NCBI GenBank assembly: GCA_003241965.1
Contig: QBMB01000001.1
Location: 231,068 to 295,067, forward strand
Origin: Burkholderiales bacterium
Lineage (GTDB): Bacteria; Pseudomonadota; Gammaproteobacteria; Burkholderiales; Burkholderiaceae_C
Reading direction: 5' to 3'
DNA length: 64,000 bases
Below the pieces are notes generated by a model. The model was given only the letters and a program-made list of their open reading frames with translations, did not search any database and had not been told where the DNA came from. The position numbers were made by a program, and so were the translations under genes. Positions 1-64,000 of the stretch are shown here, piece by piece (the first letter of the stretch is position 1; each line of letters opens with the position of its first letter).

Positions 1-1
1 C

Positions 2-349
2 TTGGCATCGCAGGTTCGCATCAGCGACCTGATCGAAGCCTCGCAGAAGGAACTCGACGCTGCGGAAGAAGCTGCGAAGGCAGCCGCCCAGGCCGCCAAG
101 ACAACCGCTTCGAAGGCGCCTGCCAAGGCAACCTCGGGCGCGCGCACCGCGACGCCTGCGACGACGAAGAAGCCTCGCAACATGGCCGATGGGCTGATGG
201 ACGAGGACGACGAAGCGGACGACACCGGTTCGGGCGGACCCACCGGCAACGGTGGTGGTGCCGAAGAAGGTGCTCCGGTCAACGGTGGCGGTGCAGTGGA
301 GGACAAGACCACTGCCAGCACCGGTGAACTCAGCGCAGCGTTGTTCTGA
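2..349 (+). CDS. PRTRC system protein E, C-terminal part (5'-truncated by window edge)
   Basis: Low-complexity Ala/Lys/Thr then Asp/Gly tail ending in LF, directly upstream of PRTRC protein C. Assigned from position and composition only. Confidence 0.55.
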   Translation: MASQVRISDLIEASQKELDAAEEAAKAAAQAAKTTASKAPAKATSGARTATPATTKKPRNMADGLMDEDDEADDTGSGGPTGNGGGAEEGAPVNGGGAVEDKTTASTGELSAALF

Positions 350-363
350 ACGGGAGAGAGAGC

Positions 364-780
364 ATGCAAGTACTCAATCTCGTCCGCAAGTTCAAGTACA
401 ACTCGGTGACGCTGCCTGACCCGAACGATTCGATGGCACCCGACCAGGTGCGCGAGTTCTACGCAACCCAGTACCCCGAGCTGAACAACGCGATGCTCGA
501 AGGCCCGGTAACCGCAAACGGAGTGTCCACCTGGACGTTCATGCGGGCAGCTGGCGCCAAGGGTCGTATCAAAGCGCCTGTGCAGACTCAAACCTGCGAT
601 GCGCGTGAACTGATCATGAAGGCGGTGGCCTCCGGTGCTGCCGGCGCTTCATCTCCCTCCCTTGCACCTGTGCGCGAAAGCGCCCAGTTCACGGGGCGGT
701 TGGTGAAAGTGCTCGCGACGCGGGATACCAGCGGCCGCGCCATGAGCCTCCCCTCATCTGCCTTCGGCATGTGGGGGTAA
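364..780 (+). CDS. PRTRC system protein C, ubiquitin-like (Prok-Ub) with C-terminal extension
   Basis: RKFKYNSVTLPDP...QVREFYATQYPELNNAMLEGP...TFMRAAGAKG matches the PRTRC-C pattern; 71 extra residues follow GAKG. RBS-like GGAGAG upstream. Confidence 0.85.
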   Translation: MQVLNLVRKFKYNSVTLPDPNDSMAPDQVREFYATQYPELNNAMLEGPVTANGVSTWTFMRAAGAKGRIKAPVQTQTCDARELIMKAVASGAAGASSPSLAPVRESAQFTGRLVKVLATRDTSGRAMSLPSSAFGMWG

Positions 781-795
781 GGAACCACAAAACTG

Positions 796-829
796 AAAAG
801 GCCCACGTCGTCATGACGCGGGCCTTTTT
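796..829 (+). terminator. Intrinsic terminator (possibly bidirectional)
   Basis: AAAAGGCCC..GCGGGCCTTTTT hairpin with A and T tracts after the C gene. Confidence 0.75.
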
Positions 830-945
830 CTTTGGGCGTTCGCTTACGGAGTTTCGTACCTTACGGTCTTCCGTTGCCTACGGCGGATCGTAGGCACCAT
901 CCCTCGGCAGACGGGCGCAGCGTCGGGGGTCAATGCTTTTCACGT

Positions 946-1000
946 TGAGAATCTTGCCAAACGCGTGAGAATTTGCCAAATGATCTGAGAACAGTTGGGC
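946..1000. repeat. Three direct repeats at exact 20-bp period (TGAGAA-initiated)
   Basis: TGAGAATCTTGCCAAACGCG (946), TGAGAATTTGCCAAATGATC (966), TGAGAACAG (986). Confidence 0.65.
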
Positions 1001-1288
1001 TGTGTCTGCGACCGCAAGAAGGTGCCGTCAGGGGGCGGCGCCAGTCACGTTGATCGGGCTGGCATGGACTTTTCGGACAGGCATTCTCACTGCCTACGGC
1101 ATTTTTCTCAGTTTTCATGGCAATGGTCAGGCTGGTCCGCATCCTTTGACGCCGGCGGACGGGCAGACGAAAATCAAGGCGTTTTCGCAAATTGCGATCT
1201 CGTGCTGCGCTTAGACGCAGCGCCTCAACCAACCCTACGGGAATCAACTTCCCAGTAGGGCAAGTGGGTTCCCGCACCTGGAGAACCC

Positions 1289-2410
1289 ATGGAAACAGCA
1301 GAACTCACCCGTGGCGCCTCGGCGTCGCATGGCTTGTTCGCACTGCCGGCCATCTCGCAGGAGATTCCGGTGGTCATCGAGGAGGCCTCAGAGCGCTCCC
1401 GTGTTATCGCGCGTTTCGCGCTGGCCAGCGAAGCCCAAGGGCTGCAGCTGCCCGGTGGCAACTTCACGCGCCTTGAAGAGGTGGTGGCCCAGCAGTGGAA
1501 CCGCCACCTCGAAAACATCGCGGATCACTTTGGCGAAACTTTGCTCGGTAGCCCGAGCCTGGTGGTAACCGATGAGGATCTGACGGTCCTGATCAATGCC
1601 CGAGCCGGCATTGACACTTTCCGACTCAAGCCCGTGATCGAGGCGCTGGAGCAATCCCTTCCCGGTCTCGGCTGGTTCGTGGTGGATGTTCTCGGCAGTG
1701 CCCGGTGCGCTGGATTGTTCTTCTACGACATGACCATGGTGGCCTACCACCTGGACTATCGCTTGAGCGATCTGGACGAATTCACCGATCAGGCCTACGC
1801 GCGCGTCATCCTCGCCGAAGAGGGTGATCGTGAATACGAAGACGAAACCGAGGTGTCTCCCGAGCAGATCGAGGAGATGCGCCAGTCGTACCAGTTCTGG
1901 CCTTCGCAGATCCTCGAAGCCGTTGGCGGCCACATCCACCTCTTGGGGTTGGGTGGCATATCCATCAGCAAGAAGACGGCCGTCATTCCCCGCAAACGCA
2001 TCTCAACGGCGCGCGTGAGGAAGTGGCTCAAGGACAACGCAGAAGACGCAGGAGCCTCCTGCATTCGCGCGGCATTGGACCTGAACAAGGCGCTGGAAGC
2101 CAAAGACTCACCTGACTTCAGTTTCTACGTTCGTGAAGACGACGTTGAGTCGATTGGAGCCATGTGCTTCATTGCCTGGGATGCCCCCGATTTGGTGTGG
2201 GACGCGTGTGGCCACGCAGAAGAGATGGCCTACAACTCCAGCGAAGTCGTCGAGGCATATGCCCGCAAAACCTATCCCCTCAGTGGCGGCATCACCGATC
2301 AGCAACTCGCTGAACTGGTGAAAGACACCATGGAGTACCTCAACCGATGGCACCTGCTCGAAAAGCTCGTGTCGCACTTTCCATCAGCGAGAGATGACGA
2401 TGAAACTTGA
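1289..2410 (+). CDS. PRTRC system protein F
   Basis: 373-aa ORF immediately before and overlapping PRTRC-B; FRLKPVIEALEQSLPGLGW segment and position fit protein F. Confidence 0.75.
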   Translation: METAELTRGASASHGLFALPAISQEIPVVIEEASERSRVIARFALASEAQGLQLPGGNFTRLEEVVAQQWNRHLENIADHFGETLLGSPSLVVTDEDLTVLINARAGIDTFRLKPVIEALEQSLPGLGWFVVDVLGSARCAGLFFYDMTMVAYHLDYRLSDLDEFTDQAYARVILAEEGDREYEDETEVSPEQIEEMRQSYQFWPSQILEAVGGHIHLLGLGGISISKKTAVIPRKRISTARVRKWLKDNAEDAGASCIRAALDLNKALEAKDSPDFSFYVREDDVESIGAMCFIAWDAPDLVWDACGHAEEMAYNSSEVVEAYARKTYPLSGGITDQQLAELVKDTMEYLNRWHLLEKLVSHFPSARDDDET

Positions 2411-3158
2411 AGTAAACAGCTACGGCGAGAGCTATGCGCTCAAGCACGCTCTACTCGTGTACGAGTCGCCGGGCAACCAGGCGTCATACGCCACGAAACA
2501 TCCCGTTCAGACCATCGACGGCAAGCCGATGATCCGACCGGGTGCACCGCTGACCGAGGGCGACTACAAGGCGCTGATCGAGGGCCTCAAGCCCAAGGAT
2601 CGGCCAACCATTGAGTGGAACGACCCCACCATTCTCGCAAAGGGCATGGGCAGGCTGATTTGGTGGACCTCGGCGCGCAAGCGGCCGATGTTCTTCAGGT
2701 CCAGCTCGCACGCTGCCATGAAGGTGGATGGCAAGAACATCTGTCCCAACCCGGGGCTGGTGTTCATGGCTGGACCTCGCACGCTGCACATCTTCGCCTT
2801 CAAGGGTGAAGCCGCACCGGTCAAGACCACCAAGCTGTATCAGGCCCCGTTCTTCAACGTGTGGTCCGACGGCAAGGTGTGCTCCGGCAACGCGACCCTC
2901 CCTGAGGAGGATCAGCGCAACGACAGGGATGCATGGGAGCGGTTCTTTTTTGGATCGCACTTCACGCACCCGAACTTCGGTCAAAAGGACAGGCTGACCC
3001 TCGGGGTTGAGCCCTGCGCCTTCTGGCAGAAGCAACTCAACCGACCCACCAAGGCGTTCCCCGAGAGCGTGCTGGTGGACATCAACCTCACTGTCAACGA
3101 TCTGTTGGCACTCGACTTTTACGAGCGCCCGCATGTTCGGGCCCAAGGAGAATTCTGA
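2394..3158 (+). CDS. PRTRC system protein B (prokaryotic E2 family D)
   Basis: TKLYQAPFFNVWSDGKVCSGN with candidate catalytic Cys; WERFFFGSHFTHPN. Confidence 0.85.
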   Translation: MTMKLEVNSYGESYALKHALLVYESPGNQASYATKHPVQTIDGKPMIRPGAPLTEGDYKALIEGLKPKDRPTIEWNDPTILAKGMGRLIWWTSARKRPMFFRSSSHAAMKVDGKNICPNPGLVFMAGPRTLHIFAFKGEAAPVKTTKLYQAPFFNVWSDGKVCSGNATLPEEDQRNDRDAWERFFFGSHFTHPNFGQKDRLTLGVEPCAFWQKQLNRPTKAFPESVLVDINLTVNDLLALDFYERPHVRAQGEF

Positions 3159-3784
3159 TGAACAACATGGACAAGGCGATCCTGAATGCCTTTCCCCTTG
3201 TGGCCGTTCCGACCTCGGAGCCGCTGCCAGGACACACCCAATGTGGAACCCGCTATCTGGTCGGCAAGGCTGGCCTGATGCGCGAGATCACACTGCCCTG
3301 GATTCGTCTGGTGCACCCGGTGGCCACGTGCGATGCCGACATCACGCTGCCCTACGGGCCGATGGAGAGTTCGGTCGAAATGTGGTGCTCTGAAGTGCCG
3401 GCCGAGCTGATCCGTCAATTCACCGCCGACGCGCGCCAGGCGCTGCCCAATGAAATCGCAGCTGCCCTGATCTGGAACTCGACCATCGATGTGTGGCGGT
3501 ACGAAATCCGACGCAGCCTTCGGGCCACGCCGGGCTACGTGTCGTTCGAGGAGGTAAGGCTTGAGGATGACGAGCACCTGGTTGTGGACATCCACAGCCA
3601 CGGCTCGGCCAGGGCCTTCTTCTCCAGCACGGATGACCAAGACGACTTCGGGTCCATGAAGTTCAGCGTCGTGCTGGGCAACCTCGACAAGCCAACGCCC
3701 AGTTCAGCCATCCGGCTGTGCGTGGCGGGGCGCTACTTTCCAGCGTCGATCAACGAGCTGGGCGTGCTGGGGGTGGTCCTGTGA
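3158..3784 (+). CDS. PRTRC system protein A (JAB/MPN+ metallopeptidase)
   Basis: E (PNEIAA) plus DIHSHGSARAFFSSTDDQDD, an intact JAMM motif; TGATG coupling on both sides. Confidence 0.9.
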   Translation: MNNMDKAILNAFPLVAVPTSEPLPGHTQCGTRYLVGKAGLMREITLPWIRLVHPVATCDADITLPYGPMESSVEMWCSEVPAELIRQFTADARQALPNEIAAALIWNSTIDVWRYEIRRSLRATPGYVSFEEVRLEDDEHLVVDIHSHGSARAFFSSTDDQDDFGSMKFSVVLGNLDKPTPSSAIRLCVAGRYFPASINELGVLGVVL

Positions 3785-4653
3785 TGGATACCAAAATGCA
3801 CGTACTCGAAGCGAAGCTGCTGACCCGAACCGTCAAAGTCCTCCTTGTGGGGGCAGGCGGAACAGGCAGCCGCATGCTGGAGAAGCTGGTGGCATTGCAC
3901 CGTGCGCTCAAGGCCAAGGGTCACCCCGGCGGCCTTCATGTGATGGTGGTCGATCCGGACACGGTGTCTGCGGCGAACATCGGCCGTCAGGCCTTCTACC
4001 CGCCTGACATCGGCAGCTACAAGTGCGATGTCCTGGTGAACCGGGCCAACATGGCGCTTGAGAACGTCCAGTGGGAAGCGGAGCCGGCGATGCTGGACAC
4101 CCGCTCCCGTCTGGAGGGTTTTGACCTGGTCATCGGCGCTGTGGACAACCGTGCAGCTCGACTCGCGATCCTCAGGGGATTGGAGAACTGCTCCAGCGGA
4201 ACCCGCTACTGGCTGGACACGGGCAATCGATCGCATGACGGCCAAGTGGTGCTGGGTCAGGTCACCTCGCGCAACAAGTCCAAAGACGATCCAATGCGTT
4301 TGCCGCACATCGCAGAGTTCTACCCGGAGCTCATCGATTCGGCAGCTGAGGATCAGGACAACACGCCATCGTGCTCGTTGGCTGAGGCGCTGGACAAACA
4401 GAGCCTGTACATCAACAGCGCGGTGTCGGACTTCGCAGCGAACTTGCTGTGGATGCTGTTCACCGATGGCCGTCTGGACACGCAGGGCGCGTTCATCAAC
4501 CTGAAAAGGATGATGGTCACACCCCTCCGCGTGGACCCTGAGGTGTGGAGCCGCTTCGGCATCGTGCGCGATGGCAAGCGCCACAAGGTCGAGCGCCCGT
4601 CCGTCAAGGTGCGGCGCGCGCGAAAGCAACAGGAGACAGCCGTCGAGGCTTGA
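3784..4653 (+). CDS. PRTRC system ThiF/E1-like activating enzyme
   Basis: VLLVGAGGTGS, DPDTVSAANIGRQ, GAVDN and PSCSLAEAL (catalytic Cys). ATG at 3784 overlaps the stop of protein A. Confidence 0.9.
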   Translation: MDTKMHVLEAKLLTRTVKVLLVGAGGTGSRMLEKLVALHRALKAKGHPGGLHVMVVDPDTVSAANIGRQAFYPPDIGSYKCDVLVNRANMALENVQWEAEPAMLDTRSRLEGFDLVIGAVDNRAARLAILRGLENCSSGTRYWLDTGNRSHDGQVVLGQVTSRNKSKDDPMRLPHIAEFYPELIDSAAEDQDNTPSCSLAEALDKQSLYINSAVSDFAANLLWMLFTDGRLDTQGAFINLKRMMVTPLRVDPEVWSRFGIVRDGKRHKVERPSVKVRRARKQQETAVEA

Positions 4654-4684
4654 TCTTCACACCGCCATCGAGCGGTATCAACTG

Positions 4685-4721
4685 AAAAGGCCTGCCGCTT
4701 CACAAGCGGCGGGCCTTTTTT
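4685..4721 (+). terminator. Intrinsic terminator ending the PRTRC operon
   Basis: AAAAGGCCTGCCGCTT-CAC-AAGCGGCGGGCCTTTTTT. Confidence 0.8.
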
Positions 4722-4955
4722 CTCGAGTGCGAGTCGACTGTTGTTCTGAAGATGATCTCACCGGCTCGCTGAAGTCTCTCTTCGGGCCAACGCTTCAGAA
4801 TATAGCTATGACCATCAACGAAACCATCCCTCACACGTCGGGCGAGCGTGGACGCCCACCTGAGAACCGGCTTCAACATGCCTCATCGTCACGCGCGTTA
4901 CGGCCATTTAAGTAGGCGATCTCAAATTCATTGCGGCTAACCAAAGGGCCCACTC

Positions 4956-5663
4956 ATGGCACTGTTGAAACATTCCCATCTTTTGTTTTACCCAAACAAA
5001 GAAAGTCCCAGGGATAACTCAATCAGCGGACATTTTCTCTGCGGAATTTACAGTGCTAAGCCTGTCGAAAAGACTGCAAGGGTTAAAGGGCCCTTAATTG
5101 ACTGGTTTTTTAAGCGCACACAAGACTTACCTGTTCAATACCCTGAATTTGAATTTCTCGCGGCTGCGCAGGTACAAGATGTGGACAACGTGCTGGTGGT
5201 TAACAACATTGCAGCGCTGAAAAAACATGGACCTTTGATGTACGCCAGTCTGCTCCACTTTGCGCGCGATGAAGGCTATAAAGGAATCAGGCCAACATTA
5301 AAACCTGACGATATCTTGAAGAAGCCGAGGGAAATTTGGGAGAAGTTCTCGACCGATCCGTTTTATTCGGGAAAGGTGGTTTTGAAATCAGAAAACCAGT
5401 TGTTGGAAGATTCCGAAAAACAGTCGGGTAAGTACTCAAGTGAACAAAAGCCTATTCTTTCCAGATGGAAACATCCGGAAGATTGGCTTAACAAGATCTA
5501 TCAACTTCAACCTGGATCTCACTTGGTTGATTTGGCCCATATGCGCAAGAACGCCGAGGCCTACTGGAAACACTGGGAGTCGACTGGTAGAAGCGAGGAG
5601 TCCCTTGATGACTTCGCCCAGAAACTGGTCCGGTTAAGTATTGATGCTCACAAGAACAAATGA
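4956..5663 (+). CDS. Hypothetical protein, AT-richer than flanks, possible GNAT-like fold
   Basis: 235-aa ORF with visibly higher A/T content. VNNIAALKKHGPLMYASLLHFARDEGYKGI resembles GNAT motif A (inference). Confidence 0.6.
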   Translation: MALLKHSHLLFYPNKESPRDNSISGHFLCGIYSAKPVEKTARVKGPLIDWFFKRTQDLPVQYPEFEFLAAAQVQDVDNVLVVNNIAALKKHGPLMYASLLHFARDEGYKGIRPTLKPDDILKKPREIWEKFSTDPFYSGKVVLKSENQLLEDSEKQSGKYSSEQKPILSRWKHPEDWLNKIYQLQPGSHLVDLAHMRKNAEAYWKHWESTGRSEESLDDFAQKLVRLSIDAHKNK

Positions 5664-5695
5664 GTCAGCAACTCCACTTTTGTGGGCACCCCCAA

Positions 5696-6277
5696 TCAAC
5701 TCATCGTGATCTTGATTCTGGGCCACCAGTGATCTCCAGACTTTGCGAAGATTCGTGATCGCGCCGCGCCCTCTATGCGGGCTGCAACCACTTCAGCGCC
5801 CGTGCGAGCGGCCAGCCAGACCACCCCGGGCTTTTCAGGCTGGGGTGAGCCATCCGGACTGATCCCGCCCTCGGGGAAGATGAGCACGCTGCGGCCCGCG
5901 TTCAGGTGCCGCGCAAGCTTGCGCAGGCCTTGGGGAGTCGTCGAGTCCAGTGGCACCACCCAGCCGTAGCCCAGCCAGCACAGCAAGCTCATGCCTCGCG
6001 CGGCCCATGCGCACTTGACCGACCAGTCGGTGTCCACGCCCACGGCCAACGGTGTGGGGCTCACCAGCACGAGGAGCACGCCGTCCAGCAGACTGACATG
6101 GTTGGAGGTCAGGATCGCGCGTCCGCTCACAAGACGCTCGCGCGCCGGCGAGGCGATGTGGGCCCGCGCGCGCAGCGTAAGGGTCATTGCGGCCGAGATG
6201 AGCGTGCGCAGAGGGGCGAGGTAGCGCCAATGCGGCGGGTGCTTGCCGGCGGACGAAGAAGTAGCTTCCTGAGTCAT
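5696..6277 (-). CDS. PlsC-like (lysophospholipid) acyltransferase
   Basis: NHVSLLD (HxxxxD) and LIFPEGG motifs, KPGVVWLA block. Confidence 0.85.
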   Translation of the reverse strand: MTQEATSSSAGKHPPHWRYLAPLRTLISAAMTLTLRARAHIASPARERLVSGRAILTSNHVSLLDGVLLVLVSPTPLAVGVDTDWSVKCAWAARGMSLLCWLGYGWVVPLDSTTPQGLRKLARHLNAGRSVLIFPEGGISPDGSPQPEKPGVVWLAARTGAEVVAARIEGAARSRIFAKSGDHWWPRIKITMS

Positions 6278-6300
6278 GGGTTCAGTCTGGCAGGTGGTTT

Positions 6301-6510
6301 TCAGTTTTCAAGAGGAGAGAGGGGCTTGACCATCCAGGCGCTGTACCAACCGTTGACCGGAACTTTGCCGTCCTGGTAGACGCTCCAGCCTTTCGCCGTG
6401 GCCTTGCTGACCATCAGCTGCCATTCTTCAAGGTTGTCGGCCTCCAGGACCAGCAGGCGGTGATGGAGCCTGTCGTGGGAGATTTCACCGACTTCCTGAG
6501 TCCTGCGCAT
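6301..6510 (-). CDS. Small 69-aa protein, DUF1737-like
   Basis: ATG overlaps the uvrD stop (TGATG). RLLVLEADNLEEWQLMVSKATAKGWSVY...WMVK resembles DUF1737 (inference). Confidence 0.55.
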   Translation of the reverse strand: MRRTQEVGEISHDRLHHRLLVLEADNLEEWQLMVSKATAKGWSVYQDGKVPVNGWYSAWMVKPLSPLEN

Positions 6511-8288
6511 CAGTTGCCCTTGAGGAAGGCCTCCGAGGCTTGTGCAAACTGATTCTCGATGGGGATTCGAGCCTCGGTGATGGTGGCGTGGGGCTTGCCG
6601 CTGAACCAGACCATGAGACGGTTCTTCGGGCGCGTGAGAGCCACGTACATCAGGCGGCGCTCCGCCTCGTAGTTCACCACGCTGGAGTCGTTGTCGGTGG
6701 CACTGGCGTCGATCACGTGAACGCTCTCGAATTCCAGGCCTTTGGAGCCGTGCATGGTCATCAGCAGCAAGGGGTCCTTGTTTTCGGAACGAGACTTCGT
6801 GGTCACCAAGCGCAGCCGACTGGACAGGGTGCCGTTGAGGTTGCTCAAGATGCCCGCGCAGGTGTTGACCAGTTTCGCAGGGTTCGGCTTGCCCATCCAC
6901 ATCGCGTACAGGTCGCCCACCTCGATGATCACCTCACGCACGGAGCCGCCGGTGCCGGTTGCGTTGGGGCGAAGCTGGTTGCGCCAGTAGGCACAGCTGT
7001 TCGCGAGATCCTGCAGCTTCTTGCGCTCGGCCGCCTCCATGCCGGGTAGCTCTGGAACGGCGCCGTCAAGAAACGAGCCTGCGTGGCCGTCCATCTCGCG
7101 CAGCAGAGCTGACTTTGTGCCCTCTTCGATGCCGTGGTAGCGCAGGACGCTCAGCACGCCCACCGTGGAGTTGTCATAGAGGGACTGCAGGAACGAGAGG
7201 TATCCCGCGATGACGGGGTTTTCCCAGATGCTCTTGCCGATGCGGCGGTATTCCACCTGACGGGCGCGCAACTCCATCTCCAGCAGGTCCAGGGAGAGGT
7301 TCTGGCGCGCGAGGATGGCTGCGTCGCTGTGCTTTTCAGGGTTGGCTCCGATGAGCGTGGCCAGGGCCACGGCCTGCTGCTCGGCGCTGGCGGTGCGGTA
7401 GGCCACGATGCTGCCGCCCTTGCCGCGGCGCGCGACCAGCGTCTTGCCCAGCCGCTTCTTGTTCAGCTCGACCAGGGTGACGGCATGGAACAGGATCTCC
7501 GAGCGGCAGCGGAAGTTGTCGCCCAGCTCGATGCGTCGCGCGCTGAACGTGTCCATGAAGTCCTTCATGCCCACATACCCAAGGGCTTGCCGCCACTCAT
7601 AGATCGACTGATCGTCATCGCCCACGATGGTGACTTTGCAGCCAGCGCGCGCGTGCGCAAAGATCCAGTGCTTCTGAAGGTCGTCGGTGTCCTGCCCCTC
7701 GTCCACGAGCATGTCCGTGAAGGGCATGGGCGGAATCTGACCGGCGTGCACCTTGAGGGCGCAGTCGCGCATGATCGAGTACAAGTCAGTCTGGCCGGTG
7801 TCGCGCAGCAACTCGTTGTAGCGCTGAATCGCCCGACTCACGTCCGATGGCAGTTCGAGTTGCGTCCGGTCGACGGCGTACATGTAGCGCTCGAACATCT
7901 GCCGAGCCTCCTTCGGATCGGAGTCCCGAAGACAGGCAAACATCGCATCGTTGAGCAACAGGTTCTGGTGCGCGGGGCTCAGCACTCTCTGGCGGTTCAC
8001 GTGGCGAGACAGGTGCTTGATGGCGATGCTGTGGAACGTGGCGATGATCAGGCGATCCTCACCGAAGGGCGCGCCGCCCGCCTTCTCCTGTGCAGCGTCC
8101 AGTCGACGACGCATCTCCACGGCTCCTTCCTTCGTGAAGGTCACCATGATCAGGCTGCGCTTGGGGTCGCGCAGAATGCGCAGCGCTTTGGCAACTGAAG
8201 TGGTTGTCTTGCCCGATCCGGGCCCTGCGACGATCAGCAGGTGTCCGTCGTGGTCAATCGCCTGCTGCTGGTTGGGGGTGAATGCCAT
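6510..8288 (-). CDS. UvrD/Rep-family SF1 helicase
   Basis: AGPGSGKTT, LVDEGQDT, VGDDDQSIYEWR, NFRC, MTMHGSKGLEFESV, ERRLMYVALTR. Confidence 0.95.
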   Translation of the reverse strand: MAFTPNQQQAIDHDGHLLIVAGPGSGKTTTSVAKALRILRDPKRSLIMVTFTKEGAVEMRRRLDAAQEKAGGAPFGEDRLIIATFHSIAIKHLSRHVNRQRVLSPAHQNLLLNDAMFACLRDSDPKEARQMFERYMYAVDRTQLELPSDVSRAIQRYNELLRDTGQTDLYSIMRDCALKVHAGQIPPMPFTDMLVDEGQDTDDLQKHWIFAHARAGCKVTIVGDDDQSIYEWRQALGYVGMKDFMDTFSARRIELGDNFRCRSEILFHAVTLVELNKKRLGKTLVARRGKGGSIVAYRTASAEQQAVALATLIGANPEKHSDAAILARQNLSLDLLEMELRARQVEYRRIGKSIWENPVIAGYLSFLQSLYDNSTVGVLSVLRYHGIEEGTKSALLREMDGHAGSFLDGAVPELPGMEAAERKKLQDLANSCAYWRNQLRPNATGTGGSVREVIIEVGDLYAMWMGKPNPAKLVNTCAGILSNLNGTLSSRLRLVTTKSRSENKDPLLLMTMHGSKGLEFESVHVIDASATDNDSSVVNYEAERRLMYVALTRPKNRLMVWFSGKPHATITEARIPIENQFAQASEAFLKGN

Positions 8289-8358
8289 GCGGTGTCGTCT
8301 CGCGTTTCAGGTGCAGTGGTCGACGACATCAGGGGATGCCTTCTTGGGTTGCGGAATG

Positions 8359-8383
8359 AAAAAGGGCCGTGTCACCACGGCCC
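8359..8383 (-). terminator. Intrinsic terminator after the AcaB-like gene
   Basis: Minus strand GGGCCGTG-GTGA-CACGGCCCTTTTT. Confidence 0.7.
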
Positions 8384-8415
8384 CAAGTACGTATGCCCAC
8401 GTACACCCAAGAGAA

Positions 8416-9291
8416 TCAGGCGGCAGGGGTAGCGGCCTCAGCTGCTGCTGGCGCAGGCACCGGGGCTTTGGCCTTGGCCTTGCCCTTGTTGGTGGCCACG
8501 GATGCAGCTGCGGCGTCATCGATCAGCTTGGCGGGGTCCATGCCGCCCAGGTCCAGGCTGGCGTCAGCGTCAGAGCCGTCGTTGGCGGTGGCGGTGAACG
8601 CAGCGATTTCCTTGCCCTGCTGTTCGACGATGGCGGACATGCCTTCGTTGACCTTGCCACCGGTGCGCTGTTCCTGGATCACGCGCTGTGCTTCGCGGTA
8701 GATCTTGATCACTTCGGTCTGCATGATGGAGCGGAAGGCGCGCACGGCCTTCTTGCAGATGTACTCGGCCTGGGCGCGCTGCGTGGAGTCGATGACGCCC
8801 AGCAAGTTGGCGGTGCCGGCCAGCAGGTTCACGCGGTCCAGCGCCACCAGCAGCAGGAAGTAGGAGCGCGCGTGCGTGGCGATCACGGGGACGGTCAGCG
8901 TCACCGGGTTGGGGTAGAGGGTGCTTTCGAGCGACACGTTGTTCTGCGACAGCAACTTCTCCAGACGGGTGATGGTGTTGTCCATCAGGATGTTGATGTT
9001 GGCCAGCTTCTTCGTGATCACTTCGTTGTAGCGCGCCAGAACGTCCTGATTGAAGGAGGTCCAGCTGCGGTACTGGTATTCCAGGTACAGCTGCTTCGAC
9101 AGGTAGGCGTAGTCCTTTTTGTAGAAGCGGATCGAGGGAGGCGACTCCAGCGTCTCTTCATCCAGGAAGACGACGGGCGTCTGCAGGTTGTGGGCATAGT
9201 CATCGCCGAAGACCTGAACGAGCGCACCCTGCCGGTTGGCGAGTACTTTGTTGATGGCTTCGAGTTCTTCAAGGGACGGGGCTTGTGTCAT
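8416..9291 (-). CDS. AcaB/DUF1845-family conjugative-element protein
   Basis: RSYFLLLVALDRVNLLAGTANLLGVID..QRAQAEYICKKAVRAF resembles DUF1845. Start taken at ATG 9291 (MTQAPSLEELE). Confidence 0.65.
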   Translation of the reverse strand: MTQAPSLEELEAINKVLANRQGALVQVFGDDYAHNLQTPVVFLDEETLESPPSIRFYKKDYAYLSKQLYLEYQYRSWTSFNQDVLARYNEVITKKLANINILMDNTITRLEKLLSQNNVSLESTLYPNPVTLTVPVIATHARSYFLLLVALDRVNLLAGTANLLGVIDSTQRAQAEYICKKAVRAFRSIMQTEVIKIYREAQRVIQEQRTGGKVNEGMSAIVEQQGKEIAAFTATANDGSDADASLDLGGMDPAKLIDDAAAASVATNKGKAKAKAPVPAPAAAEAATPAA

Positions 9292-9441
9292 GCGGGGCTC
9301 TCCAGCGGGGTTGAAATGTGCTGAATTGACTTTAGGACGCGCATCTACAAACGAAGGGCGACCTAACTGCGGAGAAACCACCCGATATCAGCCGGACGAG
9401 AGCCTTGAACCCAGAAAAATGCGTGATAAGTTAGTTCCAAG

Positions 9442-10713
9442 ATGACCAAACAGCTTTCCGCGTTGATCCCCGCAGCCGCATCGTTCGAGTACGGTGGGGC
9501 CGCGCTCGCCGTGGTGGGTGCCATGGCCGGAGCGTTGATCTGGGTCGTGCTGCCCTGGGCCACGCCAATCGCTCTGGTGTTGCCCTTCGTGCTGGGGCTG
9601 CTTCACAGCCAGCGCGCGGCTTTCTGGCTGGCCGGGGGCTACTACGCGGGTGCACTGAGCTTCCTCCCAGTGCTGGCGCTCAGCCCTTCCAGCACGGTGG
9701 GTGCAGCCGTGGGCATCCTTGCCATCTGGGTGTTTGGTTCGCTCATGGCTGGGGCGCTTTGGTCGCGTGGCCTGGATCCGAAGGGGAGGCCCCTCCACAC
9801 CGGCGCACGCATGCTCGCGGTGTGGTTCGTGGCGTTGTTCACGCCGCTGGGCCTGTTTGGACTCGCGCACCCTCTCTGGGGCTGGGCGTTCTCTGGCGAC
9901 GGTTTCATGGGCGTGGCATCGCTGGTCGTTGCACCACTGCTCACCTGCTTCCTGGTGCTGGCGATGCTCCACCAGCGTCACGACGGCACCAGCCCTTGGA
10001 CTTGGCACTCGGGGCGTGTTCTCTCCATTGCCTTGTGCGCTGTGCTGATCGGCAAGGGCATGGGTGACCACACGCGTGTCAGTTCGCAAGCGGGTCAGGC
10101 AGTGGGGCTACAGAGCAAGTGGGGGCCGCTGCAGGGGGGGCAGGCGCCATCGCTTGAGGATCGTCTTGAGCGTGTGAAGAAGGCGCTGCGTGAGTTCTCT
10201 CAGGTCCAGGGGGCACAGCCGCTGGTAAGTGTTCTGCTCACTGGTCAAGGCGCCTTTGGTGCGCTGCCTGCCCAGCCGCTGCTGGCGCCCGAAGATCGCC
10301 GCGGTATCACCGTGGGGCTCGGCGGAACGGTTTCGTCGCTTCCTGCAGTGATGTTGCTCCCTGAGGGTGGCGAGCCGCGTGTCGTGTGCTCGGCCTCGTT
10401 GCCTTCGGTGCTGTACGCATGGGCAATGCCCAGCAATGCTTGCATGGGCGATTCTCGTGTCCTGGCCGTCCCAGTTGGTGGCGGAACGAGCCAGAGCCTT
10501 CGGGTGCTGATGGGCGATGAGGCTTTGTTCGGCGGCCTGCAGGTGCTCGAGCAGCTGGCGCGGTCTCGGCAGTCGTTGGCGCTGGTGACCACTGTGCAGG
10601 ATCGTGCCGGCGTCCCTGCGCACACGGTTCAGATCAAGCACTTCAAGGCGATGTCGCTGCTCACCAAGACGCCCCATCTGCTGGCCACGAACCAACTGGT
10701 CGCCATCGATTGA
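9442..10713 (+). CDS. Multi-pass membrane protein, Lnt/TraB-like, apparently degenerate nitrilase domain
   Basis: About 7 TM segments with GGYYAG and HPLWGW motifs. The expected PES and ICYE positions read TGQG and MGDE. Confidence 0.55.
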   Translation: MTKQLSALIPAAASFEYGGAALAVVGAMAGALIWVVLPWATPIALVLPFVLGLLHSQRAAFWLAGGYYAGALSFLPVLALSPSSTVGAAVGILAIWVFGSLMAGALWSRGLDPKGRPLHTGARMLAVWFVALFTPLGLFGLAHPLWGWAFSGDGFMGVASLVVAPLLTCFLVLAMLHQRHDGTSPWTWHSGRVLSIALCAVLIGKGMGDHTRVSSQAGQAVGLQSKWGPLQGGQAPSLEDRLERVKKALREFSQVQGAQPLVSVLLTGQGAFGALPAQPLLAPEDRRGITVGLGGTVSSLPAVMLLPEGGEPRVVCSASLPSVLYAWAMPSNACMGDSRVLAVPVGGGTSQSLRVLMGDEALFGGLQVLEQLARSRQSLALVTTVQDRAGVPAHTVQIKHFKAMSLLTKTPHLLATNQLVAID

Positions 10714-11141
10714 CCCTGATCGCAAGCTCTCCAATAATGGGCCTGTCATCTGGTTTCCAGAGGCGGTGCAGATGGGACACTTGAACCTTCCGATCAATAA
10801 CTGCCCTTTGCGACGGCGACGGGCTACCTGAAAAGGTAACTGCAAGATGAAAGGGGTTCTTTGAACTCCTCATGGCGGGGGGCCTCGGCTCCCTGCCCAT
10901 GAAATTGCTGGATAGAATTCGCCAACGGGCAAGACGTGACGGCTTGGTAAACGAGCTGTGAGGTCTTCCTCGACGTAGTCGAAAAGAACGAAGCTGCAAA
11001 GCTCCGTTGCGTGTCCTGTACACGCCATTAACTGGTCTTGCGCACGAAAGTGCTCCTGATCGCCACCAACCTCCCTCGTGGGCACCTGTTGCCCATTGGG
11101 GTGATGGCGTGCCATGAGGTCTTCCTTCCAAGGTAAATCTC

Positions 11142-11279
11142 ATGAAAGCACTCGCCATCTCCGCCATCATCGCCATCGCAACCGTCAGCCTGGGCTCCAC
11201 TGTCCTGGCCAAAGGCACTTCGTTGGTGACCGAGCGAAACGCACAGATTCAATCCATCCTGGATGAAGCTGGCAAGTAA
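11142..11279 (+). CDS. 45-aa hydrophobic/secreted peptide, copy 1 (MKALAISAIIAIATVSLGSTVLAKGTSLVTERNAQIQSILDEAGK)
   Basis: AAGG RBS-like motif, N-terminal hydrophobic helix, paralog at 12008. Below the ORF-track cutoff. Confidence 0.8.
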   Translation: MKALAISAIIAIATVSLGSTVLAKGTSLVTERNAQIQSILDEAGK

Positions 11280-11575
11280 CAGCCGCAAGGCAGACACCGG
11301 GAGTCCTTCGGGACTCTCGGGCGTCGTTACTCATCCCACACCCTAGATACAACCGCCTTTCGGGCAAGACGTGACCGCTCTGTGCAGAGCCGTGAGGTCT
11401 TCCTCGACGTAGTCGAAAAGAACGAAGCTGCAAAGCTCCGTTGCGTGTCCTGTACACGCCATTAACTGGTCTTGCGCACGAAAGTGCTCCTGATCGCCAC
11501 CAACCTCCCTCGTGGGCACCTGTTGCCCATTGGGGTGATGGCGTGCCATGAGGTCTTCCTTCCAAGGTAAATCTC

Positions 11576-11713
11576 ATGAAAGCACTCGCCATCTCCGCCA
11601 TCATCGCCATCGCAACCGTCAGCCTGGGCTCCACTGTCCTGGCCAAAGGCACTTCGTTGGTGACCGAGCGAAACGCACAGATTCAATCCATCCTGGATGA
11701 AGCTGGCAAGTAA
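11576..11713 (+). CDS. 45-aa hydrophobic/secreted peptide, copy 2 (identical)
   Basis: Same sequence as copy 1, offset by 434 bp. Confidence 0.8.
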   Translation: MKALAISAIIAIATVSLGSTVLAKGTSLVTERNAQIQSILDEAGK

Positions 11714-12007
11714 CAGCCGCAAGGCAGACACCGGGAGTCCTTCGGGACTCTCGGGCGTCGTTACTCATCCCACACCCTAGATACAACCGCCTTTCGGGCA
11801 AGACGTGACCGCTCTGTGCAGAGCCGTGAGGTCTTCCTCGACGTAGTCGAAAAGAACGAAGCTGCAAAGCTCCGTTGCGTGCCACCTGCACGCCATCAAC
11901 TGATGAGTCCACTCCGGTGTTCTTGTCGTACATCAAACTCCCGCGCGGGCAAATCCTTTGCCCCTTGGGGAGCGGATTGCTTGGCGGGTTTCCATCTGGA
12001 GACCTTC

Positions 12008-12142
12008 ATGAAAGCAATTCTGCTGATCGTTGCAACGCTGCTCGTTGGTTACTTCGCCATCGGCACCGGCGTTTCCGCCACCGACCAGGTGGAGAAACGC
12101 ACCTCTCACATTGAGAAGGTGCTGGAGGATGCAACCAAGTAA
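12008..12142 (+). CDS. 44-aa paralogous peptide (MKAILLIVATLLVGYFAIGTGVSATDQVEKRTSHIEKVLEDATK)
   Basis: GGAG RBS. Same architecture as copies 1-2 (MKA start, hydrophobic helix, R..I..(I/V)L..A.K end). Confidence 0.8.
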   Translation: MKAILLIVATLLVGYFAIGTGVSATDQVEKRTSHIEKVLEDATK

Positions 12143-12163
12143 ACAGTTGCGTTGACTGAGAAC

Positions 12164-12193
12164 AGGGGATGGGCTTCGGCCCTCCCCTTTTTT
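12164..12193 (+). terminator. Intrinsic terminator ending the peptide array
   Basis: AGGGGATGGGC-TTCG-GCCTCCCCTTTTTT. Confidence 0.8.
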
Positions 12194-12425
12194 CAACTAC
12201 CCATTCCTGAGCGTGAGCAGTGCTGACTGCCCTGGCAATTGCCAGAGCCGTGAACACTTCTCGATGCATATCGGGCAGAGCTGGTCTTCGTGCCAGCAAA
12301 CACCACGCGGTTCACCCCGCAAACATCAACCCCGGCCGGGAACGCTTCCCGGTAAGGGGGGCATCTCGGCTATCCAGCTGGAGGCCAGATGGAACCAGTC
12401 ATCGCCGGCATCAGGGAGCAACCCC

Positions 12426-13133
12426 ATGAACGCCGCAGCGAGTGAATCCACCCCGCAATACCGACAGCTTCACCTGCCGATGTTCCTCCGCCATGAAATC
12501 GAGGCGGTGGAACAAGCCCAGCGACAGTCAGACCTGCGCAGAGACAAGGCCCTCAAAAAGTCCGGTGCACCCAAGACCTTCAAGGTAAGGGTCGCGTCCG
12601 CGGCTGAGGACTTGTTCGATGCAATTGATGACCGCTTGCTGGACATGCCGCTTGGAGGCGCCGAAGAGGGCAACGAACTGAACTGCGAAATTGACCCCCT
12701 GCGGGTCGAGATCGTGGAGATGTTTGACGCCGCTGATGCGCAGGAATCCGAGTGGTCCGATGCCGCCGTCGAGGAGTTACACGAAGCAGTCTTGCACTAC
12801 TCGTTGAAGCTCCTCCAGGCACGAGGCAACGGAGCAGAGAAGAAGGAGGTCCTGCAGTGGATCTTCGCCCCACCCACCATGGTTGCATTGGTCCACGACC
12901 AACAGATGCAGCCCGTCGAGGTATTCCTACCTCAAAACGCGACACCTTTCTCTTTCGAACAGTGCTGCCGCATCTGCGGCTACAGCTCTGAACGGCTCAT
13001 GGATGGCTTAGTCCCCATCCTCAAAGAGATCGGCCTTGGAAATGTCTTTAAGGAACTTTTCGATGGAAACAAAACTGACCGCCCAACAGCGGTACAACGT
13101 GCGATCGACCTTCGGGTTGATGGAAGCACCTGA
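12426..13133 (+). CDS. Hypothetical protein preceding the CobS-like AAA
   Basis: ATG at 12426 after GGGAG; contains VLQWIF...PFSFEQCCRICG; overlaps the next gene. Confidence 0.7.
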   Translation: MNAAASESTPQYRQLHLPMFLRHEIEAVEQAQRQSDLRRDKALKKSGAPKTFKVRVASAAEDLFDAIDDRLLDMPLGGAEEGNELNCEIDPLRVEIVEMFDAADAQESEWSDAAVEELHEAVLHYSLKLLQARGNGAEKKEVLQWIFAPPTMVALVHDQQMQPVEVFLPQNATPFSFEQCCRICGYSSERLMDGLVPILKEIGLGNVFKELFDGNKTDRPTAVQRAIDLRVDGST

Positions 13134-14037
13134 AACTGCAGAGATCCCCGGCCTCGCGCCTGGTCTCACCGGCGTCCCACCTTGCGACAACACCTACGTG
13201 TTCGATGCTGAGCGCATGCGCCAGCTGACGATGTTCTGGGTGGGGGGCTTCAAAGCCCTCTTGATCGAAGGTGACCCGGCAGCGGGCAAAACCTCGCTGA
13301 TCGAACAGTGGCATGCGCGTCTGAACGTGCCGCTCTACAAGGTGCCTTGCTCACCGACCACCGAAAGCTTCCGCCTGATCGGTCAGCTCCTGCCGACCGA
13401 AGATGGCAAGCTGGCGTGGAAGGATGGCCCGGTGCTCAAAGCTTGTCGTGAGGGCACCTCGGTGCTGCTCGATGAGTACAACACGCTCGACCCGGGCGAA
13501 GCCACCGCGCTGAACATGCTGCTGGAGGGCTACTCGTGGACGATCCCCGAAACGGGTGAAACCATTCTGCCCGCGAAGACCACGCGGTTCTTCGCAACGC
13601 AGAACGCCGTTGACAGCAAGGCTGCAGTGGCGGGCCGCAACATCCAGGACGTGGCCAACGACGATCGTTTCTCCTACATGGAGGTCGATTACCTCAAGCC
13701 CGAGCTGGAAGAGGCGCTGGTGCTGCGGCACCTGCTTGCCGGCAAGGTGGACAAGGCGGTGGCCGAGCAGATTTCCAGGATCTGCGTGAAGGTCGCCAAC
13801 AACGTGCGCGTGGCGTTCCGACAGGACGCGCCAGGTGTGGACAAGCCCTTGTCCACGCGAGTCGTGTTGCGTTGGGCCAAGTACACCGTCATGTACCAAA
13901 GCGTCATGAAGGCACAGAACCGAAGCGGGTTGCATTACGCGATTCGTCAGGCGGTGCGCATGAGTGCAGCCATGGCCGGAGCGGTCAACGAGCAGATCAC
14001 GGCCGTCGCAGGCTATGACGAAGACATGAACAGCTGA
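13063..14037 (+). CDS. CobS/CbbQ/MoxR-type AAA+ ATPase
   Basis: GDPAAGKTS Walker A, LLDEYN Walker B, WKDGPVL, FATQN and DRF. ATG at 13063 follows AAGGA. Confidence 0.9.
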   Translation: METKLTAQQRYNVRSTFGLMEAPETAEIPGLAPGLTGVPPCDNTYVFDAERMRQLTMFWVGGFKALLIEGDPAAGKTSLIEQWHARLNVPLYKVPCSPTTESFRLIGQLLPTEDGKLAWKDGPVLKACREGTSVLLDEYNTLDPGEATALNMLLEGYSWTIPETGETILPAKTTRFFATQNAVDSKAAVAGRNIQDVANDDRFSYMEVDYLKPELEEALVLRHLLAGKVDKAVAEQISRICVKVANNVRVAFRQDAPGVDKPLSTRVVLRWAKYTVMYQSVMKAQNRSGLHYAIRQAVRMSAAMAGAVNEQITAVAGYDEDMNS

Positions 14038-14046
14038 GGCCTGGAA

Positions 14047-14772
14047 ATGAATCAGGTCTTTGATGTTTACAGCCACAGCAGCAAGGGGCAGTGGGGCTTT
14101 AGCGCCTCAGGCTCCGAGGTCTGGACCGCCGAGATCAAACCCGGTGGCGCCCTCAAGCTGGAGCGAATCGAGTCCATCAAGCTGGGAGCGCAGTTGACCA
14201 AACGAGTCCGCATGGGCTTCACGAGGATGACGCGCTCGAAGTACCTGCACCAGGACATGACTCCGCAAGGGGAAGTGGTTGGTGAGTTCAGTGAGGTCCA
14301 TCCGGACGTTCACTCGGCTCAGGGGTACAGCTTGGTGCTGATGGTGACAAAGCCGTTTGCGAAACCTGAGCAGTCGCAGATCGAGGAGTGGGAAACCACC
14401 CTTCAGTCTGTGGGCGGCATCAGCGAACGCGCAACGGCCTGGCTAAAGCGTCAGGAAGCTGCCCAGCAGTACTTCACGGCGTTCGATGAGCACCCCGCGT
14501 TCGCGCTGGTGCTCTCTGAGTGGGCACTGCGCAACAAGCAGATCCTGCTGTGCAACAAGGGGACCGTTCCGATGGTCCCGCCGATCAGGGACCCGATGGG
14601 CTGGAAGCAATTCCTGTCCGGGTGGTTCACAGAGGCAGACGTGCAGAAGGCTCTGGAGCAGTTGGGGTGGTCGCTACGCGACGCCCTGCTGCAGCCCGCT
14701 GCAACCGACAACAACAACCTCGCCGACGAAGCCGACAGCTGGATAGCTGAGGCGGGTCAGGCGGCCTTTTAA
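14047..14772 (+). CDS. Hypothetical protein
   Basis: 241-aa ORF, GAGG RBS, tightly packed in the operon. Confidence 0.75.
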   Translation: MNQVFDVYSHSSKGQWGFSASGSEVWTAEIKPGGALKLERIESIKLGAQLTKRVRMGFTRMTRSKYLHQDMTPQGEVVGEFSEVHPDVHSAQGYSLVLMVTKPFAKPEQSQIEEWETTLQSVGGISERATAWLKRQEAAQQYFTAFDEHPAFALVLSEWALRNKQILLCNKGTVPMVPPIRDPMGWKQFLSGWFTEADVQKALEQLGWSLRDALLQPAATDNNNLADEADSWIAEAGQAAF

Positions 14773-14784
14773 CAGGTACAAAAA

Positions 14785-15792
14785 ATGAGAGAGATTGTTT
14801 TCCTCCTCGGCTTCATCTTCAAGGGCCCTCTGGTCCTTGTGATTGCAGCCGCAAAGATGATGCGCAGAACCCAGCTGGTGGCAGCTGCTCCGCTGAAGAA
14901 CGCCGTGGCTACGCGAAAGCTGGCCAAGGCAACTGCCAAGTTGGCCGCGAGTTCCGCAACCAGCGCATCTGCAGCCTCGGCTGCTGTGCGTGAGGTGGCG
15001 CTTGAACGACCGACTGGGATGGCTCAGACAGCTGACTTTGAAGTCGCTGACAGGATCATCTCGATTCGTCTGGTCCCCCCGGTGGGCGTGCTCAACATGC
15101 GCGTCTATCAGGAATCCAAGGTGATCAAACGTGACTTGATCATTCATGAGCCTCGCTTGCGAGCCATCATGCGTGGTCGACGCTTCACCTTCCCCGATGC
15201 GCCGTTCGACCCCAAGGCGGACCTCGAAGGAATCAAAGACGAGACGGTGCAGCTGGCCGAGAAGCTCATCAACGATGTTGGCAACGCGCGCGTCAAAGCG
15301 CACAAGCCACCAAAGGATGAGTTCAAGGTCAAGCCCGAAGCGGCCAAGCCGGTCGACACGGCCGCGAAGGCTGTCAAGGCGCCCGTGGTGCAGGCCCCGC
15401 CTGTGTCGAAGGTCCAAGCCACGCCCCCGGCGCCCGCAACGGCACCGAGAGCGCCCAGGCAGGAACAGAAACCAGTGGCGAACCGAGTGTTTGCGCCGCA
15501 ACCCACCGTGGGCATCACCTACGTTGGCAAGCTGACGCAGGCAGGAGCACACAAGGTCACACCGAGAGGTCGTGACCCCTACGAGGTGTTCCAGGCAACC
15601 ATTGAAATGGACAACGGCGCGGTGCTCCCTCTGCGCGGTGCCGAACTCGAGCGAGAGCTTGAGTCGGCTGGATGTCGCATTGGAGAGCGCGTCGCGATCA
15701 CCCCCATGGGTAAGGTTCCGGTGGCGCTGTCCAGCGGCGGCGAGGGAAGCAAGAACCTCTACAAAGTTGACAACCTCGCGGAGACCGCATGA
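14785..15792 (+). CDS. Hypothetical protein (N-terminal membrane anchor, Pro/Ala linker, C-terminal beta domain)
   Basis: 335-aa ORF; ATGA overlap with ssb. Confidence 0.75.
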   Translation: MREIVFLLGFIFKGPLVLVIAAAKMMRRTQLVAAAPLKNAVATRKLAKATAKLAASSATSASAASAAVREVALERPTGMAQTADFEVADRIISIRLVPPVGVLNMRVYQESKVIKRDLIIHEPRLRAIMRGRRFTFPDAPFDPKADLEGIKDETVQLAEKLINDVGNARVKAHKPPKDEFKVKPEAAKPVDTAAKAVKAPVVQAPPVSKVQATPPAPATAPRAPRQEQKPVANRVFAPQPTVGITYVGKLTQAGAHKVTPRGRDPYEVFQATIEMDNGAVLPLRGAELERELESAGCRIGERVAITPMGKVPVALSSGGEGSKNLYKVDNLAETA

Positions 15793-16373
15793 TCGTTATT
15801 ACTGCACACGGCCGACTGGGCCACCAACCTGAGCTGAAAATGCTTCCGGGCGGTGGATCGGTTTGCGAGTTCCGGCTGCTGAGCTCTCGTTTCGCAAAGG
15901 GCGAGGAAGTCACCGAAGCGGTGACCTTCTTCTGCTTCGATGAAGAAGCCGAGAAGTTCTGCGAGTCCACGGAGAAGGGGCAACTCATCTCCGCGACCGG
16001 TACGCAGGAAACGTCGAGCTACAACGATGCACAGGGGGCTCGCAAGTCGTTCACCAAGTACCGGATGACCTGGTACAGCAAAGGTGCTCGGCCTCGCAGC
16101 TCCCAGCAGGGTAGCCAGCAAGGTGACAACACTGGTGGTCAACGCCCAGGCGGGGACCGACAGGGTGGTGGGTATCAAGCCAACCGAAACCAAAGCAACC
16201 AGCGCCCCTCAAACGGCGGCTACAGCCGAGCGGCCAGTCCGCAGAGCAATCAACCTGAGCAGCGCCCGCAACGGCCCGCCCAGGCGCCTTCACAGGCTCA
16301 AGCTGACTACGGTGACAGTGGCTTCGATTCGAACCTTGACGGGTTCGATGACGTGAGCACCTTCATGATCTAG
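15789..16373 (+). CDS. ssb: Single-stranded DNA-binding protein
   Basis: GRLGHQPELK OB-fold start, Q/G/N-rich linker, acidic-aromatic tail (GFDDVSTFMI). Confidence 0.9.
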   Translation: MIVITAHGRLGHQPELKMLPGGGSVCEFRLLSSRFAKGEEVTEAVTFFCFDEEAEKFCESTEKGQLISATGTQETSSYNDAQGARKSFTKYRMTWYSKGARPRSSQQGSQQGDNTGGQRPGGDRQGGGYQANRNQSNQRPSNGGYSRAASPQSNQPEQRPQRPAQAPSQAQADYGDSGFDSNLDGFDDVSTFMI

Positions 16374-16448
16374 TCCCACAACCATCCCGACCGGGGGCAC
16401 CCCCTCCGGTTCGGGGTGGGGTGTTTTCGGTCAACACCGGAGACACAC

Positions 16449-16676
16449 ATGTGTATCGCTGAAGCCCTGCAATCGCAGGTTCAGAAGTTTCAACAGTCGA
16501 CCGGTGAAGAAACCATGGTCGTCGTGATCGAAAAACGCGACGAGTCCATGGCGATTCACCGAATCGGCTTCAGTCCCTTCGTGGGGCTGATGGTCGACGG
16601 CAAGCCTCCATCTCACAAGTGGTGGCAGGACGCCGACCGATTTCATGCACTTCAGTGGCCCCCCACTGTGCACTGA
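16449..16676 (+). CDS. Small hypothetical protein (75 aa)
   Basis: GGAGA RBS before ATG 16449. Confidence 0.55.
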   Translation: MCIAEALQSQVQKFQQSTGEETMVVVIEKRDESMAIHRIGFSPFVGLMVDGKPPSHKWWQDADRFHALQWPPTVH

Positions 16677-17047
16677 GACAAACGCACGGCCAGTCGAAAG
16701 ACTGGTCGTGATCGTTTGCCATTCGAACTCAAGGTTGGGACAATTCAGCCAATGGAGAGTTTTCCAATGCGCCCGCTTGAGGGTGTCTTCGAAAGATCTT
16801 CTGCTCCCCGGAGCGAAACACGGCGCTGGGATACCGTGAAGTCACTTCTTGAAGTGACACCCCCAGTCTTCCAACAAAGAAGCGACCCAAGTCATTGGTT
16901 CGCCTTCAGGCAGCTCACGTCGTTCAGTTCTTGGACGGCATCTTCCCCACGGGATCAGCCAATGCGCATCTTCCCGTGTGGGGGGTGTGCATTGGCGGGT
17001 CTCGTAGATCCACTTTTGCATTCAACCCCCCAATGGAGAGTTCCAAC

Positions 17048-19972
17048 ATGAACAAAGATTTCAACGTGATGCCCAGCCTGCCCGCGCAGGAACTGTGTGC
17101 TCACATCTTCAAAGAAAAGTACGCAGCGCCGGGGGAAACCTCGATTCTTGACGTGCAGCAACGTGTGGCCAAAGCATTGGCCAACACCACCGAGATGGAA
17201 AAGTCGTTCCTGCAGACGCAGCTCGACGGTTTCATTCCTGCGGGACGCATCAACAGTGCAGCCGGAATGGACCGCGTGGCCACCATGATCAACTGCTTCG
17301 TGCAGCCCGTGGCGGACACGATGACGGGTCAAAAAGACGGCTTGCCAGGCATCATGGAGTCGTTGGCGCAAGCCACCGAAACCATGCGCCGCGGTGGCGG
17401 AGTCGGATACGACTTCTCGCTGATCCGTCCCATGGGTGCGCACGTGAAGGGCACCGACTCGACGGCCTCCGGGCCAGTGAGTTACATGCGTGTCTTTGAC
17501 CGTGCCTGCCAGACGGTTGAGTCGGCTGGTTCGCGCCGTGGTGCCCAGATGGGCGTGCTGCGGATTGACCACCCCGACATCGAGTTGTTCATCGACTCGA
17601 AGAAGGCTCCAGACTTCAAAACCCTGGGCCTCGACGAAGCTGAGGAGCAGCAGTTCCTTCGCATGATGCGCAACAAGATGGGCTTCGGTTGGGCCGTTCG
17701 CGGTGCCTTCGCGCAGCTTTCTCAATTCAACATATCTGTGGGAGTAACGACCTCCTTCATGGAAGCTGTTGAACAAGATCTCGACTTCGATCTCGTGCAT
17801 GAAGCGCCACCGCGCGAACCTGCACGCAAGGTGGTTGGCGAAGACGGCATCGAGCGTCACGTGTATCGCACGGTCAAAGCCCGCTACCTGTGGGAAAAGA
17901 TCATGAAGAACACGTATGAGTCGGCGGACCCGGGAATTCTGTTCATCGACACTATCAATGAAACCAACAACCTGCGGTATTGCGAAGTGATTCGCGCGAC
18001 CAACCCATGCGGGGAACAAAATTTGCCCGACTACGGTTGTTGCTGTTTGGGTGCCATGAACTTGTACCGTTACGTGAAGAATCCCTTCACGGACTAAGCC
18101 GAGTTCGACTACGAGGCCTTCCGCCGCGTGGTGCCTGGTGCAGTGCGCATGTTGGACCGCACGCTGGATGTCACCATCTGGCCGTTGGAACAGCAAAAAG
18201 CAGAAGCGCAAGCGAAGCGCCGTGTGGGTTTGGGCTATCTAGGCCTGGCCAATGCGATGGCAATGCTGGGTTTGCGTTACGGTAGCGAGGCCTCGGCCGA
18301 GTTCGCCGCGAACGTGACCCGTGAACTGCGTGATGCCGCCTACATGGCGTCGGTCGAACTGGCAAAAGAACTGGGCCCGTTCCCGAAGCTCGATGTCGAG
18401 AAATACCTGCAAGAGGGTACCTTTGCATCGAAGCTGCCTGAGCACATCAAGGATGCCATTCGCAAGCACGGCATTCGCAACTCGCATCTGTTGTCGATCG
18501 CGCCCACTGGGACGATTTCGCTGGGCTTTGCGGATAACGCAAGCTCTGGCATTGAGCCGACCTTCGACCTGAAACAGTACCGCAACGTGCGCACTGGCAA
18601 GGGCGAGGAACGCAAGATGTGGACAGCAGATGACCACGCGTACCGCGTGCTAAAGATGGTCAAAGGTGAAGACGCGGACGCTTCGGTGATCGCGACTGCA
18701 CTGAACCTGTCGGTCGAGGAACACCTGCGCATCATGAAGGCGGTGATCCCATACATCGACAGCGCGATCAGCAAGACAGTGAACGTGCCTGCGGACTATT
18801 CCTTCGAGGACTTTTCACGCATCTACCTGGATGCTTGGAAGGGTGGCCTCAAGGGCATTACGACTTACCGACCTAACGACATCACTGGAGCGGTGCTCGT
18901 GTCTGAAGCGGAAGCGAAGGCAGCAGGAAACGGAACCCGTGACTTGCGTACCGATGACCCAGACCGCCGCGTCGAAATCAAGGACGTGCCGAACGTGGTC
19001 GAGAACTTGCGCTGGCCCAGCCGCCCCGATGTGGTGGCCGAAGGTGTGACGTACACCGTGCGTCATCCTCACGGCAACTTCGCTGTGGTGGTGAACCATT
19101 GGGAAAACGGCAGGAAGCACCCGCTGGAGGTGTATATCGCCGGTAACGAAGCGCCGCGGGGCCTGGGCGCTATCGCCAAGGCCTTGAGCGTGGACATGCG
19201 TACCGATGACGGTGCGTTCTTGGAAATGAAGCTGGCGTCGCTCATCAACACGGTGGCCGATGACGGCTTCGAGATGAACGACCCGGCGACGGGCAAGCGG
19301 GTGCTGATGCCGTCTCTGACGGCTGGCTTCGCGGTCCTCGTCAAGCATCGTCTGACTCAGATCGGTGCGCTCGGTGAGCAAGAGCATTCGCCCATGGTGG
19401 ATGCCCTGTTCAGTCGCAAGGAGCCCAAGACGGGTCCTGCAGGCGCCATCGGTTGGCAAGTGGATGTCTCCAACCCCGCAACGGGTGACGACTTCCTGTT
19501 GACCACGAAAGAGCTGAAGCTGCCCAACGGGCAGGTCCGGCCTTACTCGGTCTGGTTGTCGGGTCGCTACCCAGCGGCTCTCAACGGCCTGATGAAGGTG
19601 CTGTCCATCGACATGCGCGTGAGCGATCCGAAGTGGGTGGCCATGAAACTGCAGAAGCTGGCGAACTTTGGTGAGGTGCGTGGTGACTTCCTGGCGCAAG
19701 TGCCGGGCGAAGCCAAGCAGATGAACTATCCCAGCACGGTTGCCTACGTGGCGACGCTATTGCTGGCCCGCATGAAGGCGCTTGGTCTGCTGGAAGGCGC
19801 ACCACTGGCTCGCTCCGGTGATGCGCAACCGGTGGTCGAAGTGACTGAAGCCGCGAATCGTCCGGTTCGCGGTGGCGGTAAGCAGTGCCCTGAGTGCGGC
19901 TCGATGTCGCTGCACAAGGTGGACGGTTGTGAGCGTTGCGACGCTTGTGGCCACATCGGTTCCTGCGGGTAA
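17048..19972 (+). pseudogene. nrdJ: Class II (B12-dependent) ribonucleotide reductase interrupted by an in-frame TAA at 18095-18097
   Basis: PAGRI, NCFV, RRGAQM, NPCGEQ in the 5' part; LGYLGLA, SIAPTGTIS, KGITTYR, TSCPD-like region and CPECG...CERCDACG in the 3' part. Both parts are in the same frame: KNPFTD*AEFDYEAFRRVVP. Confidence 0.9.
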
Positions 19973-20318
19973 CCGAAACGAAGAATCTGGGGACAACCGT
20001 TCGACACCATAAGCTGCAAGTTCAGTTTGTGGCTCGCGCGGCCCCCGGTTTCCCAGCACCCTCGCATGAGCGAGGGGGCTGTCTAAAGGCTCGATGCAAT
20101 CGGGCTTTCAGACAGTCGAACTTGAGCGGTTGGCACACGCCCGTCGCAAGGGTTCATTCTCCAAGGCGTGGTTCAACCGCGCCACAGAGCGAAGCGACCA
20201 GTGAGCAGTTCAAGTCACAAGTGAAGGTGTCGATAAGACGATGAGGCCGGGCCTTGACATTCACCGCTCCTCCTTCATTCTGAAGATTCACCCCTGAACA
20301 CAAACTTCATCCGAATCT

Positions 20319-21242
20319 ATGACCAAGCTCATTCTCACCCTGCTAATCGCGACCCTCACGCCCATCTCTTCCTTCGCCTGGAAGGCGATGAGCACATCGT
20401 TCTATCCGATCCACAACGTCTACATCAGCGACGAGCATGGGGATGAGGCGAGTGCACTGGAGCAGGCTATGGCGAGGTGCAAAGCCTTGGCTGTAAATGG
20501 AGGCAGCTGTAAACCACTTGCACGCCCATTCAGTGCCGAGGTCGCAGTGGTCATGCACGGTGAAGCTGGATTGAGCGTTGGATACGGCAGAGATTCTCAG
20601 AGAGCGATGAATGCGGCTCTTGGTGAGTGCAGTCGTCTGTCCAAATCGTGCATCCCCCTCACCGCAGACGCTTCCAAAGAGGTGCGTTATGCCGCGATTG
20701 CATTCTCACCAACTGCAGGGTACTTTGCACACACAGGTGCTTCGTCGCAAGAAGATGCAAACAAGAAAGTGCTGTCATTCTGTGTGGGACGAACACAAGG
20801 TCAGTGCAAGCTATCGAACCTAAAAAACATGGCTGCGCTCGGCACCTATGCGGTTGCCGTCACTGCCGACGGCAAGCACGAGTACATCGTGCGAAACGGG
20901 AACAGCGAGATTGCACAGAACGATGCGATCAGGAAATGCGAACTCGAGCTCAAACAGGCGTGCGCGGCGTCAGAAAAGTTTCGACCGGTGTTCAACGGTT
21001 GGAATGATCCGTTCACGAAGGCGCAGTGGGCTGACATCGACGCTATCCGTGATGCAGGCACCCGCAACTGGGAAGCGCTGCTCGAAAAATTCAAGCAGGC
21101 CAATCAATCTAGGGTGGGCTCTCCTGCGCAGTCCGAACAAGGGACTCGGGAAGCATCAAAACCAGACATGGGCCCCTGCATGGTCACGCGCGTCTATCGT
21201 GGGCACGAGGCCGATGAGATCCGATCGCCAGGGTGCTTTTGA
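20319..21242 (+). CDS. Secreted DUF4189-repeat protein
   Basis: Signal peptide and four repeats of the pattern YAAIA...A...A...C...C. Confidence 0.75.
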   Translation: MTKLILTLLIATLTPISSFAWKAMSTSFYPIHNVYISDEHGDEASALEQAMARCKALAVNGGSCKPLARPFSAEVAVVMHGEAGLSVGYGRDSQRAMNAALGECSRLSKSCIPLTADASKEVRYAAIAFSPTAGYFAHTGASSQEDANKKVLSFCVGRTQGQCKLSNLKNMAALGTYAVAVTADGKHEYIVRNGNSEIAQNDAIRKCELELKQACAASEKFRPVFNGWNDPFTKAQWADIDAIRDAGTRNWEALLEKFKQANQSRVGSPAQSEQGTREASKPDMGPCMVTRVYRGHEADEIRSPGCF

Positions 21243-21311
21243 TCTCTGATCTTGGGTACTGAACCCCCAGTGGAAGGCGCAGACCCTTCCGACTGGCGCA
21301 TCTCCTGCAGG

Positions 21312-21737
21312 ATGAGGTGGGTGCTTCAAGAAGACCCTCAGGGCTGCGGAGTCGCTTGTCTGGCCATGGTCGCCGGTGTCCCCTACGCGAAGGTCCGCGC
21401 GCTTTTCATGCGCCACGGTCTCGGCGAGAAGCGCGGCCGCAAGCTTCCCTTCGCCACGAACTTTCGCGAGCTGCTCACGATGTCCGAGCTGCTCGGTCTC
21501 AAGGGCACCATGAAGCGCTGGACGGGGTGGAGTGCCGTGAACTGCGCCGGCATCATCAAGGTGCCGACAAATGCCCAGGATTGGCACTGGGTGGCAGTGG
21601 AGCGGACGGAGGCCTTCGGCGCAGTGGCGCACGACCCAGCGCTCGATTGGCCCGCATTTGACCGCGCTCCGCTGGATGTGATGTACCGCAGCCCGGACTC
21701 CCTGCGGCCTTCAGGGAACTGGATTTCGTTCGAGTAA
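21312..21737 (+). CDS. Stand-alone C39-like (papain-fold) peptidase
   Basis: QEDPQGCGVACLAM, HWVAV and HDPA give a Q/C/H/D set. Confidence 0.75.
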   Translation: MRWVLQEDPQGCGVACLAMVAGVPYAKVRALFMRHGLGEKRGRKLPFATNFRELLTMSELLGLKGTMKRWTGWSAVNCAGIIKVPTNAQDWHWVAVERTEAFGAVAHDPALDWPAFDRAPLDVMYRSPDSLRPSGNWISFE

Positions 21738-21772
21738 ATCCCGGCTGGGGTGCGACTGGGCTGGCTCTCGGA

Positions 21773-22087
21773 TCAGGACGCTTCAAGTAGTTTGAAGTCC
21801 GCGATCAGGCCGACAAGGTGTTTGGCGATCTCGTCCGCGCGCTCGTGCAGCACTCCCACCGGGATGCTGCCGCTCGACAAGCCACCGTAGTGCACGTCGA
21901 CGAAATAGCACAACCCATCTGGCATGTCTTCAGCTTCCCCTCGGATTGCGTTCGCAATCGTGTCGTAGACACCGAGCGCGCCCTTGCGCGTGATGGTGCC
22001 CCCGCCCAATTCGGCCTGATAGTGCCCCTTGGCCAGGCGATCGATGTGCAGGGTGAGGCTCAATACGTGTGCTTTGGGAGTGGTCAT
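21773..22087 (-). CDS. Hypothetical protein
   Basis: 104-aa ORF with upstream AAGG-like RBS; convergent with the peptidase. Confidence 0.65.
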   Translation of the reverse strand: MTTPKAHVLSLTLHIDRLAKGHYQAELGGGTITRKGALGVYDTIANAIRGEAEDMPDGLCYFVDVHYGGLSSGSIPVGVLHERADEIAKHLVGLIADFKLLEAS

Positions 22088-22124
22088 TTCAGCCTTTCAA
22101 TCTTGAGTAGGTGCGTGCGTAGGC

Positions 22125-22961
22125 TCATATTCGCTCAAGAGTGCGCTCCACAGCGTCTTCCTTGCGGTAGCCGTCAACGAAACTCCACCCCGCAAGGATC
22201 GTCCAAAGAAATTGGCAGACGTATTTCACTTGGTCGTTGGTGAATGTGTCGTCATTGCGCAATCGGTAGACATGTTCGCTGAGCCTCTTGAACAAACCGT
22301 GCACCTGCGCATCCTGTACGGATAGGTTGTTCAACACGTACTGCATCTCCTGTGAGAGCAGCTCGAGTTCGAGCAGGATGGCTTTCAGTCGGTCCGGCTC
22401 GCCCTGGAGTGCGCTGGCCACGTCATCCCAGCGACCATCAAACTCTTTTTGAAACTGCTGCTGGTTGCGCAGAGCGTCGATCTCGTCGGTGGCAAGGGAC
22501 ATGCCACAGCACCACACGATCTGTTGGATGGTGTTGTGTTTGAAGTCACGGTATCGGCTTGTGAGACTGGCGCGCAGAAGCCGGCGGCGTTGGACATCCG
22601 GGCGGTACACCACGAGCCACCAGAAGAAAACGCTGGTGAGGAACCCGATGCACAGGTTGAAGCCAATCGTGTTTGGCACAGCCAGGGAATGCAGTAGGGG
22701 TTCGAACCGAGTCCCCTGAAGGGGCCTGAGCACCTCTTCGCCGCTGAAGGCGACCATGCCCACAGCAGCCGTTGCGGAAAGCACGCCTAGCGTGATCTCC
22801 ACATGATGCTTTCGCACTCGTTCCAGGAACTTCCCCACTGTGACTCCCCGTGATTGGGAGCGATGGTAGCCGAGGGCACCCCTGCTGCCCACGCCGCGGG
22901 CTGGTCCGCTTCGATTGCTGCGCCTGACCCCTTCCCCTAAGATCGGCTCGTTCGGTTTCAC
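22125..22961 (-). CDS. Hypothetical membrane protein (2 TM, helical C-terminal domain); true start probably downstream
   Basis: ITLGVLSATAAVGMVAF and IGFNLCIGFLTSVFFWWLVV TM segments. Confidence 0.6.
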   Translation of the reverse strand: MKPNEPILGEGVRRSNRSGPARGVGSRGALGYHRSQSRGVTVGKFLERVRKHHVEITLGVLSATAAVGMVAFSGEEVLRPLQGTRFEPLLHSLAVPNTIGFNLCIGFLTSVFFWWLVVYRPDVQRRRLLRASLTSRYRDFKHNTIQQIVWCCGMSLATDEIDALRNQQQFQKEFDGRWDDVASALQGEPDRLKAILLELELLSQEMQYVLNNLSVQDAQVHGLFKRLSEHVYRLRNDDTFTNDQVKYVCQFLWTILAGWSFVDGYRKEDAVERTLERI

Positions 22962-23061
22962 CGTCCGCAGGTCTTAGCGCTTGCATTTAACTGTCAACCC
23001 CAGCGGGAATTCACATTCCCGCGAGGGGTAGTGGGTTCCCGCTCCTCTTTGGAGTACCCAC

Positions 23062-24168
23062 ATGAACGCACCCGCCGTTCTCAACATCAAACAGACGCAA
23101 GCCAACGGCATCGTCTGTGTCTCTCTGGACATCCACCTCTGGTCTGGCCGCAAACGTCTCCGCAAGGAAAACCTGCTGGCCAAGAACCCGGAGCTGGCCG
23201 ACCTCCCCCCGGAGTCGTTGGCCACCTTGGGCTCGATCAAGATCGCAGACCCGGATGACCTGGCTCCGTTCCTCAAGTACAAGCGCGAGGCGGAAAAGCT
23301 TCTCAAGCTCAACGGCCTGCCTTTGCTGGGCACTGTCGGCATCCCGGAAGGGAAGGTCGACGGCGTCTACAAGGGCCTGCTGGAGATCAAGCAGAAGTTC
23401 GATGACCATGCCCAACGCCTCTACCGCGACTTCGACGTGCGGATCAAGGATTGGCGCCAGCGCATCGACAACGCGCAGTGGGATCACCTGATCACGGACA
23501 TTCCGACCCCGGAATACGTGGCGGGGCGGCTCGCCTTCGGTTTTCATCTCTGCCGGGTCAGCGCACCCAGCGGCGATGAGTTCAGCCAGGCCAACAAGCA
23601 CTACAGCAAGCAAGTCACCGGCCTCAAGGGTGAGTTGTTCGACGAGGCCGCCGAAGAAGCCAAAACCCTGATGGAGAAATACCTGATGGGCAAGGATGCT
23701 CACGGCGCTGTGCGTCGGCGCGAGAAGATCACGCAGAAGACCCTCGGGCCTTTGAAGCGGATCGGCGAAAAGTTCAGGAGCTTCAGCTTCCTGGACCACA
23801 CCGTCGAGCCGCTGGCGCAGATCGTGGAACACGTGCTCGGCATCCTGCCGCAGGACGGTCCCATCGAAGGCGTGCACCTGATGCACGTCTGGACACTCGC
23901 CAAGGCCCTCTCCAACAGCGCAACCGCGCTGGAGGCGGCCCAGCTCGTGATGGACTCGGGTGCTGCCAACCTTGCCTTCGAAACGCTGCTCAGCAGTGCG
24001 CCGGAGGTGGTCAACAGCCCTGCAGAAGAAGTCCGTGGCCCCGCGGCCGCGCCGACGTATGCCGAGGACATCCTGTCCGGGGCTACGCCCACCGCAGACG
24101 AGCAACCAGTCGTCGAAGCGGAAACCTTGACCGACAGCTTCCAGCCGGAATACGTCGGTCTGTTCTGA
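23062..24168 (+). CDS. DUF3150-family protein
   Basis: VSLDIHLWSGRKRL...LATLGSIKI signature; adjacent to the VWA gene, as in SXT/IncC backbones. Confidence 0.85.
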   Translation: MNAPAVLNIKQTQANGIVCVSLDIHLWSGRKRLRKENLLAKNPELADLPPESLATLGSIKIADPDDLAPFLKYKREAEKLLKLNGLPLLGTVGIPEGKVDGVYKGLLEIKQKFDDHAQRLYRDFDVRIKDWRQRIDNAQWDHLITDIPTPEYVAGRLAFGFHLCRVSAPSGDEFSQANKHYSKQVTGLKGELFDEAAEEAKTLMEKYLMGKDAHGAVRRREKITQKTLGPLKRIGEKFRSFSFLDHTVEPLAQIVEHVLGILPQDGPIEGVHLMHVWTLAKALSNSATALEAAQLVMDSGAANLAFETLLSSAPEVVNSPAEEVRGPAAAPTYAEDILSGATPTADEQPVVEAETLTDSFQPEYVGLF

Positions 24169-24216
24169 CCAACCCAGTGACGTCTCGGCCTTCGGGCCGG
24201 GGCGTTGGGAGTACAC

Positions 24217-26499
24217 ATGACAAACAAGCCTGAAATCGCGATGGTCAAGAAGATCATCGCCGGCTTCGTCTCGCTCCTTCTCGGCCGCAAGGTCGGGTTG
24301 GTGTGGGGCGAGCACGCAGGGATGCTGCCCAACGGCAACATCATGCTGCCGCCGCCCACCACGGGCGATGCAGCGCAGATCGCCGCGCTCACGCGCATGG
24401 CGGTCCACGAGGCTGGCCACAGCATGCACACCGACCCCGGATGCATGCAGCGCCTGGACGCTAACGAGTTGCTCGTTTTCAACTTGCTGGAAGACCCCCG
24501 CATGGAGATGGAGCAACGCAAGCAATTCGCAGGCGCCGGCCTGATCCTGAGCAGGGGTCTGGATGAGGCGCTTGACACCATCCTCGGCAAGTTGGAGGTG
24601 GAGACCGAGGAAGGCCGCTCACGCGCTCTGCAGTTGGACATCCTTCTGGGAGGCTTCCAGGCGGCCGCACCCCAGGCAGCGATTGCCCAGCGTGCCCAGG
24701 CGTTCTACGACCTGAGCGCCAAGGTGGTTTCCGAGCATCAACGCAAGGTGATCGATGCGGCCTTGGCCGAGTTGCCGAGCCTCTGCACCAGTCTGCAGAC
24801 CGAGGAGCTTGCGATTCGCCTGAACCGAGAGTTGCGCGAGCAGCCCGAAGAACAGGCGCATGACCAGTCGTCTGAGGATTCGGCAGACCAGTCGAGCGAC
24901 CCGCTGCCACAAGAGCAGGAAGCGGAGCAAGAGCCATCGCCCACGGGTGACGCCGACGCCGAGCAGCAAGACGAGGAGCCAGCCGCCGACCAGGGTCAGG
25001 GCACGCAGCCCGAGCAGGACCAGCAACCGCAGGACCAGCAGCAGGGCGAGGGCGACTCAAATGAAAAAACGCAACCTGAACCGGGTGAAAGCCAGGAAGA
25101 AGGTGGCGACAACTCAACCGGGAATGAAGATTCATCGGGTGAAGGTGAGAGCGGCACGGACCTGGGCGAAGATGGCAGCAATGGGGGGGGAACCTCTCAG
25201 CCATCCGAACAGGAACCGAGCAGCCATGATGCAGGCGATCCGAAACAGGGCGACAGCCAGTCGACTGGCCAAGCTTCATCTGAAGAGGACGCGCAAGCGG
25301 ATTCCCAAGGTGATCAAGGCCAAGCTGGGAACGACGCCGCCGATGGCGCGCAATCCCAGTCGGGCGAGTCCGCAGACGGCGAGGGCAACGGCACCGGGGA
25401 CCAAGCCTCATCGCAAGGTGGGCAAGGCGCGCAGGGTGACGGAGGCCCCGACGGAGAACCACAGGCCATGGATGGTGCGCAACCCGCACCGCCAACGATG
25501 CCGAGTTCGAAGTTCGACCTGGGCGACATGCTCCGCGAGGCTTACGAGGCTCAATACGGCAAGCCACAGCAGGCAGACATGGACGAGCAGCTGAGCGAAG
25601 CTGACCAGGGTCTGATGGAGGTGATCGAGCAGGCCATGGAGCAAGGCGAGGGCGGTGATGCCGACCTCGATGCACTCGTTGAGGCTGCTCTGGCCATGCT
25701 TGTCGAAGCCGATCAGGCCCAACAAGCAAATCGGCATGGATCGCTCTCGGGTGCGCCAGTGCTGGCCGCCGTGCCCTGCACGACGACGCCTCTGGACATC
25801 CGTCTCGATGGCGTGCAATCCAGGCTGGTGCGGGTTCTGTTGCGAGAGCTGCAGGACAGGCGCCGCAGGCCTGCCAAGTACGCCCAGGCGGGCGGGCAGG
25901 TGGCTGTGAACCGCTTCTGGCGATTGGGCAAGCTCGGCGACACGAAGGTGTTTCGGGTCCGCAAGTCCACCAACGGCGTCGACGCCGCGGTGAAGTTGCT
26001 TCTGGATCGCTCAGGCAGCATGGAAGACCAGATCGAGACGGCCGCAAAGGTCACCCTCGCGTTCAGTCTGGCCATGCAACGGATCGGCAACGTGACCACC
26101 TCGGTTGCGATGTTTCCGGGCACGGACGCGGTGACGGAGAGCCTGCAAAGTTTCGGGCAGCCGGCTCAGCAGGCCGTACGTCGCAGCGAGGAGATCAAGG
26201 CCACTGGCAGCACCCCAACGGGTCAGGCCGTGGTCGCAGAACTTCCTTCCTTGCTTGCGCAGCGAAAGGAGAAGCATGTTCTGGTTGTCATCACCGATGA
26301 CGGCCCGGACGATCCGCAGATTCTGGCGCTTGCGCTGGCCGAAGCGGAAAAGAACGGCGTCGATGTCATTGGCGTTGGGATCGGGTGCGACATTCGCGCT
26401 CACATCTCCAACTCAGTGACCGTCAGCAGCGTGGATCAGCTGCCCGACGCTCTGGAAGCGCTGTTTCGCTCGAAGGTCGCTCTGCGACTTGCGGCGTGA
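24217..26499 (+). CDS. CobT-like VWA-domain protein with HExxH N-domain and long acidic linker
   Basis: VHEAGH; LLEDPRME; Q/E/D/G/S-rich linker; LLDRSGSM (MIDAS), GSTPT, ITDDG. Confidence 0.88.
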   Translation: MTNKPEIAMVKKIIAGFVSLLLGRKVGLVWGEHAGMLPNGNIMLPPPTTGDAAQIAALTRMAVHEAGHSMHTDPGCMQRLDANELLVFNLLEDPRMEMEQRKQFAGAGLILSRGLDEALDTILGKLEVETEEGRSRALQLDILLGGFQAAAPQAAIAQRAQAFYDLSAKVVSEHQRKVIDAALAELPSLCTSLQTEELAIRLNRELREQPEEQAHDQSSEDSADQSSDPLPQEQEAEQEPSPTGDADAEQQDEEPAADQGQGTQPEQDQQPQDQQQGEGDSNEKTQPEPGESQEEGGDNSTGNEDSSGEGESGTDLGEDGSNGGGTSQPSEQEPSSHDAGDPKQGDSQSTGQASSEEDAQADSQGDQGQAGNDAADGAQSQSGESADGEGNGTGDQASSQGGQGAQGDGGPDGEPQAMDGAQPAPPTMPSSKFDLGDMLREAYEAQYGKPQQADMDEQLSEADQGLMEVIEQAMEQGEGGDADLDALVEAALAMLVEADQAQQANRHGSLSGAPVLAAVPCTTTPLDIRLDGVQSRLVRVLLRELQDRRRRPAKYAQAGGQVAVNRFWRLGKLGDTKVFRVRKSTNGVDAAVKLLLDRSGSMEDQIETAAKVTLAFSLAMQRIGNVTTSVAMFPGTDAVTESLQSFGQPAQQAVRRSEEIKATGSTPTGQAVVAELPSLLAQRKEKHVLVVITDDGPDDPQILALALAEAEKNGVDVIGVGIGCDIRAHISNSVTVSSVDQLPDALEALFRSKVALRLAA

Positions 26500-26515
26500 C
26501 ACTGCATTCAACCTC

Positions 26516-26544
26516 AAGCCACCCGCTCACGCGGGGGCTTTTTT
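26516..26544 (+). terminator. Intrinsic terminator
   Basis: AAGCCACCCGC-TCAC-GCGGGGGCTTTTTT. Confidence 0.7.
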
Positions 26545-26750
26545 CAGCGTTCGACATCGAGCCCTGAAAAAAGCCGGTGCACCTCTCCGTGGGGTGGTCC
26601 GCATCGATGGACGCAATGAACAAGGGCCTGGAAAATAGCCATGACTTCGCATACGCGACGATCGCAGCCAACTGGCTGCATTCAACCACCCGTTGGGGCC
26701 CTCGTGTCCCGATGGGGCATGGCGGCCCCATCTGAAAAGGAGATAGGGAC

Positions 26751-27815
26751 GTGAACATCAAAGCAGAGGACCTTGTTTTTGGTCGCTGGCCGGAGATTCT
26801 GTCGGCCGCGGGCATGGACAGCCGGTTCTTCAACCTGAAAAACGGTCCCTGCCCCTTCTGTGGAGGCTCGGACAGGTTTCGATGGGCGAAGAAGAACGGC
26901 GGCTGCTGGGTCTGCAACCAGTGCACCGAAGGGCGTTACGCCAGCGGCTTTCGCATGCTGATGGACCACATGGGGTACCGCAGCTTCCGCGAGGCGGCTG
27001 ACCATGTGCGCAGCTACTTCGGGGCTGGCGAGCACATCCAGGCCATCGTTCGCGAGGCACGTGAGGCCCGTGGGAACGAGATGTCGCCTGACCAGGCGCA
27101 GCGCAATCTGCAGCGCATCATGCGGTTCTGGGACGAAGGGCGTTCGATCACCCGTGACGATCCGGTTGACCGCTACCTGCGCCGCCGTGTGCCAGGGCTC
27201 GACGTGGAGCCCTGCATGCTGCGCTACCACCCGGCATTGGAGTACTGGGCACCCCCGGAGCAAGAGGGCGGTAAGCCGGTGTCACTGGGTAAACACCCCG
27301 CGATGCTGGCGCTGGCCCTCGATGTCCATGGAGATCCTGTGCAGCTGCACAAGACCTTCCTGACACCCGCTGGGGAGAAGGCCGCAGTGCCGCTGACCAA
27401 GAAGACGGACTACGGGCTCGGGATCACCTCGTTTGCCATTCGGATGATGGAGCCCTTGGGCGACACGCTGGGGGTGAGCGAGGGGATCGAGACGGGCTTG
27501 GCCGCGGTGATGTTGCGCAGGATTCCTGTGTGGCCTTGCCTGAATGGTCCAGCCATGGCGCAGTTCCAGTTGCCGGAGGAGCTCAAGGGCCAGATCCGGC
27601 GGCTGGTGATCTTTGCGGATCACGACGAACGCAAGCGGGCGGGGGTTGTTGACGGGGTGCAGAAGTTTCGGCGCCCAGGCAGCTTCTACGCTGAACAGCT
27701 GGCACAGCGCGTCCGCAAGGAAGGCGTGAAGGTCTTGGTCATCAAGGCCGCCAGCGAGGGCCAGGACATGGCCAACCAGTGGGTCGCTCAGTGCGAGCGG
27801 AGCCACAACCACTGA
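26751..27815 (+). CDS. Zn-ribbon/Toprim primase-like protein
   Basis: GPCPFCGGSDRF...CNQC zinc finger; VSEGIETGLA and IFADHD Toprim motifs; AAGGAG RBS. Confidence 0.88.
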   Translation: MNIKAEDLVFGRWPEILSAAGMDSRFFNLKNGPCPFCGGSDRFRWAKKNGGCWVCNQCTEGRYASGFRMLMDHMGYRSFREAADHVRSYFGAGEHIQAIVREAREARGNEMSPDQAQRNLQRIMRFWDEGRSITRDDPVDRYLRRRVPGLDVEPCMLRYHPALEYWAPPEQEGGKPVSLGKHPAMLALALDVHGDPVQLHKTFLTPAGEKAAVPLTKKTDYGLGITSFAIRMMEPLGDTLGVSEGIETGLAAVMLRRIPVWPCLNGPAMAQFQLPEELKGQIRRLVIFADHDERKRAGVVDGVQKFRRPGSFYAEQLAQRVRKEGVKVLVIKAASEGQDMANQWVAQCERSHNH

Positions 27816-27822
27816 AATTGAG

Positions 27823-27856
27823 AAAGCCACCAGTCGCAAGACTCGGTGGCTTTTTT
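27823..27856 (+). terminator. Intrinsic terminator
   Basis: AAAGCCACC-AGTC-GCAA-GACT-CGGTGGCTTTTTT. Confidence 0.8.
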
Positions 27857-28138
27857 CATTGGGCGACGCATTTTCTCTTCCGGCATCCCACTCCGCCAAT
27901 CTTTGCTGCCATCTGGCAAACCCTTCCTCGCAACAGGACAGCTAGGCTTGGGCACGCTCTTGCCCGTGACGCGCTAGCTTGGGGCGCCAATTCGTCACTT
28001 CATGGCATGAGAGGTGCTACTGGTTCCCCGTCTGACAGCATGCCCACCGACCCCGCGAAGATCGAAGCAGAACCCATGATGCCCAACCATCGCCGATCGT
28101 GCACCGCGCACACAGTGCCAACCTCACAGCGGCGCTTC

Positions 28139-28873
28139 TCAGGAAATGATGAGGAACGCCTCGCCGTCCTGCGGGACGTTCTTGGGTGCCTTGAGAACCG
28201 TGACGAGTTGGGAGAAATGGTGCATCCCGTCGCCCAGGTTGCCGGTCTGAAAGTCCGAGTCGCGGTTTTCGGCTTCCGCGATGGTGGGTTTCAAGGTGGT
28301 TGTCGCCTTGCCGTCGAAGCTCTGAAAGGTCGCTCGAAGCGGGCTTTGGGCCACGCACCGACGAAGCTCAAACCCGGCCTTGTTTCCCAGCAGGTAGATC
28401 TGTTCCTTGCGCACTTCCATGGGCATGAAGGGGACCTCCATCACGATCAAGTAGTCCCCGCCCCGGATGCCGAAACCCATTTCCCCTCGCGAACGGAAGT
28501 AGAGCAGCTGGTCATCCATTCCGACCGAACCGCCTGCGATGTCTTCCGGTAGCGCGAGCGCCAGGTCCTCACCTGGTCCGATTGAGTGGACGACTTTTGT
28601 CGATGCGGGGAAACTTGCCTCATTGACTTCAAGGAACCAGGTCAGCGGCTTCTGGAGATGCGAACTTATGGCTGCCAGCAGCTTGAGGTCGGGGATGGCG
28701 TCCCCGTTCAGCAGGGCAAAGGCCTCGCTCTCGTGGATGCCGATTTGTGCTGCGAAGGTGCGACTTCTGTCACGCAAGAGCGGGGAATAGCCCAGGCTGT
28801 CGAGTGAAATGCGCAGCCGAGCCCTAAATCGCCGAGCAAGTGCGTCGATAGGGCTTACTTGAAGGCTTGACAT
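28139..28873 (-). CDS. CI/SetR-like repressor (XRE HTH plus degenerate S24-like C-domain)
   Basis: HTH: FAAQIGIHESEAFALLNGDAIPDLKLLAAISSHLQKPLTWF; C-domain RGEMGFGIRGGDYLIV. Divergent from the FlhDC-like genes. Confidence 0.7.
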   Translation of the reverse strand: MSSLQVSPIDALARRFRARLRISLDSLGYSPLLRDRSRTFAAQIGIHESEAFALLNGDAIPDLKLLAAISSHLQKPLTWFLEVNEASFPASTKVVHSIGPGEDLALALPEDIAGGSVGMDDQLLYFRSRGEMGFGIRGGDYLIVMEVPFMPMEVRKEQIYLLGNKAGFELRRCVAQSPLRATFQSFDGKATTTLKPTIAEAENRDSDFQTGNLGDGMHHFSQLVTVLKAPKNVPQDGEAFLIIS

Positions 28874-28983
28874 GCGTTCGCGCCGTGGTTTGATAGGTGA
28901 ATGAAATCCCCACAAGGGGTTTCGATTCTTGGGTGACAAGCAGGAAGTTTCGAAGTGTTCCTGTTTGCATGTAACGACCGATC

Positions 28984-29667
28984 TTGATGATCGTCAAGGG
29001 AATAGTGAAAACAATGTTGATGACGCATATCGAATCTCAAGTTCTCGCCAACGCCGGGCAGACCAACTGGGCCCGGGCTCTCCAGACTCAGCAAGCTCAG
29101 ATCCATCAACTCCCCAACTACGTGCGTTCCATCCGCACGGAAAACCTCAAGGCACTCTCACGCCGCTGGAACCTCGCTCGTAGCACGGAGTTGATCGACT
29201 CCCGTGTGCTCTCCCGGTGGTTTCCGGGGCAGCGCGGCCTCCTTGAAATGCTGGCCGTCATGAGCGATGAGGAGGTCGCAAGGGTCGCCTCCTGCAATTC
29301 GCCCATTTTCAGCCTCAGTCTTCACGACGGCATCAACCCTGCAGCCTCTGCATCGCTGAGTCAGCCAGGCGAGTTCGAGGCAGCCAACCGCCATGAAGCG
29401 TTCATGGCGTTGATGACCCGCCGAGAAAACGTGATCGAATGCACAGATCAGGCAACCGTGCAGTATGACTTATCGTCCGCCGACGTGAAGGTCCTCTCCA
29501 AGTGCGAATCTCACGAGTTGTGGGACCTGTCGGCAAACCCTTCCCTGGTGCTGCAGCCGGTGGCCAGTGACCAATGGCTCATGGTAGCTGCTGTCCGAGA
29601 TTTGACCGTGGCGCAGCGCACGCTCTATCTGGGCATGTCCAAGCGCTCCAAAGCCAGCATCCACTAA
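28984..29667 (+). CDS. FlhD-like activator subunit (AcaD/SetD-like), apparently two FlhD-like repeats
   Basis: ENLKAL...MSDEEVARVASCNSPIF and QATVQYDLS...LWDLSANPSLV; directly upstream of the FlhC-like gene. Confidence 0.6.
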   Translation: MMIVKGIVKTMLMTHIESQVLANAGQTNWARALQTQQAQIHQLPNYVRSIRTENLKALSRRWNLARSTELIDSRVLSRWFPGQRGLLEMLAVMSDEEVARVASCNSPIFSLSLHDGINPAASASLSQPGEFEAANRHEAFMALMTRRENVIECTDQATVQYDLSSADVKVLSKCESHELWDLSANPSLVLQPVASDQWLMVAAVRDLTVAQRTLYLGMSKRSKASIH

Positions 29668-29690
29668 AAATTCGATCCAGGGATTCCTCC

Positions 29691-30356
29691 ATGACCACCT
29701 TCCTCTCTCCAGCTATCGGCACCACCGGCAACCGCAGGGCGCTCTTTGATGACCCCTTGTGGGATGAGCGCTTCGAGGTGCTGATCACGTTGACGACGCG
29801 CACCCGCCTTATTAGGGAGCTGATGGGAACTGATGTCAGCGAGCAACGCATCAAAGAAGAAATGGACCGTCGCCTTCTCGGGCGCGAAGGCGGCAAGGTG
29901 ATGCGACCACGCGGAGCTGGCCAGTCCCCAGCCTCCAAGGCGTTCCTCGAAAGCGGTGCCGAGCGATTCGATGCCGCCTACCTGGTGGGCCTTCACTTCG
30001 GCGTGCGCGGCAACGGTGAGTACAGCGAGGCTGAGACCAACTACGCGCGCAACGTCGACAAGCTGATCCACGTGTACTCCAAGTACCGCGCCGACGCCCC
30101 TCCCAGTGGTGACACCCACCGCATCTCGTTCGAGGTCTATCACCTGCTGATCAACGGGATCAAATCTGGTGACATCGACATGAAGACCTGCAGCGTCTGC
30201 AACACCAAGCACCCGGTGCCTCGCCGTCATGAGGGTCTGGCTCAGTGTCCCGCGTGCGCCACCCAGGATCTGGGTGTGAGTCAGGTCAAGCGCGAGATGG
30301 ACGCACGACTGGCTGCGTACCGCGCATCTCGCAATCAATTGGCCAAGTTCGGTTGA
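29691..30356 (+). CDS. FlhC-like activator subunit (AcaC/SetC-like)
   Basis: RPRG...ISFEVYHLLINGIKSGDIDMKTCSVC...CPAC zinc finger. Confidence 0.8.
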   Translation: MTTFLSPAIGTTGNRRALFDDPLWDERFEVLITLTTRTRLIRELMGTDVSEQRIKEEMDRRLLGREGGKVMRPRGAGQSPASKAFLESGAERFDAAYLVGLHFGVRGNGEYSEAETNYARNVDKLIHVYSKYRADAPPSGDTHRISFEVYHLLINGIKSGDIDMKTCSVCNTKHPVPRRHEGLAQCPACATQDLGVSQVKREMDARLAAYRASRNQLAKFG

Positions 30357-30429
30357 GAGGGGCCGTATCGGGGTGAAACCCCCAAGTTGGCCGGGGTAGG
30401 CCAGCGAGCATCGGTGGAAAACTACCCCA

Positions 30430-32325
30430 ATGCTCCAAAAATGGCTCTCTCTTCTGCGCCGTCCCCAACCCGGGGCCACCGGCCCGACCACCCCCCAGTC
30501 AAACGCGGCTCCCCGCGCGACGCAGGGAGTGGCCGCCTCAGCAGCTCAACCCCCCGCGTATCCTCCCGTCGATCAGGGCCTGCCCGTCAGCACCCCTGAG
30601 GGGCTCCTGGCCGCCAACGCGGAGCTGATCGACCGCCTGCGTCTGCATGCCGCAACAGACGTGGACACGTTCCGAGAGCGCTTTGAAGTGCCTCTCCTCA
30701 ATCTTGCCGAGCAGATCAATGCGTTGCCTGCCACCTCAAGCGGCTTGTTTGCAGGGGAGGGAGGCTTGTTCCGCGCTTCGCTGGAGATGGCCTTCTTCAG
30801 TTTTCAGGCGGCAGACGGGCGCATTTTCACTGGAACCGAAACCGTTGAGCGACGCCACGCCCTGGAAGGCCGGTGGCGCTACGTCTGTTTCCTCGCGGGG
30901 ATGTTCTACCCATTGGGCACAAGCCTGGACACGATCATCTTGACAAGCAGCGCCGGCGGCGTCTGGCGTCGGCACTTTGGCAGTCTTACCTCTTGGGCAC
31001 AGCAGAACGAAGTCACCCGCCTTTTCGCGGCATGGCCCAACGTGGACGAGAACCTGCAGCAGATCGGCCCGAGCAGCCACATCGCGTCACTCATCGCCAC
31101 GGTCGTCGGCGCGAAGAACCTGCAGTGGCTGGAAGACGGCTCCTCCGAACTGGTGAAGGCTGTGTACGAAATCAGTTCTGGGCATACGACCACCGCCCGG
31201 AACTGCAAAGACGTTGTGGTCAGCATGTGGGAGCGCATCGCGCGCCGAGAAGAAGCCCGGCGTCCCCAGGCGTTTGGACGCCAGGTGGTAGGCACGCATC
31301 TCGGGCCCTACCTCGTTGGCGCCATTCGCAGCTTGCTCGGCACGCCCGCTTGGAAGCTCAACGGGGACCGCGTGAAGGCAGACAGCAGCGGCCTCTACTT
31401 GCTGTGGCCTCAGGCGATTGAGGATCTGGCAGCGTTTGGCGTTAAGCAGGGCTACCAGGGGTGGCCAGCCACCGCTGGAACGATTGCAGAACTGTTGCGG
31501 GCCTCTCAGGTGGTCATCAACTCAGGTGAAGACCTCGGCATGGTCGAGGTGGTCGGCGACGAGGGAGAGATCGTCAAAGCGCTCAAGGTGAAGAATCCGC
31601 TGTCTGTCCTTGAGGACTTCGATCCAGAGACCTTCGCCAGCCAGAGCCCGAAGACGCTCGAGGCCGTGATTGCGGCAGATCCGCTGGCCGCCGCAGAAGC
31701 GAAGGCCGAGGCTACTCAGGCCGCAGGTCGCAAGCGAGCAAAGGAAGCGCCGGCAGCGGCTGCAAAGGAAGCGGTCGAGCCAGCGCCTTCCGTCCCGGAG
31801 CAGACCACTGAAGCCCTGTTCGTGCAGGAAGAACAGCCGCAGTTGCCACCCGAGGCGGTGCAGTCGCCGGTTGTCGAGCGCGCGCGCGCGGAAGTTACTT
31901 CTGAGGTCGCAAACAAGACCGAAGCTGCAGCCGTGACTGAGGCGAGCCAACCCGACACCTCGGCGATCCGTGAGGCCGCTGAGGTTCGCTTCAGTGATTT
32001 GGTGCCTCAGGAAGTCCAGAAGGACATCAAGAAGCGCTTGCACGTCGAGTTGCTGGGAAAGGTCATCAAGGCGTGGCGTGACCGAGGCGAGAACAGCAAG
32101 TCCATGCGCATGACGGACAACGGGGCCGCGATCACCGTGGTCTTCCTCGGCACCATCGTGCGCGACGTGGCCAGCTGGGTTGGAGAGATGGCAGCGGCTG
32201 GGCTCATCTACAGCCCGCCCTCAACGCCGGGTTTGAAGATCAACAAGGTGTCCATCCCTGAGGGCGCTCCGCCCAAAGAGGCGGTCATCCTCTCACGCTT
32301 CGCCGTGAAAAAGCTGGGGCTCTGA
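30430..32325 (+). CDS. MobH/TraI_2-family relaxase-like protein with degenerate metal-binding motifs
   Basis: FEVPLLNLAEQINALPA......GEGGLFRASLEMA N-domain and position before traD. The HHH and HD positions lack His. Confidence 0.8.
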   Translation: MLQKWLSLLRRPQPGATGPTTPQSNAAPRATQGVAASAAQPPAYPPVDQGLPVSTPEGLLAANAELIDRLRLHAATDVDTFRERFEVPLLNLAEQINALPATSSGLFAGEGGLFRASLEMAFFSFQAADGRIFTGTETVERRHALEGRWRYVCFLAGMFYPLGTSLDTIILTSSAGGVWRRHFGSLTSWAQQNEVTRLFAAWPNVDENLQQIGPSSHIASLIATVVGAKNLQWLEDGSSELVKAVYEISSGHTTTARNCKDVVVSMWERIARREEARRPQAFGRQVVGTHLGPYLVGAIRSLLGTPAWKLNGDRVKADSSGLYLLWPQAIEDLAAFGVKQGYQGWPATAGTIAELLRASQVVINSGEDLGMVEVVGDEGEIVKALKVKNPLSVLEDFDPETFASQSPKTLEAVIAADPLAAAEAKAEATQAAGRKRAKEAPAAAAKEAVEPAPSVPEQTTEALFVQEEQPQLPPEAVQSPVVERARAEVTSEVANKTEAAAVTEASQPDTSAIREAAEVRFSDLVPQEVQKDIKKRLHVELLGKVIKAWRDRGENSKSMRMTDNGAAITVVFLGTIVRDVASWVGEMAAAGLIYSPPSTPGLKINKVSIPEGAPPKEAVILSRFAVKKLGL

Positions 32326-32326
32326 A

Positions 32327-34282
32327 ATGGCAGAAAAGAAACGTTTCGAACAGTTGCTGCGCCCTGTCTACGAGGCGCGCGCTGCAATCGCTTGGGCCTT
32401 CGCATGCATATGGATGGCGGGCGTGAGCATTGCGCTCGAAGCGCCGAAGCTTGCCTTGGTGGCATGTGCGCTGCTGGCCCTGAGCATGACGGGTCTGCGA
32501 TTCCTGTCGGCCAACCGCCTCTTGAAATACAAGATGTCCTTGCTCGGCTTGCCCACGGTGATCATGCCGGCCACCCGGTTGAAGAACTCCATGGACAAGC
32601 TGGGCAACAACCTGTGGCTCGGCTGGGGCTACCGCTGGGAGCCTCGCCACACCCAGCGCGCCTACGAAATCATGAAGCGCGATCTTGAAGACGTGTACCC
32701 CCCGTCCTGGTGGTTGAAGTGGCGCGGCGACAAGCGTGACCCATTGCAGTCCAAAGGCTTGCCGTGGATTCATGGTCTGGACATGGGCGAAACCGATGTG
32801 ATCCTGCCCTTCGATTCGCTCAAGGGCCATTGCGCCATCATCGCCACCACGGGCGCCATCAAAACCCGTCTCGCCGCGCTGGTGATTTTCCAGCTGGCCA
32901 TGCGCGGCGACTGCGTCATCGTCATCGATCCGAAGGGCGACAAGGACCTGCGCGAGATCTGCCGCCAAGCCGCCATCCTTTCAGGCAAGCCCGAGCGCTT
33001 CCTGATGCTGCACCCAGCGTTCGCCAGTGAATCGGTGCGGCTGGACCTGATCAAGAACTGGGACCGCGTGTCGCAGGTTGCATCGCGCATCACGATGGTG
33101 CTCGACAGCCAGGAATCGGACAACTTCAAGGAATTCTGTTGGATGGCCGTGCACAGGATCACCAACGCCATGAAGTATGTCGGTCGGCGCGTGTCGATCT
33201 ACACACTCAAGACGGCCATGGAGTCGCGGACGGCCGTCGAGGCGCTCACCACCCAAGCTCTCAAGAAGTTTTTCGAGGAAGACTGTGTGCAGCTGCACGA
33301 GGCCTTGGAGAAGCAGCTCAACGCGCAGGCCTCCGCAGGCGGCAAGCCGCAAAAGGGCGGGGTGGAAACCTCGTCGCCCGAGCTAGCCGCCATGATCAAG
33401 GTGTTCCAGGAAGCCGTGCCCGAGGATGAGGACCAGGCACGCATCACCGGCCTTCCCGTCAAGCCCGAGGAATTGCGAGGCCTGATCGCCATTCTGGAAG
33501 CCAACCGGGAGTGGTTCGGCAAGATGATCGTGTCGATCACGCCCATGCTGACGAAGCTGACCACCGATGACCTCAAAGGCCTGCTCTCGCCGGACTACGA
33601 CGACATCAACGACAAGCGTCCCATCATGGACGGCAAGCGCATCGTCGAAGGCAACCACATCCTCTACATCGGAACCGACACGTTGGCCGACGAATCGGTG
33701 GGCAGGGCAATCTCCACGATGGCGCTGGCCGAACTCTCTGCCGTGGCTGCCGAGATCTACAACCACGGTACCGCTTCGGACACCGGTGAGGAGCCCAGGC
33801 GCGTCCACGTCGTGATTGATGAATGGGGTGATGCGGTGTGCGCGCCGGTCATCCAGCAGGCGAACAAGGGCCGTGGGGCTGGCTTCTTCATCTGGGCCTT
33901 GGGCCAGACGTTCAGCGACCTCGTGGACAAGTTCCAAGGCAACACCGCACGAGCCAAGCGCTTCATCGGGAACATGAACAACATGATCGTCGGCGCGACC
34001 CAAGATCCCGACACGATGGCGCTCATAACTGAGAAATTGGGCGAAACAACCATCACTGTCCGGGGGCAATCAACGGGTATTGGGTCGAAGACCGAGGACG
34101 TTGGGCTGGAATTCTCGGCAAACTCAAGTACATCGATTTCGGAGAAGGACAAGGAGATCTTTCCTCGCTCACTGCTCCCCAGTCTGCCGGACCTGCACTA
34201 CATCGGGTTCTTCAACCGGGGCGAGCTGGTGAAGGGGCGAATCCCGGTCATTGTTGAAGACAAGAAGTACCGCAAAAAATGA
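32327..34282 (+). CDS. traD: Type IV coupling protein, SXT/PFGI TraD-like
   Basis: N-terminal TMs, LWLGWGYRW, IVIDPKGD, VIDEWGD, ANKGRGAGF, QTFSD, IGNMNN. The Walker A position reads ATTGAIKT. Confidence 0.9.
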   Translation: MAEKKRFEQLLRPVYEARAAIAWAFACIWMAGVSIALEAPKLALVACALLALSMTGLRFLSANRLLKYKMSLLGLPTVIMPATRLKNSMDKLGNNLWLGWGYRWEPRHTQRAYEIMKRDLEDVYPPSWWLKWRGDKRDPLQSKGLPWIHGLDMGETDVILPFDSLKGHCAIIATTGAIKTRLAALVIFQLAMRGDCVIVIDPKGDKDLREICRQAAILSGKPERFLMLHPAFASESVRLDLIKNWDRVSQVASRITMVLDSQESDNFKEFCWMAVHRITNAMKYVGRRVSIYTLKTAMESRTAVEALTTQALKKFFEEDCVQLHEALEKQLNAQASAGGKPQKGGVETSSPELAAMIKVFQEAVPEDEDQARITGLPVKPEELRGLIAILEANREWFGKMIVSITPMLTKLTTDDLKGLLSPDYDDINDKRPIMDGKRIVEGNHILYIGTDTLADESVGRAISTMALAELSAVAAEIYNHGTASDTGEEPRRVHVVIDEWGDAVCAPVIQQANKGRGAGFFIWALGQTFSDLVDKFQGNTARAKRFIGNMNNMIVGATQDPDTMALITEKLGETTITVRGQSTGIGSKTEDVGLEFSANSSTSISEKDKEIFPRSLLPSLPDLHYIGFFNRGELVKGRIPVIVEDKKYRKK

Positions 34283-34896
34283 CCACTATCGTCACGCTGA
34301 ACTCCGCCCGCGCCCGACTCGCCAAGCAAGACTTTGGCAGCGAGGGCACTGCGTATTGGCCCATCAGCGATCTGCACCAGTCCAATGAGGACGAGTGGAT
34401 CAACGACGCCATTCGTGAGATGCCCCATGAGGGTTTCGCACGCTCCATCTGGGCGCACCACCCGAACTTGAAAGAGGCGACCCAGAAGCTCGCTGCATAC
34501 ATCGGCCCGCGGTGGCCCGCGCGGGACGGCGGTGCGTTGCTCTCGCTTTGCATCCAGGAAGCCTGCATCCGCTGGCAGACCTCTGTCCAGAACGGTGAGG
34601 CGTTCCTTGGTCGCGTTGTGGGCGTGTACCTCTACGGTCTGACCGAACACGCAGCTGACGTGGCTCGCCTGACCATCACCGGGGTGGACGAGGCGGGCGC
34701 AACCCATCGCTGGACGCACTTCTCGGAGCCGCTTAAAGGTTGGGCCACTCGGCTTCGCATCGACACGGTGTGTGCCGAATTCGCCTCTCCTGCGCCCAGC
34801 GAAGTCGTGATCGCCGGTATCCGCACACACATGATCACGCACCTATCCAGCCCGGTCGACACAGGCTACCTCATCAAACACGCAGCCAACGGCTGA
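34279..34896 (+). CDS. Hypothetical protein
   Basis: ATGA-coupled to traD. Confidence 0.7.
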   Translation: MTTIVTLNSARARLAKQDFGSEGTAYWPISDLHQSNEDEWINDAIREMPHEGFARSIWAHHPNLKEATQKLAAYIGPRWPARDGGALLSLCIQEACIRWQTSVQNGEAFLGRVVGVYLYGLTEHAADVARLTITGVDEAGATHRWTHFSEPLKGWATRLRIDTVCAEFASPAPSEVVIAGIRTHMITHLSSPVDTGYLIKHAANG

Positions 34897-34911
34897 TCCG
34901 GGCCAGACGCA

Positions 34912-35550
34912 ATGAAGAACTCCCAGCACCTCGGCTTCTGGTTCCTGTTGGCATTCCTGGGCTTCATGCTTTCGCCCTTGCTTCGCAGTGGGGAAAGCAT
35001 GGAGCGCTTTGTCGTCGGAGAGATCGAGCAGACCAGAGCGGCCATGGGCGACAGTGCCGCAGACCTGGTGGTCGGATTCGCCAACGGGATATTCGAGAAC
35101 ACCCCCCTCACGGCAGTGGCCATCGCTGCCAAGACAGCCAAGCTCACCGATGACGAAAGGCGCCTGAGCAGCAAGGTGGCTGGCGTGGGTGGGGCTGTGA
35201 TGGGAAACATGTTCAACAGCTACATGCAGGGGCTGGTGTTGCAGTCATTCATCGTGGCCATGCGCCTGGCCATCGTGCTCATCTGGCTCGCGTTCCTCGC
35301 ACCCCTCTTCATCGCGTCGGTTTACGACGGACTGATGCAGCGCAACGTCAAAATGTCCGAGTTCGGTTCCTTGCGACCAGCCACGTTCACGCTCGCCGGC
35401 ATGGTGGTGATCCCAGTCATTGCTCTTCCAGTGATCTATCTCGTTTTGCCCTTCACGCTGTCGCCGCTGCTCGCGCCTGCGTGGGCTGCTTTGGTGGCGT
35501 TGCCACTTTCGATCCTTGTGTCGAATTCGCAGCCAATCTTCGGTAGATAA
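34912..35550 (+). CDS. DUF4400-family conjugative membrane protein
   Basis: FIASVYDGLMQRNVKMSEFGSLRP pattern, multiple TMs, follows traD. Confidence 0.85.
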   Translation: MKNSQHLGFWFLLAFLGFMLSPLLRSGESMERFVVGEIEQTRAAMGDSAADLVVGFANGIFENTPLTAVAIAAKTAKLTDDERRLSSKVAGVGGAVMGNMFNSYMQGLVLQSFIVAMRLAIVLIWLAFLAPLFIASVYDGLMQRNVKMSEFGSLRPATFTLAGMVVIPVIALPVIYLVLPFTLSPLLAPAWAALVALPLSILVSNSQPIFGR

Positions 35551-35559
35551 GTTGCCGTT

Positions 35560-35577
35560 TCCCCCGATATCGGGGGA
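35560..35577. promoter_or_regulatory. Perfect 18-bp palindrome upstream of the virB11 operon (candidate operator)
   Basis: TCCCCCGATATCGGGGGA. Confidence 0.5.
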
Positions 35578-35632
35578 TGTTTGCAGCGTTGAGTAGGGGA
35601 GGTGATGGGGCTTGCGGCCCAAGAATCCTTGT

Positions 35633-36625
35633 ATGCAAACAGGAATCTCCGCAGGCCCCGAATCTCGCGTTGTACGCGGTGGCTACAGCCAAAGCGTTCT
35701 CAACCAGATCAAGGACACGCTCCATGTTCTCCGTCCCTACTTCGATGACGAAGAGGTCAACGAGATCATGGTCAATGGTCCCGACGATGTCTTCATTTCG
35801 AAGCGCGGCCAAGAAAAGCGTGTCCCCATCTCGCTGAGCGCCGGGACCATCCGCACCGCCATCACTCTCATCGCCTCCACGGTTGCAAAAGAGGTGGGCG
35901 AGAAGTCCAACAACCGCATCCTGTCGGCTCCACTTCCGGGCTTTCGAATCGAGGCCATCCTTCCTCCAGTCGCCGTCAAGGGCCCCTCCATGTGTATCCG
36001 CCGCCATGCCGCGCGGGTTTTCACGATCGAGGAGTACATCGCCTCTGGGACGATCTCTGAGCGCTACGCCCAGCTGCTCGCGGACGCCATCGCAGCCCGC
36101 CAGACGTTCCTGGTGGTGGGTGGCACGGCCTCCGGCAAGACAACGCTGCTCAACACGGCGCTGTCCATGATGCCCAAGGACGAGCGCTTGTTCGTGATCG
36201 AGAACGTCCACGAGCTGCAGATCGCATCCGACAACCATGTTCTCATCGAATGCGACGAGGACCAAGGTGTCACGCCGCGCAAGGCCGTCAAAACCGCAAT
36301 GCGCTACGCACCCAAGCGGGTAGTGCTCGGCGAACTTCGTGGTCCCGAGGCCTATGACTGGCTGGATGCAGCCAACACGGGTCACCCCGGCTCGGCCGCA
36401 ACCATCCATGCCAACAGCGCCCCCAAGGCCCTCCCGCGCCTTGAGAACTTGCTTCTGATGGCAAACATGGGCGTCCCTTACGACCCTCTGCGCGCCGCCA
36501 TCGGAGAGACCGTCGACTGGATGTTCTTCATCTACCGCGACGGCTCAAAACGCACTGTCTCGCAGGTCAGCCGCCTTCACGGCTTCGACCGTGTCAAGGG
36601 CGACTACGACATCGAGAACTTCTGA
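35633..36625 (+). CDS. virB11: VirB11/TrbB secretion ATPase
   Basis: VNEIMVNGPD, GGTASGKTT, IENVHEL, GELRG, NTGHPG, TIHA. Confidence 0.92.
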   Translation: MQTGISAGPESRVVRGGYSQSVLNQIKDTLHVLRPYFDDEEVNEIMVNGPDDVFISKRGQEKRVPISLSAGTIRTAITLIASTVAKEVGEKSNNRILSAPLPGFRIEAILPPVAVKGPSMCIRRHAARVFTIEEYIASGTISERYAQLLADAIAARQTFLVVGGTASGKTTLLNTALSMMPKDERLFVIENVHELQIASDNHVLIECDEDQGVTPRKAVKTAMRYAPKRVVLGELRGPEAYDWLDAANTGHPGSAATIHANSAPKALPRLENLLLMANMGVPYDPLRAAIGETVDWMFFIYRDGSKRTVSQVSRLHGFDRVKGDYDIENF

Positions 36626-36674
36626 ATCCCAAACCCCCGCCCTCAACCTTTTTTTCAACCAGGAGAGTCAAACC

Positions 36675-37058
36675 ATGAACTTTGCAAAGTCCCCTTTCGC
36701 CGCTGCTTCGCAGTTTGCCGCCACCCCGGCCAATCCCGCCCACCTGCCCATTCTGGTCGCCGTGGTCATGCTCATGCTCGCGCTGTTTACGCCCACCGCC
36801 GCATTTGCCCAGATCTCGGTCCCCTTCATTCAAGACTTCGGCTGCAGCGTTGTTCAGTGGCTCAAGGGTCCACTGGCCATCGTGGTCTTCGTCATCGTCG
36901 TGGTGGTCACCCTGGTGTTCGGAATGATCACCAAGATGGACTGGGGAAAGATCATCACCGTCTGCATCTTGTTCGGCGTGCTGCTCGGTATGGGCTCGAT
37001 CCTGTCCAACAGCGGCTACATCAACAACATCGCCGGCATGGGCGCCTGTCTGCAGTAA
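36675..37058 (+). CDS. virB2: VirB2/TrbC pilin
   Basis: Long signal (AAFA|Q) then WLKGPLA and two hydrophobic helices; AGGAG RBS. Confidence 0.85.
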   Translation: MNFAKSPFAAASQFAATPANPAHLPILVAVVMLMLALFTPTAAFAQISVPFIQDFGCSVVQWLKGPLAIVVFVIVVVVTLVFGMITKMDWGKIITVCILFGVLLGMGSILSNSGYINNIAGMGACLQ

Positions 37059-37061
37059 GCC

Positions 37062-37367
37062 GTGGCATCACGTACCAGCCCGTTCCACATTTCTCTCCAC
37101 CGGCCCAAGTTGATCATGGGCGTGGAGAAGGGGAGTTTCGCGTTCATCACCTTCATCGGGGTGTTCGCGCTGGTGGCAAAGGCCTATTGGTCGTTCCCCA
37201 TCCTTGTTCTCGCCTACCTCATCGCGCGGTGGGTGACCAAGAAGGACGACCAGTACGTGGGCATCTTGTTGAAGTACCTCAACGAAGACCACGTGTACGA
37301 CGCAACGCCCAGGCCAGAGGACTTCAACCGGCGCCCGCGCGGTTGGGGCAAGGGCTTGCCACGTTGA
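37062..37367 (+). CDS. virB3: VirB3/TrbD
   Basis: HRPKLIMGVE, two TMs, KKDDQ; between pilin and virB4. Confidence 0.85.
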   Translation: MASRTSPFHISLHRPKLIMGVEKGSFAFITFIGVFALVAKAYWSFPILVLAYLIARWVTKKDDQYVGILLKYLNEDHVYDATPRPEDFNRRPRGWGKGLPR

Positions 37368-37428
37368 TCCGAACAGAGGCGCGGCATGTCCGCGCTTCCC
37401 GTTTTTCACCCAACACCTGATCGATCCC

Positions 37429-39969
37429 ATGCTGTCATTCGAAGACCTTTTCACCAAACCGCGCAAGGCAGCCAAGAGCTTTGCTGAATTGCTCCCATGG
37501 TTTGGTCAAGTCACCCCGGGGCTCGTGCTGTGCCAGGACGGGTCGTTGCTCGCTGGCTTCACGTTCGCTGGCGAAGACGTCGAGGGGAAGGAAGATTTTG
37601 AGGTCGATCAGCGCATCAACCAGCTGCAGACAGCCCTGCGGTCCCTCAACGACCGCGTGACGCTCTGGAGTGTCCAAGAGCGCCGCTTCACCGACGGCTA
37701 TCCCTACGGTGAGTTCAGCAATCCAATCTCGCAGCTGATCGACCAGCAGTGGGGTGCTGCCTGCAAGGTGCGTCGAAACGCCATCATCACCCAGCGCCTG
37801 TTTCTGTCCTACAACTTCCCGAACAAGTCCGAGCGGTTCTTCGAAGCTCTCACGGCCGAGATTCAGGAGCACGAAGGGAACATCTTCAAGGCTGCCAGCG
37901 GTCTTATTCGTCGGCGTCTGTCCGAGAAGGGCGCCATCGCCCAGGTGCGCGGCCAGCTGGCTGAGATGGCATCAGAGTTCGAGAAGGTCATCGCCTCGTT
38001 CGCCGGCGTGGTGGAGACAAACCTCGGCTTCCGCAGGCTGGAAGGCGACGAGTTCTTGGGCGAGCTGTATGCCCGCGCGAACCTCGCTTCGCCGCGTGGC
38101 CCGGTGGCCGTGCCCGAAGGCATGCCCTACCTCAACACCACGCTGGCCACAGACAGCATCGAGCGCCAGCACGACCTCCTGAAGTTCAAGGGGGTCACCA
38201 AGACCAGCTACGTCGCAGCCTTGTCCACGACGGGCACCCCGCGCGAAGCCTACAGCCTGCACATGGACAAGCTGATGGGTGCTGATTGCGAGTACGTCCT
38301 GGTGCAATGTTTCCGCTTCCTCGACCGCATGGTTGCGGAGCAGGCCATCCAGAAGGCCGAGATGTTCTACCGTTCCGAGGTGAAGTCGGTCGTCACACGT
38401 GTCTTCGAGCGTCTGTTCGACACCGAGAGCGAGAAGGTCAACACGGGTAACCTGCACTTGGCGCAGGACGCACAGGATGCTCTGGTTGAGCTCACGACCG
38501 AAGACCTCACCTATGGCTACTACAACATGACCATTCTGGCGTTGGGCGAAACCCCACGCCAAGCTGAAGCAGCTGCGGACGTTCTCGCCGGCAATCTGCG
38601 TAGCAACGGGTTCACCATCGTCCGCGAGCGCCACGGTCTGATGGCTGCCCTCCTGACCACCTTCCCCGGAAGCGGCAACGCCACACTGCGCTGGAAGCTT
38701 GCATCGACGGCCAACATCGCCGACCTGGCGCCCATTCGCACCATCACACGCGGGGAAGACACCCACCCGTTGTTCTCGCGCGTGCTTGGGCACCCAGTGC
38801 CGCCGCTGTGCCGCTTCCTCACCCCCTATGGCGTGACGTACGACTTCAACACCCACGAAGGAGACCTTGGCCACACCGCCATCATCGGCGGCTCGGGATC
38901 GGGCAAGACTTCGCTGATGACCTTGTTCGTCGCGCAGTTCCAGAAGTACAACCCCGGCCAGACCTTCATCTTCGACAAGGACTACAGCCTGATGATGGGC
39001 TCGGTTCTCATGGGTGGCAAACACATCGACTCCGGCCCGAAGGGCAAGGACCGTGGCATGAACCCGGTCAAGGTCATGATGCAGAACAACGACGACATGC
39101 GGCTGCGCCAGTGGGTCGAAGTGCTCATCACTGCGGGAGGCAGCGAGGTCAGCCCGAACGAAAGCTCGACCATCTTCACGGCTATCCAAGGGCTGCGTCG
39201 CTCGCCCGAAGCGGCGTGGAGGCTGTCCGGCATCTACGCCCTGATCTCTGGTGAGAACCGAGACCTCGCCTCCAAGCTGGCCCCATATGTCGACCGCTCC
39301 GATGCCGACGACGACTACGGGTCTGGCCCCTATGCCTCGTACTTCGACAACGACGAAGACAACTTCAAGCTGACGCGAATGGTCTGCATGGAATGCGGCG
39401 GCATCCTGGAAACGCCACAGCTGGCCAGCCCATTCATGGACTATGCGTTCTATTGCATCGAACGCGCGCTCAACGGCACCACCCCCACGATGATCTATGT
39501 CGAGGAGGCTTGGTACATGCTGTCCAACCCCACGTTCGCACAGAAGATGGAAGACTGGCTGCGCACCTTCCGTAAGAAGCGCGCCTTCGTGATGTTCGCA
39601 ACCCAAGCGCTGGACGAGATCGCGCGCCTGCCCAACATCGGCAGCTTCGTCACCAACATCCCCTGCCAGATCTTCTTGCCCGCGGTGAAGTCCTCGGTTC
39701 ACGAGCAGGCAGCCTTGTTCCGCTCTGTCTTCGGCACCACAGACGCGCAGATGCAGCTTCTCGCAACTGCAATCCCCAAACGCGACTACCTGCTGGTTCG
39801 CCCGAAAGTCACGCGCCTGGTCAACACGCAGATGCCTGAGGCACTGCTGGCCATCAACGAGGGAACGACGCAGGAAGCGAAGCGCGACGCCCTGATGCAG
39901 TACGCCACGTCGGGTGAGCCCAACTGGGAAATGAAATTCATGAAGGAGGTTCTCAATGTCAAGTGCTAA
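37429..39969 (+). CDS. virB4: VirB4/TrbE ATPase
   Basis: QDGSLL, GHTAIIGGSGSGKTS, FDKDYS, EEAW, LRTFRKK, FATQ. Confidence 0.95.
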   Translation: MLSFEDLFTKPRKAAKSFAELLPWFGQVTPGLVLCQDGSLLAGFTFAGEDVEGKEDFEVDQRINQLQTALRSLNDRVTLWSVQERRFTDGYPYGEFSNPISQLIDQQWGAACKVRRNAIITQRLFLSYNFPNKSERFFEALTAEIQEHEGNIFKAASGLIRRRLSEKGAIAQVRGQLAEMASEFEKVIASFAGVVETNLGFRRLEGDEFLGELYARANLASPRGPVAVPEGMPYLNTTLATDSIERQHDLLKFKGVTKTSYVAALSTTGTPREAYSLHMDKLMGADCEYVLVQCFRFLDRMVAEQAIQKAEMFYRSEVKSVVTRVFERLFDTESEKVNTGNLHLAQDAQDALVELTTEDLTYGYYNMTILALGETPRQAEAAADVLAGNLRSNGFTIVRERHGLMAALLTTFPGSGNATLRWKLASTANIADLAPIRTITRGEDTHPLFSRVLGHPVPPLCRFLTPYGVTYDFNTHEGDLGHTAIIGGSGSGKTSLMTLFVAQFQKYNPGQTFIFDKDYSLMMGSVLMGGKHIDSGPKGKDRGMNPVKVMMQNNDDMRLRQWVEVLITAGGSEVSPNESSTIFTAIQGLRRSPEAAWRLSGIYALISGENRDLASKLAPYVDRSDADDDYGSGPYASYFDNDEDNFKLTRMVCMECGGILETPQLASPFMDYAFYCIERALNGTTPTMIYVEEAWYMLSNPTFAQKMEDWLRTFRKKRAFVMFATQALDEIARLPNIGSFVTNIPCQIFLPAVKSSVHEQAALFRSVFGTTDAQMQLLATAIPKRDYLLVRPKVTRLVNTQMPEALLAINEGTTQEAKRDALMQYATSGEPNWEMKFMKEVLNVKC

Positions 39970-40723
39970 GCGCTCTCTCATCGCCGTCTACGCTTCGATA
40001 CTCGTCACCATCGTTCCTGCCGCCCATGCTGGCGCGGTGGCTGGAGGCGCGTCGGAATGGACGCAGATCATGAACAACGTTCAGCTGGTCAGCTCCGGGA
40101 TGGATGCGGCTCAAACGGCCAAAACGACCATCGACAAGTACATCCTCCAGTACAAGCAATACGAGAACGAGCTTTCCAACCTCCAGAAGTTTTCGCAGCT
40201 GCCACAGAACATTCAGCATGGGGTCCGTTCACTGGAAGACCTCAGAGCCTACAAGTCTCGTTTGGACCGTCTGCACGGCTCGTTGGCTGAGCAGCAAAGG
40301 GTCTTCGAGAAGCGATTCACCGAGGCCCGACTCACCGGTGGGACGTGGGAGGACTACGTCGAGATGGTCAACAAGGACGCGAGCAACAAGAACCAGCGCG
40401 CAATCAGCCGCCTCGAGTACGAGCAGAGCGTCATGAACCAGGTGGAGTCGGACTACGCCGCAGCGCGTGCTCTGGAGCCGAAGATCCAGGAGTCGGTGGG
40501 CGCGCAGCAGTCACTCCAGCTGATGAACACGCAAATGAACCGGTTGGTGCTTCAGAACGCAAAGCTCACCGAGGTCATGGTGGCTTCCATGGGCGAGCAA
40601 ACCATGGAAAACGCCCGCGCAGCCGAGAAGGACAACGCCGACCTGCGGGCCAAGGAAACGATTCGTGCCCGCCAAAAGGCGATCAACGAAAACCTCGAAC
40701 GAAACTCAAAGTCACTTCGCTGA
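39956..40723 (+). CDS. VirB5/TrbJ-like protein
   Basis: AGGASEWTQIMNN and GAQQSLQLMN, typical of TrbJ. Confidence 0.85.
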   Translation: MSSAKRSLIAVYASILVTIVPAAHAGAVAGGASEWTQIMNNVQLVSSGMDAAQTAKTTIDKYILQYKQYENELSNLQKFSQLPQNIQHGVRSLEDLRAYKSRLDRLHGSLAEQQRVFEKRFTEARLTGGTWEDYVEMVNKDASNKNQRAISRLEYEQSVMNQVESDYAAARALEPKIQESVGAQQSLQLMNTQMNRLVLQNAKLTEVMVASMGEQTMENARAAEKDNADLRAKETIRARQKAINENLERNSKSLR

Positions 40724-40753
40724 TCACCTGACCGCAACGACATTGGAAATGCT

Positions 40754-42076
40754 ATGACCGCCTCAGGTAATCAAATCTTCGCGTTCTGGACGGGCTACGT
40801 TGTGGAGCAAGCCATCAACTGGTTGCTCGGGGCGAAGCAAAAGCTCGCCCGACCCAGAAACGTGCTGATGCTCCTACTGGTGGCGTCGGCTTTCGCATCC
40901 TCTTTTGTCGACGCCCAACCGGCAGCGGCACCTGGACTTGATGCGGGGAGCATCGTACCCAGGATCTCGGAAGCGGTGGACACTGCCTTGAATCGTCTGG
41001 GTGAGGGAACACTGAATGGCATGGGGGCGACGATCTCCGCGTTCTTCCTGGTTGCATTGATGGTCTGGACTTCGCTCAAGACCATGGCAGGGGGCAAGGG
41101 CCTTGGTGACCTGATTGGCGAGTGGGTGCCGATTTGGGTGTCGTTTGCCTTCGTCTACGCATTCTTGAACCAAGCCGGCGCAGCAGCGATCACGGGGACG
41201 ATGGATGCCATTGCTACCGCAATCGGGGGAGCGAACATGAGCACCTTGAGTTCAGCTATCGACGTGGTAGCTCGGCCTGTACTCGGCGCAATTATTGAAG
41301 TGGCCAAGATGCCACTGGTGTCCGATGCGGACATGTTCAGCCCGAGCACGTGGGTTCCTGCTCTGGCTGCCAACCTCGGAACTCTGATCACCAAGCTGAT
41401 CACGGTGGTTTTCCTCTTGATCTCGGCCGTCGCTGGGATGGCTACGGTGATCATGTCGTTCATCTCACTGAAACTCGTTTTGTTCTTGGCCCCGGTAATG
41501 GTCCCGTTCGTGATGTTCAAGCCGATGACCTGGCTGTTCGATTCATGGCTCAAGTTTCTCCTCGGTGCTTGCATGATGAAGATCGTTTTGGCGTTCATGC
41601 TCTTGGCTGCACAGGCAATCCTTGGAGCTATGGCGCTGGTCCAGGCGGAGATGGCGGAGGCAGCTAGGAACGTTGAGCCTTCCGCGGCAATGATTGCTGA
41701 TCTGTTTGTACACGCCATGATGATGATTTTTGCCTTGCTGAGCACGCTGCTTCTTATGCAGGTTCCGTCGATCGCCACAGGATTGCTCTCCGGAAGTGCG
41801 GGTGGCGGTGGGTTCTCTGGAATCAAGGGGCTAACGCGGTCGCCCTCAGCCGTCACATCACACGAAGCGGGCGGGAAAGCAGCTTCTGGTGCATCTAAGG
41901 CTGTGGCGGGAACGGTGAAGGGAGGTGAGGGGGCGTGGTCTGGGTACTCGGCTGGTCGTGGCCTTCAGCAGAGCGATCCCGGGGATCGCAAAGGCATTCA
42001 AGGTAAAGCCTACCAAGCGATGTACAACCGCGCGCGCGCAGGAACCCATGGACCTATGGTTCCCAAGGGGCGGTAA
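40754..42076 (+). CDS. VirB6/TrbL-like polytopic membrane protein
   Basis: Many TMs, LAPVMVPFVMFKPMTWLFDSWL, QVPSIATGLLSG, Gly-rich tail. Confidence 0.88.
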   Translation: MTASGNQIFAFWTGYVVEQAINWLLGAKQKLARPRNVLMLLLVASAFASSFVDAQPAAAPGLDAGSIVPRISEAVDTALNRLGEGTLNGMGATISAFFLVALMVWTSLKTMAGGKGLGDLIGEWVPIWVSFAFVYAFLNQAGAAAITGTMDAIATAIGGANMSTLSSAIDVVARPVLGAIIEVAKMPLVSDADMFSPSTWVPALAANLGTLITKLITVVFLLISAVAGMATVIMSFISLKLVLFLAPVMVPFVMFKPMTWLFDSWLKFLLGACMMKIVLAFMLLAAQAILGAMALVQAEMAEAARNVEPSAAMIADLFVHAMMMIFALLSTLLLMQVPSIATGLLSGSAGGGGFSGIKGLTRSPSAVTSHEAGGKAASGASKAVAGTVKGGEGAWSGYSAGRGLQQSDPGDRKGIQGKAYQAMYNRARAGTHGPMVPKGR

Positions 42077-42144
42077 AAAAAGATGCGGCTTGCCTCTTGA
42101 TAACCTCTCGACCGCTGATAGTCTGATAGTCAGAGAGGTTTCAA

Positions 42145-44103
42145 ATGCACATGAGTAGATTTATCACTGTCCCACTAGCCGTACTTTGGTTTGCTATCGC
42201 TGGCAAGGCCTTGCTTGCCTGGCTCTTCGGCGTTTCGATGGAGTTCCCCATCATTGGCGATCCTCCCATGGAGACCGCATTTGGAGCCGCTGCAGCTGCG
42301 ATAACGATCGGGGTTTCGATGTTGCACATCGTCACGGTATGGCTCCTGCGTCGCAACTGGCTTGGGGAGACACTATTTGTATCTTCCTACATCGGCATCA
42401 TTGGCGCCGGACTTGGCTACGGGTTCTGGTGGATGAGTGAGTCGACTGGAGTCATCGGGCATGCCTTCTTCATCGGCATGCTCTTGGTTTGTGGCCTGGT
42501 CATGGCTGGTTTCAAGTCTGGTCTGCTTTTTGCGACCGAGAGAACACGCATGCGCTCAATGGGTGCAAACCAGACTGGATCTGACGTTCAAGCTGACGTC
42601 GCGAGGGCAACCCATCCCAAAACCTCCTTCAAGGACATCTTCGGAAACTCTGATATCAAGGTTCGCCTGAAGGATGCTGCGGAGGCCATCGTCGCTCCCC
42701 GCACGGAAGGGAAGCAGATTCGCAACGGTATTCTTCTCAGTGGTGAGCCAGGAAACGGCAAGACCGTTTTTGCTGAGGCGTTGGCGGGCGAGTTGAAGCT
42801 CCCGTTCCTTCAGCTTTCGTACTCGGACGTGGCCAGCCAGTGGGTTGGCGAGAAGACCTCGCGCATCAACGCGGCGTTCGCACAGGCGCGCCGTCAACAG
42901 CCTTGTGTGCTGTTCATTGATGAGGTGGACAGCTTCTTGGAGTCACGTGACAGCGGCCGCAATGATGGAACGAAGGAAGACCGTGATGTGGTAAATGCGT
43001 TGCTCACGTTGATGGTGGACATCCGCAAGGAAAAGGTCATCCTGATTGCTGCAACCAACCACATCGATCGTTTGGACGGCGCTGGCATCCGTGAAGGTCG
43101 CTTTGACTTCAAGGTGGAGATCACGCCACCCGACCGCGAAGCACGGGTCGGGCTGCTGACACACGGCCTCAAGACTCAACTACCCACGTTCAACGTTGAT
43201 GCCGCCGTTGTAGAGGCTGTGGCGCGGCGCTGGAATGGCTTCTCGGTCAAGCGCATTCTGGCTGTAACAGAAGAACTTCCTTCCTATCTCGCCCGCGAAA
43301 CCAAGACCACGATCGCGTACGAGGACTTCATGGGCGCGCTGCGGATGCTGCAAGGTCGCAAGGGCTCAACGCCCGAGAACGTCAAGCCGATCGCTGAACT
43401 GGTGCTGTCACCCGCCACTCGCGAAATGTTGGACCTGATCGTCGGACGGATGGCTGATCCCGAGCACACAGAGAGCCACGGTGGCACGTTGCCCACAGGC
43501 GTCCTGTTCTTTGGCCCACCAGGCACTGGTAAGACCGCGACCGCCAAGGCGCTCGCCAAGGAGATCGACTGGGCATTCCTGCCTGCCACTGGCGCGGATC
43601 TGGCCCGCGACCCCAAAGCGCTGGAGAAGCTGTACGCAAAGGCGAAGGAACTCCGGCCCTGCGTCATCTTTGTGGATGAGGCCGACGAGTTGCTCAAGAG
43701 CCGCGACTATTCTCCCAACACCGAGTCGACGAACAAGCTCCTGACGCTCATGGATGGTGTCAACGACCGTGTCAAAGATGTGGTGTGGGTAGCCGCGACC
43801 AACAACCCGGAGCAGATCGACGCTGCACTCTTGCGTGGCGGGCGCTTCACCGAAAAGGTGCTGTTCGAAAGGCCATCGGCAGAAGGGTTGGCCGCTTATC
43901 TTGAGGGTTGGTTCACGTCGCGGAAAGTGGCGCTCGAATCAGGCCTCACCTCAGCATCGGTTGCAGAAATGGTGGGTAGCGAGAGCATTGCCAACGCTGA
44001 GGCGTTGGTGCAGGCCGCTCTCAACCGGGCAATCTCACGACGCTCGGCACCAGTGGTGGTGACGCGGGCCGATGTGGAGCAGGCCATGAGGATGGTTCTC
44101 TGA
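42145..44103 (+). CDS. Membrane-anchored double-ring AAA+ ATPase (Cdc48/SpoVK-like)
   Basis: About 4 N-terminal TMs; D1 GEPGNGKT/FIDEVD/REGRFD; D2 GPPGTGKT/FVDEAD/RGGRF. Confidence 0.9.
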   Translation: MHMSRFITVPLAVLWFAIAGKALLAWLFGVSMEFPIIGDPPMETAFGAAAAAITIGVSMLHIVTVWLLRRNWLGETLFVSSYIGIIGAGLGYGFWWMSESTGVIGHAFFIGMLLVCGLVMAGFKSGLLFATERTRMRSMGANQTGSDVQADVARATHPKTSFKDIFGNSDIKVRLKDAAEAIVAPRTEGKQIRNGILLSGEPGNGKTVFAEALAGELKLPFLQLSYSDVASQWVGEKTSRINAAFAQARRQQPCVLFIDEVDSFLESRDSGRNDGTKEDRDVVNALLTLMVDIRKEKVILIAATNHIDRLDGAGIREGRFDFKVEITPPDREARVGLLTHGLKTQLPTFNVDAAVVEAVARRWNGFSVKRILAVTEELPSYLARETKTTIAYEDFMGALRMLQGRKGSTPENVKPIAELVLSPATREMLDLIVGRMADPEHTESHGGTLPTGVLFFGPPGTGKTATAKALAKEIDWAFLPATGADLARDPKALEKLYAKAKELRPCVIFVDEADELLKSRDYSPNTESTNKLLTLMDGVNDRVKDVVWVAATNNPEQIDAALLRGGRFTEKVLFERPSAEGLAAYLEGWFTSRKVALESGLTSASVAEMVGSESIANAEALVQAALNRAISRRSAPVVVTRADVEQAMRMVL

Positions 44104-44702
44104 TGCTGCTTCGGGCGTGCGCTTTTGTAGTCGGCTTCCTTTGCGCATCGGCGCCGGTTTTTGGCCAGCAGGCCTCCACCTCGGCTGGGTCGTTGGGGTC
44201 GATGCCGCTGACGAACGCCACACGGTGTGTGGTCAAGGCTGCAGAGCGGCATTCGGTGAACCCGTGGGTGCTGAAGGCGATCCTCAAGGTGGAAAGCAAC
44301 TTCAAGCCAGGTGCCGTTACCCGCAACACCAACGGTTCGGTTGATCTCGGCATGGCTCAGATCAACTCCATCCATCTCAATGAACTCGCCAAGTACGGTG
44401 TCGGCGAGCAGGACTTGTTGGAGCCTTGCGTCTCGACTTATGTTGCAGCGTGGCACCTCGCCAAGCAACATCGCCGCCATGGCAACACTTGGTTCGCTGT
44501 GGGCGCTTACCACTCAGCTACGCCTTGTTTCAACACCCGGTATGTGGGATTGATCTGGAACACGCTTATCGACTGGAAGGTCGTGGAGGCACAGCGTGCC
44601 GTGGTGCAACCCTTGTCGGCGTGTCGTGCGCGTGGGAGGGCTTCACCGTCTGAGCGGCATGCAGAGGCCACACCAAATGGCCTCCTCGCGTTTGACCACT
44701 GA
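44103..44702 (+). CDS. Lytic transglycosylase (VirB1/IagB-like SLT)
   Basis: AILKVESNF (catalytic Glu), DLGMAQINS, AVGAYHS; signal peptide. Confidence 0.93.
   Translation: MLLRACAFVVGFLCASAPVFGQQASTSAGSLGSMPLTNATRCVVKAAERHSVNPWVLKAILKVESNFKPGAVTRNTNGSVDLGMAQINSIHLNELAKYGVGEQDLLEPCVSTYVAAWHLAKQHRRHGNTWFAVGAYHSATPCFNTRYVGLIWNTLIDWKVVEAQRAVVQPLSACRARGRASPSERHAEATPNGLLAFDH
44511..44702 (+). repeat. Copy 1 of the 192-bp SLT 3' end (in-frame, functional terminus)
   Basis: Encodes HSATPCF...LLAFDH*; immediately preceded by TTAC (44507-44510). Confidence 0.92.
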
Positions 44703-44706
44703 CCAC

Positions 44707-45972
44707 ATGAGCGCATCCGTGATAAAGCGAGCAGCCGTGCTGCGCCTGTACCCGAATCAACAGCAGGTATCGTCCCTGCGTCGATGGCAGGGTGGGCTGC
44801 GCTACGTCTGGAATGCGGTGCTGGACTGCGTGTTCACGTCGCGTGACATAAATGGCCGTTGGCCCACCAAGGCCGAGATGCAGGCCCTCATCGTCGGGAT
44901 GAAGAAGATGGAGGGGACCGAATGGATCGCCGACATCCCCGCGCACGCCCTGTTGACTCTGGCCGACGATCTTTACAAAGCCCTGGTCAACTGGTTCAAC
45001 AGTCTCTCGGGCAAGCGCAAAGGCCCAAAGATTTCCCGTCCCAGATTCCGAGGAAAGTTCGATCGGCAGTTCTCGGTCTACATGGTCAACCAGAACACCT
45101 CGTTCAGCGATGGCCTGGTAAGACTGCCTAAGCTCGGGCAGGTGAAGTTCCGGGCCGGCGACCTGCCTGCCGGACGCCTGTTGTCTAGTCGCGTCTACCG
45201 CGAAGCGAACAAGTGGTACATGGCCAGCATCTTCGAGTGCGATGCACCGGAGATGAATGCTGCACCCGTTGAGTGCATAGGCATCGACATGGGACTCAAG
45301 ACGTTGGCCACTGTCTTTGACGGGCAGGGCATCCGCGAGGTGCCCAAGCTGGGCGCCCTCCGCAGGCATGAGCAGAGGCTGAAGCGATACCAGCGTCGAA
45401 TGAGTCGCAGGGTCAAGGGAAGCAACCGCCGCACCAAGGCAAAGCTGGCTGTTGCACGCCTGCACCAGCGCATCGCCAACATCCGCAAGGACTACGCGCA
45501 CAAGGCCACCAGCGACATCGTAGCCAGTGCGCAGACGATCAAGGTCGAAACCCTCAACGTCAAGGGCTGGGCGAAGAACCGAAGCATTTCCAAGAGCACC
45601 GCCGACGCCAGCGTCGGGATGTTCCTGAACATGCTGCGCTACAAGGCCGCCTGGGCTGGGCGAAGCCTGGTTGAGGTTGGCCAATGGGAGCCGACCAGCA
45701 AGACCTGCAGCGACTGCGGCTCGCACAATGCAACGGTCGTTCTGGGCGTCAGTCGGTGGGTATGCCGCGCGTGCGGCGCGATCCACGACCGCGATCACAA
45801 CGCGGCAAAGAACATTTATGCGTACGGCGAGGAACGCCGAAACGTGACCGGCAACACGGTCGAAAGCGCGTGGACTGGTGGAGATCAGGCGGGAGAAATC
45901 CCGCCAGTGCCCCAGGTTGAAACGCGAATCTTGAAACGGACAGCGCGCAAGTCGAATTGCGCGCTTGCCTAA
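44707..45972 (+). CDS. tnpB: TnpB RNA-guided endonuclease (IS200/IS605 type), RuvC intact, no tnpA
   Basis: RLYPNQQQ HTH; IGIDMG (D), KVETLN (E), TSKTCSDCG...CRACG zinc finger, HDRDHNAAKNI (D). Confidence 0.95.
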   Translation: MSASVIKRAAVLRLYPNQQQVSSLRRWQGGLRYVWNAVLDCVFTSRDINGRWPTKAEMQALIVGMKKMEGTEWIADIPAHALLTLADDLYKALVNWFNSLSGKRKGPKISRPRFRGKFDRQFSVYMVNQNTSFSDGLVRLPKLGQVKFRAGDLPAGRLLSSRVYREANKWYMASIFECDAPEMNAAPVECIGIDMGLKTLATVFDGQGIREVPKLGALRRHEQRLKRYQRRMSRRVKGSNRRTKAKLAVARLHQRIANIRKDYAHKATSDIVASAQTIKVETLNVKGWAKNRSISKSTADASVGMFLNMLRYKAAWAGRSLVEVGQWEPTSKTCSDCGSHNATVVLGVSRWVCRACGAIHDRDHNAAKNIYAYGEERRNVTGNTVESAWTGGDQAGEIPPVPQVETRILKRTARKSNCALA

Positions 45973-46007
45973 AGTAAATAATTCCGCCACTCCGCCACGC
46001 CATGCTT
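45845..46007 (+). ncRNA. Putative TnpB omegaRNA scaffold plus guide (boundaries approximate)
   Basis: Hairpins GGCGGGA-GAAA-TCCCGCC (45888-45905) and AGCGCGCAA-GTCGAA-TTGCGCGCT (45942-45965) overlap the tnpB 3' end, where omegaRNAs are known to lie. Confidence 0.6.
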
Positions 46008-46179
46008 CAACACCCGGTATGTTGGGCTGGTCTGGAACACCCTCATCGACTGGAACGTGGTGCAGGCAGAGCGGGCCGTGGTGCGGCCCTTGTCGGCCTG
46101 CCGTGCGCCTGGGAAAGCCACCTCAACCGCGCGCCAAGCAACAGCCGAATCACCCAACCTCCTCGCGTTTGACCATTGA
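45988..46179 (+). pseudogene. Copy 2 of the SLT 3' end (orphan 63 codons plus stop, no start)
   Basis: Same 192-bp length and frame as copy 1; 46 of 63 aa identical by manual alignment. Confidence 0.92.
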
Positions 46180-46181
46180 AC

Positions 46182-46661
46182 ATGAACAACGACATGCAAA
46201 CCACGGGCGCGCAGCCCAGCGCCATCGGCCCGTTGCTGGCCCTGTTCGAAGCCCTTTCTGAGCAGGATCAGCGCCGCATGTATGCCGTCCTGGGTGCTAT
46301 GGTCGGCGCGGGACCCTCGCCCGCTACAGCAACGGCAGAGCCCGTCACGGCCGAAGAGGGATTGGAGGAACCCAGTGAATTGGTGGCAGTGCAGGAGTGG
46401 TACGCAGGGCTCGGGGATGTGACCGACTATGAGCGCGTATCGCTGCTCAATGAAGCCATCGACAGTGTGCAGGCAGAAGACGCAAGGGCTTTCCTTGTGG
46501 CCCGTCGCCGCGATGTCCTCGACGACAAGCCCTCTGTCTCGGTCCGTGTCGCCGTAACGCGTATCGCAGCTGAGCAGCCTATGCTCATCCTCGGAGCTGC
46601 GGTGGGTGTCTTGCTTGCTGTGGTCAGCTTCGGATCTGGGCTATTCCGCGCCTGGTTCTAG
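46182..46661 (+). CDS. Hypothetical protein with C-terminal TM helix
   Basis: ATG 2 nt after the stop of SLT copy 2. Confidence 0.75.
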   Translation: MNNDMQTTGAQPSAIGPLLALFEALSEQDQRRMYAVLGAMVGAGPSPATATAEPVTAEEGLEEPSELVAVQEWYAGLGDVTDYERVSLLNEAIDSVQAEDARAFLVARRRDVLDDKPSVSVRVAVTRIAAEQPMLILGAAVGVLLAVVSFGSGLFRAWF

Positions 46662-46680
46662 ACCTCAAACACGCTCAACC

Positions 46681-46705
46681 AAGCCAGCATCCGCTGGCTT
46701 TTTTT
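46681..46705 (+). terminator. Intrinsic terminator
   Basis: AAGCCAGC-ATCC-GCTGGCTTTTTTT. Confidence 0.8.
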
Positions 46706-46871
46706 CGCCTGTGCGTGCCGCATTCGCTGAATGAAGGCGCAAAACACGAGGCCGGCTCGCTGCACGTTCGTGTTGAGGGGTCGAGTCCGGTGTCAACGCG
46801 GGGAAGTGGCCTAGTTGACCGGGATCGATCAACGCCCTTTCTACCTAGCATTGGTTCGGAAAGGTAGCGTC

Positions 46872-47654
46872 ATGTCACTGTTCAATCGCAAAAAGCCCGC
46901 CAAGGGCGAATCAATCTTGTCCGCAGATGATGGAGAGTCGGGCTCCCCGCGTCGCGGCAAGTCCAACCCACTTGTCGAGCTGGGTCAGCAACCCAATACG
47001 CCCCCGGCGGTTTTTGGGAAAGCAGACGCCAAGTTTGGCGAGATCTACGGCTCCGCAAAAGTGGAGGCCGCCCGCTGGTTCATCGGCGCGATGTTGGCAC
47101 TACTCCTGGCCATCGTCGCTGTGAGTTCCGTGGCGATGATTCTCCCCTTGAAGGAAGTCCGTCCATGGGTTGTCGAGATCAACCCTGCCACCGGCATCGT
47201 GAACAGACCCGTCCAGGTGGAACGGATCGACCCCAATCTCTCGGTGGTGAAAGCCGAACTCGCTCGCTGGGTGGAAGCCGTTTACACCATCGATCCGCTG
47301 CGTTCTTCCGAATTGCTGCGCTGGGCGAACAGTCGATCTGCTGACAAGGCGGTGGGCCAGTTCACTGAGTTCCGCGGGCGCGAGCGCATCTTTGAGCGGA
47401 TTCGCAACGAGCCAGAAATGGTCCGTGAGGTGAAGGTCACAGCTGTCGATGCCACGCAACGCGGCACGGCATTCATCTTCCTGACCGTCACCGAGCGCGT
47501 CGGCTCCCAAGTACCCAGCGCCGACAAGATCAAGCGGTACCGGGTGACCCTGAACTACCGCCTTACCCCCGCCACCCAGGAAGCCGAGTTGCTGGCCAAC
47601 CCGCTCGGCATCTTGGTCACCTTCTTCAGCGATGCCGAGGAGCGCGCACTGTGA
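46872..47654 (+). CDS. virB8: VirB8/TrbF
   Basis: Single TM, then LPLKEVRPWVVEINPATG; C-terminal ANPLGILVTFF. Confidence 0.9.
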   Translation: MSLFNRKKPAKGESILSADDGESGSPRRGKSNPLVELGQQPNTPPAVFGKADAKFGEIYGSAKVEAARWFIGAMLALLLAIVAVSSVAMILPLKEVRPWVVEINPATGIVNRPVQVERIDPNLSVVKAELARWVEAVYTIDPLRSSELLRWANSRSADKAVGQFTEFRGRERIFERIRNEPEMVREVKVTAVDATQRGTAFIFLTVTERVGSQVPSADKIKRYRVTLNYRLTPATQEAELLANPLGILVTFFSDAEERAL

Positions 47655-48514
47655 TCAACAACCTTTCCAAACCAATCATGCGCCTCCGCGCTATCTCGGT
47701 CGCCGCCCTGGTGGCGTCCAGCTTGTTCGCGGCATTGCCTGCAGCAGCCGAGCTGATCGCCACCCCACTGCGCGGTGACACCCGCCTTGTCGAGTTCCAG
47801 TTCGACCCGGACAACACGTTTCTCGTGTTGAGCAAGCCGCGTGCTGTGACACACCTCCAGTTCGCGCCGGATGAGCAAATCATGTCGGTGGCGGCGGGCG
47901 ACACCTCCAACTGGGAAATCACTCCCACGAAGAATCGCAAGAACCTGTTCCTCAAGCCCAAGTTCGAGGACCTTGAAACGTCGCTTACCGTCCTTACCGA
48001 CAAGCGCCCCTACCAGTTCGTTCTGAAGTCGACCACGGATGGCAAGAAGTGGTACCAGCGCGTCTCTTGGGTCTATTCGAGCCAAGTGGTGCTTGAGCTT
48101 GACCCTGCTGCCGCTTCAGATGCCGAAGAGGCCACCTCGATAGCCGCAGCTAGTCATCAAGGCCCATCAACCTCGCCGTCGGCCGCGCGACCCGAGGGCC
48201 CAGCCGGCATCAATCCAGAGGCAATGCGGTTTAGTTACCGCATTGAGGGCGACGCGAAGTTCAGACCCGAAATCGTTTTCGACGACGGCAGGTTTACCTA
48301 CTTCCGCATGCCGGCAGACCTCCAGGAACAGCCAGCCCTGTTTGCAGTGATCGAAGGCAACGACTTCAGCCTCGTCAACTACACGGTCAACGGCAACTTC
48401 ATCGTGGCTCAGCGCCTCCTCGACAACGCCGTCCTCAAGCTGGGCAAGCCTGAGGTGCGCGTCACCCGGGTTGAGCAAAAGCGCAATTGGTTCGGCCACG
48501 TAGTCAAGGACTGA
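47651..48514 (+). CDS. virB9: VirB9/TrbG
   Basis: LFLKPK, SLTVLTDKRPYQF, FRPEIVFDDGRFTYF, VNY.V.GNFIV. Confidence 0.92.
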   Translation: MINNLSKPIMRLRAISVAALVASSLFAALPAAAELIATPLRGDTRLVEFQFDPDNTFLVLSKPRAVTHLQFAPDEQIMSVAAGDTSNWEITPTKNRKNLFLKPKFEDLETSLTVLTDKRPYQFVLKSTTDGKKWYQRVSWVYSSQVVLELDPAAASDAEEATSIAAASHQGPSTSPSAARPEGPAGINPEAMRFSYRIEGDAKFRPEIVFDDGRFTYFRMPADLQEQPALFAVIEGNDFSLVNYTVNGNFIVAQRLLDNAVLKLGKPEVRVTRVEQKRNWFGHVVKD

Positions 48515-48515
48515 T

Positions 48516-49802
48516 ATGGGACTGTCCAAGGAATCTCTGATCGCCCCGGAGGAGCCCAAACCGGGTATCCCCCTCAAAAAATCGACCCTGGCAGTCCTCG
48601 GCGTTGCCGTGCTGGCTCTTGGCGTCGCTTCGTCAATCATGTTCACCAGTGGCCCGCAGCAACCTGCGGATCTCCTCCAGGCGCAGAAGGACGCGCCGGC
48701 TTCGCAAGTGATCGGCAAGCCGCAGTCCATCGATGAGGAGATCGCAAAGGTTGAGGCCTTGCCCTCGCCGATCCCAGCGTCCGTGCAGCGTCCCGACAGC
48801 AGCGCAGGACTGTATGAAAAGCCGTTGGCGAGTTTGGAAGGCACCAAGGTGACCTCAGTTGTCACTGCCAATCGCGGGCCGACTGAAGAGGCGCAGCAGG
48901 CGGTCATCGACGCTGAGCGCGAGTCGCAGGTGCGCATGGCCAAGGCAATGGTCGTTGACTTTGACGACAAGACGGAGGGTGGCCCTGTTGCCTCACTGGC
49001 GGGCGCTACGCCAGCAGGAATGATGGTCACTGGTGCGCGCGAGCTGCTCGGCGCTGACCAGCGTGGACGTGCTCCTAGCGAAACCGTTTCACCGGCCATC
49101 AACGCTGCCTTGGATCAACTGCGGGGAGCCCAGGCGGTTCCTGCAGGCGGCAAGTCGTGGATGAAGGAGTACGCCGGTGAGATCGAGCAGAAGGCCGGGG
49201 GCAAGGTGCTCAAAGGCTACCAACCTCCATCGAACCTCATCCTGCATCAGGGCAAGGTGATCCCCGCTGTACTGGGGCGCCAGATCAACTCCGATTTGCC
49301 GGGGCGCATCACGGCAATCACCACGGTGGACATCTACGACTCTCTGGGAAAGGGCCAACTCTTGATCCCGAAGGGAAGCACCTTGGATGGCCAATACGAC
49401 GCCGAGGTGAAGGTGGGTCAAAGCCGAATTCTGTTTGGGTTCGAGCGGCTCATCCTCCCCGACGGCACCAGCTTCGACCTTCCACCCGCCCCAGGCTCTG
49501 ACCTTCGCGGTGCTGCCGGCATTTCGGGCGACGTCAACAACCACTTCTTCAAGATGTTCGCGAGCAGCTTGTTCATCGCATTCCTCGCCGACAAAACGAC
49601 ACCGCCGCAGAACGTGACAAACATCGGTGGCGGTGGTGGCACGACCAAGACGGCGGCCGGTGAAGTCCTTGTCGACGTGAGCAAGTCGATTCTCGACCGC
49701 AACAAGGTTATCCCCCCAACCATCACCGTCCCGCAGGGTGAGCGCATCAACGTCGAAGTTGTCTCCGACATGGTGTTTGCCCGCAGCTACTCCAAGCGTT
49801 AA
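48516..49802 (+). CDS. virB10: VirB10/TrbI
   Basis: QGKVIPAVL..INSDLPG, LIPKGS, GQSRILFGFERL, G..GAAG.SGDVNNHF. Confidence 0.93.
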   Translation: MGLSKESLIAPEEPKPGIPLKKSTLAVLGVAVLALGVASSIMFTSGPQQPADLLQAQKDAPASQVIGKPQSIDEEIAKVEALPSPIPASVQRPDSSAGLYEKPLASLEGTKVTSVVTANRGPTEEAQQAVIDAERESQVRMAKAMVVDFDDKTEGGPVASLAGATPAGMMVTGARELLGADQRGRAPSETVSPAINAALDQLRGAQAVPAGGKSWMKEYAGEIEQKAGGKVLKGYQPPSNLILHQGKVIPAVLGRQINSDLPGRITAITTVDIYDSLGKGQLLIPKGSTLDGQYDAEVKVGQSRILFGFERLILPDGTSFDLPPAPGSDLRGAAGISGDVNNHFFKMFASSLFIAFLADKTTPPQNVTNIGGGGGTTKTAAGEVLVDVSKSILDRNKVIPPTITVPQGERINVEVVSDMVFARSYSKR

Positions 49803-49814
49803 GAGGTCTCAAAG

Positions 49815-51476
49815 ATGAAACTCAAGTTCACAAAGATGGCTGCGGCTGTTTGCATCGTTCTTCTGAATGCCAACGTCGCATCGGGCAGCAGCGGTCAGCT
49901 GGTGGGGTCCTACGACTTCTCATACATGACGACTGGCAGCTTGCGTGCCAGTCCGGTTCAGGTGTTTGACGATGGTCGCAACACCTACTTCCAGTTCCGT
50001 GCGGGCGAGGCAATCCCAGCGATCTTTACCCAGCAGAACGGCACCATGCAGCTGCTCGTGCCGTTGCACGAAGGCCCCTACGTGAAGGTCGAGCAAGTCC
50101 ACGGCCAGTTCACCCTCCAACTGGGGCGCGCTCAAGCGATGGTGGTTCATGGCGCCGGTACCCGTCTTGACGCCCCACCCATCCAGGCCGTCGCTCCCAA
50201 TGGCATGACCACGGCCTATCACGGCGGGGAAGTACGACCAGGCACGCGTGTTGTGGCCTCTCTGGCCCCAGCTGCGCCGGCTTTGGTCGACGACGCGCTC
50301 GAGCGCAACAGCTACGCCACTCCAACACGAGGTGACCGTGTGGGCTGGGTCGCTCCTGAGAAACGCGTCCAGGAACACGTCGTCTGGTTCCCTAAGGGCT
50401 CGCACACTCTGGGTCCCATGGGTCGCAAGCTCGTTCAGGGCCTTGCCCGGAGCACATCGGCCTCAGGCCGGTTCATCGTGATGGGGCGTGACGATGAGAG
50501 CTTGAAGGAAGGGCTTGAGCAAGCGCGCGCAGATGCGATGCGCGATGCGCTCGTGGCCTCTGGTGTCGGCCGCGACCGAATCACCACAAAGATTGGCATC
50601 GCAGGCAAGCGTGACAAGAACCTTTGGGAATCGAATATCCGCGTCGAGGTCGAGTCCGAAGCACTGGTGGCCTCCGCACGCCCTGCGCCCTCTCAAGCAG
50701 CCAGCGCTGATGCACGCGGCAACATCCAGTCTCTGATCCGCTCGGGCGTTTTGACGCTCGACCAAGGCAACGCGCTGCTGGCACGTGGTGGCGCGCAGGT
50801 CGCACCATCGACGCAAGTGGCACCTCAGGTGGATGTGCCTCCCGGTGGCTTCCGCATGGTTGCGGCGGACAAGACTGTGCAGACCACGATCCGTCGCTGG
50901 GCGACATCGGTCAACTACACGGTTGTTTGGGAAGTCCCGGCGGACCTGGACGCCCAAGTCTCTGGTGACGCCTTCGTCCAGGCTGGGTCAATCAAAGAAG
51001 CGATTGAGCGCCTGTTGGCAAGCCTTCGCCAAGCCGGGTACAGCCTTGATGCCACGTTCTACAGCAACCGCGTGATCCGCTTCACTGCCTCAGTTGCACA
51101 GAGCCAGGACGGTTCACCAGCGAACGCACCTGCAGCTCGTCCTGCTCGAAACGACCCGACTCCGCAAAAGGCACGCGAAAACACCCTGCAGCAGGCGGTA
51201 ACGAGTGGAGTTCCCAGCGAAGCCTCGGGGCGCAAATGGGCAATGAGGGCCGACGATAAGAGCATCGAACAGATGCTGAGTCGTTGGGGACGTGAGTCGC
51301 ACTGGTCGGTTGTTTGGAACGCGAAAGAGAGTGTGCCGATTGCGGGAGACGCAGTGGTTGAAATGCCCAGCTTCCTGACAGCCGCGGACTACGTGATCGC
51401 TCAAGCGACCAAGGCCGGATACCAGATGCGTGCGACGGCATATGCCAACAACACGCTCGTCGTCAGCAGCTACTGA
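49815..51476 (+). CDS. Multidomain PilL-like protein: VirB9-C-like + OmpA-like + two TcpQ-like domains
   Basis: PVQVFDDGRNTYFQF; ARADAMRDALVASGVGRDRI; TIRRWA..VNYTVVWEV and MLSRWGRESHWSVVWN. Confidence 0.7.
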   Translation: MKLKFTKMAAAVCIVLLNANVASGSSGQLVGSYDFSYMTTGSLRASPVQVFDDGRNTYFQFRAGEAIPAIFTQQNGTMQLLVPLHEGPYVKVEQVHGQFTLQLGRAQAMVVHGAGTRLDAPPIQAVAPNGMTTAYHGGEVRPGTRVVASLAPAAPALVDDALERNSYATPTRGDRVGWVAPEKRVQEHVVWFPKGSHTLGPMGRKLVQGLARSTSASGRFIVMGRDDESLKEGLEQARADAMRDALVASGVGRDRITTKIGIAGKRDKNLWESNIRVEVESEALVASARPAPSQAASADARGNIQSLIRSGVLTLDQGNALLARGGAQVAPSTQVAPQVDVPPGGFRMVAADKTVQTTIRRWATSVNYTVVWEVPADLDAQVSGDAFVQAGSIKEAIERLLASLRQAGYSLDATFYSNRVIRFTASVAQSQDGSPANAPAARPARNDPTPQKARENTLQQAVTSGVPSEASGRKWAMRADDKSIEQMLSRWGRESHWSVVWNAKESVPIAGDAVVEMPSFLTAADYVIAQATKAGYQMRATAYANNTLVVSSY

Positions 51477-51493
51477 GATTCAAGGAAACCAAG

Positions 51494-51895
51494 ATGAACG
51501 CCAAACTTTTCACTCTCGCCTGCATGGTTGCTGCATCGGCATCCAGCCATGCCCAGGTCATCCGCGTGGTCCCGGAGGCCTTCCCGATTCAGGCAGCGCC
51601 CGCCGCAGCCTTACCGATCCGGCCGATGGAGCGTGCTCCAGCGCCCGCCGTTGACCGCGCTCTGCGGATCAAGGCAGGCGACTTGATCTCTCCCCGCATC
51701 GTGGAGTGGGCAGGACGCAATGGCTATGTCCTTTCTTGGCATGCGGGGGAATTCCGTAGCGGCGCCGACCTGGTGCTGACCGATGACTTTGAGAAGTCCT
51801 TGGACGCCTTCCTCGGCTCCATGCGCTTCAACAAGGTTCGCCTCGAAGCCGAGATCTTCGCCAACAACGCCGTTCGAATTCTGGAGGTCAAGTGA
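51494..51895 (+). CDS. TcpQ-domain protein
   Basis: Signal peptide; IVEWAGRNGYVLSW...FANNAVRI. Confidence 0.75.
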   Translation: MNAKLFTLACMVAASASSHAQVIRVVPEAFPIQAAPAAALPIRPMERAPAPAVDRALRIKAGDLISPRIVEWAGRNGYVLSWHAGEFRSGADLVLTDDFEKSLDAFLGSMRFNKVRLEAEIFANNAVRILEVK

Positions 51896-53556
51896 ATTTC
51901 ATCAAACACACCATTGCGCTGAGCGCCGTCGCCGTCCTGGCAGGTTGCTCCACAGCGACCCTTGCTCCGATCACGCAAGGCGTGAACACGGTCCAAGCCG
52001 AGAGTGACCGAGCCACGGCCGCCCTTCGCGCCGGAGAGCCCACCCAACGCGCCAAGGAAACCTCAATCCGCCGTGTTGACCAGGTGTGGATGCCGATCAG
52101 CAAGGTTGCCCAAGGCATGAACCCAGCGGCTGTGGCCTCACTCGGTCGAGAAGTTGCCGTCAACCGCCGGTTCACTGGCTTGAGCGAAGCGGCTGCGTAT
52201 CTGACCCAGATCAGCGGCGTGCCTACCAGCGTGGCTGAAGCCGCTCGCCGCGCAGGTCTTGATGCACAGAGCTCCGCAAGCAACGAAGCCACCACCGCCT
52301 TGAACGGTGCCCCAGGTGGTGCCCCCACCATGGCGCCGCCGCCCATGCCCACGCCAATGGGCATCGGTATGCCGCCGGCGACCCCAACGGCTCAGACGAC
52401 GCCTCTGGTTTACAGCGGCAAGGTCTCCGGGATGCTCGACCTGATCGCCTCACGCTTTGGCGTGAGCTGGGAGTGGGATGGCAAGGGAATCTACTTCTTC
52501 AAGACCAAGTCGCAGACCTTCCGTTTGGCAGCGTTGCCCGGCGATACCAGTCTGGCCAGCCGAGTGGGCACTCAGTCCAACAACGCCACCGGTGGCTCGC
52601 AGGGGAGTCAGGCAAGCGGTTCATCCAGCAGCGAACTGCGCGCTGGCGTGGAGTTCTCCGGTCTGAGCATCTGGAAGGGTATCGAGGACAGCATCCGCAC
52701 GATGATGAGCCCGGACGGCAAGCTGGTCGTCACCGCGTCCACCGGCACGATCACCGTCGATGACACACCGCTGGTGCTCGACCGTGTCAGCAAGTTCGTT
52801 GAAGAGCAGAACAAGGCTTTGTCGCGCCAGGTGGTGATCAACGTCCGCGTGCTGGCCGTCGATCTGTCCAAATCCCACGAATACGGGATCAACTGGGACA
52901 TGGTCTACGAAAACATCGGCCAGAGCATCGGCGTGGGCCTGAGCAACTTGGCTGAACCCGTGACTGGAGGCACCAACCTGGCGCTGCGTGTTTTGCCCGG
53001 GGCCAGTATGTTCAGCGGCTCCAGCGCTGTGATTCAGGCCTTGTCAAAGCAGGGGCGAGTGTCCCAGGTCACCTCAGCCTCGCTCGTCACCATCAACAAC
53101 CAGCCTGCGCCAATTCAAGTGGGCCGTCAGACCGCCTACCTCGCGTCCAGCACGACCACCATCGGCACGGGCGGCGCAGGCAACACGGTGACGCTGCAGC
53201 CGGGTCAAGTCACGACGGGTTTCAGCATGAACATGCTGCCCCACATCTTGGACAGCAACCGTCTGATGCTTCAGTACTCGGGCGACATCTCCACGCTGAC
53301 GCGCCTCAACACGGTGGTGTCCGGTGACTCGTCCATCCAGACGCCTGAAATCGACACTCGAAACTTCATGCAGCGAACGTTCCTCAACAGCGGGGAAACG
53401 CTGGTGGTGACAGGTTTCGAGCAGTTCGTTCTCAACGGGGACACACAAGGCATAGGAAGCCCTGAAAACCTTGCTCTGGGCGGCCGTCTGACGGCCAAGG
53501 ACACGAAGACGGTCCTGGTCGTCCTGATTCAACCCGTCGTGTCGGGCAACCTCTGA
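51892..53556 (+). CDS. pilN: Type IVb pilus lipoprotein secretin PilN/BfpB
   Basis: Lipobox LAGC; QVVINVRVL, ALSKQGRVS, TINNQPAPIQVG, LNSGETLVVTG. Confidence 0.92.
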   Translation: MNFIKHTIALSAVAVLAGCSTATLAPITQGVNTVQAESDRATAALRAGEPTQRAKETSIRRVDQVWMPISKVAQGMNPAAVASLGREVAVNRRFTGLSEAAAYLTQISGVPTSVAEAARRAGLDAQSSASNEATTALNGAPGGAPTMAPPPMPTPMGIGMPPATPTAQTTPLVYSGKVSGMLDLIASRFGVSWEWDGKGIYFFKTKSQTFRLAALPGDTSLASRVGTQSNNATGGSQGSQASGSSSSELRAGVEFSGLSIWKGIEDSIRTMMSPDGKLVVTASTGTITVDDTPLVLDRVSKFVEEQNKALSRQVVINVRVLAVDLSKSHEYGINWDMVYENIGQSIGVGLSNLAEPVTGGTNLALRVLPGASMFSGSSAVIQALSKQGRVSQVTSASLVTINNQPAPIQVGRQTAYLASSTTTIGTGGAGNTVTLQPGQVTTGFSMNMLPHILDSNRLMLQYSGDISTLTRLNTVVSGDSSIQTPEIDTRNFMQRTFLNSGETLVVTGFEQFVLNGDTQGIGSPENLALGGRLTAKDTKTVLVVLIQPVVSGNL

Positions 53557-54854
53557 TGTCCAAGCCGGAGATCGTCGCCATCGGCGGCGCCCAGCTCGTC
53601 GTAGGGCTGATGTGGCAACCCCTCTCGGGGTCAAACACGGGCGAGCGACAAGCCGAAGTCAAGGGCTTCGGCAAGGAACTCGACCTCAACCTGCAGGTGA
53701 TGCACCGGGAGAACCTGTGCGTCGGCCTGGCTAAGGGAAACGCCGGCATCAAGGCCGGAGCGGTATCGCTTGCCGCAGCAATGTCCGACAAGCTCCACGC
53801 TTTGCACGGCGCACGGGACTTCATCCTCGTCGTCGAGCTTGAAGGCGGGCAGTGGTACTACCTCGCCCAAAAGGATGGGGTGATCTTTCCCGATGGGGAC
53901 CAGCTGTACACCTCTGAGGATCTTGCGAAAAGCAGGTTCTTCGAGGACTCAAGCCTCGCAGACTGGGGTCAGATCGTTGTCCCTTCGCATTGGGGCGTGT
54001 CGGGTTCGCTTGACGTTCCTGAGATTGAGGACGTTCTGCCATTCAAGGGCAAGGGCAAAGCAAAACTGAATGCCCCCAAACAGTGGAAGCTGACGGCCAT
54101 CAGCGTCAGCCCAGCCCAGTTTGTCCGTGAGCACGCAACCTCTTTGGTGATCATCGTTGCCGCTATCGGCACCATCGTGATCGGAATGGACCAGCTCAAG
54201 GCTTGGCAGCAACAGAAAGCAATTGCCGAGGCAGCTCGTGTGGCCGCAGAACTGGCCGCGATGCAGGAAAAGGAACTCCCTCGGCCGCGTCCTTGGGGTG
54301 AGATTCCTCACGCATCGGATCTGATGCGCGCCTGCATGCGCACGGTGGGCAGCGTGCATCTTTTCCCGGGCAACTGGGACTTGCTGGGCGTGCACTGCGG
54401 CGGTGGGGTGATGACCGTTTCGTGGAAGCCGCGCCCATACGGCTGGATCGAGCACTTGAAGCAAGTTGTTCCTGATGTGGTGATCGCCACAGATGGAAGC
54501 CTCGCTTCGACCACAAAGCCGTTGCCGCAGTTGCGTACTCCCACCGACGAAGACGTGTTCACGGCAAATGAACGCATGGTGGCCATGTACGCGGCGGCAC
54601 AGCGGTACGGCGTCAAGTTCACGGCAACCCCACCGGTGACCAACACAGTTCAGGCGCTACCCGGTCAGGGCGCTGCGCCAGGCCAAGAGCAGCTGTGGGA
54701 AGAAATGGGCTGGAAGGCTGAAGGCATCACCTTGCCCGAAGTCGTGATCCAGGCCTTGGATGGCAACGGCTTCCGTCTCAGCGCGATGAACGCGCAGTGG
54801 CGTGACGGTCAATTCGTATGGACGATGGAAGGATCTCAATATGTTCGCAAGTGA
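53556..54854 (+). CDS. pilO: Type IVb pilus accessory protein PilO
   Basis: LVVGLMWQPL N-terminus, central TM, PWGEIP; position after pilN. Confidence 0.82.
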   Translation: MSKPEIVAIGGAQLVVGLMWQPLSGSNTGERQAEVKGFGKELDLNLQVMHRENLCVGLAKGNAGIKAGAVSLAAAMSDKLHALHGARDFILVVELEGGQWYYLAQKDGVIFPDGDQLYTSEDLAKSRFFEDSSLADWGQIVVPSHWGVSGSLDVPEIEDVLPFKGKGKAKLNAPKQWKLTAISVSPAQFVREHATSLVIIVAAIGTIVIGMDQLKAWQQQKAIAEAARVAAELAAMQEKELPRPRPWGEIPHASDLMRACMRTVGSVHLFPGNWDLLGVHCGGGVMTVSWKPRPYGWIEHLKQVVPDVVIATDGSLASTTKPLPQLRTPTDEDVFTANERMVAMYAAAQRYGVKFTATPPVTNTVQALPGQGAAPGQEQLWEEMGWKAEGITLPEVVIQALDGNGFRLSAMNAQWRDGQFVWTMEGSQYVRK

Positions 54855-55476
54855 CTCTCTGCGCTCGGCTGTTGCCGTGGCTGCTCTTCTTCTGATTGGC
54901 TCGACCGCCACGGCGCAAAGCGCTGCGACTGGCGCCAACGCAGTTCCTGCCGATTTGGTCCAGGCTGCTCAGCAGCGTCTAGTTGTCCCGACTGCACCCG
55001 CTTTGGTTGTAGCAACTCCCGCACCTCCCGCACCTGCGACTCCTCCAGCCATGCGCAACAGCGTGTCTGCCAGTGAGATTGCTCTCATCAACGAGCGGAT
55101 GAGCGTCATGCAAGCCTCGCTGGCTGAACTGGAGCTGCAGGTGAAGATGGCCACGAAAAGGGACGAGTTGCGCAAGCTGAACTCCGGCCCGATCGTCGCT
55201 GACGATGGCTTCACCCCCTCCGTGGTCGAAATCGGCGGTATGGACGGCAAGCTCACTGCGAATCTGATGATGCAGGGCGGCAACGTCCAGGCCGTCCGGG
55301 TTGGCGACCGCATCGGCGGTTGGCAGATCAAGGACATCACCATCGATTCCCTCACGATGGTCAAGGGCAAAGAGAGCAAACGCCTCGCCTTCGGCACGGC
55401 CGTCGCAACGCCTCAAATGGCCACCCCGCCCATTCCAGGCGCGCCCATGCAGGCTCCGGTTCCGTTCATGCGCTAA
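54841..55476 (+). CDS. pilP: Type IVb pilus protein PilP
   Basis: Signal peptide, coiled coil, PSVVEIGG...GGWQIKDI beta domain. Confidence 0.8.
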   Translation: MFASDSLRSAVAVAALLLIGSTATAQSAATGANAVPADLVQAAQQRLVVPTAPALVVATPAPPAPATPPAMRNSVSASEIALINERMSVMQASLAELELQVKMATKRDELRKLNSGPIVADDGFTPSVVEIGGMDGKLTANLMMQGGNVQAVRVGDRIGGWQIKDITIDSLTMVKGKESKRLAFGTAVATPQMATPPIPGAPMQAPVPFMR

Positions 55477-55524
55477 GCCGAACGCAGCCATTGAAAACAG
55501 CAACAAAACCGGAGTGAACCCGAG

Positions 55525-57021
55525 ATGAAAGTGCTTACGGCCAAAGGTGGGGAGATCACGATCTCTGACGAGCTCAGGGCAATCGTGGCCCTGTTGGACG
55601 ATGGTCGTCTGATGGTGTCGAAATCCCATGTGTTCAACCCGCACGTGCGCGGCTTCATGGGGCGTCTGACCCACCTCAAGCGTGAGTACTCCGTGTGTCA
55701 GTGCGACCTCGCGGTGATCGCCGGCTTCTACGAGAACTCGGTCACCTCGGAGTCGCACTCCAACATGCAGGTGACAGCGATGCAGCTGTTCGACCGCGCA
55801 GTGGAGGCACGGGCCTCGGACATCCATATCCGTGTCAGTTCACGTACACGCACGCAGATCCTCTTCCGCATTCACAACGACCTGACGTTCATCGAAGAGC
55901 ACACCTTCGATTTCGGCGACCAGCTGTGCACCACCATCTTCCAGGCGATGGCTGATGTGTCCGATGCCACCTTCGAGAAGATGTCGCGTCAGGACGCCCG
56001 CATTTCCGAGAAAGGCAAGATCCCCGCCAATCTGGACGGCATTCGTATCGCGACTTCCCCCCAGGTGGATGGTTACATCGTCGTGCTGCGACTGCTCTAC
56101 AACGATGCTGCGAAGGACTTGGATCTTGGTCGACTGGGCTTCGATTCCATCCAGTCGGCTGCGGTCGAGAACCTGAAGAAGAAGCCGACAGGGGTGGTGT
56201 TGATCGGCGGGCCGACTGGTTCAGGCAAGTCCACCACCCTCCAACGCATCCTCAGCTCGATCATTGCGTCGTGCCATGGACGGAAGCATGTCATCACCGT
56301 CGAGGATCCACCTGAATATCCCATCGTCGGAGCAGTGCAGACCCCCGTCACCAACATGGAGTCGGAAGAGGATCGTTCCCGCGAGTATCAGAAAGCCATC
56401 AAGGCAGCGATGCGCTTGGACCCGGACATCATCATGTTGTCCGAGATTCGCGACAACCCCACCGGACGTCTTGCGATCCAGGCGGCCATGACTGGCCACC
56501 AGGTCTGGACCACGGTCCACGCCAACAACGCTCTGGCCATCATTGACCGCTTGGTGGACCTGGGCGTGAGCCAGCCGTTGATCACCGACCCGACCATCGT
56601 TGCAGGGCTGGTCTGCCAGCGCCTTGTGAAGCAGTTGTGCCCGCACTGCCGTCGTCCCCTCACCGATCACATCCACGAGTTCGAGCCGCGCACGCAGGAG
56701 CGCTTCATGCGTGTCCTCAACGTCGACACCGTGTTCGTCCGCGGCGAGGGCTGTGCCCATTGCAAGAACAGCGGAACGCTCGGAAGGACCGTGGTCGCAG
56801 AAGTCATCGTCACGGATGACCGTCTCATGAGCTACCTCCGCGCGAATGACCGGATGGCCGCCCAGGAGTACATCACCAAGGAGTTGGGTGTCATCTCCAT
56901 GCTGGAACACGCCATCCAGAAGATCAACGAAGGCCTCGTAGATCCGCTTCAAGCTGAAGAGGTTGTAGGGCCGCTCGCTGAGATCACCACTGAACCTGAA
57001 CGCCTCGCGCTGGTGGCCTGA
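55525..57021 (+). CDS. pilQ: Type IVb pilus assembly ATPase (PilQ/BfpD/TcpT-like)
   Basis: ASDIHI, GPTGSGKSTT, TVEDPPE, MRLDPD, TGHQVWTTVHA, CPHC...CAHC. Confidence 0.93.
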   Translation: MKVLTAKGGEITISDELRAIVALLDDGRLMVSKSHVFNPHVRGFMGRLTHLKREYSVCQCDLAVIAGFYENSVTSESHSNMQVTAMQLFDRAVEARASDIHIRVSSRTRTQILFRIHNDLTFIEEHTFDFGDQLCTTIFQAMADVSDATFEKMSRQDARISEKGKIPANLDGIRIATSPQVDGYIVVLRLLYNDAAKDLDLGRLGFDSIQSAAVENLKKKPTGVVLIGGPTGSGKSTTLQRILSSIIASCHGRKHVITVEDPPEYPIVGAVQTPVTNMESEEDRSREYQKAIKAAMRLDPDIIMLSEIRDNPTGRLAIQAAMTGHQVWTTVHANNALAIIDRLVDLGVSQPLITDPTIVAGLVCQRLVKQLCPHCRRPLTDHIHEFEPRTQERFMRVLNVDTVFVRGEGCAHCKNSGTLGRTVVAEVIVTDDRLMSYLRANDRMAAQEYITKELGVISMLEHAIQKINEGLVDPLQAEEVVGPLAEITTEPERLALVA

Positions 57022-57022
57022 C

Positions 57023-58102
57023 ATGAACGATTTTGAAGTCAAGTTTTCGCGATTCATGTTCAAGCGCGATTCCGCGCAGCGTCGCCGCCTCTATCAGAAG
57101 CTCGCCAAGCTGCTGGGCAACGGGGTTCAGATCATCGACGCGCTGCAAACCATGCAGGAACGTCGCGTGATTCTGAAGAGCGCCAAAGACCCGGTAGCTG
57201 TGGCACTCGCCGAGTGGATCAGGAAGCTGCGCAACGGAGCGCGCCTGTCGGTGGCCATAGATGGCTGGGTGGGGACGGATGAGCAGATGTTGATTTCGGC
57301 TGGCGAGCAGTCCGGCAACATCGACGCCGCGTTGGTCTCCACAGCCGAGATCATGGAAGCGAAGAAGAAGATTCGCAGCGCAGTGATTGGCGGTCTTGCT
57401 TACCCCGGCTTCATGATGATCATTGCGTTCGCGGTGCTGATCATGTTCAGCTACAAGATCATTCCTGAGTTCTCTCAGGTGGTGCCCTACGAGAAGTGGC
57501 GGGGCCTGGCCAAGGCCATGGTCGACTTTGCAAACTTCACGCGTACCTGGATGTTTGCCATTGCCGGGGCGCCAGTGCTGTTGATCACCGCATTCATGCT
57601 GAGCCTGCCACGGTGGAAAGACGGGCTTCGGATCACGCTCGACAGGTACATGCCTTTCAGCGTGTATCGCATGCTTCACGGCAGCACCTGGATGATCTCG
57701 TTCGCATCCCTGGTGTCCGCCGGCGTTCGACTTGAGAACGCGCTGGGCCAACTCATGGAAGGAGCGTCCCCATGGATGCAAGTCCGAATCCAAGCTTGCC
57801 TGCGCGGTATGCGCTCAGGCTTGAACCCCGGTGATGCCCTGGCGCGCTCTGGCTACGGATTTCCCGATGCAGAAATCATCGATGACCTCGGCGTCTACGC
57901 GAAGTTGTCTGGTTTTGACGTAGCTCTCGGGATCATCGGTCGCGATTGGATCACCGAGTCCGTCGAGCGAATCCAAATGATGATGAAAGTCATCTTTGGT
58001 GCCAGTGTCCTCATGGTCGGCTTGTTCATTGCCCTCATGGTGGGCGGCCTCATCGGGATGGAGCTGCAGATGACCCAGATCATGCAAGGCACCTACCGGT
58101 AA
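57023..58102 (+). CDS. pilR: Type IVb pilus platform protein PilR (T2SS F family)
   Basis: LLGNGVQI, AGEQSG, AYP..TM helices. Confidence 0.9.
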   Translation: MNDFEVKFSRFMFKRDSAQRRRLYQKLAKLLGNGVQIIDALQTMQERRVILKSAKDPVAVALAEWIRKLRNGARLSVAIDGWVGTDEQMLISAGEQSGNIDAALVSTAEIMEAKKKIRSAVIGGLAYPGFMMIIAFAVLIMFSYKIIPEFSQVVPYEKWRGLAKAMVDFANFTRTWMFAIAGAPVLLITAFMLSLPRWKDGLRITLDRYMPFSVYRMLHGSTWMISFASLVSAGVRLENALGQLMEGASPWMQVRIQACLRGMRSGLNPGDALARSGYGFPDAEIIDDLGVYAKLSGFDVALGIIGRDWITESVERIQMMMKVIFGASVLMVGLFIALMVGGLIGMELQMTQIMQGTYR

Positions 58103-58159
58103 TCACCTCAACCTTAACCACAACGATTTCGTCAACCTGACCTTCAACGGAGAACCTCA

Positions 58160-58699
58160 ATGAAAACCAACCTGAACAACAAACGCTTCAAGAAACAAGC
58201 CGGCGTCACGCTGATGGAACTGATCGCGGGTCTGTCCGTGATGGCAGTGGTGGTGGTTGGTTCGCTGTCCCTGTACAACAGCGCGACCAGCTCCCAGCAG
58301 ACCACGCAGCTGACCCAAGACATGTCGGCTGTGCGCGCCGCCGTGAAGCAGATGTGGCAAGGCCAGGGCAGCTTCGGTGCCAACGGCACGAACCTGAACA
58401 ACGTGCTGGTCACGGCCCGCAAGGTGCCGACAACTATTCGCGTCGACACCACCTCCAACCCCAACACCCTCACGCACGCAGCCAACGGCACGATGAACAT
58501 CACCTCGGCCGTGACCACCTTCGACGTGGCCGTGACCAACATCGATGAGTCTTTGTGCATCCCGTTGCTCACTGGGGCTCAAGGCTGGACCAGCGTGACC
58601 GTGGCGGGTAGCGCAGCGATTACTACCTTCCCGATTGCACCGGCAGTTGCTTCGACGGCTTGCGCGACGGGAACCGTGGTCACTTTCCGCGGCAACTAA
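58160..58699 (+). CDS. pilS: Type IVb major prepilin PilS
   Basis: Basic leader ...KKQAG|VTLMELI (Glu5); C-terminal Cys pair (LCIPL...AC). Confidence 0.9.
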   Translation: MKTNLNNKRFKKQAGVTLMELIAGLSVMAVVVVGSLSLYNSATSSQQTTQLTQDMSAVRAAVKQMWQGQGSFGANGTNLNNVLVTARKVPTTIRVDTTSNPNTLTHAANGTMNITSAVTTFDVAVTNIDESLCIPLLTGAQGWTSVTVAGSAAITTFPIAPAVASTACATGTVVTFRGN

Positions 58700-58776
58700 C
58701 CCATTGCCTTGGACCCGGGGTCGGGCTGCCGAGTGTGCGGCCCCGGGCGATTCACACGCTCCATCAGGAAAGATCA

Positions 58777-59745
58777 ATGCTTCAGAACCACAAGGTCAAA
58801 GACATCTACCTCGGCAAGGACAACGCATGGCTCTCCGGTATTCCGGGCACCAAGGATCCAGTGCTGGCACCTGCAGACTGCAAGGACGAGCTCGTCGAGC
58901 TTCGCGCTCTGTGCGAAAAGCTCCTGGAAGAGACGGGACGCGAGGAGTACACGGTGCGCTGCCGTGACGTTGCCTACAGGGCATCCGTGCTCAAGTCGAT
59001 CAACGAGGTGATCTTCGTCCTGAGGCGCATTCCAGCCAAGATTCCCACACCAGAAGACCTCAGCATTCACCCGGCCTACGTCGAGATGCTGATGCGTCCG
59101 GGAATGACCGGGCTGTTTGTTGTTGCAGGCCCTTTTGGGCAAGGCAAAACGACAAGCGTTGCTTCGCTGATGGCGGCGCGCCTCATCAAGTTCGGTGGTG
59201 TGGGTGTGACGGTTGAAGACCCACCTGAAATGCCGTTGGAAGGCCAACACGGGGAGGGTGTGTGCTACCAGACGGCCGTGGAGGATGGCAAGTTTCTCGA
59301 AGCATGCCGCAAGACCGCCCGTTTCGCGCCCACCATCATCTTCATTGGCGAGATTCGCGATGCTGACACGGCAGTTGAAGCGCTGCGTGCTTCCATCAAC
59401 GGCAGTTTGGTCATGTGCACGGTGCATGCCGACTCCGTATCGATGGCCATCGAGCGGCTGTACTCGTTGGCCAACGCCGCGATCGGAAGCCCGGATGACA
59501 CATCGAGCACGTTGGCAAACGGCCTACTGGCGGTCATGCACCAGCGCTTGGAAGGGGAGCCGCGTAAACCAAAGCTGGAGTTCCTGTGGCTGGGCGACCA
59601 GGATGCACAGGGCATTCGCAACACCATCCGTCAACGCCGTTTCGAGCAGGTCGGCAGCGAGGTCCAGCTACAGCGCAACCGCTTGATGGTCAGGCCGCGT
59701 CCGACCAGCGATGGCCAGGATCATCGTGTTCCCATGAGAGGCTGA
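58777..59745 (+). CDS. PilT/PilU-like ATPase 1
   Basis: AGPFGQGKTT, TVEDPPE, FIGEIRD, GSLVMCTVHA. Confidence 0.85.
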   Translation: MLQNHKVKDIYLGKDNAWLSGIPGTKDPVLAPADCKDELVELRALCEKLLEETGREEYTVRCRDVAYRASVLKSINEVIFVLRRIPAKIPTPEDLSIHPAYVEMLMRPGMTGLFVVAGPFGQGKTTSVASLMAARLIKFGGVGVTVEDPPEMPLEGQHGEGVCYQTAVEDGKFLEACRKTARFAPTIIFIGEIRDADTAVEALRASINGSLVMCTVHADSVSMAIERLYSLANAAIGSPDDTSSTLANGLLAVMHQRLEGEPRKPKLEFLWLGDQDAQGIRNTIRQRRFEQVGSEVQLQRNRLMVRPRPTSDGQDHRVPMRG

Positions 59746-59746
59746 G

Positions 59747-60205
59747 ATGGTCCCGCTCTGGATCAGTGCTGTCTTTCTGGCTCTTGTGACGTTCTACGTC
59801 AGCCAGGATCTGCCTCGCAAGGAAGCCGCACAGGTCGCAGCCGTCGCGGACGTGTCGGCCACCAATCTGCTCGCCTATCGCTCAGCCGTTCAGGCCTTCC
59901 TAACTGCCAATCCAGCGGTGACCGGAACGATTGACGATGCCTCTCTTGCGGCCCACTGGCTCCCCGGCTATGTGAGGCGCCCTGAGTGGACGAACCTGGT
60001 TGCAGCCGGAACAGTGTTCGTCTACTCAACCGCCGTGATGAGCAACGGCACTGTTTTTGCGCTGAGAGAGAAGTCTGGCGAGTCCTTACTCGTGGGGACC
60101 AAGAACACTTCAACTGGACGCCTTCAATCGGCTATTGGTTTCGACACTGGAATCAACCTACCTGCGGCCATCCCGAGCGGCGCCGTTGTCATGATGGGCC
60201 GATAA
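59747..60205 (+). CDS. pilM: Type IVb pilus protein PilM
   Basis: N-terminal TM, LAYRSAV..F, WLPGY..PEW.N pattern. Confidence 0.8.
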   Translation: MVPLWISAVFLALVTFYVSQDLPRKEAAQVAAVADVSATNLLAYRSAVQAFLTANPAVTGTIDDASLAAHWLPGYVRRPEWTNLVAAGTVFVYSTAVMSNGTVFALREKSGESLLVGTKNTSTGRLQSAIGFDTGINLPAAIPSGAVVMMGR

Positions 60206-60209
60206 AGCT

Positions 60210-61268
60210 ATGAAAATCAAGCAACACATTGAATCCATCCTCGCGTCCGCAGAGATGTTCACCGACATCATGATGCAGTCCGATGCGCCCATCATGCTGA
60301 AGACTCCCCGCGGCTGGATGCCAGCTAGCGTGTCGGATGTCCCGACGTATGAAGAACTCCAGTCCTTCTTGCAGTCGCTGGACGAGAACTGGGAAGCAGA
60401 GATCGTCAAGGGCGAGATCAACCGCCCGTATGTGATGGGCACAAGCCGGTTGCGCGTGAACGCCTACCTGGCATCGGCAGGAGAGCGACTGATGCTGTCC
60501 ATTCGCCGGATTCCCGAGACCACCCCCTCGCTTCAAGAGAGTGGGCTTCCGGCGTCACTGCGCGTGATCCTCGACAACCCGTCGGGCCTGTTCTTGATCT
60601 CTGGGCCCACGGGATCAGGCAAGACCACCACGATGGCCGCCATGGTCGACGCGATCAACGCCATGAAGAACGCACACGTGGTCACCATTGAGGAGCCGAT
60701 TGAATATGTCTTCGAGCGCAAGAAGGCGATCTTTTCCCAGCGGGAGGTGGGGGTCGACTGCGATTCGTTCCGTGACGGTGTGAAAGCCGCCATGCGCCAA
60801 CGCCCGGATGTGATTGTCATTGGGGAAATTCGCGACCGTGAGACTGCTGAGCAGGCTTTCATTGCGGGCGAGTCCGGCCACCTTGTGATCGGTACGCTGC
60901 ACGCCAGCTCGGCCGTGGGCACCGTCGGGAAGATCCTTTCGTTCTTCAATGACAACGAGCGGGCGGCCCGTCTCCAGTCCCTATCGGGCAGTCTGCTGGC
61001 CATCATCAACCAGACGCTTATCCCCAAGAAGGCTGGTGATGGTTACGCACTGGCCGTGGACTTCATCGCCAACCACAAGCGCGAGTATTCCAAGATCCTG
61101 GGCGAGCCGGATGCGATGCAGAACAAGCTCGACCGTGGCGATGACGGGCTCTCCATCAGCTTGGGCAACTCGGCCATGAAGTTGATTCAGGACAACATCG
61201 TCGGGAAAGCCGATGCGGTCAAGGCAGTCGCTGCAAATGCACATGCGTATGAGCGCGTGCGTGCTTGA
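60210..61268 (+). CDS. PilT/PilU-like ATPase 2
   Basis: RLRVNAY, GPTGSGKTTT, TIEEPIE, QREVG, MRQRPDVIVIGEIRD, SGHLVIGTLHA. Confidence 0.9.
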   Translation: MKIKQHIESILASAEMFTDIMMQSDAPIMLKTPRGWMPASVSDVPTYEELQSFLQSLDENWEAEIVKGEINRPYVMGTSRLRVNAYLASAGERLMLSIRRIPETTPSLQESGLPASLRVILDNPSGLFLISGPTGSGKTTTMAAMVDAINAMKNAHVVTIEEPIEYVFERKKAIFSQREVGVDCDSFRDGVKAAMRQRPDVIVIGEIRDRETAEQAFIAGESGHLVIGTLHASSAVGTVGKILSFFNDNERAARLQSLSGSLLAIINQTLIPKKAGDGYALAVDFIANHKREYSKILGEPDAMQNKLDRGDDGLSISLGNSAMKLIQDNIVGKADAVKAVAANAHAYERVRA

Positions 61269-61410
61269 GGCTTCCAGTCGGAGGTTCTGCACTCCCCCGA
61301 GGTTTGTCAGGGGTCAGAAGGCGTTGTAGCACCGGCGTTGGTGCGTCAACGGGCTATCTACCACTCGAAAGCGGGGGGTGGCAGCTGTCTAAAGCTGCCA
61401 AACTTTATCG

Positions 61411-62985
61411 ATGAGATCCAGATCTACATTCAGTCGGCAGGGAGGGGTGACCCTGTTGGAGCTTTTGCTCTCCCTGAGCATCCTTGCCGGGGTGGTGGCC
61501 GCCGTTTCACGGTTTGCCGCTGACGCAAGCGAAGAGTCCCGCACCAACCTCACGGCGCTCCATGCTCGGACGGTCGGGCAGGCGGCCAGCGCCTACATCA
61601 AGGACAACTACGCCGCGATCACCTCTGTGGCTACCGCCAGCACGCCCGTGCTGATCCGGGTGCCGGAGTTGATCTCGACTGGGTACCTGCCAGCGGGCTA
61701 CTCGGCGACGAATCCACGGCAGCAGGCCACGTGCGTCCTGGTGCTTGAACCTATCCCGAACCGCTTGTCTGGCCTTCTCGTCACTGAGGGGGGCGACGCC
61801 ATCGACGATCTCACGCTCGGCCAGGTCGCTTCGTTGATCGGGGGCGCCGGTGGGGCCATCTATTCGACAGAACCCGGCGTCGTTCGTGGTGCCATGGGAG
61901 GCTTCAACTTCGCCGTTGGGCCCTACGCAAATGCGAACCACGTCAACGGCCGTTGCGACGGGTCAGCGGGCAACATCACGCTGATGCCGGGCCATCCCGT
62001 CATGGCACTGTGGTACGCGGACGCCGCCCAAGGGTCCTCCACGCTCTACCGAGATCAGGTGCCCGGGAACCCGTCACTCAACACCATGAACACACCCATC
62101 CTGATGGGTGCTGGTTCTCATCAGGTGGTCGGGACTGCATGTTCGACCAGCGGTGCCATTGCCAGCAGCGCTTCAGGCGCAGTGCTGGCGTGTGAAAACG
62201 GTGAGTGGAAACCGGGGGGCAGCGCGTTCTGGCAGGACCCAGTGCCCACTTTCGCAAACCTACCCTCATGCAATGCGGCCTCACTTGGGCACACACGCGT
62301 TGTGCACACACCCGCTGTCGGGACTGAGCGTCGCGCGTACACATGCGATGGTGGCGGCACATGGGTCGCGCTGGGCGTGGACAACAATGGCAACTTGACC
62401 GTTCCGGCGACCGTGACAGCCTCACGGGGCCGCTTCTCGCGCGACGCCATTGCGCCTATTGCCGACAGCACCCTTGCTCTGTCTGAGAACACGGGTGTCA
62501 CCGGCCGTCGAGCTGGCATTGCGCTCCACAACGGTGGAGTGTCCGCGGGCAACATCGAATTGGCCGCAAGCGGCAGCAGAAGAACTGTTTTCAGCGACAC
62601 GGCTGGGCTCGGATTGGGCATCGAGGCGACTGGCAACATCCAGACCCACAGGTACTTCCAGGTGGACAGTGTGTCGGTCGAAGGCGCTGCCTGCCCTACG
62701 CCAGGCCTGATTGGGCGCGACGCAACCGGTGGGGTGCTTTCGTGCAAGTCTGGCTTCTGGGCAACCCCGAAGGCTGCGCTGTCATGCATCACAGTGGCCA
62801 GCGCCCAGGCGAACGCGGCGGGCGTGCAGTGCCCAGTTGGACGGACGATGACCGGTGGTGGTTGCGACGGCGGTGTGACCGACCACTACAACACCAGCGT
62901 TCCAAACGGCAACGGGTGGTACTGCGCGAACTGGAAGTACCAAGGGAAGACCGTCACCGCCTATGCCGTCTGCTGTGGATCATGA
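61411..62985 (+). CDS. pilV: PilV-type minor pilin/adhesin 1 (shufflon_N-like domain plus C-terminal Cys-rich tip domain)
   Basis: RQGG|VTLLEL; LYRDQVPGNPSLNTMNTPI; LSCKSGFW; ends YAVCC. Confidence 0.88.
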   Translation: MRSRSTFSRQGGVTLLELLLSLSILAGVVAAVSRFAADASEESRTNLTALHARTVGQAASAYIKDNYAAITSVATASTPVLIRVPELISTGYLPAGYSATNPRQQATCVLVLEPIPNRLSGLLVTEGGDAIDDLTLGQVASLIGGAGGAIYSTEPGVVRGAMGGFNFAVGPYANANHVNGRCDGSAGNITLMPGHPVMALWYADAAQGSSTLYRDQVPGNPSLNTMNTPILMGAGSHQVVGTACSTSGAIASSASGAVLACENGEWKPGGSAFWQDPVPTFANLPSCNAASLGHTRVVHTPAVGTERRAYTCDGGGTWVALGVDNNGNLTVPATVTASRGRFSRDAIAPIADSTLALSENTGVTGRRAGIALHNGGVSAGNIELAASGSRRTVFSDTAGLGLGIEATGNIQTHRYFQVDSVSVEGAACPTPGLIGRDATGGVLSCKSGFWATPKAALSCITVASAQANAAGVQCPVGRTMTGGGCDGGVTDHYNTSVPNGNGWYCANWKYQGKTVTAYAVCCGS

Positions 62986-63170
62986 TGTCGGCGGCAAAAC
63001 ACAGGCGCTTCGGGGGTTCGGGGGTTCGCGATCCTCTGAACGAGGGCTGGCCCATTAGACAACCCAAACGACGCTGCAGCACTCACAAAAAGGCGACCTA
63101 CGTCAGAGCAAAAAACGGTAGCTGCAAATGACGCACTGAGTTTTTGCGTAATGAACTAATAGGCTAGTAC

Positions 63171-64000
63171 ATGAACCAATCCCCACGCAAGCGCACTCGC
63201 CAGACGGGATTGACGCTACTCGAGCTTCTGATTTCACTCAGCATCCTGGGCGGCGTCGTCGTGGGTATCACGCAGCTGGTGGAAGACGCAGGAGACGACA
63301 CCCGCGCCGCCATCACAGCCTTGCACACTCGCACGGTCGGCAACGCGGCCAGTGCCTACATCAAGGACAACTACGCGGCGATCTCAGCCGTGGCCACGAC
63401 TGCCGCTCCCGTTCTCATCCGGGTGCCAGACCTCATCGCGACGGGCTATCTGACCGCTGGCTTTTCCGTCACGAACGCCCGTCTGCAGTCCACCTGCGTC
63501 CTCGTGCTTGAGCCAACGCCCAACCGTCTCACCGGGTTGGTGATTACCGAAGGCGGAGACACCATCGATGACCTCACCTTGGGCCAGATCGCTGCGACGA
63601 TTGGGGGCTCGGGCGGTGGAATCTATTCGACCGCTCCCACCGTGATCCAGGGCGCCATGGGTGGGTACAACTTTCCAGTGGGCGCATACGGGAACCCCAA
63701 CTCACTGGGCCAGCGGTGCGACGGCACTCCCGGAAACATCGCCGTGGCAGCGGGCCACCCAGTGATGGCGCTCCCATACGCCGATGGCGCACAAGGCGCA
63801 TCGACCTTGTACCGCGATGCCGTCCCGGGAAACCCATCGCTCAACACCATGAACACGCCCATCCTGATGGGAGTCGGGTCGCAACAAACTATTGGTGACG
63901 CCTGCGCCACCGTAGGCGCGATTGGATCCAGCGCAACGGGCGCTGTGCTCGCTTGTGAGGGTGGGGTGTGGAAGCAGGGAGGCAGTGCGTTTTGGGCGGA
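63171..64000 (+). CDS. pilV: PilV-type adhesin 2, 3'-truncated by window edge
   Basis: Manual translation MNQSPRKRTRQTG|LTLLELL... open to base 64000; closely paralogous to adhesin 1 (LYRDAVPGNPSLNTMNTPILMG, LACEGGVWKQGGSAFW). Not in the ORF track because no stop is in the window. Confidence 0.9.
   Translation, partial: MNQSPRKRTRQTGLTLLELLISLSILGGVVVGITQLVEDAGDDTRAAITALHTRTVGNAASAYIKDNYAAISAVATTAAPVLIRVPDLIATGYLTAGFSVTNARLQSTCVLVLEPTPNRLTGLVITEGGDTIDDLTLGQIAATIGGSGGGIYSTAPTVIQGAMGGYNFPVGAYGNPNSLGQRCDGTPGNIAVAAGHPVMALPYADGAQGASTLYRDAVPGNPSLNTMNTPILMGVGSQQTIGDACATVGAIGSSATGAVLACEGGVWKQGGSAFWA

What the first reader, a model, noticed from the sequence alone, without database searches (positions are those of the whole stretch)
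10926..12193. Array of three structured-leader plus ~45-aa membrane-peptide units, recently amplified
Seen: two 434-bp units that look identical on inspection and a diverged third unit. Each has a long leader and a small MKA-hydrophobic helix-R..I..L..A.K peptide; one U-tract terminator closes the array. The peptides are missed by the 60-aa ORF cutoff. Established: type I toxin-antitoxin loci (Ldr/LDR, Ibs/SIB) are tandem repeats of folded mRNAs encoding small membrane peptides, and plasmid leading regions carry repeated ssDNA promoters (Frpo/ssi). Inference: a possibly new type I TA-like family, or early-expressed/exclusion peptides under dosage selection.
Basis: partly seen in the sequence, partly recalled or inferred. 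Interest (0 to 1): 0.7.

Follow-up and report, generated by a model that had tools for sequence, protein, structure and literature searches.

The report
Translation-locked leader RNAs before tiny plasmid peptides
A conjugative megaplasmid carries one heavily folded transcript in which a conserved, previously uncatalogued RNA leader is repeated four times, three times hiding the start of a 44-45-residue membrane or exported peptide gene; one repeat is an exact recent copy, and what the peptides do is still unknown.

Summary
Window 10958-11447 equals 11392-11881 exactly (490 nt at an offset of 434 nt). A third, diverged unit follows, and a hairpin plus U6 terminator at 12164-12193 closes the array.

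The leader is a real RNA structure on the sense strand. Across 13 homologues, 94.5% of pair cells are standard pairs and 17 of 44 pairs show compensatory changes. There are 57 G-U cells against 5 A-C cells, and the loops swap between GNRA and UUCG. The last helix hides the Shine-Dalgarno sequence and the AUG in every member checked.

The peptides are coding: dN/dS is 0.3-0.4, ribosome-binding sites are conserved, and 23 cluster representatives exist worldwide. Each looks like a signal peptide or membrane anchor followed by a conserved amphipathic tail.

New here:
- a conserved near-consensus sigma-70 promoter (10710-10738);
- a structured 5' segment (10739-10925);
- a fourth, diverged leader (12214-12425) before the next gene.

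The locus is syntenic in Hydrogenophaga and Polaromonas megaplasmids, next to an AcaB-like regulator, PRTRC genes and ssb. Relatives carry one or two units; only this window has three.

The ssDNA-promoter reading is rejected. A type I toxin-antitoxin reading remains possible, but no antisense RNA signal was found. Reads were unavailable, so the copy number is unverified.

The parts
8416..9381 (-). Divergent gene for a weak AcaB-like / PFL_4669-like regulator (context)
   Evidence: Pfam AcaB E 7.7e-4, below the family cut-off; NCBIfam TIGR03761 E 0.0047. The homologue in pPBL-H3 is annotated as an AcaB family regulator.
9442..10713 (+). 423-aa multi-pass membrane protein, weakly TraB-like (context; present only in the Hydrogenophaga lineage)
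   Evidence: NCBIfam NF010401 conjugal transfer protein TraB, E 1.9e-11, far below its cut-off. Absent from the Polaromonas plasmid locus.
10710..10738 (+). Near-consensus sigma-70 promoter (TTGACC, 17 nt, AATAAT); the likely start of the whole transcript
   Evidence: 10 of 12 matches. The same promoter at the same relative place, scoring 9-10 of 12, occurs in all ten loci examined.
10739..10925 (+). Conserved structured 5' segment with several hairpins, including a GC-rich hairpin at 10870-10902
   Evidence: In 10 homologues, 15 of 21 predicted pairs keep pairing through changes on both sides. The hairpin folds at -25.7 kcal/mol, z -5.0.
10926..11141 (+). Leader module 1 (A type): 5' domain 10926-11034 (helices P1-P4), a variable helix, P6, and P7, which hides the Shine-Dalgarno sequence and the AUG
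   Evidence: Covariance model R1, 128.5 bits. Covariation. Start-site occlusion.
11142..11279 (+). Peptide A, copy 1 (45 aa)
   Evidence: Homologues P0005-P0007. dN/dS 0.32 against L016.
11297..11320 (+). Inter-unit hairpin, 10-bp stem with a UUCG loop and no U tract
   Evidence: -23.6 kcal/mol, z -3.3.
11361..11575 (+). Leader module 2 (5' end of the B type, remainder of the A type)
   Evidence: R1, 123.6 bits. Mosaic shown.
11576..11713 (+). Peptide A, copy 2, identical to copy 1
11731..11754 (+). Inter-unit hairpin, copy 2
   Evidence: Lies inside the exact repeat, at an offset of 434 from 11297-11320.
11795..12007 (+). Leader module 3 (B type)
   Evidence: R1, 123.4 bits. Fold.
12008..12142 (+). 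Peptide B (44 aa), 30% identical to A
   Evidence: Homologues P0001-P0004.
12164..12193 (+). Intrinsic terminator (hairpin with a UUCG loop and one bulge, then U6)
12214..12425 (+). Leader module 4 (C type, diverged) in front of the 235-aa gene. It holds a short upstream ORF at 12389-12445 that overlaps the ATG at 12426.
   Evidence: The broader model R2 finds it as the fourth and only other match in the whole genome (18.9 bits, E 0.086). Its homologues score 19-42 bits. The architecture is shared, and 16 of 50 pairs covary in 9 sequences.
10958..11881 (.). Extent of the perfect 434-nt periodicity (2.13 copies). The 56-nt segment shared by all three leaders (10958-11013, 11392-11447, 11826-11881) is the likely crossover site.
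   Evidence: Compared with the two-unit relative L011, the window has a clean 434-bp insertion.

Best explanation
This is the promoter-proximal part of an operon conserved on a lineage of Comamonadaceae conjugative megaplasmids. A strong sigma-70 promoter makes one long, highly folded RNA. It consists of a ~190-nt structured 5' segment followed by repeated ~215-nt leader modules. Each module has a conserved 5' domain (four helices joined by invariant unpaired stretches) and a 3' hairpin in which an anti-Shine-Dalgarno stretch and an anti-AUG arm hold the ribosome-binding site shut. Three modules gate 44-45-aa peptide genes. A fourth, diverged module, lying after a terminator, gates the next gene through a short overlapping upstream ORF. 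The peptides are translated. They have an N-terminal signal peptide or membrane anchor and a conserved amphipathic C-terminal tail that most likely faces the periplasm. The RNA therefore works as a translational lock: it is transcribed strongly but is translated only when something opens the last helix (processing, a protein or a small RNA). The ancestral state is one unit. One sub-lineage has two old paralogues (A and B). This window gained a second exact A copy by unequal crossover within a 56-nt stretch shared by the leaders. Shown: the repeat, the RNA structure and its strand, the occlusion of the start site, the coding signal, the synteny and the copy-number pattern. Inferred: co-transcription from the upstream promoter, the membrane or periplasmic location, the need for a trans-acting opener, and any role in plasmid establishment or maintenance.
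For: Repeat. RNA structure: 13 leaders, 44 pairs, 94.5% of cells paired, 17 pairs with compensatory changes, 0 of 500 shuffles as good, and slid controls at 36-44% paired. Strand: 57 G-U against 5 A-C cells, and the sense strand folds better in 12 of 13 sequences. The Shine-Dalgarno sequence and AUG are paired in the minimum-energy fold of all 12 members checked, and the 5' arm changes together with codons 2-5. The promoter is conserved in 10 of 10 loci. The 5' segment covaries. The fourth leader is supported. No conserved internal promoter lies on either strand. Coding: dN/dS is 0.30-0.37 for the moderately diverged pairs, with an excess of third-position changes, and a profile finds 23 cluster representatives with the same motif among 1.84 billion. 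Synteny (helicase, AcaB-like gene, unit(s), ~235-265-aa gene (not called in L160), AAA_5 ATPase, ssb) holds even for peptides only about 26-37% identical. Copy number is 1, 2 or 3.
Against: The transcript start, co-transcription, processing and translation are therefore inferred. Hydrogenophaga-type first units also carry a -10-like TAGAAT just upstream of the leader, so a second start is possible. Whether the N-terminus is cleaved is unknown; AlphaFold2 gives a single 42-residue helix (pLDDT 80), which does not decide it. The factor that opens the lock is unidentified. The third copy could be an assembly artefact arising from the 56-nt shared segment.
Confidence: 0.72

Rival explanations
1. 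Type I toxin-antitoxin (post-segregational killing) modules. Each unit would be a stable, folded, translationally inert toxin mRNA for a small membrane-damaging peptide, kept silent by an unstable antisense or trans-acting small RNA, as in hok/sok, ldr/rdl or tisB/istR.
For: The ORF is small and hydrophobic, with a long structured 5' UTR that occludes the start site. The promoter is strong. Copies stand in tandem, as with Ldr and Ibs (established knowledge). The location is a large low-copy plasmid near ssb, as flm/hok is in F (established knowledge; toxin-antitoxin genes in leading regions are noted in PMC11541004).
Against: No sigma-70-like promoter or conserved -10 element lies on the antisense strand in 12 aligned units. 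Nothing elsewhere in the 4.9-Mb genome is complementary beyond chance (best hit 18 nt, E 0.11). No Pfam, NCBIfam, PHROG or PADLOC hit to a toxin family was found. The same leader precedes an unrelated 61-aa two-helix protein in other plasmids, and a diverged copy precedes a 235-aa soluble-looking protein gene. The hydrophilic tail is the most conserved part of the peptide, and a signal-peptidase-like small-x-small site is common.
Confidence: 0.28
2. The leader 5' domain is a sensor or recruitment RNA: riboswitch-like, a protein- or Hfq-binding site, or a put-like processive antiterminator. On this reading it controls the whole downstream operon, including read-through of the terminator at 12164-12193, and the peptides are secondary cargo.
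For: The four-helix 5' domain has invariant unpaired stretches (an A-rich GAAAAGA joiner and two CAUCAAC stretches) and a conserved G-G mismatch within P1 (G in both columns in nearly all of the 13 sequences). The domain is repeated and is kept even where no ORF follows it (L153 5183-5290). No promoter is visible between the terminator and the fourth leader. The expression platform hides the Shine-Dalgarno sequence.
Against: No ligand or partner is known. No conserved alternative pairing between the 5' domain and helix P7 was found on inspection. The gene content gives no hint of a metabolite. There is no Rfam match. Antitermination was not tested.
Confidence: 0.2
3. The repeats are single-stranded-DNA promoters or priming signals (Frpo/ssi) of a plasmid leading region.
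For: ssb and other establishment-type genes lie downstream in the same orientation. Frpo elements can occur several times in a leading region (PMC11541004).
Against: Frpo is one long hairpin that mimics duplex -35, -10 and UP elements (PMC11541004). Here there are seven short helices and no -35/-10 pair. The structure is selected on the sense strand, not on the strand that would be the template (57 G-U against 5 A-C). GNRA and UUCG loops and pairing with the Shine-Dalgarno sequence and AUG are RNA-level features. The position of oriT relative to this region is unknown.
Confidence: 0.03
4. The third unit is an assembly artefact. The real plasmid would have two units (A and B), and the assembler went twice round a loop created by the 56-nt segment shared by the leaders.
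For: The two copies are identical to the base over 490 nt. The genome is a 177-contig draft. Every relative has one or two units. The repeat structure is exactly what a twice-traversed graph loop would give.
Against: Assemblers usually collapse tandem repeats rather than expand them. A 56-nt shared segment is shorter than the final k-mer of common pipelines for 150-nt reads. An unequal crossover gives the same structure. The 314-kb contig is otherwise contiguous.
Confidence: 0.2

Closest known systems
hok/sok-type and Ldr/Rdl-type type I toxin-antitoxin loci
   Same: Both have a small ORF with a hydrophobic N-terminus. The mRNA is long and tightly folded, and its own structure blocks the ribosome-binding site. 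Units of about 0.4-0.5 kb can stand in tandem, on plasmids near ssb-type genes.
   Different: No antisense RNA gene or promoter was found. The peptide has no sequence relation to Hok, Ldr, Fst, TisB or Ibs. The best-conserved part of the peptide is a hydrophilic amphipathic tail. The same leader is used for other cargo and, in diverged form, for a 235-aa protein gene.
Riboswitch-like and protein-binding 5' leaders with a Shine-Dalgarno-sequestering expression platform
   Same: A conserved multi-helix 5' domain with invariant joining nucleotides is followed by a hairpin that hides the Shine-Dalgarno sequence and the AUG. Covariation support is strong.
   Different: No ligand or partner is known, and no mutually exclusive alternative fold has been shown. 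The leader is repeated up to four times within one transcript. It occurs only on a narrow plasmid lineage. It is not in Rfam 15.
Frpo/ssi single-stranded DNA promoters of plasmid leading regions
   Same: These are also repeated structured non-coding elements upstream of early or establishment genes such as ssb on conjugative plasmids.
   Different: Frpo is one long DNA hairpin carrying -35, -10 and UP mimics on the transferred strand. This element consists of seven short helices selected on the mRNA-sense strand, with RNA tetraloops and no promoter hexamers.
Entericidin A/B and other small tandem envelope peptides
   Same: Both are tandem paralogous genes for peptides of roughly 40-50 aa with an N-terminal export signal.
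   Different: No lipobox cysteine is present in any family member, and there is no sequence similarity.

Membership tests
Type I toxin-antitoxin system | Small hydrophobic, membrane-targeted ORF | tested here: met
   The peptides are 44-45 aa with about 20 hydrophobic residues after MK.
Type I toxin-antitoxin system | Antitoxin RNA, either cis-antisense or trans-encoded with extended complementarity | tested here: not met
   No promoter-like site lies on the minus strand. No conserved -35/-10 pair or -10 element lies on either strand in 12 aligned units. No complementary stretch beyond chance exists in the genome. RNA-seq was not available, so a promoter of another type cannot be excluded.
Type I toxin-antitoxin system | Toxin mRNA folded so that translation is intrinsically blocked | tested here: met
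   Helix P7 pairs the Shine-Dalgarno sequence and the AUG in all 12 members, and it covaries with the first codons.
Type I toxin-antitoxin system | Sequence membership in a known toxin family (Hok/Gef, Ldr, Fst, TisB, Ibs and others) | tested here: not met
   Pfam, NCBIfam, PHROGs and PADLOC gave no hit at E 0.01. A PDB profile search found nothing significant.
Type I toxin-antitoxin system | Toxicity of the peptide when expressed | not testable with these tools
   This needs inducible expression in a laboratory strain.
Frpo/ssi single-stranded DNA promoter | A single long hairpin presenting -35, -10 and UP elements as pseudo-duplex | tested here: not met
   There are seven separate helices. 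No hexamer pair lies within 10926-12190. The definition is taken from PMC11541004.
Frpo/ssi single-stranded DNA promoter | Structure formed by the strand that serves as template for the downstream genes | tested here: not met
   There are 57 G-U against 5 A-C cells, so the pairing is kept on the sense strand and would be broken on the template strand.
Cis-regulatory structured leader (riboswitch-like) | Conserved secondary structure supported by covariation | tested here: met
   17 of 44 pairs are compensatory, 0 of 500 shuffles reach the observed values, and slid controls are far lower. The same holds for the 5' segment and leader C.
Cis-regulatory structured leader (riboswitch-like) | Expression platform acting on the ribosome-binding site or on a terminator | tested here: met
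   The Shine-Dalgarno sequence and AUG are sequestered in P7.
Cis-regulatory structured leader (riboswitch-like) | Defined ligand or partner and a ligand-dependent alternative fold | not testable with these tools
   Inspection found no conserved alternative pairing. Probing experiments are needed.
Any Rfam 15 family | Match to a curated covariance model | tested here: not met
   The only hit at E up to 1 over 9000-14000 is a chance snoRNA match (15.5 bits against a gathering score of 40).
Sec-type cleavable signal peptide | n-region with Lys/Arg, hydrophobic core, and small-x-small site before a polar mature part | tested here: inconclusive
   The pattern is visible in most of about 30 family members (for example VLA|K, VSA|T, VQA|E). 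However, the hydrophobic stretch (about 18-22 residues) is also long enough for a membrane anchor. No signal-peptide predictor was available, and AlphaFold2 gives one continuous helix.

The most novel reading that the evidence does not exclude
The ~190-nt 5' segment plus the repeated four-helix leader domain would be a new class of sensory or recruiting RNA: an orphan riboswitch, a protein-binding switch or a processive antiterminator. It would gate both tiny envelope peptides and the ssb-containing establishment operon of conjugative megaplasmids, with the module number tuned by unequal crossover.
Probability: 0.15. Interest if true: 0.8.

Novelty: new variant of a known kind. Interest (0 to 1): 0.55.

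Why it matters
The locus yields a well-supported structured RNA family that is not in Rfam, and a small-protein family that is not in Pfam or NCBIfam. Both are tied to one conserved position on PRTRC- and ssb-bearing conjugative megaplasmids of environmental Betaproteobacteria. Strong transcription combined with a double lock on translation of tiny envelope peptides is the design used by type I toxins. It is also the design of switch-controlled leaders. Finding what opens the lock would show how these large plasmids time an early or maintenance function. The one-, two- and three-unit series, together with the exact 434-nt copy, is a clean example of a regulatory RNA and peptide module expanding by unequal crossover. 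The family is rare (23 cluster representatives in 1.84 billion proteins) and its function is unknown, so the value lies in the lead, not in a solved mechanism.

Tried and rejected
1. A loose DNA pattern scan of genome contigs gave 119 stretches.
2. DNA search of 400 genomes of the order and model R2 on 150 genomes of the family found nothing convincing beyond Hydrogenophaga plasmids.
3. Model R1 was too narrow to see the window's own fourth leader (6.5 bits). The broader R2 was needed.
4. Pfam, NCBIfam, PHROGs, PADLOC and PDB sequence searches gave nothing for the peptides, the 235-aa, 241-aa and 335-aa proteins (one marginal PHROG of unknown function for the 241-aa, E 0.0098), or the 61-aa alternative cargo.
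5. The AlphaFold2 model of the 235-aa protein, built from a 5-sequence alignment, was unusable (pLDDT 39), so no fold search was run. The peptide model is a single helix and does not settle topology.
6. The search for a trans-acting complementary RNA in the whole genome returned only chance-level hits.
7. Scans for conserved internal promoters on either strand found none.
8. The apparent overlap of the peptide gene with the next gene in L162 is probably an over-extended gene call, judging from the sequence. No coupling is claimed.
9. An alternative pairing between the 5' arm of P7 and the 3' side of P4 exists in A-type leaders only and is not conserved, so it was dropped.

Full report
**Observation.** The region holds a tandem array as described. 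Tandem Repeats Finder gives a 434-nt period over 10926-11902, and the repeat finder gives two 100% identical copies plus a third that shares only the first 82 nt. A base-by-base comparison shows one perfect run of 490 nt at an offset of 434: 10958-11447 equals 11392-11881. Three small ORFs are present: 11142-11279 and 11576-11713 (45 aa, identical) and 12008-12142 (44 aa, 30% identical to the others). A hairpin with a UUCG loop followed by U6 lies at 12164-12193. The hairpins after the first two ORFs have no U tract.

**Context.** The window lies on a 314-kb contig, the largest of a 177-contig draft. The neighbourhood runs as follows:
- PRTRC genes;
- a UvrD-type helicase and a weak AcaB-like gene on the minus strand;
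- a weakly TraB-like membrane protein;
- the array;
- a 235-aa protein of unknown function, a MoxR/CobS-like ATPase, two unknown proteins and SSB.

This order is syntenic with 320-360-kb plasmids of Hydrogenophaga and Polaromonas. The same order is found in metagenome contigs even where the peptide is only about 26-37% identical. The unit is therefore a fixed component of this plasmid module, not a stray insertion.

**The leader is an RNA structure on the sense strand.** Three diverged leaders fold into the same set of helices, with z-scores of -4.0 to -6.0. An alignment of 13 leaders from eleven loci gives 44 consensus pairs:
- 94.5% of cells form standard pairs;
- 17 pairs keep pairing through changes on both sides;
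- none of 500 column shuffles reaches any observed measure;
- sliding the 3' partners by 1-3 columns drops pairing to 36-44%.

G-U cells outnumber A-C cells 57 to 5, and the sense strand folds more stably in 12 of 13 sequences. Selection therefore acts on the strand that has the sense of the ORFs. The loops of helix P3 and of the variable helix switch between GNRA and UUCG/UACG types, which is typical of RNA. The last helix (P7) pairs an anti-Shine-Dalgarno stretch with the ribosome-binding site, and an upstream arm with the AUG and codons 2-5. This arm differs between A- and B-type units in step with the coding sequence, and the pairing appears in the minimum-energy fold of all 12 members examined. 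No Rfam family matches.

- A near-consensus sigma-70 promoter lies at 10710-10738. It is conserved at the same relative place in ten of ten loci.
- The 187 nt between that promoter and the first leader are themselves a conserved structured segment: 15 of 21 pairs covary.
- The 5' untranslated region of the next gene (12214-12425) is a diverged copy of the same leader. Its homologues are hit by the leader model at 19-42 bits. Nine such sequences share the architecture, with 16 covarying pairs. With a broader model, the window's own copy is the fourth and only other match in the whole 4.9-Mb genome. It contains a short ORF (12389-12445) that overlaps the ATG at 12426.
- In aligned units, no promoter-like site or conserved -10 element occurs on either strand. 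Units 2 and 3 are therefore most simply co-transcribed with unit 1.

**The peptides are coding.** Each has a Shine-Dalgarno sequence at normal spacing. dN/dS is 0.30-0.37 for moderately diverged pairs, with an excess of third-position changes. A profile finds 23 cluster representatives among 1.84 billion proteins, all about 40-46 aa or longer gene calls containing such an ORF. They share a pattern: MK, about 20 hydrophobic residues, often a small-x-small site, then a polar stretch ending in a conserved tail of the form R/H..Q-I-E..L-D/E..A.K. This fits a Sec signal peptide or an N-in membrane anchor with the tail outside, but the data cannot decide between the two. No known family matches, and no member has a lipobox cysteine.

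**Modularity.** In two metagenome loci the same leader precedes an unrelated 61-aa protein with two hydrophobic segments (L152 and L153). In L153 that ORF is followed by only the 3' part of a leader and then the 44-aa peptide. A further 5' domain with no ORF comes next, and then the C-type leader. The leader is thus a movable module rather than a fold specific to one toxin mRNA.

**Copy number and origin of the extra unit.**
- One unit: the Hydrogenophaga plasmids pBPS33-1 and pPBL-H3, H. laconesensis, Polaromonas JS666 plasmid 1 and several metagenome contigs.
- Two units, A then B: one sub-lineage.
- Three units: only this window.

Compared with the two-unit relative L011, the window has a clean 434-bp insertion. 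Unit 2 begins like unit 3 and continues like unit 1, and all three leaders share an identical 56-nt stretch. This is what an unequal crossover within that stretch would leave. It is also what an assembler would produce by going twice round a graph loop. Because sequencing runs could not be searched, I put about 0.8 on a real duplication and 0.2 on an artefact.

**Mechanism.** I commit to a translational lock. The transcript is made from a strong promoter, is highly folded, and cannot be translated until P7 is opened by processing, a protein or a small RNA.
- Shown by computation: the structure, its strand, and the predicted occlusion of the start site.
- Inferred: the transcript boundaries, the existence of an opener, and the envelope location of the peptides.

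The closest functional analogy is the toxin mRNA of type I toxin-antitoxin systems. The defining antitoxin RNA was sought and not found. Together with the use of the leader before non-toxin-like genes, this keeps that reading at about 0.28. A sensor or recruitment role for the conserved 5' domain (riboswitch-like, protein-binding or antitermination) is at about 0.2; it could coexist with the lock. The ssDNA-promoter reading is rejected on strand, shape and absence of promoter hexamers, using the definition in PMC11541004.

**Novelty and score.** Both the RNA family and the peptide family are uncatalogued, and the RNA family has unusually good comparative support. The kind of element (a structured, translation-occluding leader before small envelope peptides) is known, the family is rare, and the function is unknown. 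I rate it a new variant of a known kind, with interest 0.55.

Noticed in passing
L152:1990-2178 and L153:4739-4924: A second small-protein family (about 61 aa, two hydrophobic segments) sits behind the same leader in two metagenome plasmid contigs. It has no hit in Pfam-independent libraries (PHROGs, PADLOC).
   Followed up: partly
window 12389-12445: An 18-codon upstream ORF with a strong GGAGG ribosome-binding site overlaps the ATG (12426) of the 235-aa gene in another frame. A comparable short ORF is present in the homologous leaders of L001, L002, L140 and L153. This suggests translational coupling, or a remnant of a peptide gene.
   Followed up: partly
window 10739-10925: The conserved 5' segment contains a nearly invariant ~30-nt stretch (10768-10797) that forms a hairpin, and a hairpin with an almost invariant GACGG loop. 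Its function is unknown, and it is absent from L152, where a promoter abuts the leader directly.
   Followed up: partly
window 10912-10925: Hydrogenophaga-type first units carry a -10-like TAGAAT/TAAAAT about 7-8 nt before the leader, with no clear -35. This may be a second, activator-dependent start.
   Followed up: no
window 10710-10715: The -35 hexamer of the conserved promoter overlaps the stop codon of the TraB-like gene (9442-10713). That gene is absent from the Polaromonas and pPBL-H3 versions of the locus.
   Followed up: no
L153:5183-5290: A leader 5' domain (41 bits) is followed by no credible ORF. It is either a decaying unit or evidence that the 5' domain has a role of its own.
   Followed up: partly
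L154:5001-5141: The weakest peptide-profile hits (for example P0020, E 3e-5) come from AT-rich, phage-like contigs with an intein-containing DNA methylase and no leader match. These may be unrelated look-alikes.
   Followed up: partly

What the first reader, a model, noticed from the sequence alone, without database searches (positions are those of the whole stretch)
10926..11141. The repeat leader is a candidate novel structured RNA (or ssDNA) motif with internal covariation
Seen: AAGAC...GTCTT encloses a hairpin that is GCTTG/CGAGC in unit 1 (10942-10956) and GCTCT/AGAGC in units 2-3 (11377-11390), i.e. compensatory changes. Further stems: TCGAC/GTCGA; AGCT-GCAA-AGCT (10992-11003); GCAC-GAAA-GTGC (11042-11053); CACGCCAT/ATGGCGTG; TGGGCA/TGCCCA (GGGCAAA/TTTGCCC in unit 3). 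After the ORF is a cUUCGg-capped 10-bp stem (11297-11320) without a U-tract. TGAGGTCTTCCT occurs twice per unit, once just before the RBS, allowing alternative pairing. GNRA and UUCG loops favour function as RNA.
Basis: partly seen in the sequence, partly recalled or inferred. Interest (0 to 1): 0.6.

Follow-up and report, generated by a model that had tools for sequence, protein, structure and literature searches.

The report
Structured mRNA leader locking small-peptide translation
The repeated "leader" is a real, uncatalogued, compensation-supported RNA structure in the 5' untranslated region of a plasmid mRNA; it buries the ribosome-binding site of a 45-residue membrane peptide, and its last two hairpins are a lock module that the plasmid, and also IncC resistance plasmids, place before many early genes.

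Summary
Observation confirmed; interpretation supported and extended.

**The fold.** The 216-nt leader (10926-11141, repeated at 11361 and 11795) folds on the sense strand into seven hairpins, P1-P7. No Rfam family matches it.
- P1-P4, across 17 homologues from Hydrogenophaga, Polaromonas and Rhodoferax plasmids and metagenomes: 97% of cells paired and 13 pairs changed on both sides. None of 500 shuffles reached this; slid controls paired 30-40%.
- P5-P7 are also supported: 87% paired against 70% in shuffles.
- G-U pairs on the sense strand and GNRA/UNCG loop swaps favour RNA over ssDNA.

- A sigma-70 promoter (10710-10738), conserved in all 15 aligned homologues, lies about 190 nt upstream. 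The stretch between it and the leader is also structured.
- P7 hides the Shine-Dalgarno sequence and pairs with the first codons of the small ORF in every homologue.
- P6+P7, preceded by an AACCC box, is a recurrent module. It stands about 70-85 nt before five other genes in this window. It hits only plasmid-like contigs of this genome.
- A model built without IncC sequences finds the module 13 times in IncC plasmid pAR060302, 12 of them on one strand.
- This scan had already noted the module on an IncC plasmid (e1-1922085).

**Best reading.** It is a cis-acting translational lock. What opens it is unknown. A classical type I toxin-antitoxin locus and an ssDNA promoter are both less likely.

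The parts
10710..10738 (+). Sigma-70-type promoter (TTGACC, 17 nt, AATAAT) that most likely drives the whole array
   Evidence: Scores 10 of 12 in the consensus scan. A -35/-10 pair with 17-18 nt spacing is conserved in all 15 aligned homologues.
10745..10925 (+). Upstream structured part of the 5' UTR (hairpins U1-U5). It occurs once per array and is not part of the tandem repeat.
   Evidence: Alignment A8 gives 34 consensus pairs, 21 of them with changes on both sides. The whole 10744-11171 stretch folds with z -7.5.
10931..11025 (+). 5' domain of the leader in unit 1: P1 10931-10967, P2 10970-10982, P3 10987-11008, P4 11009-11025. The same domain lies at about 11365-11459 and 11799-11893.
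   Evidence: Alignment A5, 17 sequences: 97.1% of cells paired, 13 pairs changed on both sides, 0 of 500 shuffles as high, slid controls 30-40%. Model R1 finds only these three copies in the 4.9-Mb genome.
11034..11061 (+). P5, a variable hairpin with a GNRA or UNCG loop
   Evidence: Helix 1 of A11: 8 of 10 pairs changed on both sides. Loops are GAAA, UUCG, UACG or UCCG in different homologues.
11059..11104 (+). C/A-rich single strand ending in the AACCC-type box, plus hairpin P6. This is the first half of the recurrent lock module. Copies at 11493-11538 and 11926-11973.
   Evidence: Model R3 scores 31.8 bits, E 5e-5. Helices 2-3 of A11 are 86-91% paired.
11103..11159 (+). P7, the translation-inhibition hairpin. 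The inner stem pairs an anti-SD (CUUCC type) with the SD. The outer stem pairs the 5' arm with the start codon and codons 2-6.
   Evidence: MFE folds of 15 distinct homologues all pair the SD and codons 2-4. In helices 4-5 of A11, 16 of 19 pairs changed on both sides.
11142..11279 (+). Small ORF 1: 45 aa, with an N-terminal hydrophobic helix and a conserved polar C-terminal motif. Copy 2 is at 11576-11713.
   Evidence: ORF list. The family has 23 protein clusters, all named hypothetical. No Pfam match. Protein alignment A6.
11297..11320 (+). GC hairpin after ORF 1 with no U tract, so probably not a terminator. The same hairpin follows ORF 2 at 11731-11754.
   Evidence: Sequence. The terminator scan reports nothing on the + strand here.
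12008..12142 (+). Small ORF 3: 44 aa, a diverged paralogue
12166..12194 (+). Hairpin plus U tract: the only intrinsic-terminator-like site of the array
   Evidence: Sequence. Single-unit homologues carry the equivalent terminator directly after their small ORF.
12196..12388 (+). Paralogous leader of the next operon. It has a P1-like long hairpin and a lock module at 12316-12361.
   Evidence: R1 hits the corresponding leaders in Polaromonas loci at E 8e-8 to 1e-4. R3 gives its best window hit here, 35.6 bits. Fold.
12389..12445 (+). Conserved 18-codon upstream ORF that overlaps the start (12426) of the 235-aa gene
   Evidence: Alignment A2 shows it in four plasmids. Descriptor hit.
1219..1263 (+). 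Lock module 70 nt before the PRTRC alpha-helical-domain gene (start 1289)
   Evidence: R3 30.7 bits. The fold shows the SD paired and a stem abutting the AUG. Pfam.
16372..16418 (+). Lock module 77 nt before a 75-aa ORF that follows ssb
   Evidence: R3 31.0 bits. Fold.
22984..23030 (+). Lock module 78 nt before the DUF3150 gene (start 23062)
   Evidence: R3 33.0 bits. Fold, Pfam.
26675..26720 (+). Lock module 76 nt before the zinc-ribbon/Toprim primase gene (start 26751)
   Evidence: R3 31.2 bits. Pfam.

Best explanation
The finding is the tandemly repeated part of a long, heavily folded 5' untranslated region of a plasmid mRNA.

**Transcript (inferred).** Transcription starts at a conserved sigma-70 promoter (10710-10738). 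It runs through an upstream five-hairpin segment and then through three leader-plus-small-ORF units. It ends, at least partly, at the single terminator at 12166-12194. Read-through probably feeds the next operon, which has a paralogous leader.

**Parts of each leader.**
- P1-P4 are a lineage-specific four-hairpin domain.
- P5 is a variable hairpin.
- A C/A-rich single strand ends in an AACCC-type box.
- P6 and P7 follow. P7 pairs an anti-SD with the Shine-Dalgarno sequence, and pairs its 5' arm with the start codon and first codons.

**Consequence.** Translation of the 44-45 aa membrane peptide is off by default. It needs an opening event: a bound protein or RNA at P6 or the box, ribosome standby loading on the single strand, or nucleolytic processing.

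**Shown versus inferred.** Shown here: the fold, its conservation with compensatory changes, its strand, the promoter and terminator, and the recurrence of P6-P7 before many backbone genes of this plasmid and of IncC-type plasmids. Inferred: co-transcription of the array, translational repression, and the existence and nature of the opener.
For: **Fold and strand**
- The sense strand folds with z -5.95, the antisense with z -2.75. With DNA parameters the values are -4.9 and -3.1.
- P1-P4: 97.1% paired, 13 pairs with double changes, 0 of 500 shuffles as high, slid controls 30-40%.
- Upstream domain: 21 of 34 pairs have double changes.
- P5-P7: 87.4% paired against 70% in shuffles and 40-51% slid; 33 pairs have double changes (that alignment was fitted to the model).
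- The SD and codons 2-4 are paired in all 15 distinct homologues, with different sequences.

**Transcription signals**
- The promoter is conserved in 15 sequences.
- Terminators follow the small ORF in single-unit homologues.
- No Rfam match.

**Recurrence of the lock module (model R3)**
- It finds eight + strand sites in the window, 70-83 nt before starts (start positions).
- In the genome there are 11 hits, 9 on the 314-kb plasmid contig and 2 on a 49-kb contig. None fall in the other 4.5 Mb.
- The four non-seed hits also show a stem abutting the AUG.
- Other plasmids give 8-22 strand-biased hits each. IncC pAR060302 gives 13, of which 11 sit 70-88 nt before annotated starts of ssb, bet, exo, a methyltransferase and others.
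Against: - There are no expression data. The transcription start, processing and translational repression are all predictions.
- The A11 alignment was fitted to the model, so its pair counts lean toward the structure.
- A thermodynamic test of a P6/P7 alternative-pairing switch was inconclusive. P7 stayed closed in the small-ORF leaders when the P6 3' arm was blocked, and part of the script mis-assigned arms.
- No candidate RNA-binding partner (NusG paralogue, ProQ/FinO, CsrA) is encoded on the plasmid contig.
- A looser descriptor of the module has a high genomic background of 5 per 100 kb. The recurrence claim therefore rests on the covariance model.
Confidence: 0.72

Rival explanations
1. 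Classical type I toxin-antitoxin array. Each unit would encode a toxic membrane peptide whose inert, structured mRNA is controlled by a small antisense RNA, as in the ldr/rdl long direct repeats, hok/sok or tisB/istR.
For: - The ORFs are small, 44-45 aa, with an N-terminal hydrophobic helix.
- The units are tandemly amplified.
- The 5' UTR is long and structured, with a buried SD. This matches the two-step logic described for type I toxin mRNAs (PMC11228461, PMC7708055, PMC5066626, PMC6733600).
- Tandem repeats plus hydrophobicity are used as search criteria for such loci (PMC8594479).
- Short hydrophobic ORFs with the same lock sit at the syntenic place in an Azonexus plasmid (28 aa) and in IncC pAR060302 (30 aa).
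Against: - No conserved promoter-like site on either strand inside the units in any homologue.
- No match to Pfam toxin families.
- The same P6-P7 lock precedes genes that are clearly not toxins: primase, DUF3150, a PRTRC gene, and in IncC ssb, bet and exo. The lock is therefore not toxin-specific.
- The polar C-terminal tail is conserved across the family, which is unusual for pore-forming type I toxins.
- A Rhodoferax copy keeps P1-P4 but has lost the ORF.
Confidence: 0.15
2. The leader RNA, especially P1-P4 and the upstream domain, has a function of its own. It could be a dual-function or sponge-like regulatory RNA, or a platform for a plasmid protein, with the small ORF secondary.
For: - P1-P4 and their junctions are more conserved in sequence than occluding a ribosome site needs.
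- A Rhodoferax contig has P1-P4 followed by a terminator-like hairpin and no recognisable small ORF.
- The promoter is near consensus, so the RNA may be abundant.
- A paralogous 5' domain heads the next operon.
Against: - No complementary target was found in the window for the most conserved upstream segment.
- The small-ORF protein sequence is itself conserved.
- Nothing here tests a trans function.
Confidence: 0.08
3. Single-stranded DNA element used during conjugation: either an Frpo/ssi-type ssDNA promoter or a priming site on the transferred strand.
For: - The repeated, structured, roughly 200-nt non-coding segments stand before ssb-linked 'establishment' genes. All are on one strand, as with Frpo copies in F-like and IncI plasmids (PMC11541004).
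- The folds remain significant with DNA parameters.
Against: - Frpo needs a long hairpin carrying -35 and -10 hexamers in the template strand. Here there are only short hairpins, and no conserved hexamer pair on either strand inside the units.
- Wobble pairs lie on the coding-sense strand, so the template strand would carry A-C mismatches.
- Loops swap among RNA-specific GNRA and UNCG tetraloops.
- P7 co-varies with the SD and start codon, a translation feature.
- A conventional double-strand promoter is conserved upstream.
Confidence: 0.03
4. The repeats are selected at the DNA level as substrates for single-strand-annealing repair, like the rptI repeats that Bet/Exo uses in IncC plasmids. 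The RNA folds would then be incidental.
For: Roy et al. 2020 (PMC7498323) showed that intergenic rptI repeats of IncC plasmids are the recombination points used to repair CRISPR cuts. The lock module found here lies in the same IncC block.
Against: - Copies within one plasmid differ in stem sequence but keep the pairing. That lowers their value as recombination substrates and points to selection on structure.
- No bet/exo pair was noted next to ssb in this window. This was not searched exhaustively.
Confidence: 0.02

Closest known systems
Intergenic leaders of the IncC hde/establishment block (rptI repeats and the predicted RBS-sequestering structure before vcrx089; Roy et al. 2020, PMC7498323)
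   Same: - Same module: an AACCC-type box and hairpin about 70-88 nt before a start codon, followed by an SD-occluding stem.
- Same strand as the genes, and placed before many consecutive genes.
- Same gene neighbourhood: AAA/MoxR ATPase, ssb, DUF3150, VWA, primase.
- A model built without any IncC sequence hits pAR060302 13 times.
- The window's ATPase is 29% identical to the IncC one, E 3e-34.
   Different: - The literature treats these as DNA repeats plus one predicted structure, not as an RNA family.
- P1-P4 and the upstream domain of the present leader are not found in IncC.
- Direct identity with the published rptI sequences was not checked.
Type I toxin mRNAs with inert structured 5' UTRs (tisB, zorO, dinQ, aapA1, hok; E. 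coli ldr long direct repeats)
   Same: - A small hydrophobic ORF.
- A 5' UTR of hundreds of nucleotides.
- An SD buried by an upstream anti-SD.
- Tandem repetition of whole units.
- A possible standby-type single strand upstream of the locked site (PMC7708055, PMC11228461, PMC6733600, PMC5066626).
   Different: - No antisense or complementary small RNA gene was detected.
- No sequence relation to known toxin families.
- The lock is shared with ordinary genes.
- The peptide tail is conserved.
Phage Mu com-mom translational control (Com-binding hairpin next to a translation-inhibition structure; PMC6483171)
   Same: It has a two-hairpin layout: a conserved upstream hairpin directly followed by a hairpin that hides the start signals of the downstream gene. 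In Mu the first hairpin binds an activator that melts the second.
   Different: - No Com-like zinc-finger activator was identified here.
- There is no sequence similarity.
- The module here is used many times per replicon.
Frpo/ssi single-stranded DNA promoters of F-like and IncI plasmids (PMC11541004)
   Same: They are repeated structured non-coding segments placed before ssb-type early genes, all in one orientation.
   Different: Frpo is a long hairpin in the template strand with -35/-10 hexamers. Here there are short sense-strand hairpins, RNA-type loops, coupling to the SD and AUG, and a normal double-strand promoter.

Membership tests
Any Rfam 15 family | Covariance-model match at or near the gathering score | tested here: not met
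   There were 0 matches at gathering thresholds over 64 kb. At E<=10 over 10700-12400 only four chance-level hits appeared, 14-16 bits against cut-offs of 40-111.
IncC-type AACCC-box translational lock leader (uncatalogued; rptI/vcrx089 structure) | C/A-rich single strand ending in an AACCC-type box, followed by a 10-13 bp hairpin closed by CCC/GGG | tested here: met
   R3 was built from 26 Burkholderiales and Rhodocyclales instances. It hits the three leaders at 23.7-31.8 bits and IncC pAR060302 at up to 37.3 bits.
IncC-type AACCC-box translational lock leader (uncatalogued; rptI/vcrx089 structure) | A directly following hairpin that pairs the SD and abuts or includes the start codon | tested here: met
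   Folds of 15 small-ORF leaders, of other window instances, of non-seed genome hits and of the IncC small-ORF leader.
IncC-type AACCC-box translational lock leader (uncatalogued; rptI/vcrx089 structure) | Recurrent on one replicon, on the sense strand, at a fixed distance before many genes | tested here: met
   The window has eight + strand hits, 70-83 nt before starts (start positions). Genome hits fall only on contigs C89 and C95. Five other plasmids give 8-22 hits each with strong strand bias.
IncC-type AACCC-box translational lock leader (uncatalogued; rptI/vcrx089 structure) | Sequence identity with the published rptI repeats of pVCR94 | not tested
   The rptI sequences are in a table and supplement of PMC7498323 that I did not retrieve. 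Only the co-location in the same IncC block is shown.
Type I toxin-antitoxin system | Small (<60 aa) hydrophobic, membrane-directed peptide ORF | tested here: met
   ORFs of 44-45 aa with an N-terminal hydrophobic stretch of about 20 residues.
Type I toxin-antitoxin system | Antisense or partially complementary small RNA gene with its own promoter | tested here: not met
   No conserved promoter-like site on either strand within the units of 15 homologues. Caveat: the consensus scan is crude for beta-proteobacterial promoters.
Type I toxin-antitoxin system | Toxin mRNA translationally inert through intramolecular structure | tested here: met
   Prediction only. The SD and start region are paired in all homologues, with compensatory changes.
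Type I toxin-antitoxin system | Toxicity of the peptide on over-expression | not testable with these tools
   This needs an expression experiment.
Type I toxin-antitoxin system | Homology to a known toxin family (Hok/Gef, Ldr, TisB, Fst and others) | tested here: not met
   No Pfam family at E<=0.01 for either small-ORF type. All 23 related clusters are unnamed. The protein atlas gave only sub-threshold hits.
Frpo/ssi ssDNA promoter | Long imperfect hairpin in the template (transferred) strand carrying -35 and -10 hexamers in duplex form | tested here: not met
   The minus strand folds only into the mirror of the short hairpins, more weakly than the plus strand. No hexamer pair is conserved inside the units on either strand.
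Frpo/ssi ssDNA promoter | Position in the leading region with genes templated by the transferred strand | not testable with these tools
   oriT and the transferred strand of this plasmid type are unknown. An earlier report calls the MobH-type relaxase gene atypical (e1-5280109).
Com/mom-type activator-dependent translation-inhibition structure | Conserved hairpin immediately 5' of a start-occluding hairpin | tested here: met
   P6 is separated from P7 by 0-3 nt in all instances.
Com/mom-type activator-dependent translation-inhibition structure | Dedicated RNA-binding activator encoded by the element | tested here: inconclusive
   No NusG paralogue, ProQ/FinO or CsrA on the plasmid contig. Zinc-finger or novel binders were not searched.

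The most novel reading that the evidence does not exclude
The AACCC-box/P6-P7 module would be the RNA operator of a plasmid-wide post-transcriptional regulon shared by IncC resistance plasmids and environmental MOBH-type megaplasmids. All establishment and anti-defence genes would be transcribed but kept untranslatable until one dedicated opener releases them together after entry into a new host. The opener could be a Com-like protein, a small RNA or a processing nuclease. The small membrane peptide at the head of the block, and the lineage-specific P1-P4 domain, would be part of that timing device.
Probability: 0.2. Interest if true: 0.8.

Novelty: new variant of a known kind. Interest (0 to 1): 0.55.

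Why it matters
SD-sequestering leaders are a known kind of control. This one differs in three ways:
- It is an uncatalogued family with unusually rich structure: twelve conserved hairpins before a 45-codon ORF.
- Its terminal two-hairpin lock is reused before many backbone genes.
- The same lock, by covariance model, stands before ssb, bet, exo and other genes of the IncC block. In the IncC plasmid pVCR94 that block was shown to let the plasmid evade restriction and CRISPR (Roy et al. 2020, PMC7498323).

If the lock is opened by a common factor, it offers a handle on how broad-host-range resistance plasmids time their first gene expression in a new host.

It also flags short hydrophobic ORFs at the head of that block in several plasmid families. 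The IncC one carries no annotation in the record examined.

Tried and rejected
1. **Rfam.** Searches at gathering thresholds and at permissive thresholds gave nothing relevant.
2. **Antisense promoter or terminator.** The only minus-strand terminator-like sites (11354-11371, 11788-11805) exist because of the unit junctions. They are absent from unit 1 and from single-unit homologues. No promoter-like site is conserved on either strand.
3. **Frpo-type ssDNA promoter.** Rejected on strand, hairpin size and lack of hexamers.
The 8-bp pairing (11020-11027 with 11104-11111) and the duplicated 12-mer as a switch are present only in the unit-1 type.
5. **Upstream decoy.** A complement of the P7 5' arm at 10863-10876 (pairs I6 and I7) is not conserved in other homologues when the sequences are inspected.
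6. **P6/P7 mutually exclusive pairing.** Complementarity between the P6 5' arm and the P7 5' arm is visible in many instances. Constraint folding did not free the SD in the small-ORF leaders, and the script mis-assigned arms in several cases. I left this as a lead.
7. **Hand-written descriptor of the module.** Background in the real genome was too high, 5 per 100 kb. It was replaced by model R3.
8. **Plasmid-encoded NusG, ProQ or CsrA partners.** None on the plasmid contig.
10. **Literature search on PRTRC, DUF3150 and AcaB.** It returned only unrelated papers.
11. **Protein atlas for the small ORF.** Only sub-threshold, unnamed clusters.

Full report
**1. What is there.**
Window 10926-12194 holds three head-to-tail units with a 434-nt period. 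Units 1 and 2 are identical over 300 nt. Unit 3 keeps the first 110 nt or so and then diverges. Each unit has three parts:
- a leader of about 216 nt;
- a 44-45 codon ORF (11142-11279, 11576-11713, 12008-12142) encoding an N-terminal hydrophobic helix and a polar tail;
- a GC hairpin.

Only the third hairpin (12166-12194) is followed by a U tract.

**2. Is it more than chance, and on which strand?**
- As RNA the sense strand of unit 1 folds at -100.7 kcal/mol (z -5.95, 0 of 200 shuffles as good). The antisense strand gives z -2.75.
- With DNA parameters the values are -4.9 and -3.1.
- Unit 3 gives z -3.8.
- No Rfam family matches the window at gathering thresholds, nor this region at E<=10.

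**3. Homologues.**
- Plasmid collection: blastn and a neighbour-protein search found single-unit versions on Hydrogenophaga plasmids pBPS33-1 and pPBL-H3 and on Polaromonas sp. JS666 plasmid 1.
- Genome contigs: a scan with the downstream protein added Hydrogenophaga, Polaromonas and Rhodoferax loci.
- Metagenomes: a pattern scan added eight true loci. Two of them carry two-unit arrays (an A-type unit plus a B-type unit).

The window's three-unit array is therefore a recent duplication of the A unit.

**4. Structure of the leader.**
*P1-P4.* An alignment of 17 distinct 5' domains (A5) supports four hairpins, P1-P4, at 10931-11025 in unit 1.
- 97.1% of 548 cells form standard pairs.
- 13 of 33 pairs show changes on both sides.
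- No shuffle out of 500 reached any of the five measures. Sliding the partners drops pairing to 30-40%.
- Single-side changes run through G-U on the sense strand and there are no A-C cells, so the sense strand is the folded one.

*P5-P7.* A second model (R2) aligned 17 distinct 3' domains.
- P5, P6 and P7 are 87.4% paired, against 70% in shuffles and 40-51% when slid.
- 33 pairs changed on both sides.
- That alignment is fitted to the model, so it leans toward the structure.

*Loops.* Hairpin loops swap among GNRA and UNCG types between homologues. This is expected for RNA and not for DNA.

**5. What the last hairpin does.**
- In all 15 distinct homologues the minimum-energy fold pairs the Shine-Dalgarno sequence with an upstream pyrimidine anti-SD.
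- It also pairs the 5' arm of the same hairpin with the start codon region and codons 2-6.
- The partners differ between lineages, and in places the coding change alters the amino acid.

P7 is therefore a conserved translation-inhibition structure.

**6. The leader is longer than reported.**
- A -35/-10 pair with 17-18 nt spacing (window 10710-10738) is conserved in all 15 aligned homologues.
They contain five further hairpins, with 21 of 34 consensus pairs changed on both sides.
- The whole 428-nt stretch up to the first codons folds with z -7.5.
- Hydrogenophaga-type sequences carry an extra -10-like box just before P1. An internal start cannot be excluded there, but Polaromonas-type sequences lack it.
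- Units 1 and 2 have no terminator. I infer that the array is one transcript.

**7. Two layers of relatedness.**
*Layer 1: P1-P4.* The P1-P4 model (R1) finds only the three copies in the 4.9-Mb genome. It also gives weaker, significant hits to the leader of the next gene in Polaromonas loci (E 8e-8 to 1e-4). That next leader (12196-12388) folds similarly. It ends in a conserved 18-codon upstream ORF that overlaps the start of a 235-aa gene.

*Layer 2: P6 and P7.* The C/A-rich single strand ending in an AACCC-type box, plus P6 and P7, recurs widely. A 45-nt model (R3) was built from 26 instances in beta-proteobacterial plasmids. Its hits are:
- **Window:** eight + strand sites, 70-83 nt before the small ORFs, the upstream ORF, a PRTRC gene, a 75-aa ORF after ssb, the DUF3150 gene and a primase gene.
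- **Whole genome:** nine hits on the 314-kb plasmid contig, two on a 49-kb contig, none elsewhere.
- **Non-seed hits:** all four show the same stem abutting the AUG.
- **Other plasmids:** 8-22 strand-biased sites each.
- **IncC plasmid pAR060302:** 13 sites. No IncC sequence was in the seed. Eleven lie 70-88 nt before annotated starts of ssb, bet, exo, a methyltransferase and other genes of the 83-107 kb block.

The window's MoxR-type ATPase is 29% identical (E 3e-34) to the IncC ATPase at the head of that block. The two regions are therefore homologous.

Roy et al. 2020 described intergenic rptI repeats and a predicted RBS-sequestering structure in that IncC region (PMC7498323). An earlier report of this scan (e1-1922085) described the same box-plus-hairpins leader on an IncC plasmid. 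I tested that lead here with an independent model and it holds.

**8. The small ORF.**
- The peptide family has 23 clusters, all unnamed, with no Pfam match. The atlas gave nothing usable.
- Its polar C-terminal motif is conserved.
- Short hydrophobic ORFs with the same lock and a following hairpin sit at the equivalent place in an Azonexus plasmid (28 aa) and in pAR060302 (30 aa, not annotated in that record).
- A Rhodoferax contig keeps P1-P4 but has no small ORF.

**9. Mechanism.**
Best supported: a cis-acting translational lock in a sense mRNA leader that is off by default. The opener is unknown. Candidates, all inferred, are:
- a factor binding the box or P6 and melting P7, as Com does at the Mu mom leader (PMC6483171);
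- standby loading of ribosomes on the conserved single strand, as at tisB (PMC7708055);
- processing, as in several type I toxin mRNAs (PMC11228461, PMC5066626).

No NusG paralogue, ProQ/FinO or CsrA gene lies on the plasmid contig. A switch through alternative pairing of the P6 and P7 5' arms is visible by eye, but constraint folding did not support it.

**10. Rivals.**
- **Classical type I toxin-antitoxin array.** It fits the peptide, the tandem repeats and the inert mRNA. It lacks any conserved antisense promoter, and the lock is shared with ordinary genes.
- **Frpo-type ssDNA promoter.** This fails on strand, hairpin size and hexamers.
- **Selection purely as recombination repeats.** This does not explain compensatory changes between copies.

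**11. Verdict.**
- The element is an uncatalogued structured RNA leader. Its 5' two-thirds are new and lineage-specific.
- Its 3' third is a member of a widespread plasmid lock module, known in the literature only as DNA repeats plus one predicted structure, and already seen by this scan on IncC DNA.

Noticed in passing
L058:538-630 (pAR060302 record about 83037-83129): A 30-codon hydrophobic ORF, not annotated in this record, lies upstream of the IncC AAA-ATPase/ssb/bet/exo block. An AACCC-box hairpin and an SD/AUG-occluding hairpin precede it (z -4.8), and a GC hairpin follows it. It is a positional analogue of the window's small ORFs.
   Followed up: partly
window 12389-12445: A conserved 18-codon upstream ORF overlaps the start (12426) of the 235-aa gene in another frame. 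It is present in four plasmids and suggests translational coupling.
   Followed up: partly
window 13036-16373: The MoxR-type AAA ATPase (29% identical, E 3e-34, to the IncC ATPase), two unknown genes and ssb look like the counterpart of the IncC host-defence-evasion operon head. DUF3150, VWA and primase genes follow, as in IncC.
   Followed up: partly
L024:1556-1700 (Rhodoferax MAG contig): A copy of P1-P4 (88 bits with R1) is followed by a terminator-like hairpin, with no recognisable small ORF or P6-P7. It is either a decayed unit or a free-standing RNA.
   Followed up: no
L020:3121-3330 (Azonexus hydrophilus plasmid): A 28-codon hydrophobic ORF with the same leader module and a terminator lies in the same syntenic slot. 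This plasmid has 22 R3 hits, 19 on one strand.
   Followed up: partly
L030:6429-7267 and L036:1-832 (metagenome contigs): These contigs carry two-unit arrays (an A-type unit plus a B-type unit). The window's third unit therefore arose by a recent duplication of the A unit joined to a B-type 5' end.
   Followed up: yes
window 11114-11266 (and 11548-11700): A 50-codon Arg/His-rich ORF in another frame starts inside the 5' arm of P7 and overlaps the small ORF. It is kept only in the unit-1 type (also L030, L036). It is reminiscent of mok over hok, but it is not conserved in other lineages.
   Followed up: no
genome contig C95 (49 kb), about 15765-15810 and 45198-45242, minus strand: Two further lock modules stand before 526-aa and 425-aa ORFs. 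These are the only R3 hits outside the plasmid contig, so C95 is probably part of the same plasmid or of another mobile element.
   Followed up: partly
window 10912-10917: A -10-like TAGAAT box lies 8 nt before the leader in Hydrogenophaga-type sequences only (an insertion relative to Polaromonas types). It could be a second, internal promoter.
   Followed up: no

What the first reader, a model, noticed from the sequence alone, without database searches (positions are those of the whole stretch)
44507..46179. Candidate RNA-guided homing element with a recoded rescue: tnpB between two diverged copies of the SLT gene end
Seen: the architecture is SLT 5' part-TTAC|copy 1 (44511-44702)-CCAC-tnpB-omegaRNA-like hairpins-|copy 2 (45988-46179). 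Both copies are exactly 192 bp, begin at the same His codon and share 46 of 63 aa, so this is not a target-site duplication. The first 20 nt differ only at synonymous third positions (CACTCAGCTACGCCTTGTTT versus CACTCCGCCACGCCATGCTT; mismatches at 6, 9, 15, 18). There is no tnpA and no room for a left-end hairpin. Established: TnpB takes its guide from the DNA just 3' of the element and cuts TAM plus guide; TTAC is a known IS605-family target motif; the RuvC D/E/D residues are intact here. Inference: the guide (copy 2) would cut uninvaded SLT alleles at TTAC|CACTCCGCC. The occupied allele is immune because copy 1 has the TAM but seed mismatches and copy 2 has the match but no TAM. The conjugation gene stays functional. 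This is a natural, transposase-free gene drive or plasmid-competition weapon aimed at a conserved transfer gene.
Basis: partly seen in the sequence, partly recalled or inferred. Interest (0 to 1): 0.92.

Follow-up and report, generated by a model that had tools for sequence, protein, structure and literature searches.

The report
Stranded tnpB nuclease inside conjugation gene
A guide-RNA nuclease gene (tnpB) left behind by a decayed transposon sits inside a plasmid transfer gene that was repaired with a borrowed, mismatched gene end, so its guide still matches intact rival versions of that gene; this is a neat, testable natural example, but it was found in one lineage only.

Summary
An SLT (VirB1-like) gene ends in copy 1 (44510-44702), followed by tnpB (44707-45972) and copy 2 (45987-46179). 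The copies match at 148/192 nt and 46/63 aa.

- **Not IS605/TTAC.** Relatives at 80-89% DNA identity are transposons with 24-bp inverted ends, a DDE transposase of the IS1595 family and perfect 8-bp target duplications. TA precedes the duplication in 6 of 7 insertions.
- **What remains in the window.** Only tnpB, a conserved guide-RNA (omegaRNA-like) scaffold and the right inverted end (ending at 45986) remain.
- **Empty alleles exist.** In L201-L203 the SLT gene is directly followed by the 46182 gene. They read TA plus a 26/26 match to 45987-46012. Copy 2 is 191/192 identical to L201.
- **Copy 1 is not a recoding.** It belongs to a diverged tract (~44375-44710, dS 0.75) with no break at 44510. 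This is an allele swap by recombination, joined to tnpB at an 11-nt microhomology.

The predicted logic holds on sequence: rival alleles cleavable, own allele immune. Spread is not shown: the three contigs that carry it are one lineage. TnpB-driven plasmid gene drive is already published.

The parts
44103..44702 (+). SLT / VirB1-like lytic transglycosylase gene of the T4SS operon, intact at 199 aa, ending in copy 1
   Evidence: Pfam SLT, E 9.6e-18. Relatives in the same operon position are also 199 aa.
44375..44710 (+). Diverged ('X-type') tract, about 75-80% identical to the empty alleles and embedded in a backbone that is 94-99% identical to them. It contains copy 1, the SLT stop and the ATGA.
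   Evidence: Mismatch map against L201/L202, sliding identity and BLAST segments.
44508..44509 (+). TA dinucleotide just 5' of the insertion-point octamer; candidate TAM or target preference of this family
   Evidence: TA precedes the 8-bp target duplication in 6 of 7 independent insertions, counting this site, and also in the empty alleles. Chance is about 3e-11 at the window's TA frequency.
44510..44702 (+). Copy 1: functional 3' end of SLT (63 codons plus stop); 148/192 nt and 46/63 aa identical to copy 2
44693..44713 (+). Left junction. TGACCAC occurs twice in tandem, followed by ATGAGCG. The 11 nt at 44700-44710 match the transposase-stop/tnpB-start of relatives at 10/11, and also resemble the SLT-stop/next-gene-start of the empty allele.
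44707..45972 (+). tnpB, 421 aa, intact RuvC D/E/D and zinc finger. Its ATG sits where the next gene's ATG sits in empty alleles.
   Evidence: Pfam OrfB_IS605, Cas12f1-like_TNB and HTH_OrfB_IS605. ISDra2 TnpB structures match at E 1.6e-65. Relatives are 82-88% identical in aa.
45806..45986 (+). omegaRNA-scaffold-like region overlapping the tnpB 3' end. It is nearly invariant at the nucleotide level in 15 loci, and similarity ends abruptly after 45986.
   Evidence: Alignment A2 and consensus fold. No Rfam family matched.
45938..45970 (+). Terminal stem-loop of the scaffold, with compensatory base changes among relatives
   Evidence: pairs at columns 202-234; four of these pairs have changes on both sides.
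45963..45986 (+). Right terminal inverted repeat (24 bp) of the IS1595-type element; the only such repeat in the genome
   Evidence: Left and right ends of relatives compared. A pattern search of the own genome found one site only.
45987..46006 (+). Guide-equivalent 20 nt (first 8 nt are the target-duplication octamer CCACTCCG); identical to intact SLT alleles L201-L203
   Evidence: No other site within 3 mismatches in the own genome.
45987..46179 (+). Copy 2: untranslated remnant of the original ('Y-type') SLT 3' end. It is 191/192 identical to the empty allele L201 and 63/63 aa identical to P0123/P0126.
46182..46661 (+). Downstream 159-aa T4SS gene that directly follows SLT in empty alleles
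   Evidence: 457/480 nt identical to L201.

Best explanation
This is the immobile remnant of a TnpB-carrying transposon of the IS1595 type (terminal inverted repeats, DDE transposase, 8-bp target duplication).

Proposed history:
1. The transposon inserted into the SLT gene of a 'Y-type' type IV secretion operon at TA|CCACTCCG.
2. The stretch from the conserved SLT core, through the left inverted repeat, to the end of the transposase gene was later replaced by about 335 bp from a diverged ('X-type') SLT allele.
3. The left crossover was homologous, near 44375. The right join was illegitimate, in an 11-nt microhomology (TGACCACATGA versus TGACCGCATGA) at the transposase-stop/tnpB-start.
4. This restored a full-length SLT gene, put the tnpB start codon in the translational slot of the next gene, and left tnpB, the omegaRNA scaffold, the right inverted repeat and the old Y-type SLT end.

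Predicted consequence. By the established TnpB mechanism, the RNA made across 45986 carries a guide identical to intact Y-type SLT alleles (TA plus 20/20). It should therefore cleave such alleles on rival or incoming plasmids. The rival plasmid would then be lost, or converted by homologous repair from this locus. The carrier's own copies should escape: copy 1 has seed mismatches, and copy 2 has no TA.

Shown here: the anatomy, the element family, the empty alleles, the guide match and the mosaic origin. Inferred: the order of events, expression of the RNA, cleavage, and any drive or competition benefit.
For: - **Element family.** The conserved module runs ~44700-45986 in 20 related loci. Full elements carry an IS1595-family transposase overlapping tnpB by ATGA. 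They have 24-bp inverted ends and perfect 8-bp duplications in 5 independent insertions, plus one 7/8. TA precedes the duplication in 6 of 7.
- **What the window lacks.** It has one inverted repeat, and no cognate transposase was found anywhere in the genome assembly.
- **RNA scaffold.** Nucleotide-level conservation ends at 45986, with compensatory pairs in the terminal stem.
- **Empty alleles.** L201-L203 read TA plus a 26/26 match.
- **Mosaic origin.** Against L201 the window is 94% identical upstream, 86% over 42589-44710, and 97.8% from exactly 45987 onward. The mismatch map shows the diverged tract starting near 44375, with no step at 44510. Copy 2 is 191/192 to L201. Copy 1 versus copy 2 gives dS 0.75 and dN 0.17.
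- **Junction.** The junction sequences are compared.
- **Nuclease.** TnpB is intact and ISDra2-like.
- **Precedent.** TnpB-mediated drive and conjugative-plasmid competition have been shown experimentally.
Against: - No X-type donor allele was found. The best match to copy 1 is only 50/63 aa.
- The order of events is inferred, and the exact crossover within 44700-44710 cannot be placed.
- The backbone is mosaic elsewhere too, so the left edge of the tract is approximate.
- TA could reflect the transposase's target preference rather than the nuclease's TAM.
Confidence: 0.65

Rival explanations
1. [copy 1-tnpB-omegaRNA] is a transposase-free homing element that actively spreads among SLT alleles. 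TnpB cuts uninvaded alleles, repair copies the cassette, and the mismatched gene end it carries keeps the conjugation gene working.
For: - Perfect guide match with TA in natural empty alleles.
- The own allele is immune on sequence grounds.
- TnpB and the RNA scaffold are intact.
- A Y-type backbone carrying a short X-type tract left of the cassette is also what homing with co-conversion would leave.
- TnpB gene drive in plasmids has been shown experimentally.
- A second, unrelated tnpB in a related T4SS is likewise flanked by a diverged 54-bp duplication that keeps both neighbouring genes intact (L209).
Against: - Only one lineage carries the cassette (0 and 3 differences in 5-9 kb).
- None of 13 other loci of the same tnpB family shows a comparable duplication.
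- Copy 1's mismatches equal the tract's average divergence and continue upstream of the insertion point, so nothing points to selection for recoding.
- The IS605/TTAC premise is wrong.
- The first origin still needs the insertion-plus-recombination history.
Confidence: 0.2
2. Inert relic. The nuclease and RNA are no longer made or active, and the arrangement is a recent neutral by-product of insertion and repair, with no present function.
For: - No transposase and only one inverted repeat, so the cassette cannot move.
- Copy 2 is still 191/192 identical to a natural allele, so the event is recent and an intact ORF need not reflect selection.
- No Rfam hit.
Against: - tnpB is full length with its catalytic residues.
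- The scaffold is as conserved as in mobile relatives.
- tnpB sits in a translationally coupled slot of an operon whose other genes are intact.
Confidence: 0.13
3. Assembly chimera: two SLT alleles from different plasmids joined by the assembler across a tnpB repeat.
For: The genome is a 177-contig draft, and diverged alleles coexist in related samples.
Against: - The same junctions occur in two other independent assemblies.
- tnpB is single-copy in the genome.
- No second SLT allele is present in the genome.
Confidence: 0.02

Closest known systems
IS200/IS605 TnpB-omegaRNA systems (ISDra2 type; guide taken from DNA 3' of the right end; cleavage of the empty site restores the element by recombination)
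   Same: The nuclease is homologous to ISDra2 TnpB (E 1.6e-65). The RNA scaffold overlaps the tnpB 3' end and stops at the element end, with the flanking DNA in the guide position.
   Different: The carrier is not IS605-type. Relatives have terminal inverted repeats, 8-bp target duplications and an IS1595-family DDE transposase, with TA rather than TTAC/TTGAT next to the target. The window has no transposase and no left end.
TnpB-driven gene drive of IS in plasmids and conjugative-plasmid competition (Mears et al., bioRxiv 10.1101/2025.02.20.638934)
   Same: A TnpB element in a transfer region of a large conjugative replicon, whose guide matches the uninserted version of a conserved plasmid sequence.
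   Different: That work used complete IS605 elements at neutral sites. Here the insertion lies inside a transfer gene's coding sequence, the gene is repaired by a diverged allele end, and the element cannot transpose. Nothing was tested experimentally here.
Intronless (collinear) homing by free-standing homing endonuclease genes in T-even phages (own knowledge)
   Same: A nuclease gene sits between genes. Its target lies in the neighbouring gene of relatives that lack it, and its own genome escapes through polymorphisms at the site. Flanking markers are co-converted.
   Different: The specificity is RNA-guided, and the host is a plasmid or ICE rather than a phage. Spread has not been demonstrated here.
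IStrons (TnpB elements fused to group I introns that splice out of host genes; own knowledge, Zedaveinyte et al. 2024)
   Same: A TnpB element resides in a gene without destroying that gene's function.
   Different: No intron is present (no Rfam hit). Function is kept at the DNA level by a duplicate gene end.
Prokaryotic TnpB linked to DDE transposases (ISL2, IS630 and IS1031 listed in review PMC13565253)
   Same: TnpB travels inside an element with terminal inverted repeats and a DDE transposase.
   Different: IS1595 is not among the families listed there. A full-text search for IS1595 plus TnpB found no paper whose title or abstract concerns it.
Integrative elements that bring a replacement 3' end for the gene they split (tRNA/tmRNA-targeting islands and prophages; own knowledge)
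   Same: The split gene is completed by a slightly different copy of its 3' end, leaving a displaced remnant on the other side.
   Different: Those use site-specific recombinases and carry the replacement as part of attP. Here the replacement came from allele recombination.

Membership tests
TnpB / OMEGA RNA-guided nuclease | RuvC-like nuclease with D/E/D and a zinc finger; OrfB_IS605 and TNB domains | tested here: met
   Pfam E 1.2e-28 and 5.1e-23. Alignment to TnpB structures covers GIDMG, VETLN and HDRDHNAA.
TnpB / OMEGA RNA-guided nuclease | Structured RNA scaffold overlapping the 3' end of tnpB and ending at the element boundary, guide supplied by flanking DNA | tested here: met
   About 180 nt are near-invariant in 15 loci, similarity is lost after 45986, and the terminal stem has compensatory pairs. 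Transcription was not tested and there is no Rfam model hit.
TnpB / OMEGA RNA-guided nuclease | Guide- and TAM-dependent DNA cleavage | not testable with these tools
   Only the sequence match was tested: TA plus 20/20 in L201-L203.
IS200/IS605 family element | Y1 (HUH) TnpA, subterminal hairpins, no inverted repeats, no target duplication, insertion 3' of a TTAC-like motif | tested here: not met
   Relatives have 24-bp inverted repeats, 8-bp duplications and a DDE transposase. The true boundary is TTA|C.
IS1595-family insertion sequence | DDE_Tnp_IS1595 transposase with an N-terminal zinc ribbon | tested here: not met
   It is present in relatives (PF12762 E 3.8e-32 and PF12760). It is absent from the window and was not found in the genome assembly. 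The window holds a remnant, not a member.
IS1595-family insertion sequence | Two terminal inverted repeats flanked by an 8-bp target duplication | tested here: not met
   Only the right repeat is present. The octamers CCACTCAG and CCACTCCG match at 7/8, but the left one is followed by SLT sequence, not by a left end.
Homing element / gene drive | Nuclease target present in empty alleles and absent or protected in the occupied allele | tested here: met
   empty alleles match perfectly with TA; copy 1 has mismatches at 7, 10, 16 and 19; copy 2 is preceded by CG. This holds at the sequence level only.
Homing element / gene drive | The same cassette found in several independent backgrounds (evidence of spread) | tested here: not met
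   Three contigs, all one lineage. None of 13 other family loci has a comparable flanking duplication.
IStron | Group I intron fused to the element | tested here: not met
   No Rfam match in 43500-47000 at E up to 1.

The most novel reading that the evidence does not exclude
The cassette is a working, transposase-independent homing and plasmid-competition device. It would be expressed with the transfer operon and would cut Y-type SLT alleles of rival conjugative elements, then either eliminate them or convert them, co-converting the immune gene end. The same architecture (a diverged copy of the split gene end, then tnpB, then the remnant serving as guide) may be a recurrent way for TnpB elements to settle inside tightly packed essential transfer operons. 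A second case with an unrelated tnpB in L209 hints at this.
Probability: 0.2. Interest if true: 0.85.

Novelty: new variant of a known kind. Interest (0 to 1): 0.55.

Why it matters
If the nuclease is active, this is a natural case of an RNA-guided nuclease locked at no cost inside a conserved conjugation gene and aimed at the unmodified allele carried by related plasmids. That would be a DNA-level counterpart of intronless homing, and of the plasmid gene drive recently shown in the laboratory. The target, the immune allele and natural empty alleles are all in hand, so it can be tested directly.

It also documents a TnpB lineage carried by IS1595-type DDE transposons, in which the first 8 nt of the guide are the target-site duplication. 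This extends the short list of DDE-linked TnpB systems. It also bears on how a guide nuclease can serve a transposon that makes target duplications.

If the cassette is inactive, it is an instructive example of how recombination between diverged plasmid alleles repairs an insertion in a transfer gene.

Tried and rejected
- **Rfam scan** of 43500-47000 at E up to 1: nothing found, so no known omegaRNA or intron model.
- **Own genome:** no second tnpB copy, no second SLT allele, no other guide-like site, no cognate transposase, and only one inverted repeat.
- **Plasmid collection and 60 relatives' genomes:** only relatives at about 71% identity of the operon, too far to map breakpoints. The useful empty alleles came from protein look-ups.
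- **Family-level genome search for TnpB:** only relatives at 33-48% identity. The genome-contig scan likewise gave about 40% at most.
- **Flanking duplications in 13 other loci of the family:** none comparable. One 61-bp match in L037 lies far from the element ends.
- **Origin of copy 1:** an in-situ duplication followed by recoding is rejected because dS is 0.75 and the diverged tract continues upstream of 44510.
- **Search for the X-type donor allele:** not found.
- **L202/L203:** the 492-aa TnpB-like insertion first looked like another gene-end duplication. It reads better as an ordinary insertion with a 7-bp repeat and an early stop supplied by the element.
- **Literature:** no paper on IS1595-linked TnpB was found by title or abstract.
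Full report
**1. Observation.**
- The SLT ORF is 44103-44702 (199 aa; Pfam SLT).
- tnpB is 44707-45972 (421 aa; OrfB_IS605, Cas12f1-like TNB and HTH domains).
- The next operon gene starts at 46182.
- Two direct copies of the SLT 3' end flank tnpB. BLAST aligns 44510-44698 with 45987-46175 at 77.6% (E 8e-39). Ungapped they share 148/192 nt and 46/63 aa.
- Homology begins one base earlier than reported, at the C of 'TTAC', so the boundary is TTA|CCACTC.
- The locus lies in a VirB-like type IV secretion operon: VirB6-like gene, double-AAA ATPase, SLT, [tnpB], 159-aa gene, VirB8, VirB9, VirB10.
- The contig belongs to a genome whose nearest annotated relatives are Hydrogenophaga megaplasmids.

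**2. What kind of element this is.**
TnpB proteins 82-88% identical exist in metagenomes. I fetched 20 loci carrying them.
- Their DNA is homologous to the window from about 44700 to 45986 and not beyond.
- The right end is the conserved 14-mer AGTAAATAATTCCG, after which the loci share nothing.
- In most loci tnpB is preceded, with an ATGA overlap, by a DDE transposase of the IS1595 family. Pfam gives PF12762 at E 3.8e-32 plus the IS1595 zinc ribbon.
- The elements have 24-bp terminal inverted repeats, 19-21 of 24 matching.
- They have perfect 8-bp target duplications in five independent insertions, and 7/8 in a sixth.
- Some copies have lost the transposase but keep both repeats (L032, L037, L046).
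- Counting the window's own site, the two bases 5' of the duplication are TA in 6 of 7 insertions. Chance is about 3e-11 at the window's TA frequency.

So this is not an IS200/IS605 element and TTAC is not its target. A 2026 review lists ISL2, IS630 and IS1031 as DDE partners of prokaryotic TnpB, not IS1595. A full-text search found no paper whose title or abstract concerns IS1595-linked TnpB.

**3. The RNA.**
- From about 45806 to 45986 the 15 aligned loci are almost invariant at the nucleotide level, third codon positions included. Similarity stops at 45986.
- The consensus fold has a terminal stem (45938-45970) with compensatory changes on both sides in four pairs.
- This is what an omegaRNA scaffold overlapping the tnpB 3' end looks like, although Rfam has no matching model.
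- The guide position therefore starts at 45987, the first base of copy 2. Its first 8 nt correspond to the target duplication.
- TnpB itself aligns end to end with ISDra2 TnpB structures (E 1.6e-65), and the alignment shown (to a designed homologue, 9yyg) has the catalytic D, E and D and the zinc finger in place.

**4. Empty alleles.**
- SLT proteins 79-85% identical were found.
- Copy 2 is 63/63 identical to the C-termini of P0123 and P0126. Copy 1 has no match better than 50/63.
- The contig encoding P0123 (L201) has AAA ATPase, SLT, the 159-aa gene and VirB8 with no tnpB.
- At the homologous position, L201, L202 and L203 read gcgTA followed by a 26/26 match to 45987-46012.

The putative guide matches a natural, intact allele preceded by the family's TA.

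**5. Origin of copy 1.**
- Against L201 the window is 94% identical over 34103-42251, 86% over 42589-44710, and 97.8% from exactly 45987 to 56179.
- Against L202 it is about 99% identical over 41600-43400.
- Copy 2 differs from L201 at 1 of 192 positions.
- The base-by-base map across SLT shows about 95% identity over 44223-44374. From about 44375 to 44702 there is dense mismatch (20-25%), with no step at 44510.
- Copy 1 versus copy 2 gives dS 0.75 and dN 0.17. This is old divergence under purifying selection, meaning two alleles that evolved as working genes.

Copy 1 is therefore not a recoded copy. It is the end of a tract of about 335 bp from a diverged allele, set in a Y-type backbone. Four mismatches in the first 20 nt is simply the tract's average divergence.

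**6. The left junction.**
- The window reads TT-TGACCAC-TGACCAC-ATGAGCG.
- Relatives read TGACCGCATGAG at the transposase-stop/tnpB-start.
- The empty allele reads TTTGACCATTGAACATGAAC at the SLT-stop/next-gene-start.

The join lies within 44700-44710, in microhomology. The tnpB ATG occupies the place of the next gene's ATG.

**7. History and mechanism.**
The most economical history has two steps:
1. The IS1595-type element inserted into a Y-type SLT at TA|CCACTCCG.
2. The stretch from the SLT core, through the left repeat and the transposase gene, was replaced from a diverged allele. The crossover was homologous in the conserved core and illegitimate at the microhomology. Selection for a working transfer gene would favour this.

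What remains cannot transpose:
- There is one inverted repeat in the whole genome.
- No cognate transposase was found in the assembly. The assembly is 99.97% complete by marker genes but has 177 contigs.
- There is no second tnpB copy.

By the established TnpB mechanism, the retained nuclease and RNA should cleave TA-flanked Y-type SLT alleles. The carrier should be immune:
- Copy 1 has mismatches at guide positions 7, 10, 16 and 19.
- Copy 2 is preceded by CG.
- The genome has no other site within 3 mismatches and no other SLT allele.

Experiments with IS605 elements on plasmids have shown drive within multicopy plasmids and an advantage in conjugative-plasmid competition. They also showed enrichment of such IS near transfer genes. 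The predicted consequence is therefore plausible but untested here.

**8. Is it spreading?**
- The identical SLT protein occurs on two further contigs. Both carry the same structure, with 0 differences in 5188 nt and 3 in 8600 nt.
- That rules out an assembly artefact, but it is one lineage.
- None of 13 other loci of the same tnpB family has a comparable flanking duplication.
- The mosaic (Y-type backbone with a short X-type tract left of the cassette) is also what homing with co-conversion would leave, so the data cannot exclude past homing. They do not require it.

**9. Related observations.**
This T4SS family is repeatedly colonised by tnpB-type genes.
- L202/L203 have a 492-aa TnpB-like gene between the AAA ATPase and SLT. 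It looks like an ordinary insertion.
- One NCBI contig (L032/L209/L210) has four such genes in its transfer operon.
- One of them, an unrelated tnpB (38% aa identity), is flanked by a 54-bp duplication at 85% identity. The duplication covers the VirB4 3' end and the start of the next gene, and its right copy starts at the element's right end. Both neighbouring genes stay intact.
- This hints that the architecture may recur, but 167 bp of unexplained sequence lies between the left copy and that element.

**10. Verdict.**
The guide, target and immunity logic and the empty alleles hold. The IS605/TTAC framing, the 'recoding' and the claim of an evolved gene drive do not.
- It is a new variant of a known kind.

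Noticed in passing
L035, L038, L039/L052, L043, L044, L045/L048 (related loci): A TnpB lineage is carried by complete IS1595-family DDE transposons. They have 24-bp inverted repeats and perfect 8-bp target duplications, the transposase stop overlaps the tnpB start (ATGA), and TA precedes the duplication. The first 8 nt of the guide are therefore the target duplication. IS1595 is not among the DDE partners of TnpB listed in review PMC13565253.
   Followed up: partly
L209:5973-6026 and L209:7589-7642: An unrelated tnpB (434 aa, 38% identical) in the transfer operon of an NCBI contig is flanked by a 54-bp duplication at 85% identity. The duplication covers the VirB4 3' end, the ribosome-binding site and the first codons of the next gene. 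The right copy starts at the element's right end, and both genes stay intact. About 167 bp between the left copy and the element are unexplained.
   Followed up: partly
L202:8523-10001 and L203:5347-6825: A 492-aa TnpB-like gene (only the TNB domain is recognised) is inserted between the AAA ATPase and SLT genes, with its stop overlapping the SLT start. GGATGAT is repeated at both sides, and the ATPase gets a slightly different C-terminus.
   Followed up: partly
L210:5036-8400: On the same contig as L209, the slot between the AAA ATPase and VirB8 holds a 145-aa gene without an SLT domain, a third tnpB (87% identical to the L209 one) and a TnpB fragment. This transfer operon therefore holds four tnpB-type genes.
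   Followed up: no
window 40900-41500 and 43800-44200: Further patches of 72-85% identity to L201/L202 lie within a backbone that is otherwise 94-100% identical (VirB6-like gene; AAA ATPase C-terminus and SLT signal region). Allele mosaicism in this operon is therefore common.
   Followed up: partly
window 44612 (in copy 1): One of the only three differences between the window and contig L207 falls inside copy 1 (C versus T). The other two are at 40710 and 40975.
   Followed up: no
window 42145-44103: A membrane-anchored double-AAA ATPase sits in the T4SS operon and is conserved in all related operons seen (L015, L201, L202, L210). It is not a standard VirB component.
   Followed up: no

Follow-up and report, generated by a model that had tools for sequence, protein, structure and literature searches.

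How does a tnpB gene come to lie between two diverged copies of the end of a conjugation gene, and could such an arrangement act as an RNA-guided homing element? The question is raised by a locus in the 64,000-nucleotide stretch of DNA analysed here (the window), which is part of a 314-kb contig. All features of the window described below are on the forward (+) strand. The T4SS operon around the SLT and tnpB genes resembles operons of Hydrogenophaga and Polaromonas plasmids, and we infer that the contig is a conjugative plasmid of the Hydrogenophaga type. The locus recurs identically in one Logan assembly, and with 5 SNPs in 11.3 kb in a second, separate one, which rules out an assembly artefact. 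Across all assemblies searched, the cassette is confined to one near-clonal plasmid lineage. The element was not found in PLSDB plasmids or in 400 genomes of the host family, and within the genus it is present in 1 of 130; SLT was not found in viral contigs.

The SLT gene (44103..44702) encodes a VirB1-like lytic transglycosylase of 199 aa (PF01464), and its length and position are those of empty alleles; the initial annotation was right to regard it as restored, and the restored gene is a chimera. The two in-frame copies of 192 nt are also as that annotation described them (46/63 aa and 148/192 nt identical), with the first four differences synonymous and located at positions 6, 9, 15, and 18; the flanks of tnpB match each other with a BLAST E of about 2e-40. 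Copy 2 (45987..46179, of which 45988-46179 are the 192 nt matched by copy 1) is identical to the gene end of the empty alleles at 192–193 of 193 nucleotides (193/193 for L259, 192/193 for L255). In these alleles, present on 8 contigs (about three distinct alleles), SLT is followed directly by a 159-aa gene, which is located at 46182..46661 in the window. As had been anticipated, copy 2 is the original 3′ end of SLT; it is now an orphan. Copy 1 (44511..44702, delimited by copy-to-copy alignment) is the 3′ portion of a longer foreign tract.

The 5′ part of the gene (44103..44374) is of resident type, with 91.5–94.5% identity to L255 and L259, comparable to the 93% between these two alleles in the same part. 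Downstream of ~44375, identity to the empty alleles is 76–77%. Since the divergence starts near 44375 (change point 44375, range 44329–44387, 2dLL 25–41), the foreign tract (44375..44702) comprises ~330 bp, and is 23.5% divergent from the empty alleles. It took the place of codons ~91–136, the left target-site duplication (TSD), the left inverted repeat, and the transposase. Foreign sequence had been thought to begin at the His codon by the motif, but its actual start is ~135 nt upstream, and the 135 nt upstream of the insertion site already contain 33–34 differences, chiefly synonymous (22 versus 6 codons). Because the SLT 5′ part is 90–96% alike across all allele types, the left boundary of the import could be further upstream. 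Import of the whole SLT gene is less likely, as the 5′ part and the AAA tail are 92–97% like the empty alleles. Tandem duplication with divergence in place is ruled out by the lack of mutations in copy 2 and by a foreign tract that reaches further upstream than the duplicated part. The donor allele of the tract was not found; two candidates show 80–83% identity, the best 83% over copy 1.

A foreign in-frame 3′ end is thus combined with a displaced native end identical to that of relatives. This anatomy fits an established, dedicated homing cassette with a recoded gene end that starts at the target-adjacent motif (TAM) and spreads through SLT alleles, it matches fungal endonuclease elements whose C-termini are foreign (PMC3630166), and the parent family appears able to spread at a fixed site without a transposase (see below). 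Such a cassette is nevertheless very improbable here, given that the tract begins ~135 nt before the motif and the element is not of the IS605 family. Moreover, a copy-1-type end (at least 55 of the 63 residues of copy 1) is present in 0 of 52 SLT homologues, against 20 of 52 with an empty copy-2-type end. The cassette proposed in the initial annotation to be spreading is found in one lineage only, not in several diverged host alleles. The annotation had also suggested a search for gene-end duplications at other tnpB loci; long flanking duplications are absent at every other examined locus of the family.

The tnpB gene (44707..45972, 421 aa) begins 4 nt past the SLT stop. Its product has the HTH, RuvC, and C4 zinc finger regions (PF12323, PF01385, and PF07282), and the RuvC residues Asp194, Glu281, and Asp363, already recognized as intact, are invariant in 44 homologues. 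It scores 274 bits against NF040570 (cut-off 100) and falls below the IS200- and IS607-specific cut-offs. The assignment to IS605 had to be abandoned. The window TnpB is 82–89% identical to TnpBs of IS1595 elements, and homologues of this class are present at many unrelated sites, where nearly all end in ..AGTAAATAATTCCG and differ in the flanks beyond. From this shared end followed by unrelated flanks, the right end of the window element is placed at 45986, with CCACTCCG as the TSD; the flank and guide start at 45987 (C-CACTCCG), one base earlier than initially claimed. The right terminal inverted repeat (45969..45986, ending AATTCCG) is found at more than 30 loci with unrelated flanks and is the inverse of the left ends; it fits the terminal CGGnnTT that we take to be typical of the ISNha5 subgroup of IS1595. 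Intact relatives measure 2.25 kb. Between their left and right inverted repeats lie the gene for a 310-aa IS1595 transposase and tnpB, whose start the transposase gene overlaps. The transposase of these relatives (86% identical DNA) scores 170–182 bits against NF033547 (cut-off 75), terminal inverted repeats with 8-bp TSDs (exact or 7/8) occur at 13 family sites, and the coupling of transposase and tnpB persists to TnpBs of about 39% identity (L176 and L311). Membership in IS200/IS605 is ruled out, as the relatives carry a DDE transposase instead of a Y1 (HUH) TnpA. The IS605 end rules, by which inverted repeats and a TSD are lacking and a 4–5 nt motif such as TTAC directly precedes the insertion, do not apply either, the empty alleles reading CGTA|C. 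In the window, the left inverted repeat present in relatives is deleted, and no IS1595 transposase exists in the window or the genome, in line with the earlier remark that no transposase is left. Judged by these sequence comparisons, the copy in the window derives from an IS1595–TnpB element by deletion. The statement that the duplicated gene end is not a TSD holds for the 192 bp as a whole, but not for the first 8 bp of copy 2, which are the TSD of the element: the right copy CCACTCCG equals the empty site, and the left position, inside the foreign tract, reads CCACTCAG.

Several other forms of the element were observed. Minimal, tnpB-only forms with both ends measure 1320 bp (L008), 1387 bp (L020), and 1291 bp (L032). 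A hybrid at L011:1400-2856 has an IS1595-type tnpB after the stub of another, IS605-like tnpB, ends in TCAA rather than TTCCG, and has its pseudoknot loop changed to match; it may represent a swap to IS605-type ends. At L016:2028 and L176:90, left repeats are flanked by an 8-mer unlike the right flank, nonetheless with TA before it, and these are probably recombinants between two element copies. Two further independent insertions are found in the T4SS operon of related plasmids, one just past SLT (L018/L023:2027-4280) and one between dtrJ-like and virB11 genes (L008:3957-5277). Another insertion (L291:3780-3800), present in many assemblies, lies where a sensor kinase gene of a two-component operon begins.

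At the left side of tnpB, the SLT stop is fused to the tnpB start through a short microhomology (TGACCACATG, 44700..44709), as seen by comparison with intact elements and donor-like SLT ends. Intact elements have TGACCGCATG at this position (the transposase end), and donor-like SLT alleles terminate TGACC-ATG; the join TGACCACATG fits a putative microhomology between a donor-type SLT end and the transposase end of the element. A family tnpB at L174:2990-3003 is fused behind a phage gene at CATG with loss of the left end, as in the window junction; that contig stops at the right end of the element.

The same end state, with the same predicted activity, could have arisen without a microhomology join in the window plasmid if a donor plasmid with a left-truncated tnpB behind its own SLT had exchanged DNA with a plasmid carrying the element in SLT, through one crossover in SLT and one inside tnpB. 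Such a donor is made conceivable by L018/L023, a more distant plasmid with the full element just past its SLT stop, and by L008, where an operon of the same type carries another. However, the L018 site is 26 nt beyond the stop and retains the left end, a donor of the required type was not found, and tnpB shows no mosaicism relative to ten relatives (a weak test). We consider this route improbable.

A history of insertion followed by repair with a diverged allele is well supported by the comparisons, and the events would be as follows. A tnpB-bearing element of the IS1595 family entered SLT at GCGTA^CCACTCCG on a conjugative plasmid of the Hydrogenophaga type, with duplication of 8 bp; comparison with the empty alleles, where the site reads GGTGCGTA CCACTCCG, shows this step. 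A ~330-bp SLT piece from a diverged related plasmid then came in, presumably by homologous recombination near 44375 on the left and by a microhomology join on the right that put TGACC at the tnpB start. This would have deleted the left end and transposase, brought back the full SLT, and made tnpB the next slot of the operon. An intermediate with the full element inside SLT was not found. The backbone of this plasmid family is mosaic, with trbL–AAA segments either 60–86% or 95–99% identical. Within the window, the region 40800-43500 is 59–87% identical to L255/L259 versus 87–99% to L256, which suggests that segment exchange among plasmid types is common. As the family often swaps segments, import of the foreign tract needs no special machinery and no selection by TnpB. 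The trbL–AAA segment closest to that of the window belongs to the sister plasmid L256/L257, which carries another tnpB (396 aa) on the opposite strand before trbL (L256:5344-6534 and L257:3833-5023).

For the TnpB to act at this locus, an omegaRNA is needed that takes its guide from copy 2. A scaffold is predicted at 45817..45986 from covariation over 26 sequences; it overlaps the tnpB 3′ end and ends at the element end. A hairpin in the tnpB 3′ end (45821-45844) has a GGAA loop (45831-45834) that can pair with TTCC (45982-45985), just before the last base of the element. In the alignment, 99.4% of cells for scaffold and pseudoknot are paired, 7 of 12 pairs have two-sided changes, and 0 of 500 shuffles do as well; given that the region doubles as coding sequence and the aligned sequences share ancestry, this covariation is strong but not proof. 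One of the 26 rows (L096) is from an unpublished genome, G921. Slid controls of the end pseudoknot are 25–51% paired, and the pseudoknot itself has one two-sided change, in L011. Terminal pseudoknots of this type occur in IS605 omegaRNAs, and by this likeness the guide is predicted to start at about the TSD. No Rfam match was found for the scaffold.

The predicted guide, whose first 8 nt (45987-45994) are the right TSD CCACTCCG, covers 45987..46006 and matches the empty alleles L259 (20/20) and L255 (19/20), in both cases behind CGTA; as proposed earlier, it should be read from copy 2. The TAM had been given as TTAC, which straddles the junction; the motif before the site instead ends in TA (..CTTA or ..CGTA). 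Of 13 sites where both ends are present, 12 have TA immediately 5′ of the left TSD and only 1 has it immediately 3′ of the right TSD; two further sites, whose sequence was reconstructed from empty alleles, bring the 5′ count to 14 of 15. Family loci with such a one-sided TA are L008, L009, L017-L022, L027, L032, L033, L098, L101, L291, and L311. TnpB-free IS1595 elements have TA 5′ of the TSD at 1 of 20 sites (Fisher P about 1e-7, on a near-identical tally); as these controls are distant, with transposases only 30–39% identical, the TA may reflect a transposase preference. Whatever its cause, the TA is at the position required of a TAM, as far as the aligned sites indicate.

In the repaired gene, the predicted TAM is retained as CTTA (44506..44509), its TA fixed by the codon for Tyr136; CTTA is also found at the natural insertion sites L008 and L291. 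The adjacent self site (44510..44529) matches the predicted guide at 16 of 20 positions, with mismatches at guide positions 7, 10, 16, and 19, in agreement with the earlier view of copy 1 as a site with the motif retained and the seed mismatched. Judging from other TnpBs, two mismatches in the seed should keep it from being cut. That this end was recoded is another matter. The four mismatches are natural wobble differences, present at the same positions in the TnpB-free allele L382; adaptive recoding is unsupported, and the immunity appears borrowed, not evolved. Beyond the locus, a search of the genome for TA followed by a 14-nt match (≤1 mismatch) returned no other self targets.

With these parts, the element would be immobile for transposition while TnpB is still made together with an omegaRNA that ends at the inverted repeat. 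The guide read from copy 2 would direct cutting of resident-type empty alleles at TA + CCACTCCGCCACG. Neither copy on its own plasmid would be cut: the repaired one mismatches the guide twice in the seed and twice distally, and in front of copy 2 stands the element end in place of TA. Repair from an identical allele that kept tnpB would be cut, and a diverged donor is therefore the one expected to survive. The resulting cassette could exclude or convert sister plasmids; on paper, the locus has the anatomy of a home-and-rescue element and works as one. The initial annotation had set ordinary insertion followed by recombination against its drive model. That is indeed the likely history, but the predicted drive or defence activity is unaffected.

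Present nuclease activity of the TnpB is probable: the reading frame, catalytic residues, scaffold, and guide have all stayed intact, tnpB follows the SLT stop by 4 nt within an operon, and the event is recent, copy 2 being unmutated. If instead TnpB is silent or inactive, the same history would have left an inert relic, its self-mismatches incidental and its scar repaired under selection for conjugation. The restriction of the cassette to a single lineage agrees with this, as do mismatches that are ordinary wobble differences, the common loss of left ends in the family (L011, L028, L031, and L174), and a promoter scan that found no sigma-70-like promoter in 44000-47000. A relic is still unlikely in our view, in part because a sister cassette at lexA appears to spread without transposase. 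The best explanation overall, and one we hold to be probable, is insertion, repair by a diverged allele, and a one-off, accidental home-and-rescue cassette.

The sister cassette is a 52%-identical tnpB without left repeat. It occupies the overlap of lexA and imuA in no fewer than five diverged genomes and contigs, Steroidobacteraceae-like or gammaproteobacterial. The loci are L025, L026/L097, L029, L095, L100, and L102, with empty alleles L353-L359, in an imuABC mutagenesis operon. The lexA gene acquires new last codons with the cassette (KDVENL or KDVEM replacing KDVDAA). Divergence at fourfold sites is 0.05–0.08 for tnpB versus 0.30–0.41 for lexA and imuA (L026, L095, and L102, with L096 of genome G921 left out), so that tnpB is 5–8 times less diverged than its flanks. 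In relatives L353-L355, the empty junction has TA and a matching guide, and 4 of the 5 cassette genomes (incomplete) show no match to an IS1595 transposase. The simplest reading of these sequences is recent lateral spread at one site, and we infer that the cassette homes without a transposase. It is probably the best natural homing candidate in this analysis, and offers comparative evidence for transposase-free TnpB homing across diverged genomes.

A more far-reaching proposal, which we put forward as a tentative possibility, is that the window locus is a working natural RNA-guided home-and-rescue element: by cleaving SLT on sister plasmids where the gene is uninvaded, it would insert a copy of itself along with a resistant gene end, and conjugation would not suffer. 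It would belong to an undescribed IS1595–TnpB family whose derivatives lacking the left end work independently as RNA-guided homing endonucleases at conserved gene junctions, lexA–imuA being one example, with a very short, TA-type TAM and a one-sided site choice imposed by the DDE transposase or by TnpB. A TnpB with a 2–3 nt TAM, if true, would be of interest to tool builders. The locus suggests that one recombination step could make a transposon-borne TnpB a cost-free homing-type element; so far, such elements comprise only protein-guided endonucleases of fungal mitochondria and engineered drives.

TnpB-based drive and defence in plasmids has been demonstrated experimentally for IS605 (bioRxiv 10.1101/2025.02.20.638934). 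Homing by IS605/IS607 TnpB (10.1101/2025.02.20.638934; PMC13565253) resembles what is predicted for the window, with a guide from the right flank and cutting of TAM plus empty site, and also the benefit in plasmid invasion or defence and the residence in conserved transfer regions. Unlike these systems, the window element derives from a DDE-type IS1595 parent with inverted repeats and no Y1 transposase, its 8-bp TSD is the start of the predicted guide, and a foreign end has made the invaded gene whole again. The DDE-associated branches DDE-1 to DDE-6, as presented in the main text of PMC10691335, share a TnpB beside a DDE transposase between inverted repeats, a tnpB 3′ end near the element end, and solo tnpB derivatives. 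That main text does not name IS1595 (overlap is possible), and the passages compared describe neither a one-sided TA motif nor gene rescue. A 2026 review (PMC13565253) lists ISL2, IS630, and IS1031, without IS1595, and the family bears on a question left open there, how TnpB serves a DDE transposon with variable target duplications: from the aligned sites, the guide seems to begin with the TSD, and the TA motif is one-sided. Among the titles and abstract openings of the literature searched, there was no report of IS1595–TnpB coupling or of a link between TnpB and SLT; the same literature yielded no RNA-guided counterpart to the arrangement of a foreign gene end, a nuclease, and a native end moved aside.

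The closest parallel in architecture is provided by endonuclease ORFs of fungal mitochondria (Allomyces atp6, Glomus atp6/atp9/cox2/nad3; PMC3630166), where the 5′ part of a gene is likewise followed by a foreign in-frame 3′ end, the nuclease, and a displaced native 3′ end that relatives share unchanged. In the window, the nuclease is predicted to be RNA-guided, the displaced native end would itself be the guide, and the cassette resides in a bacterial plasmid, where it is known from one lineage. As for engineered home-and-rescue drives (e.g., PMC7968924, in the part compared here), a nuclease and guide against a useful gene are combined with a resistant replacement of the gene end, but the window locus is natural and accidental, and owes its predicted resistance to allele divergence.
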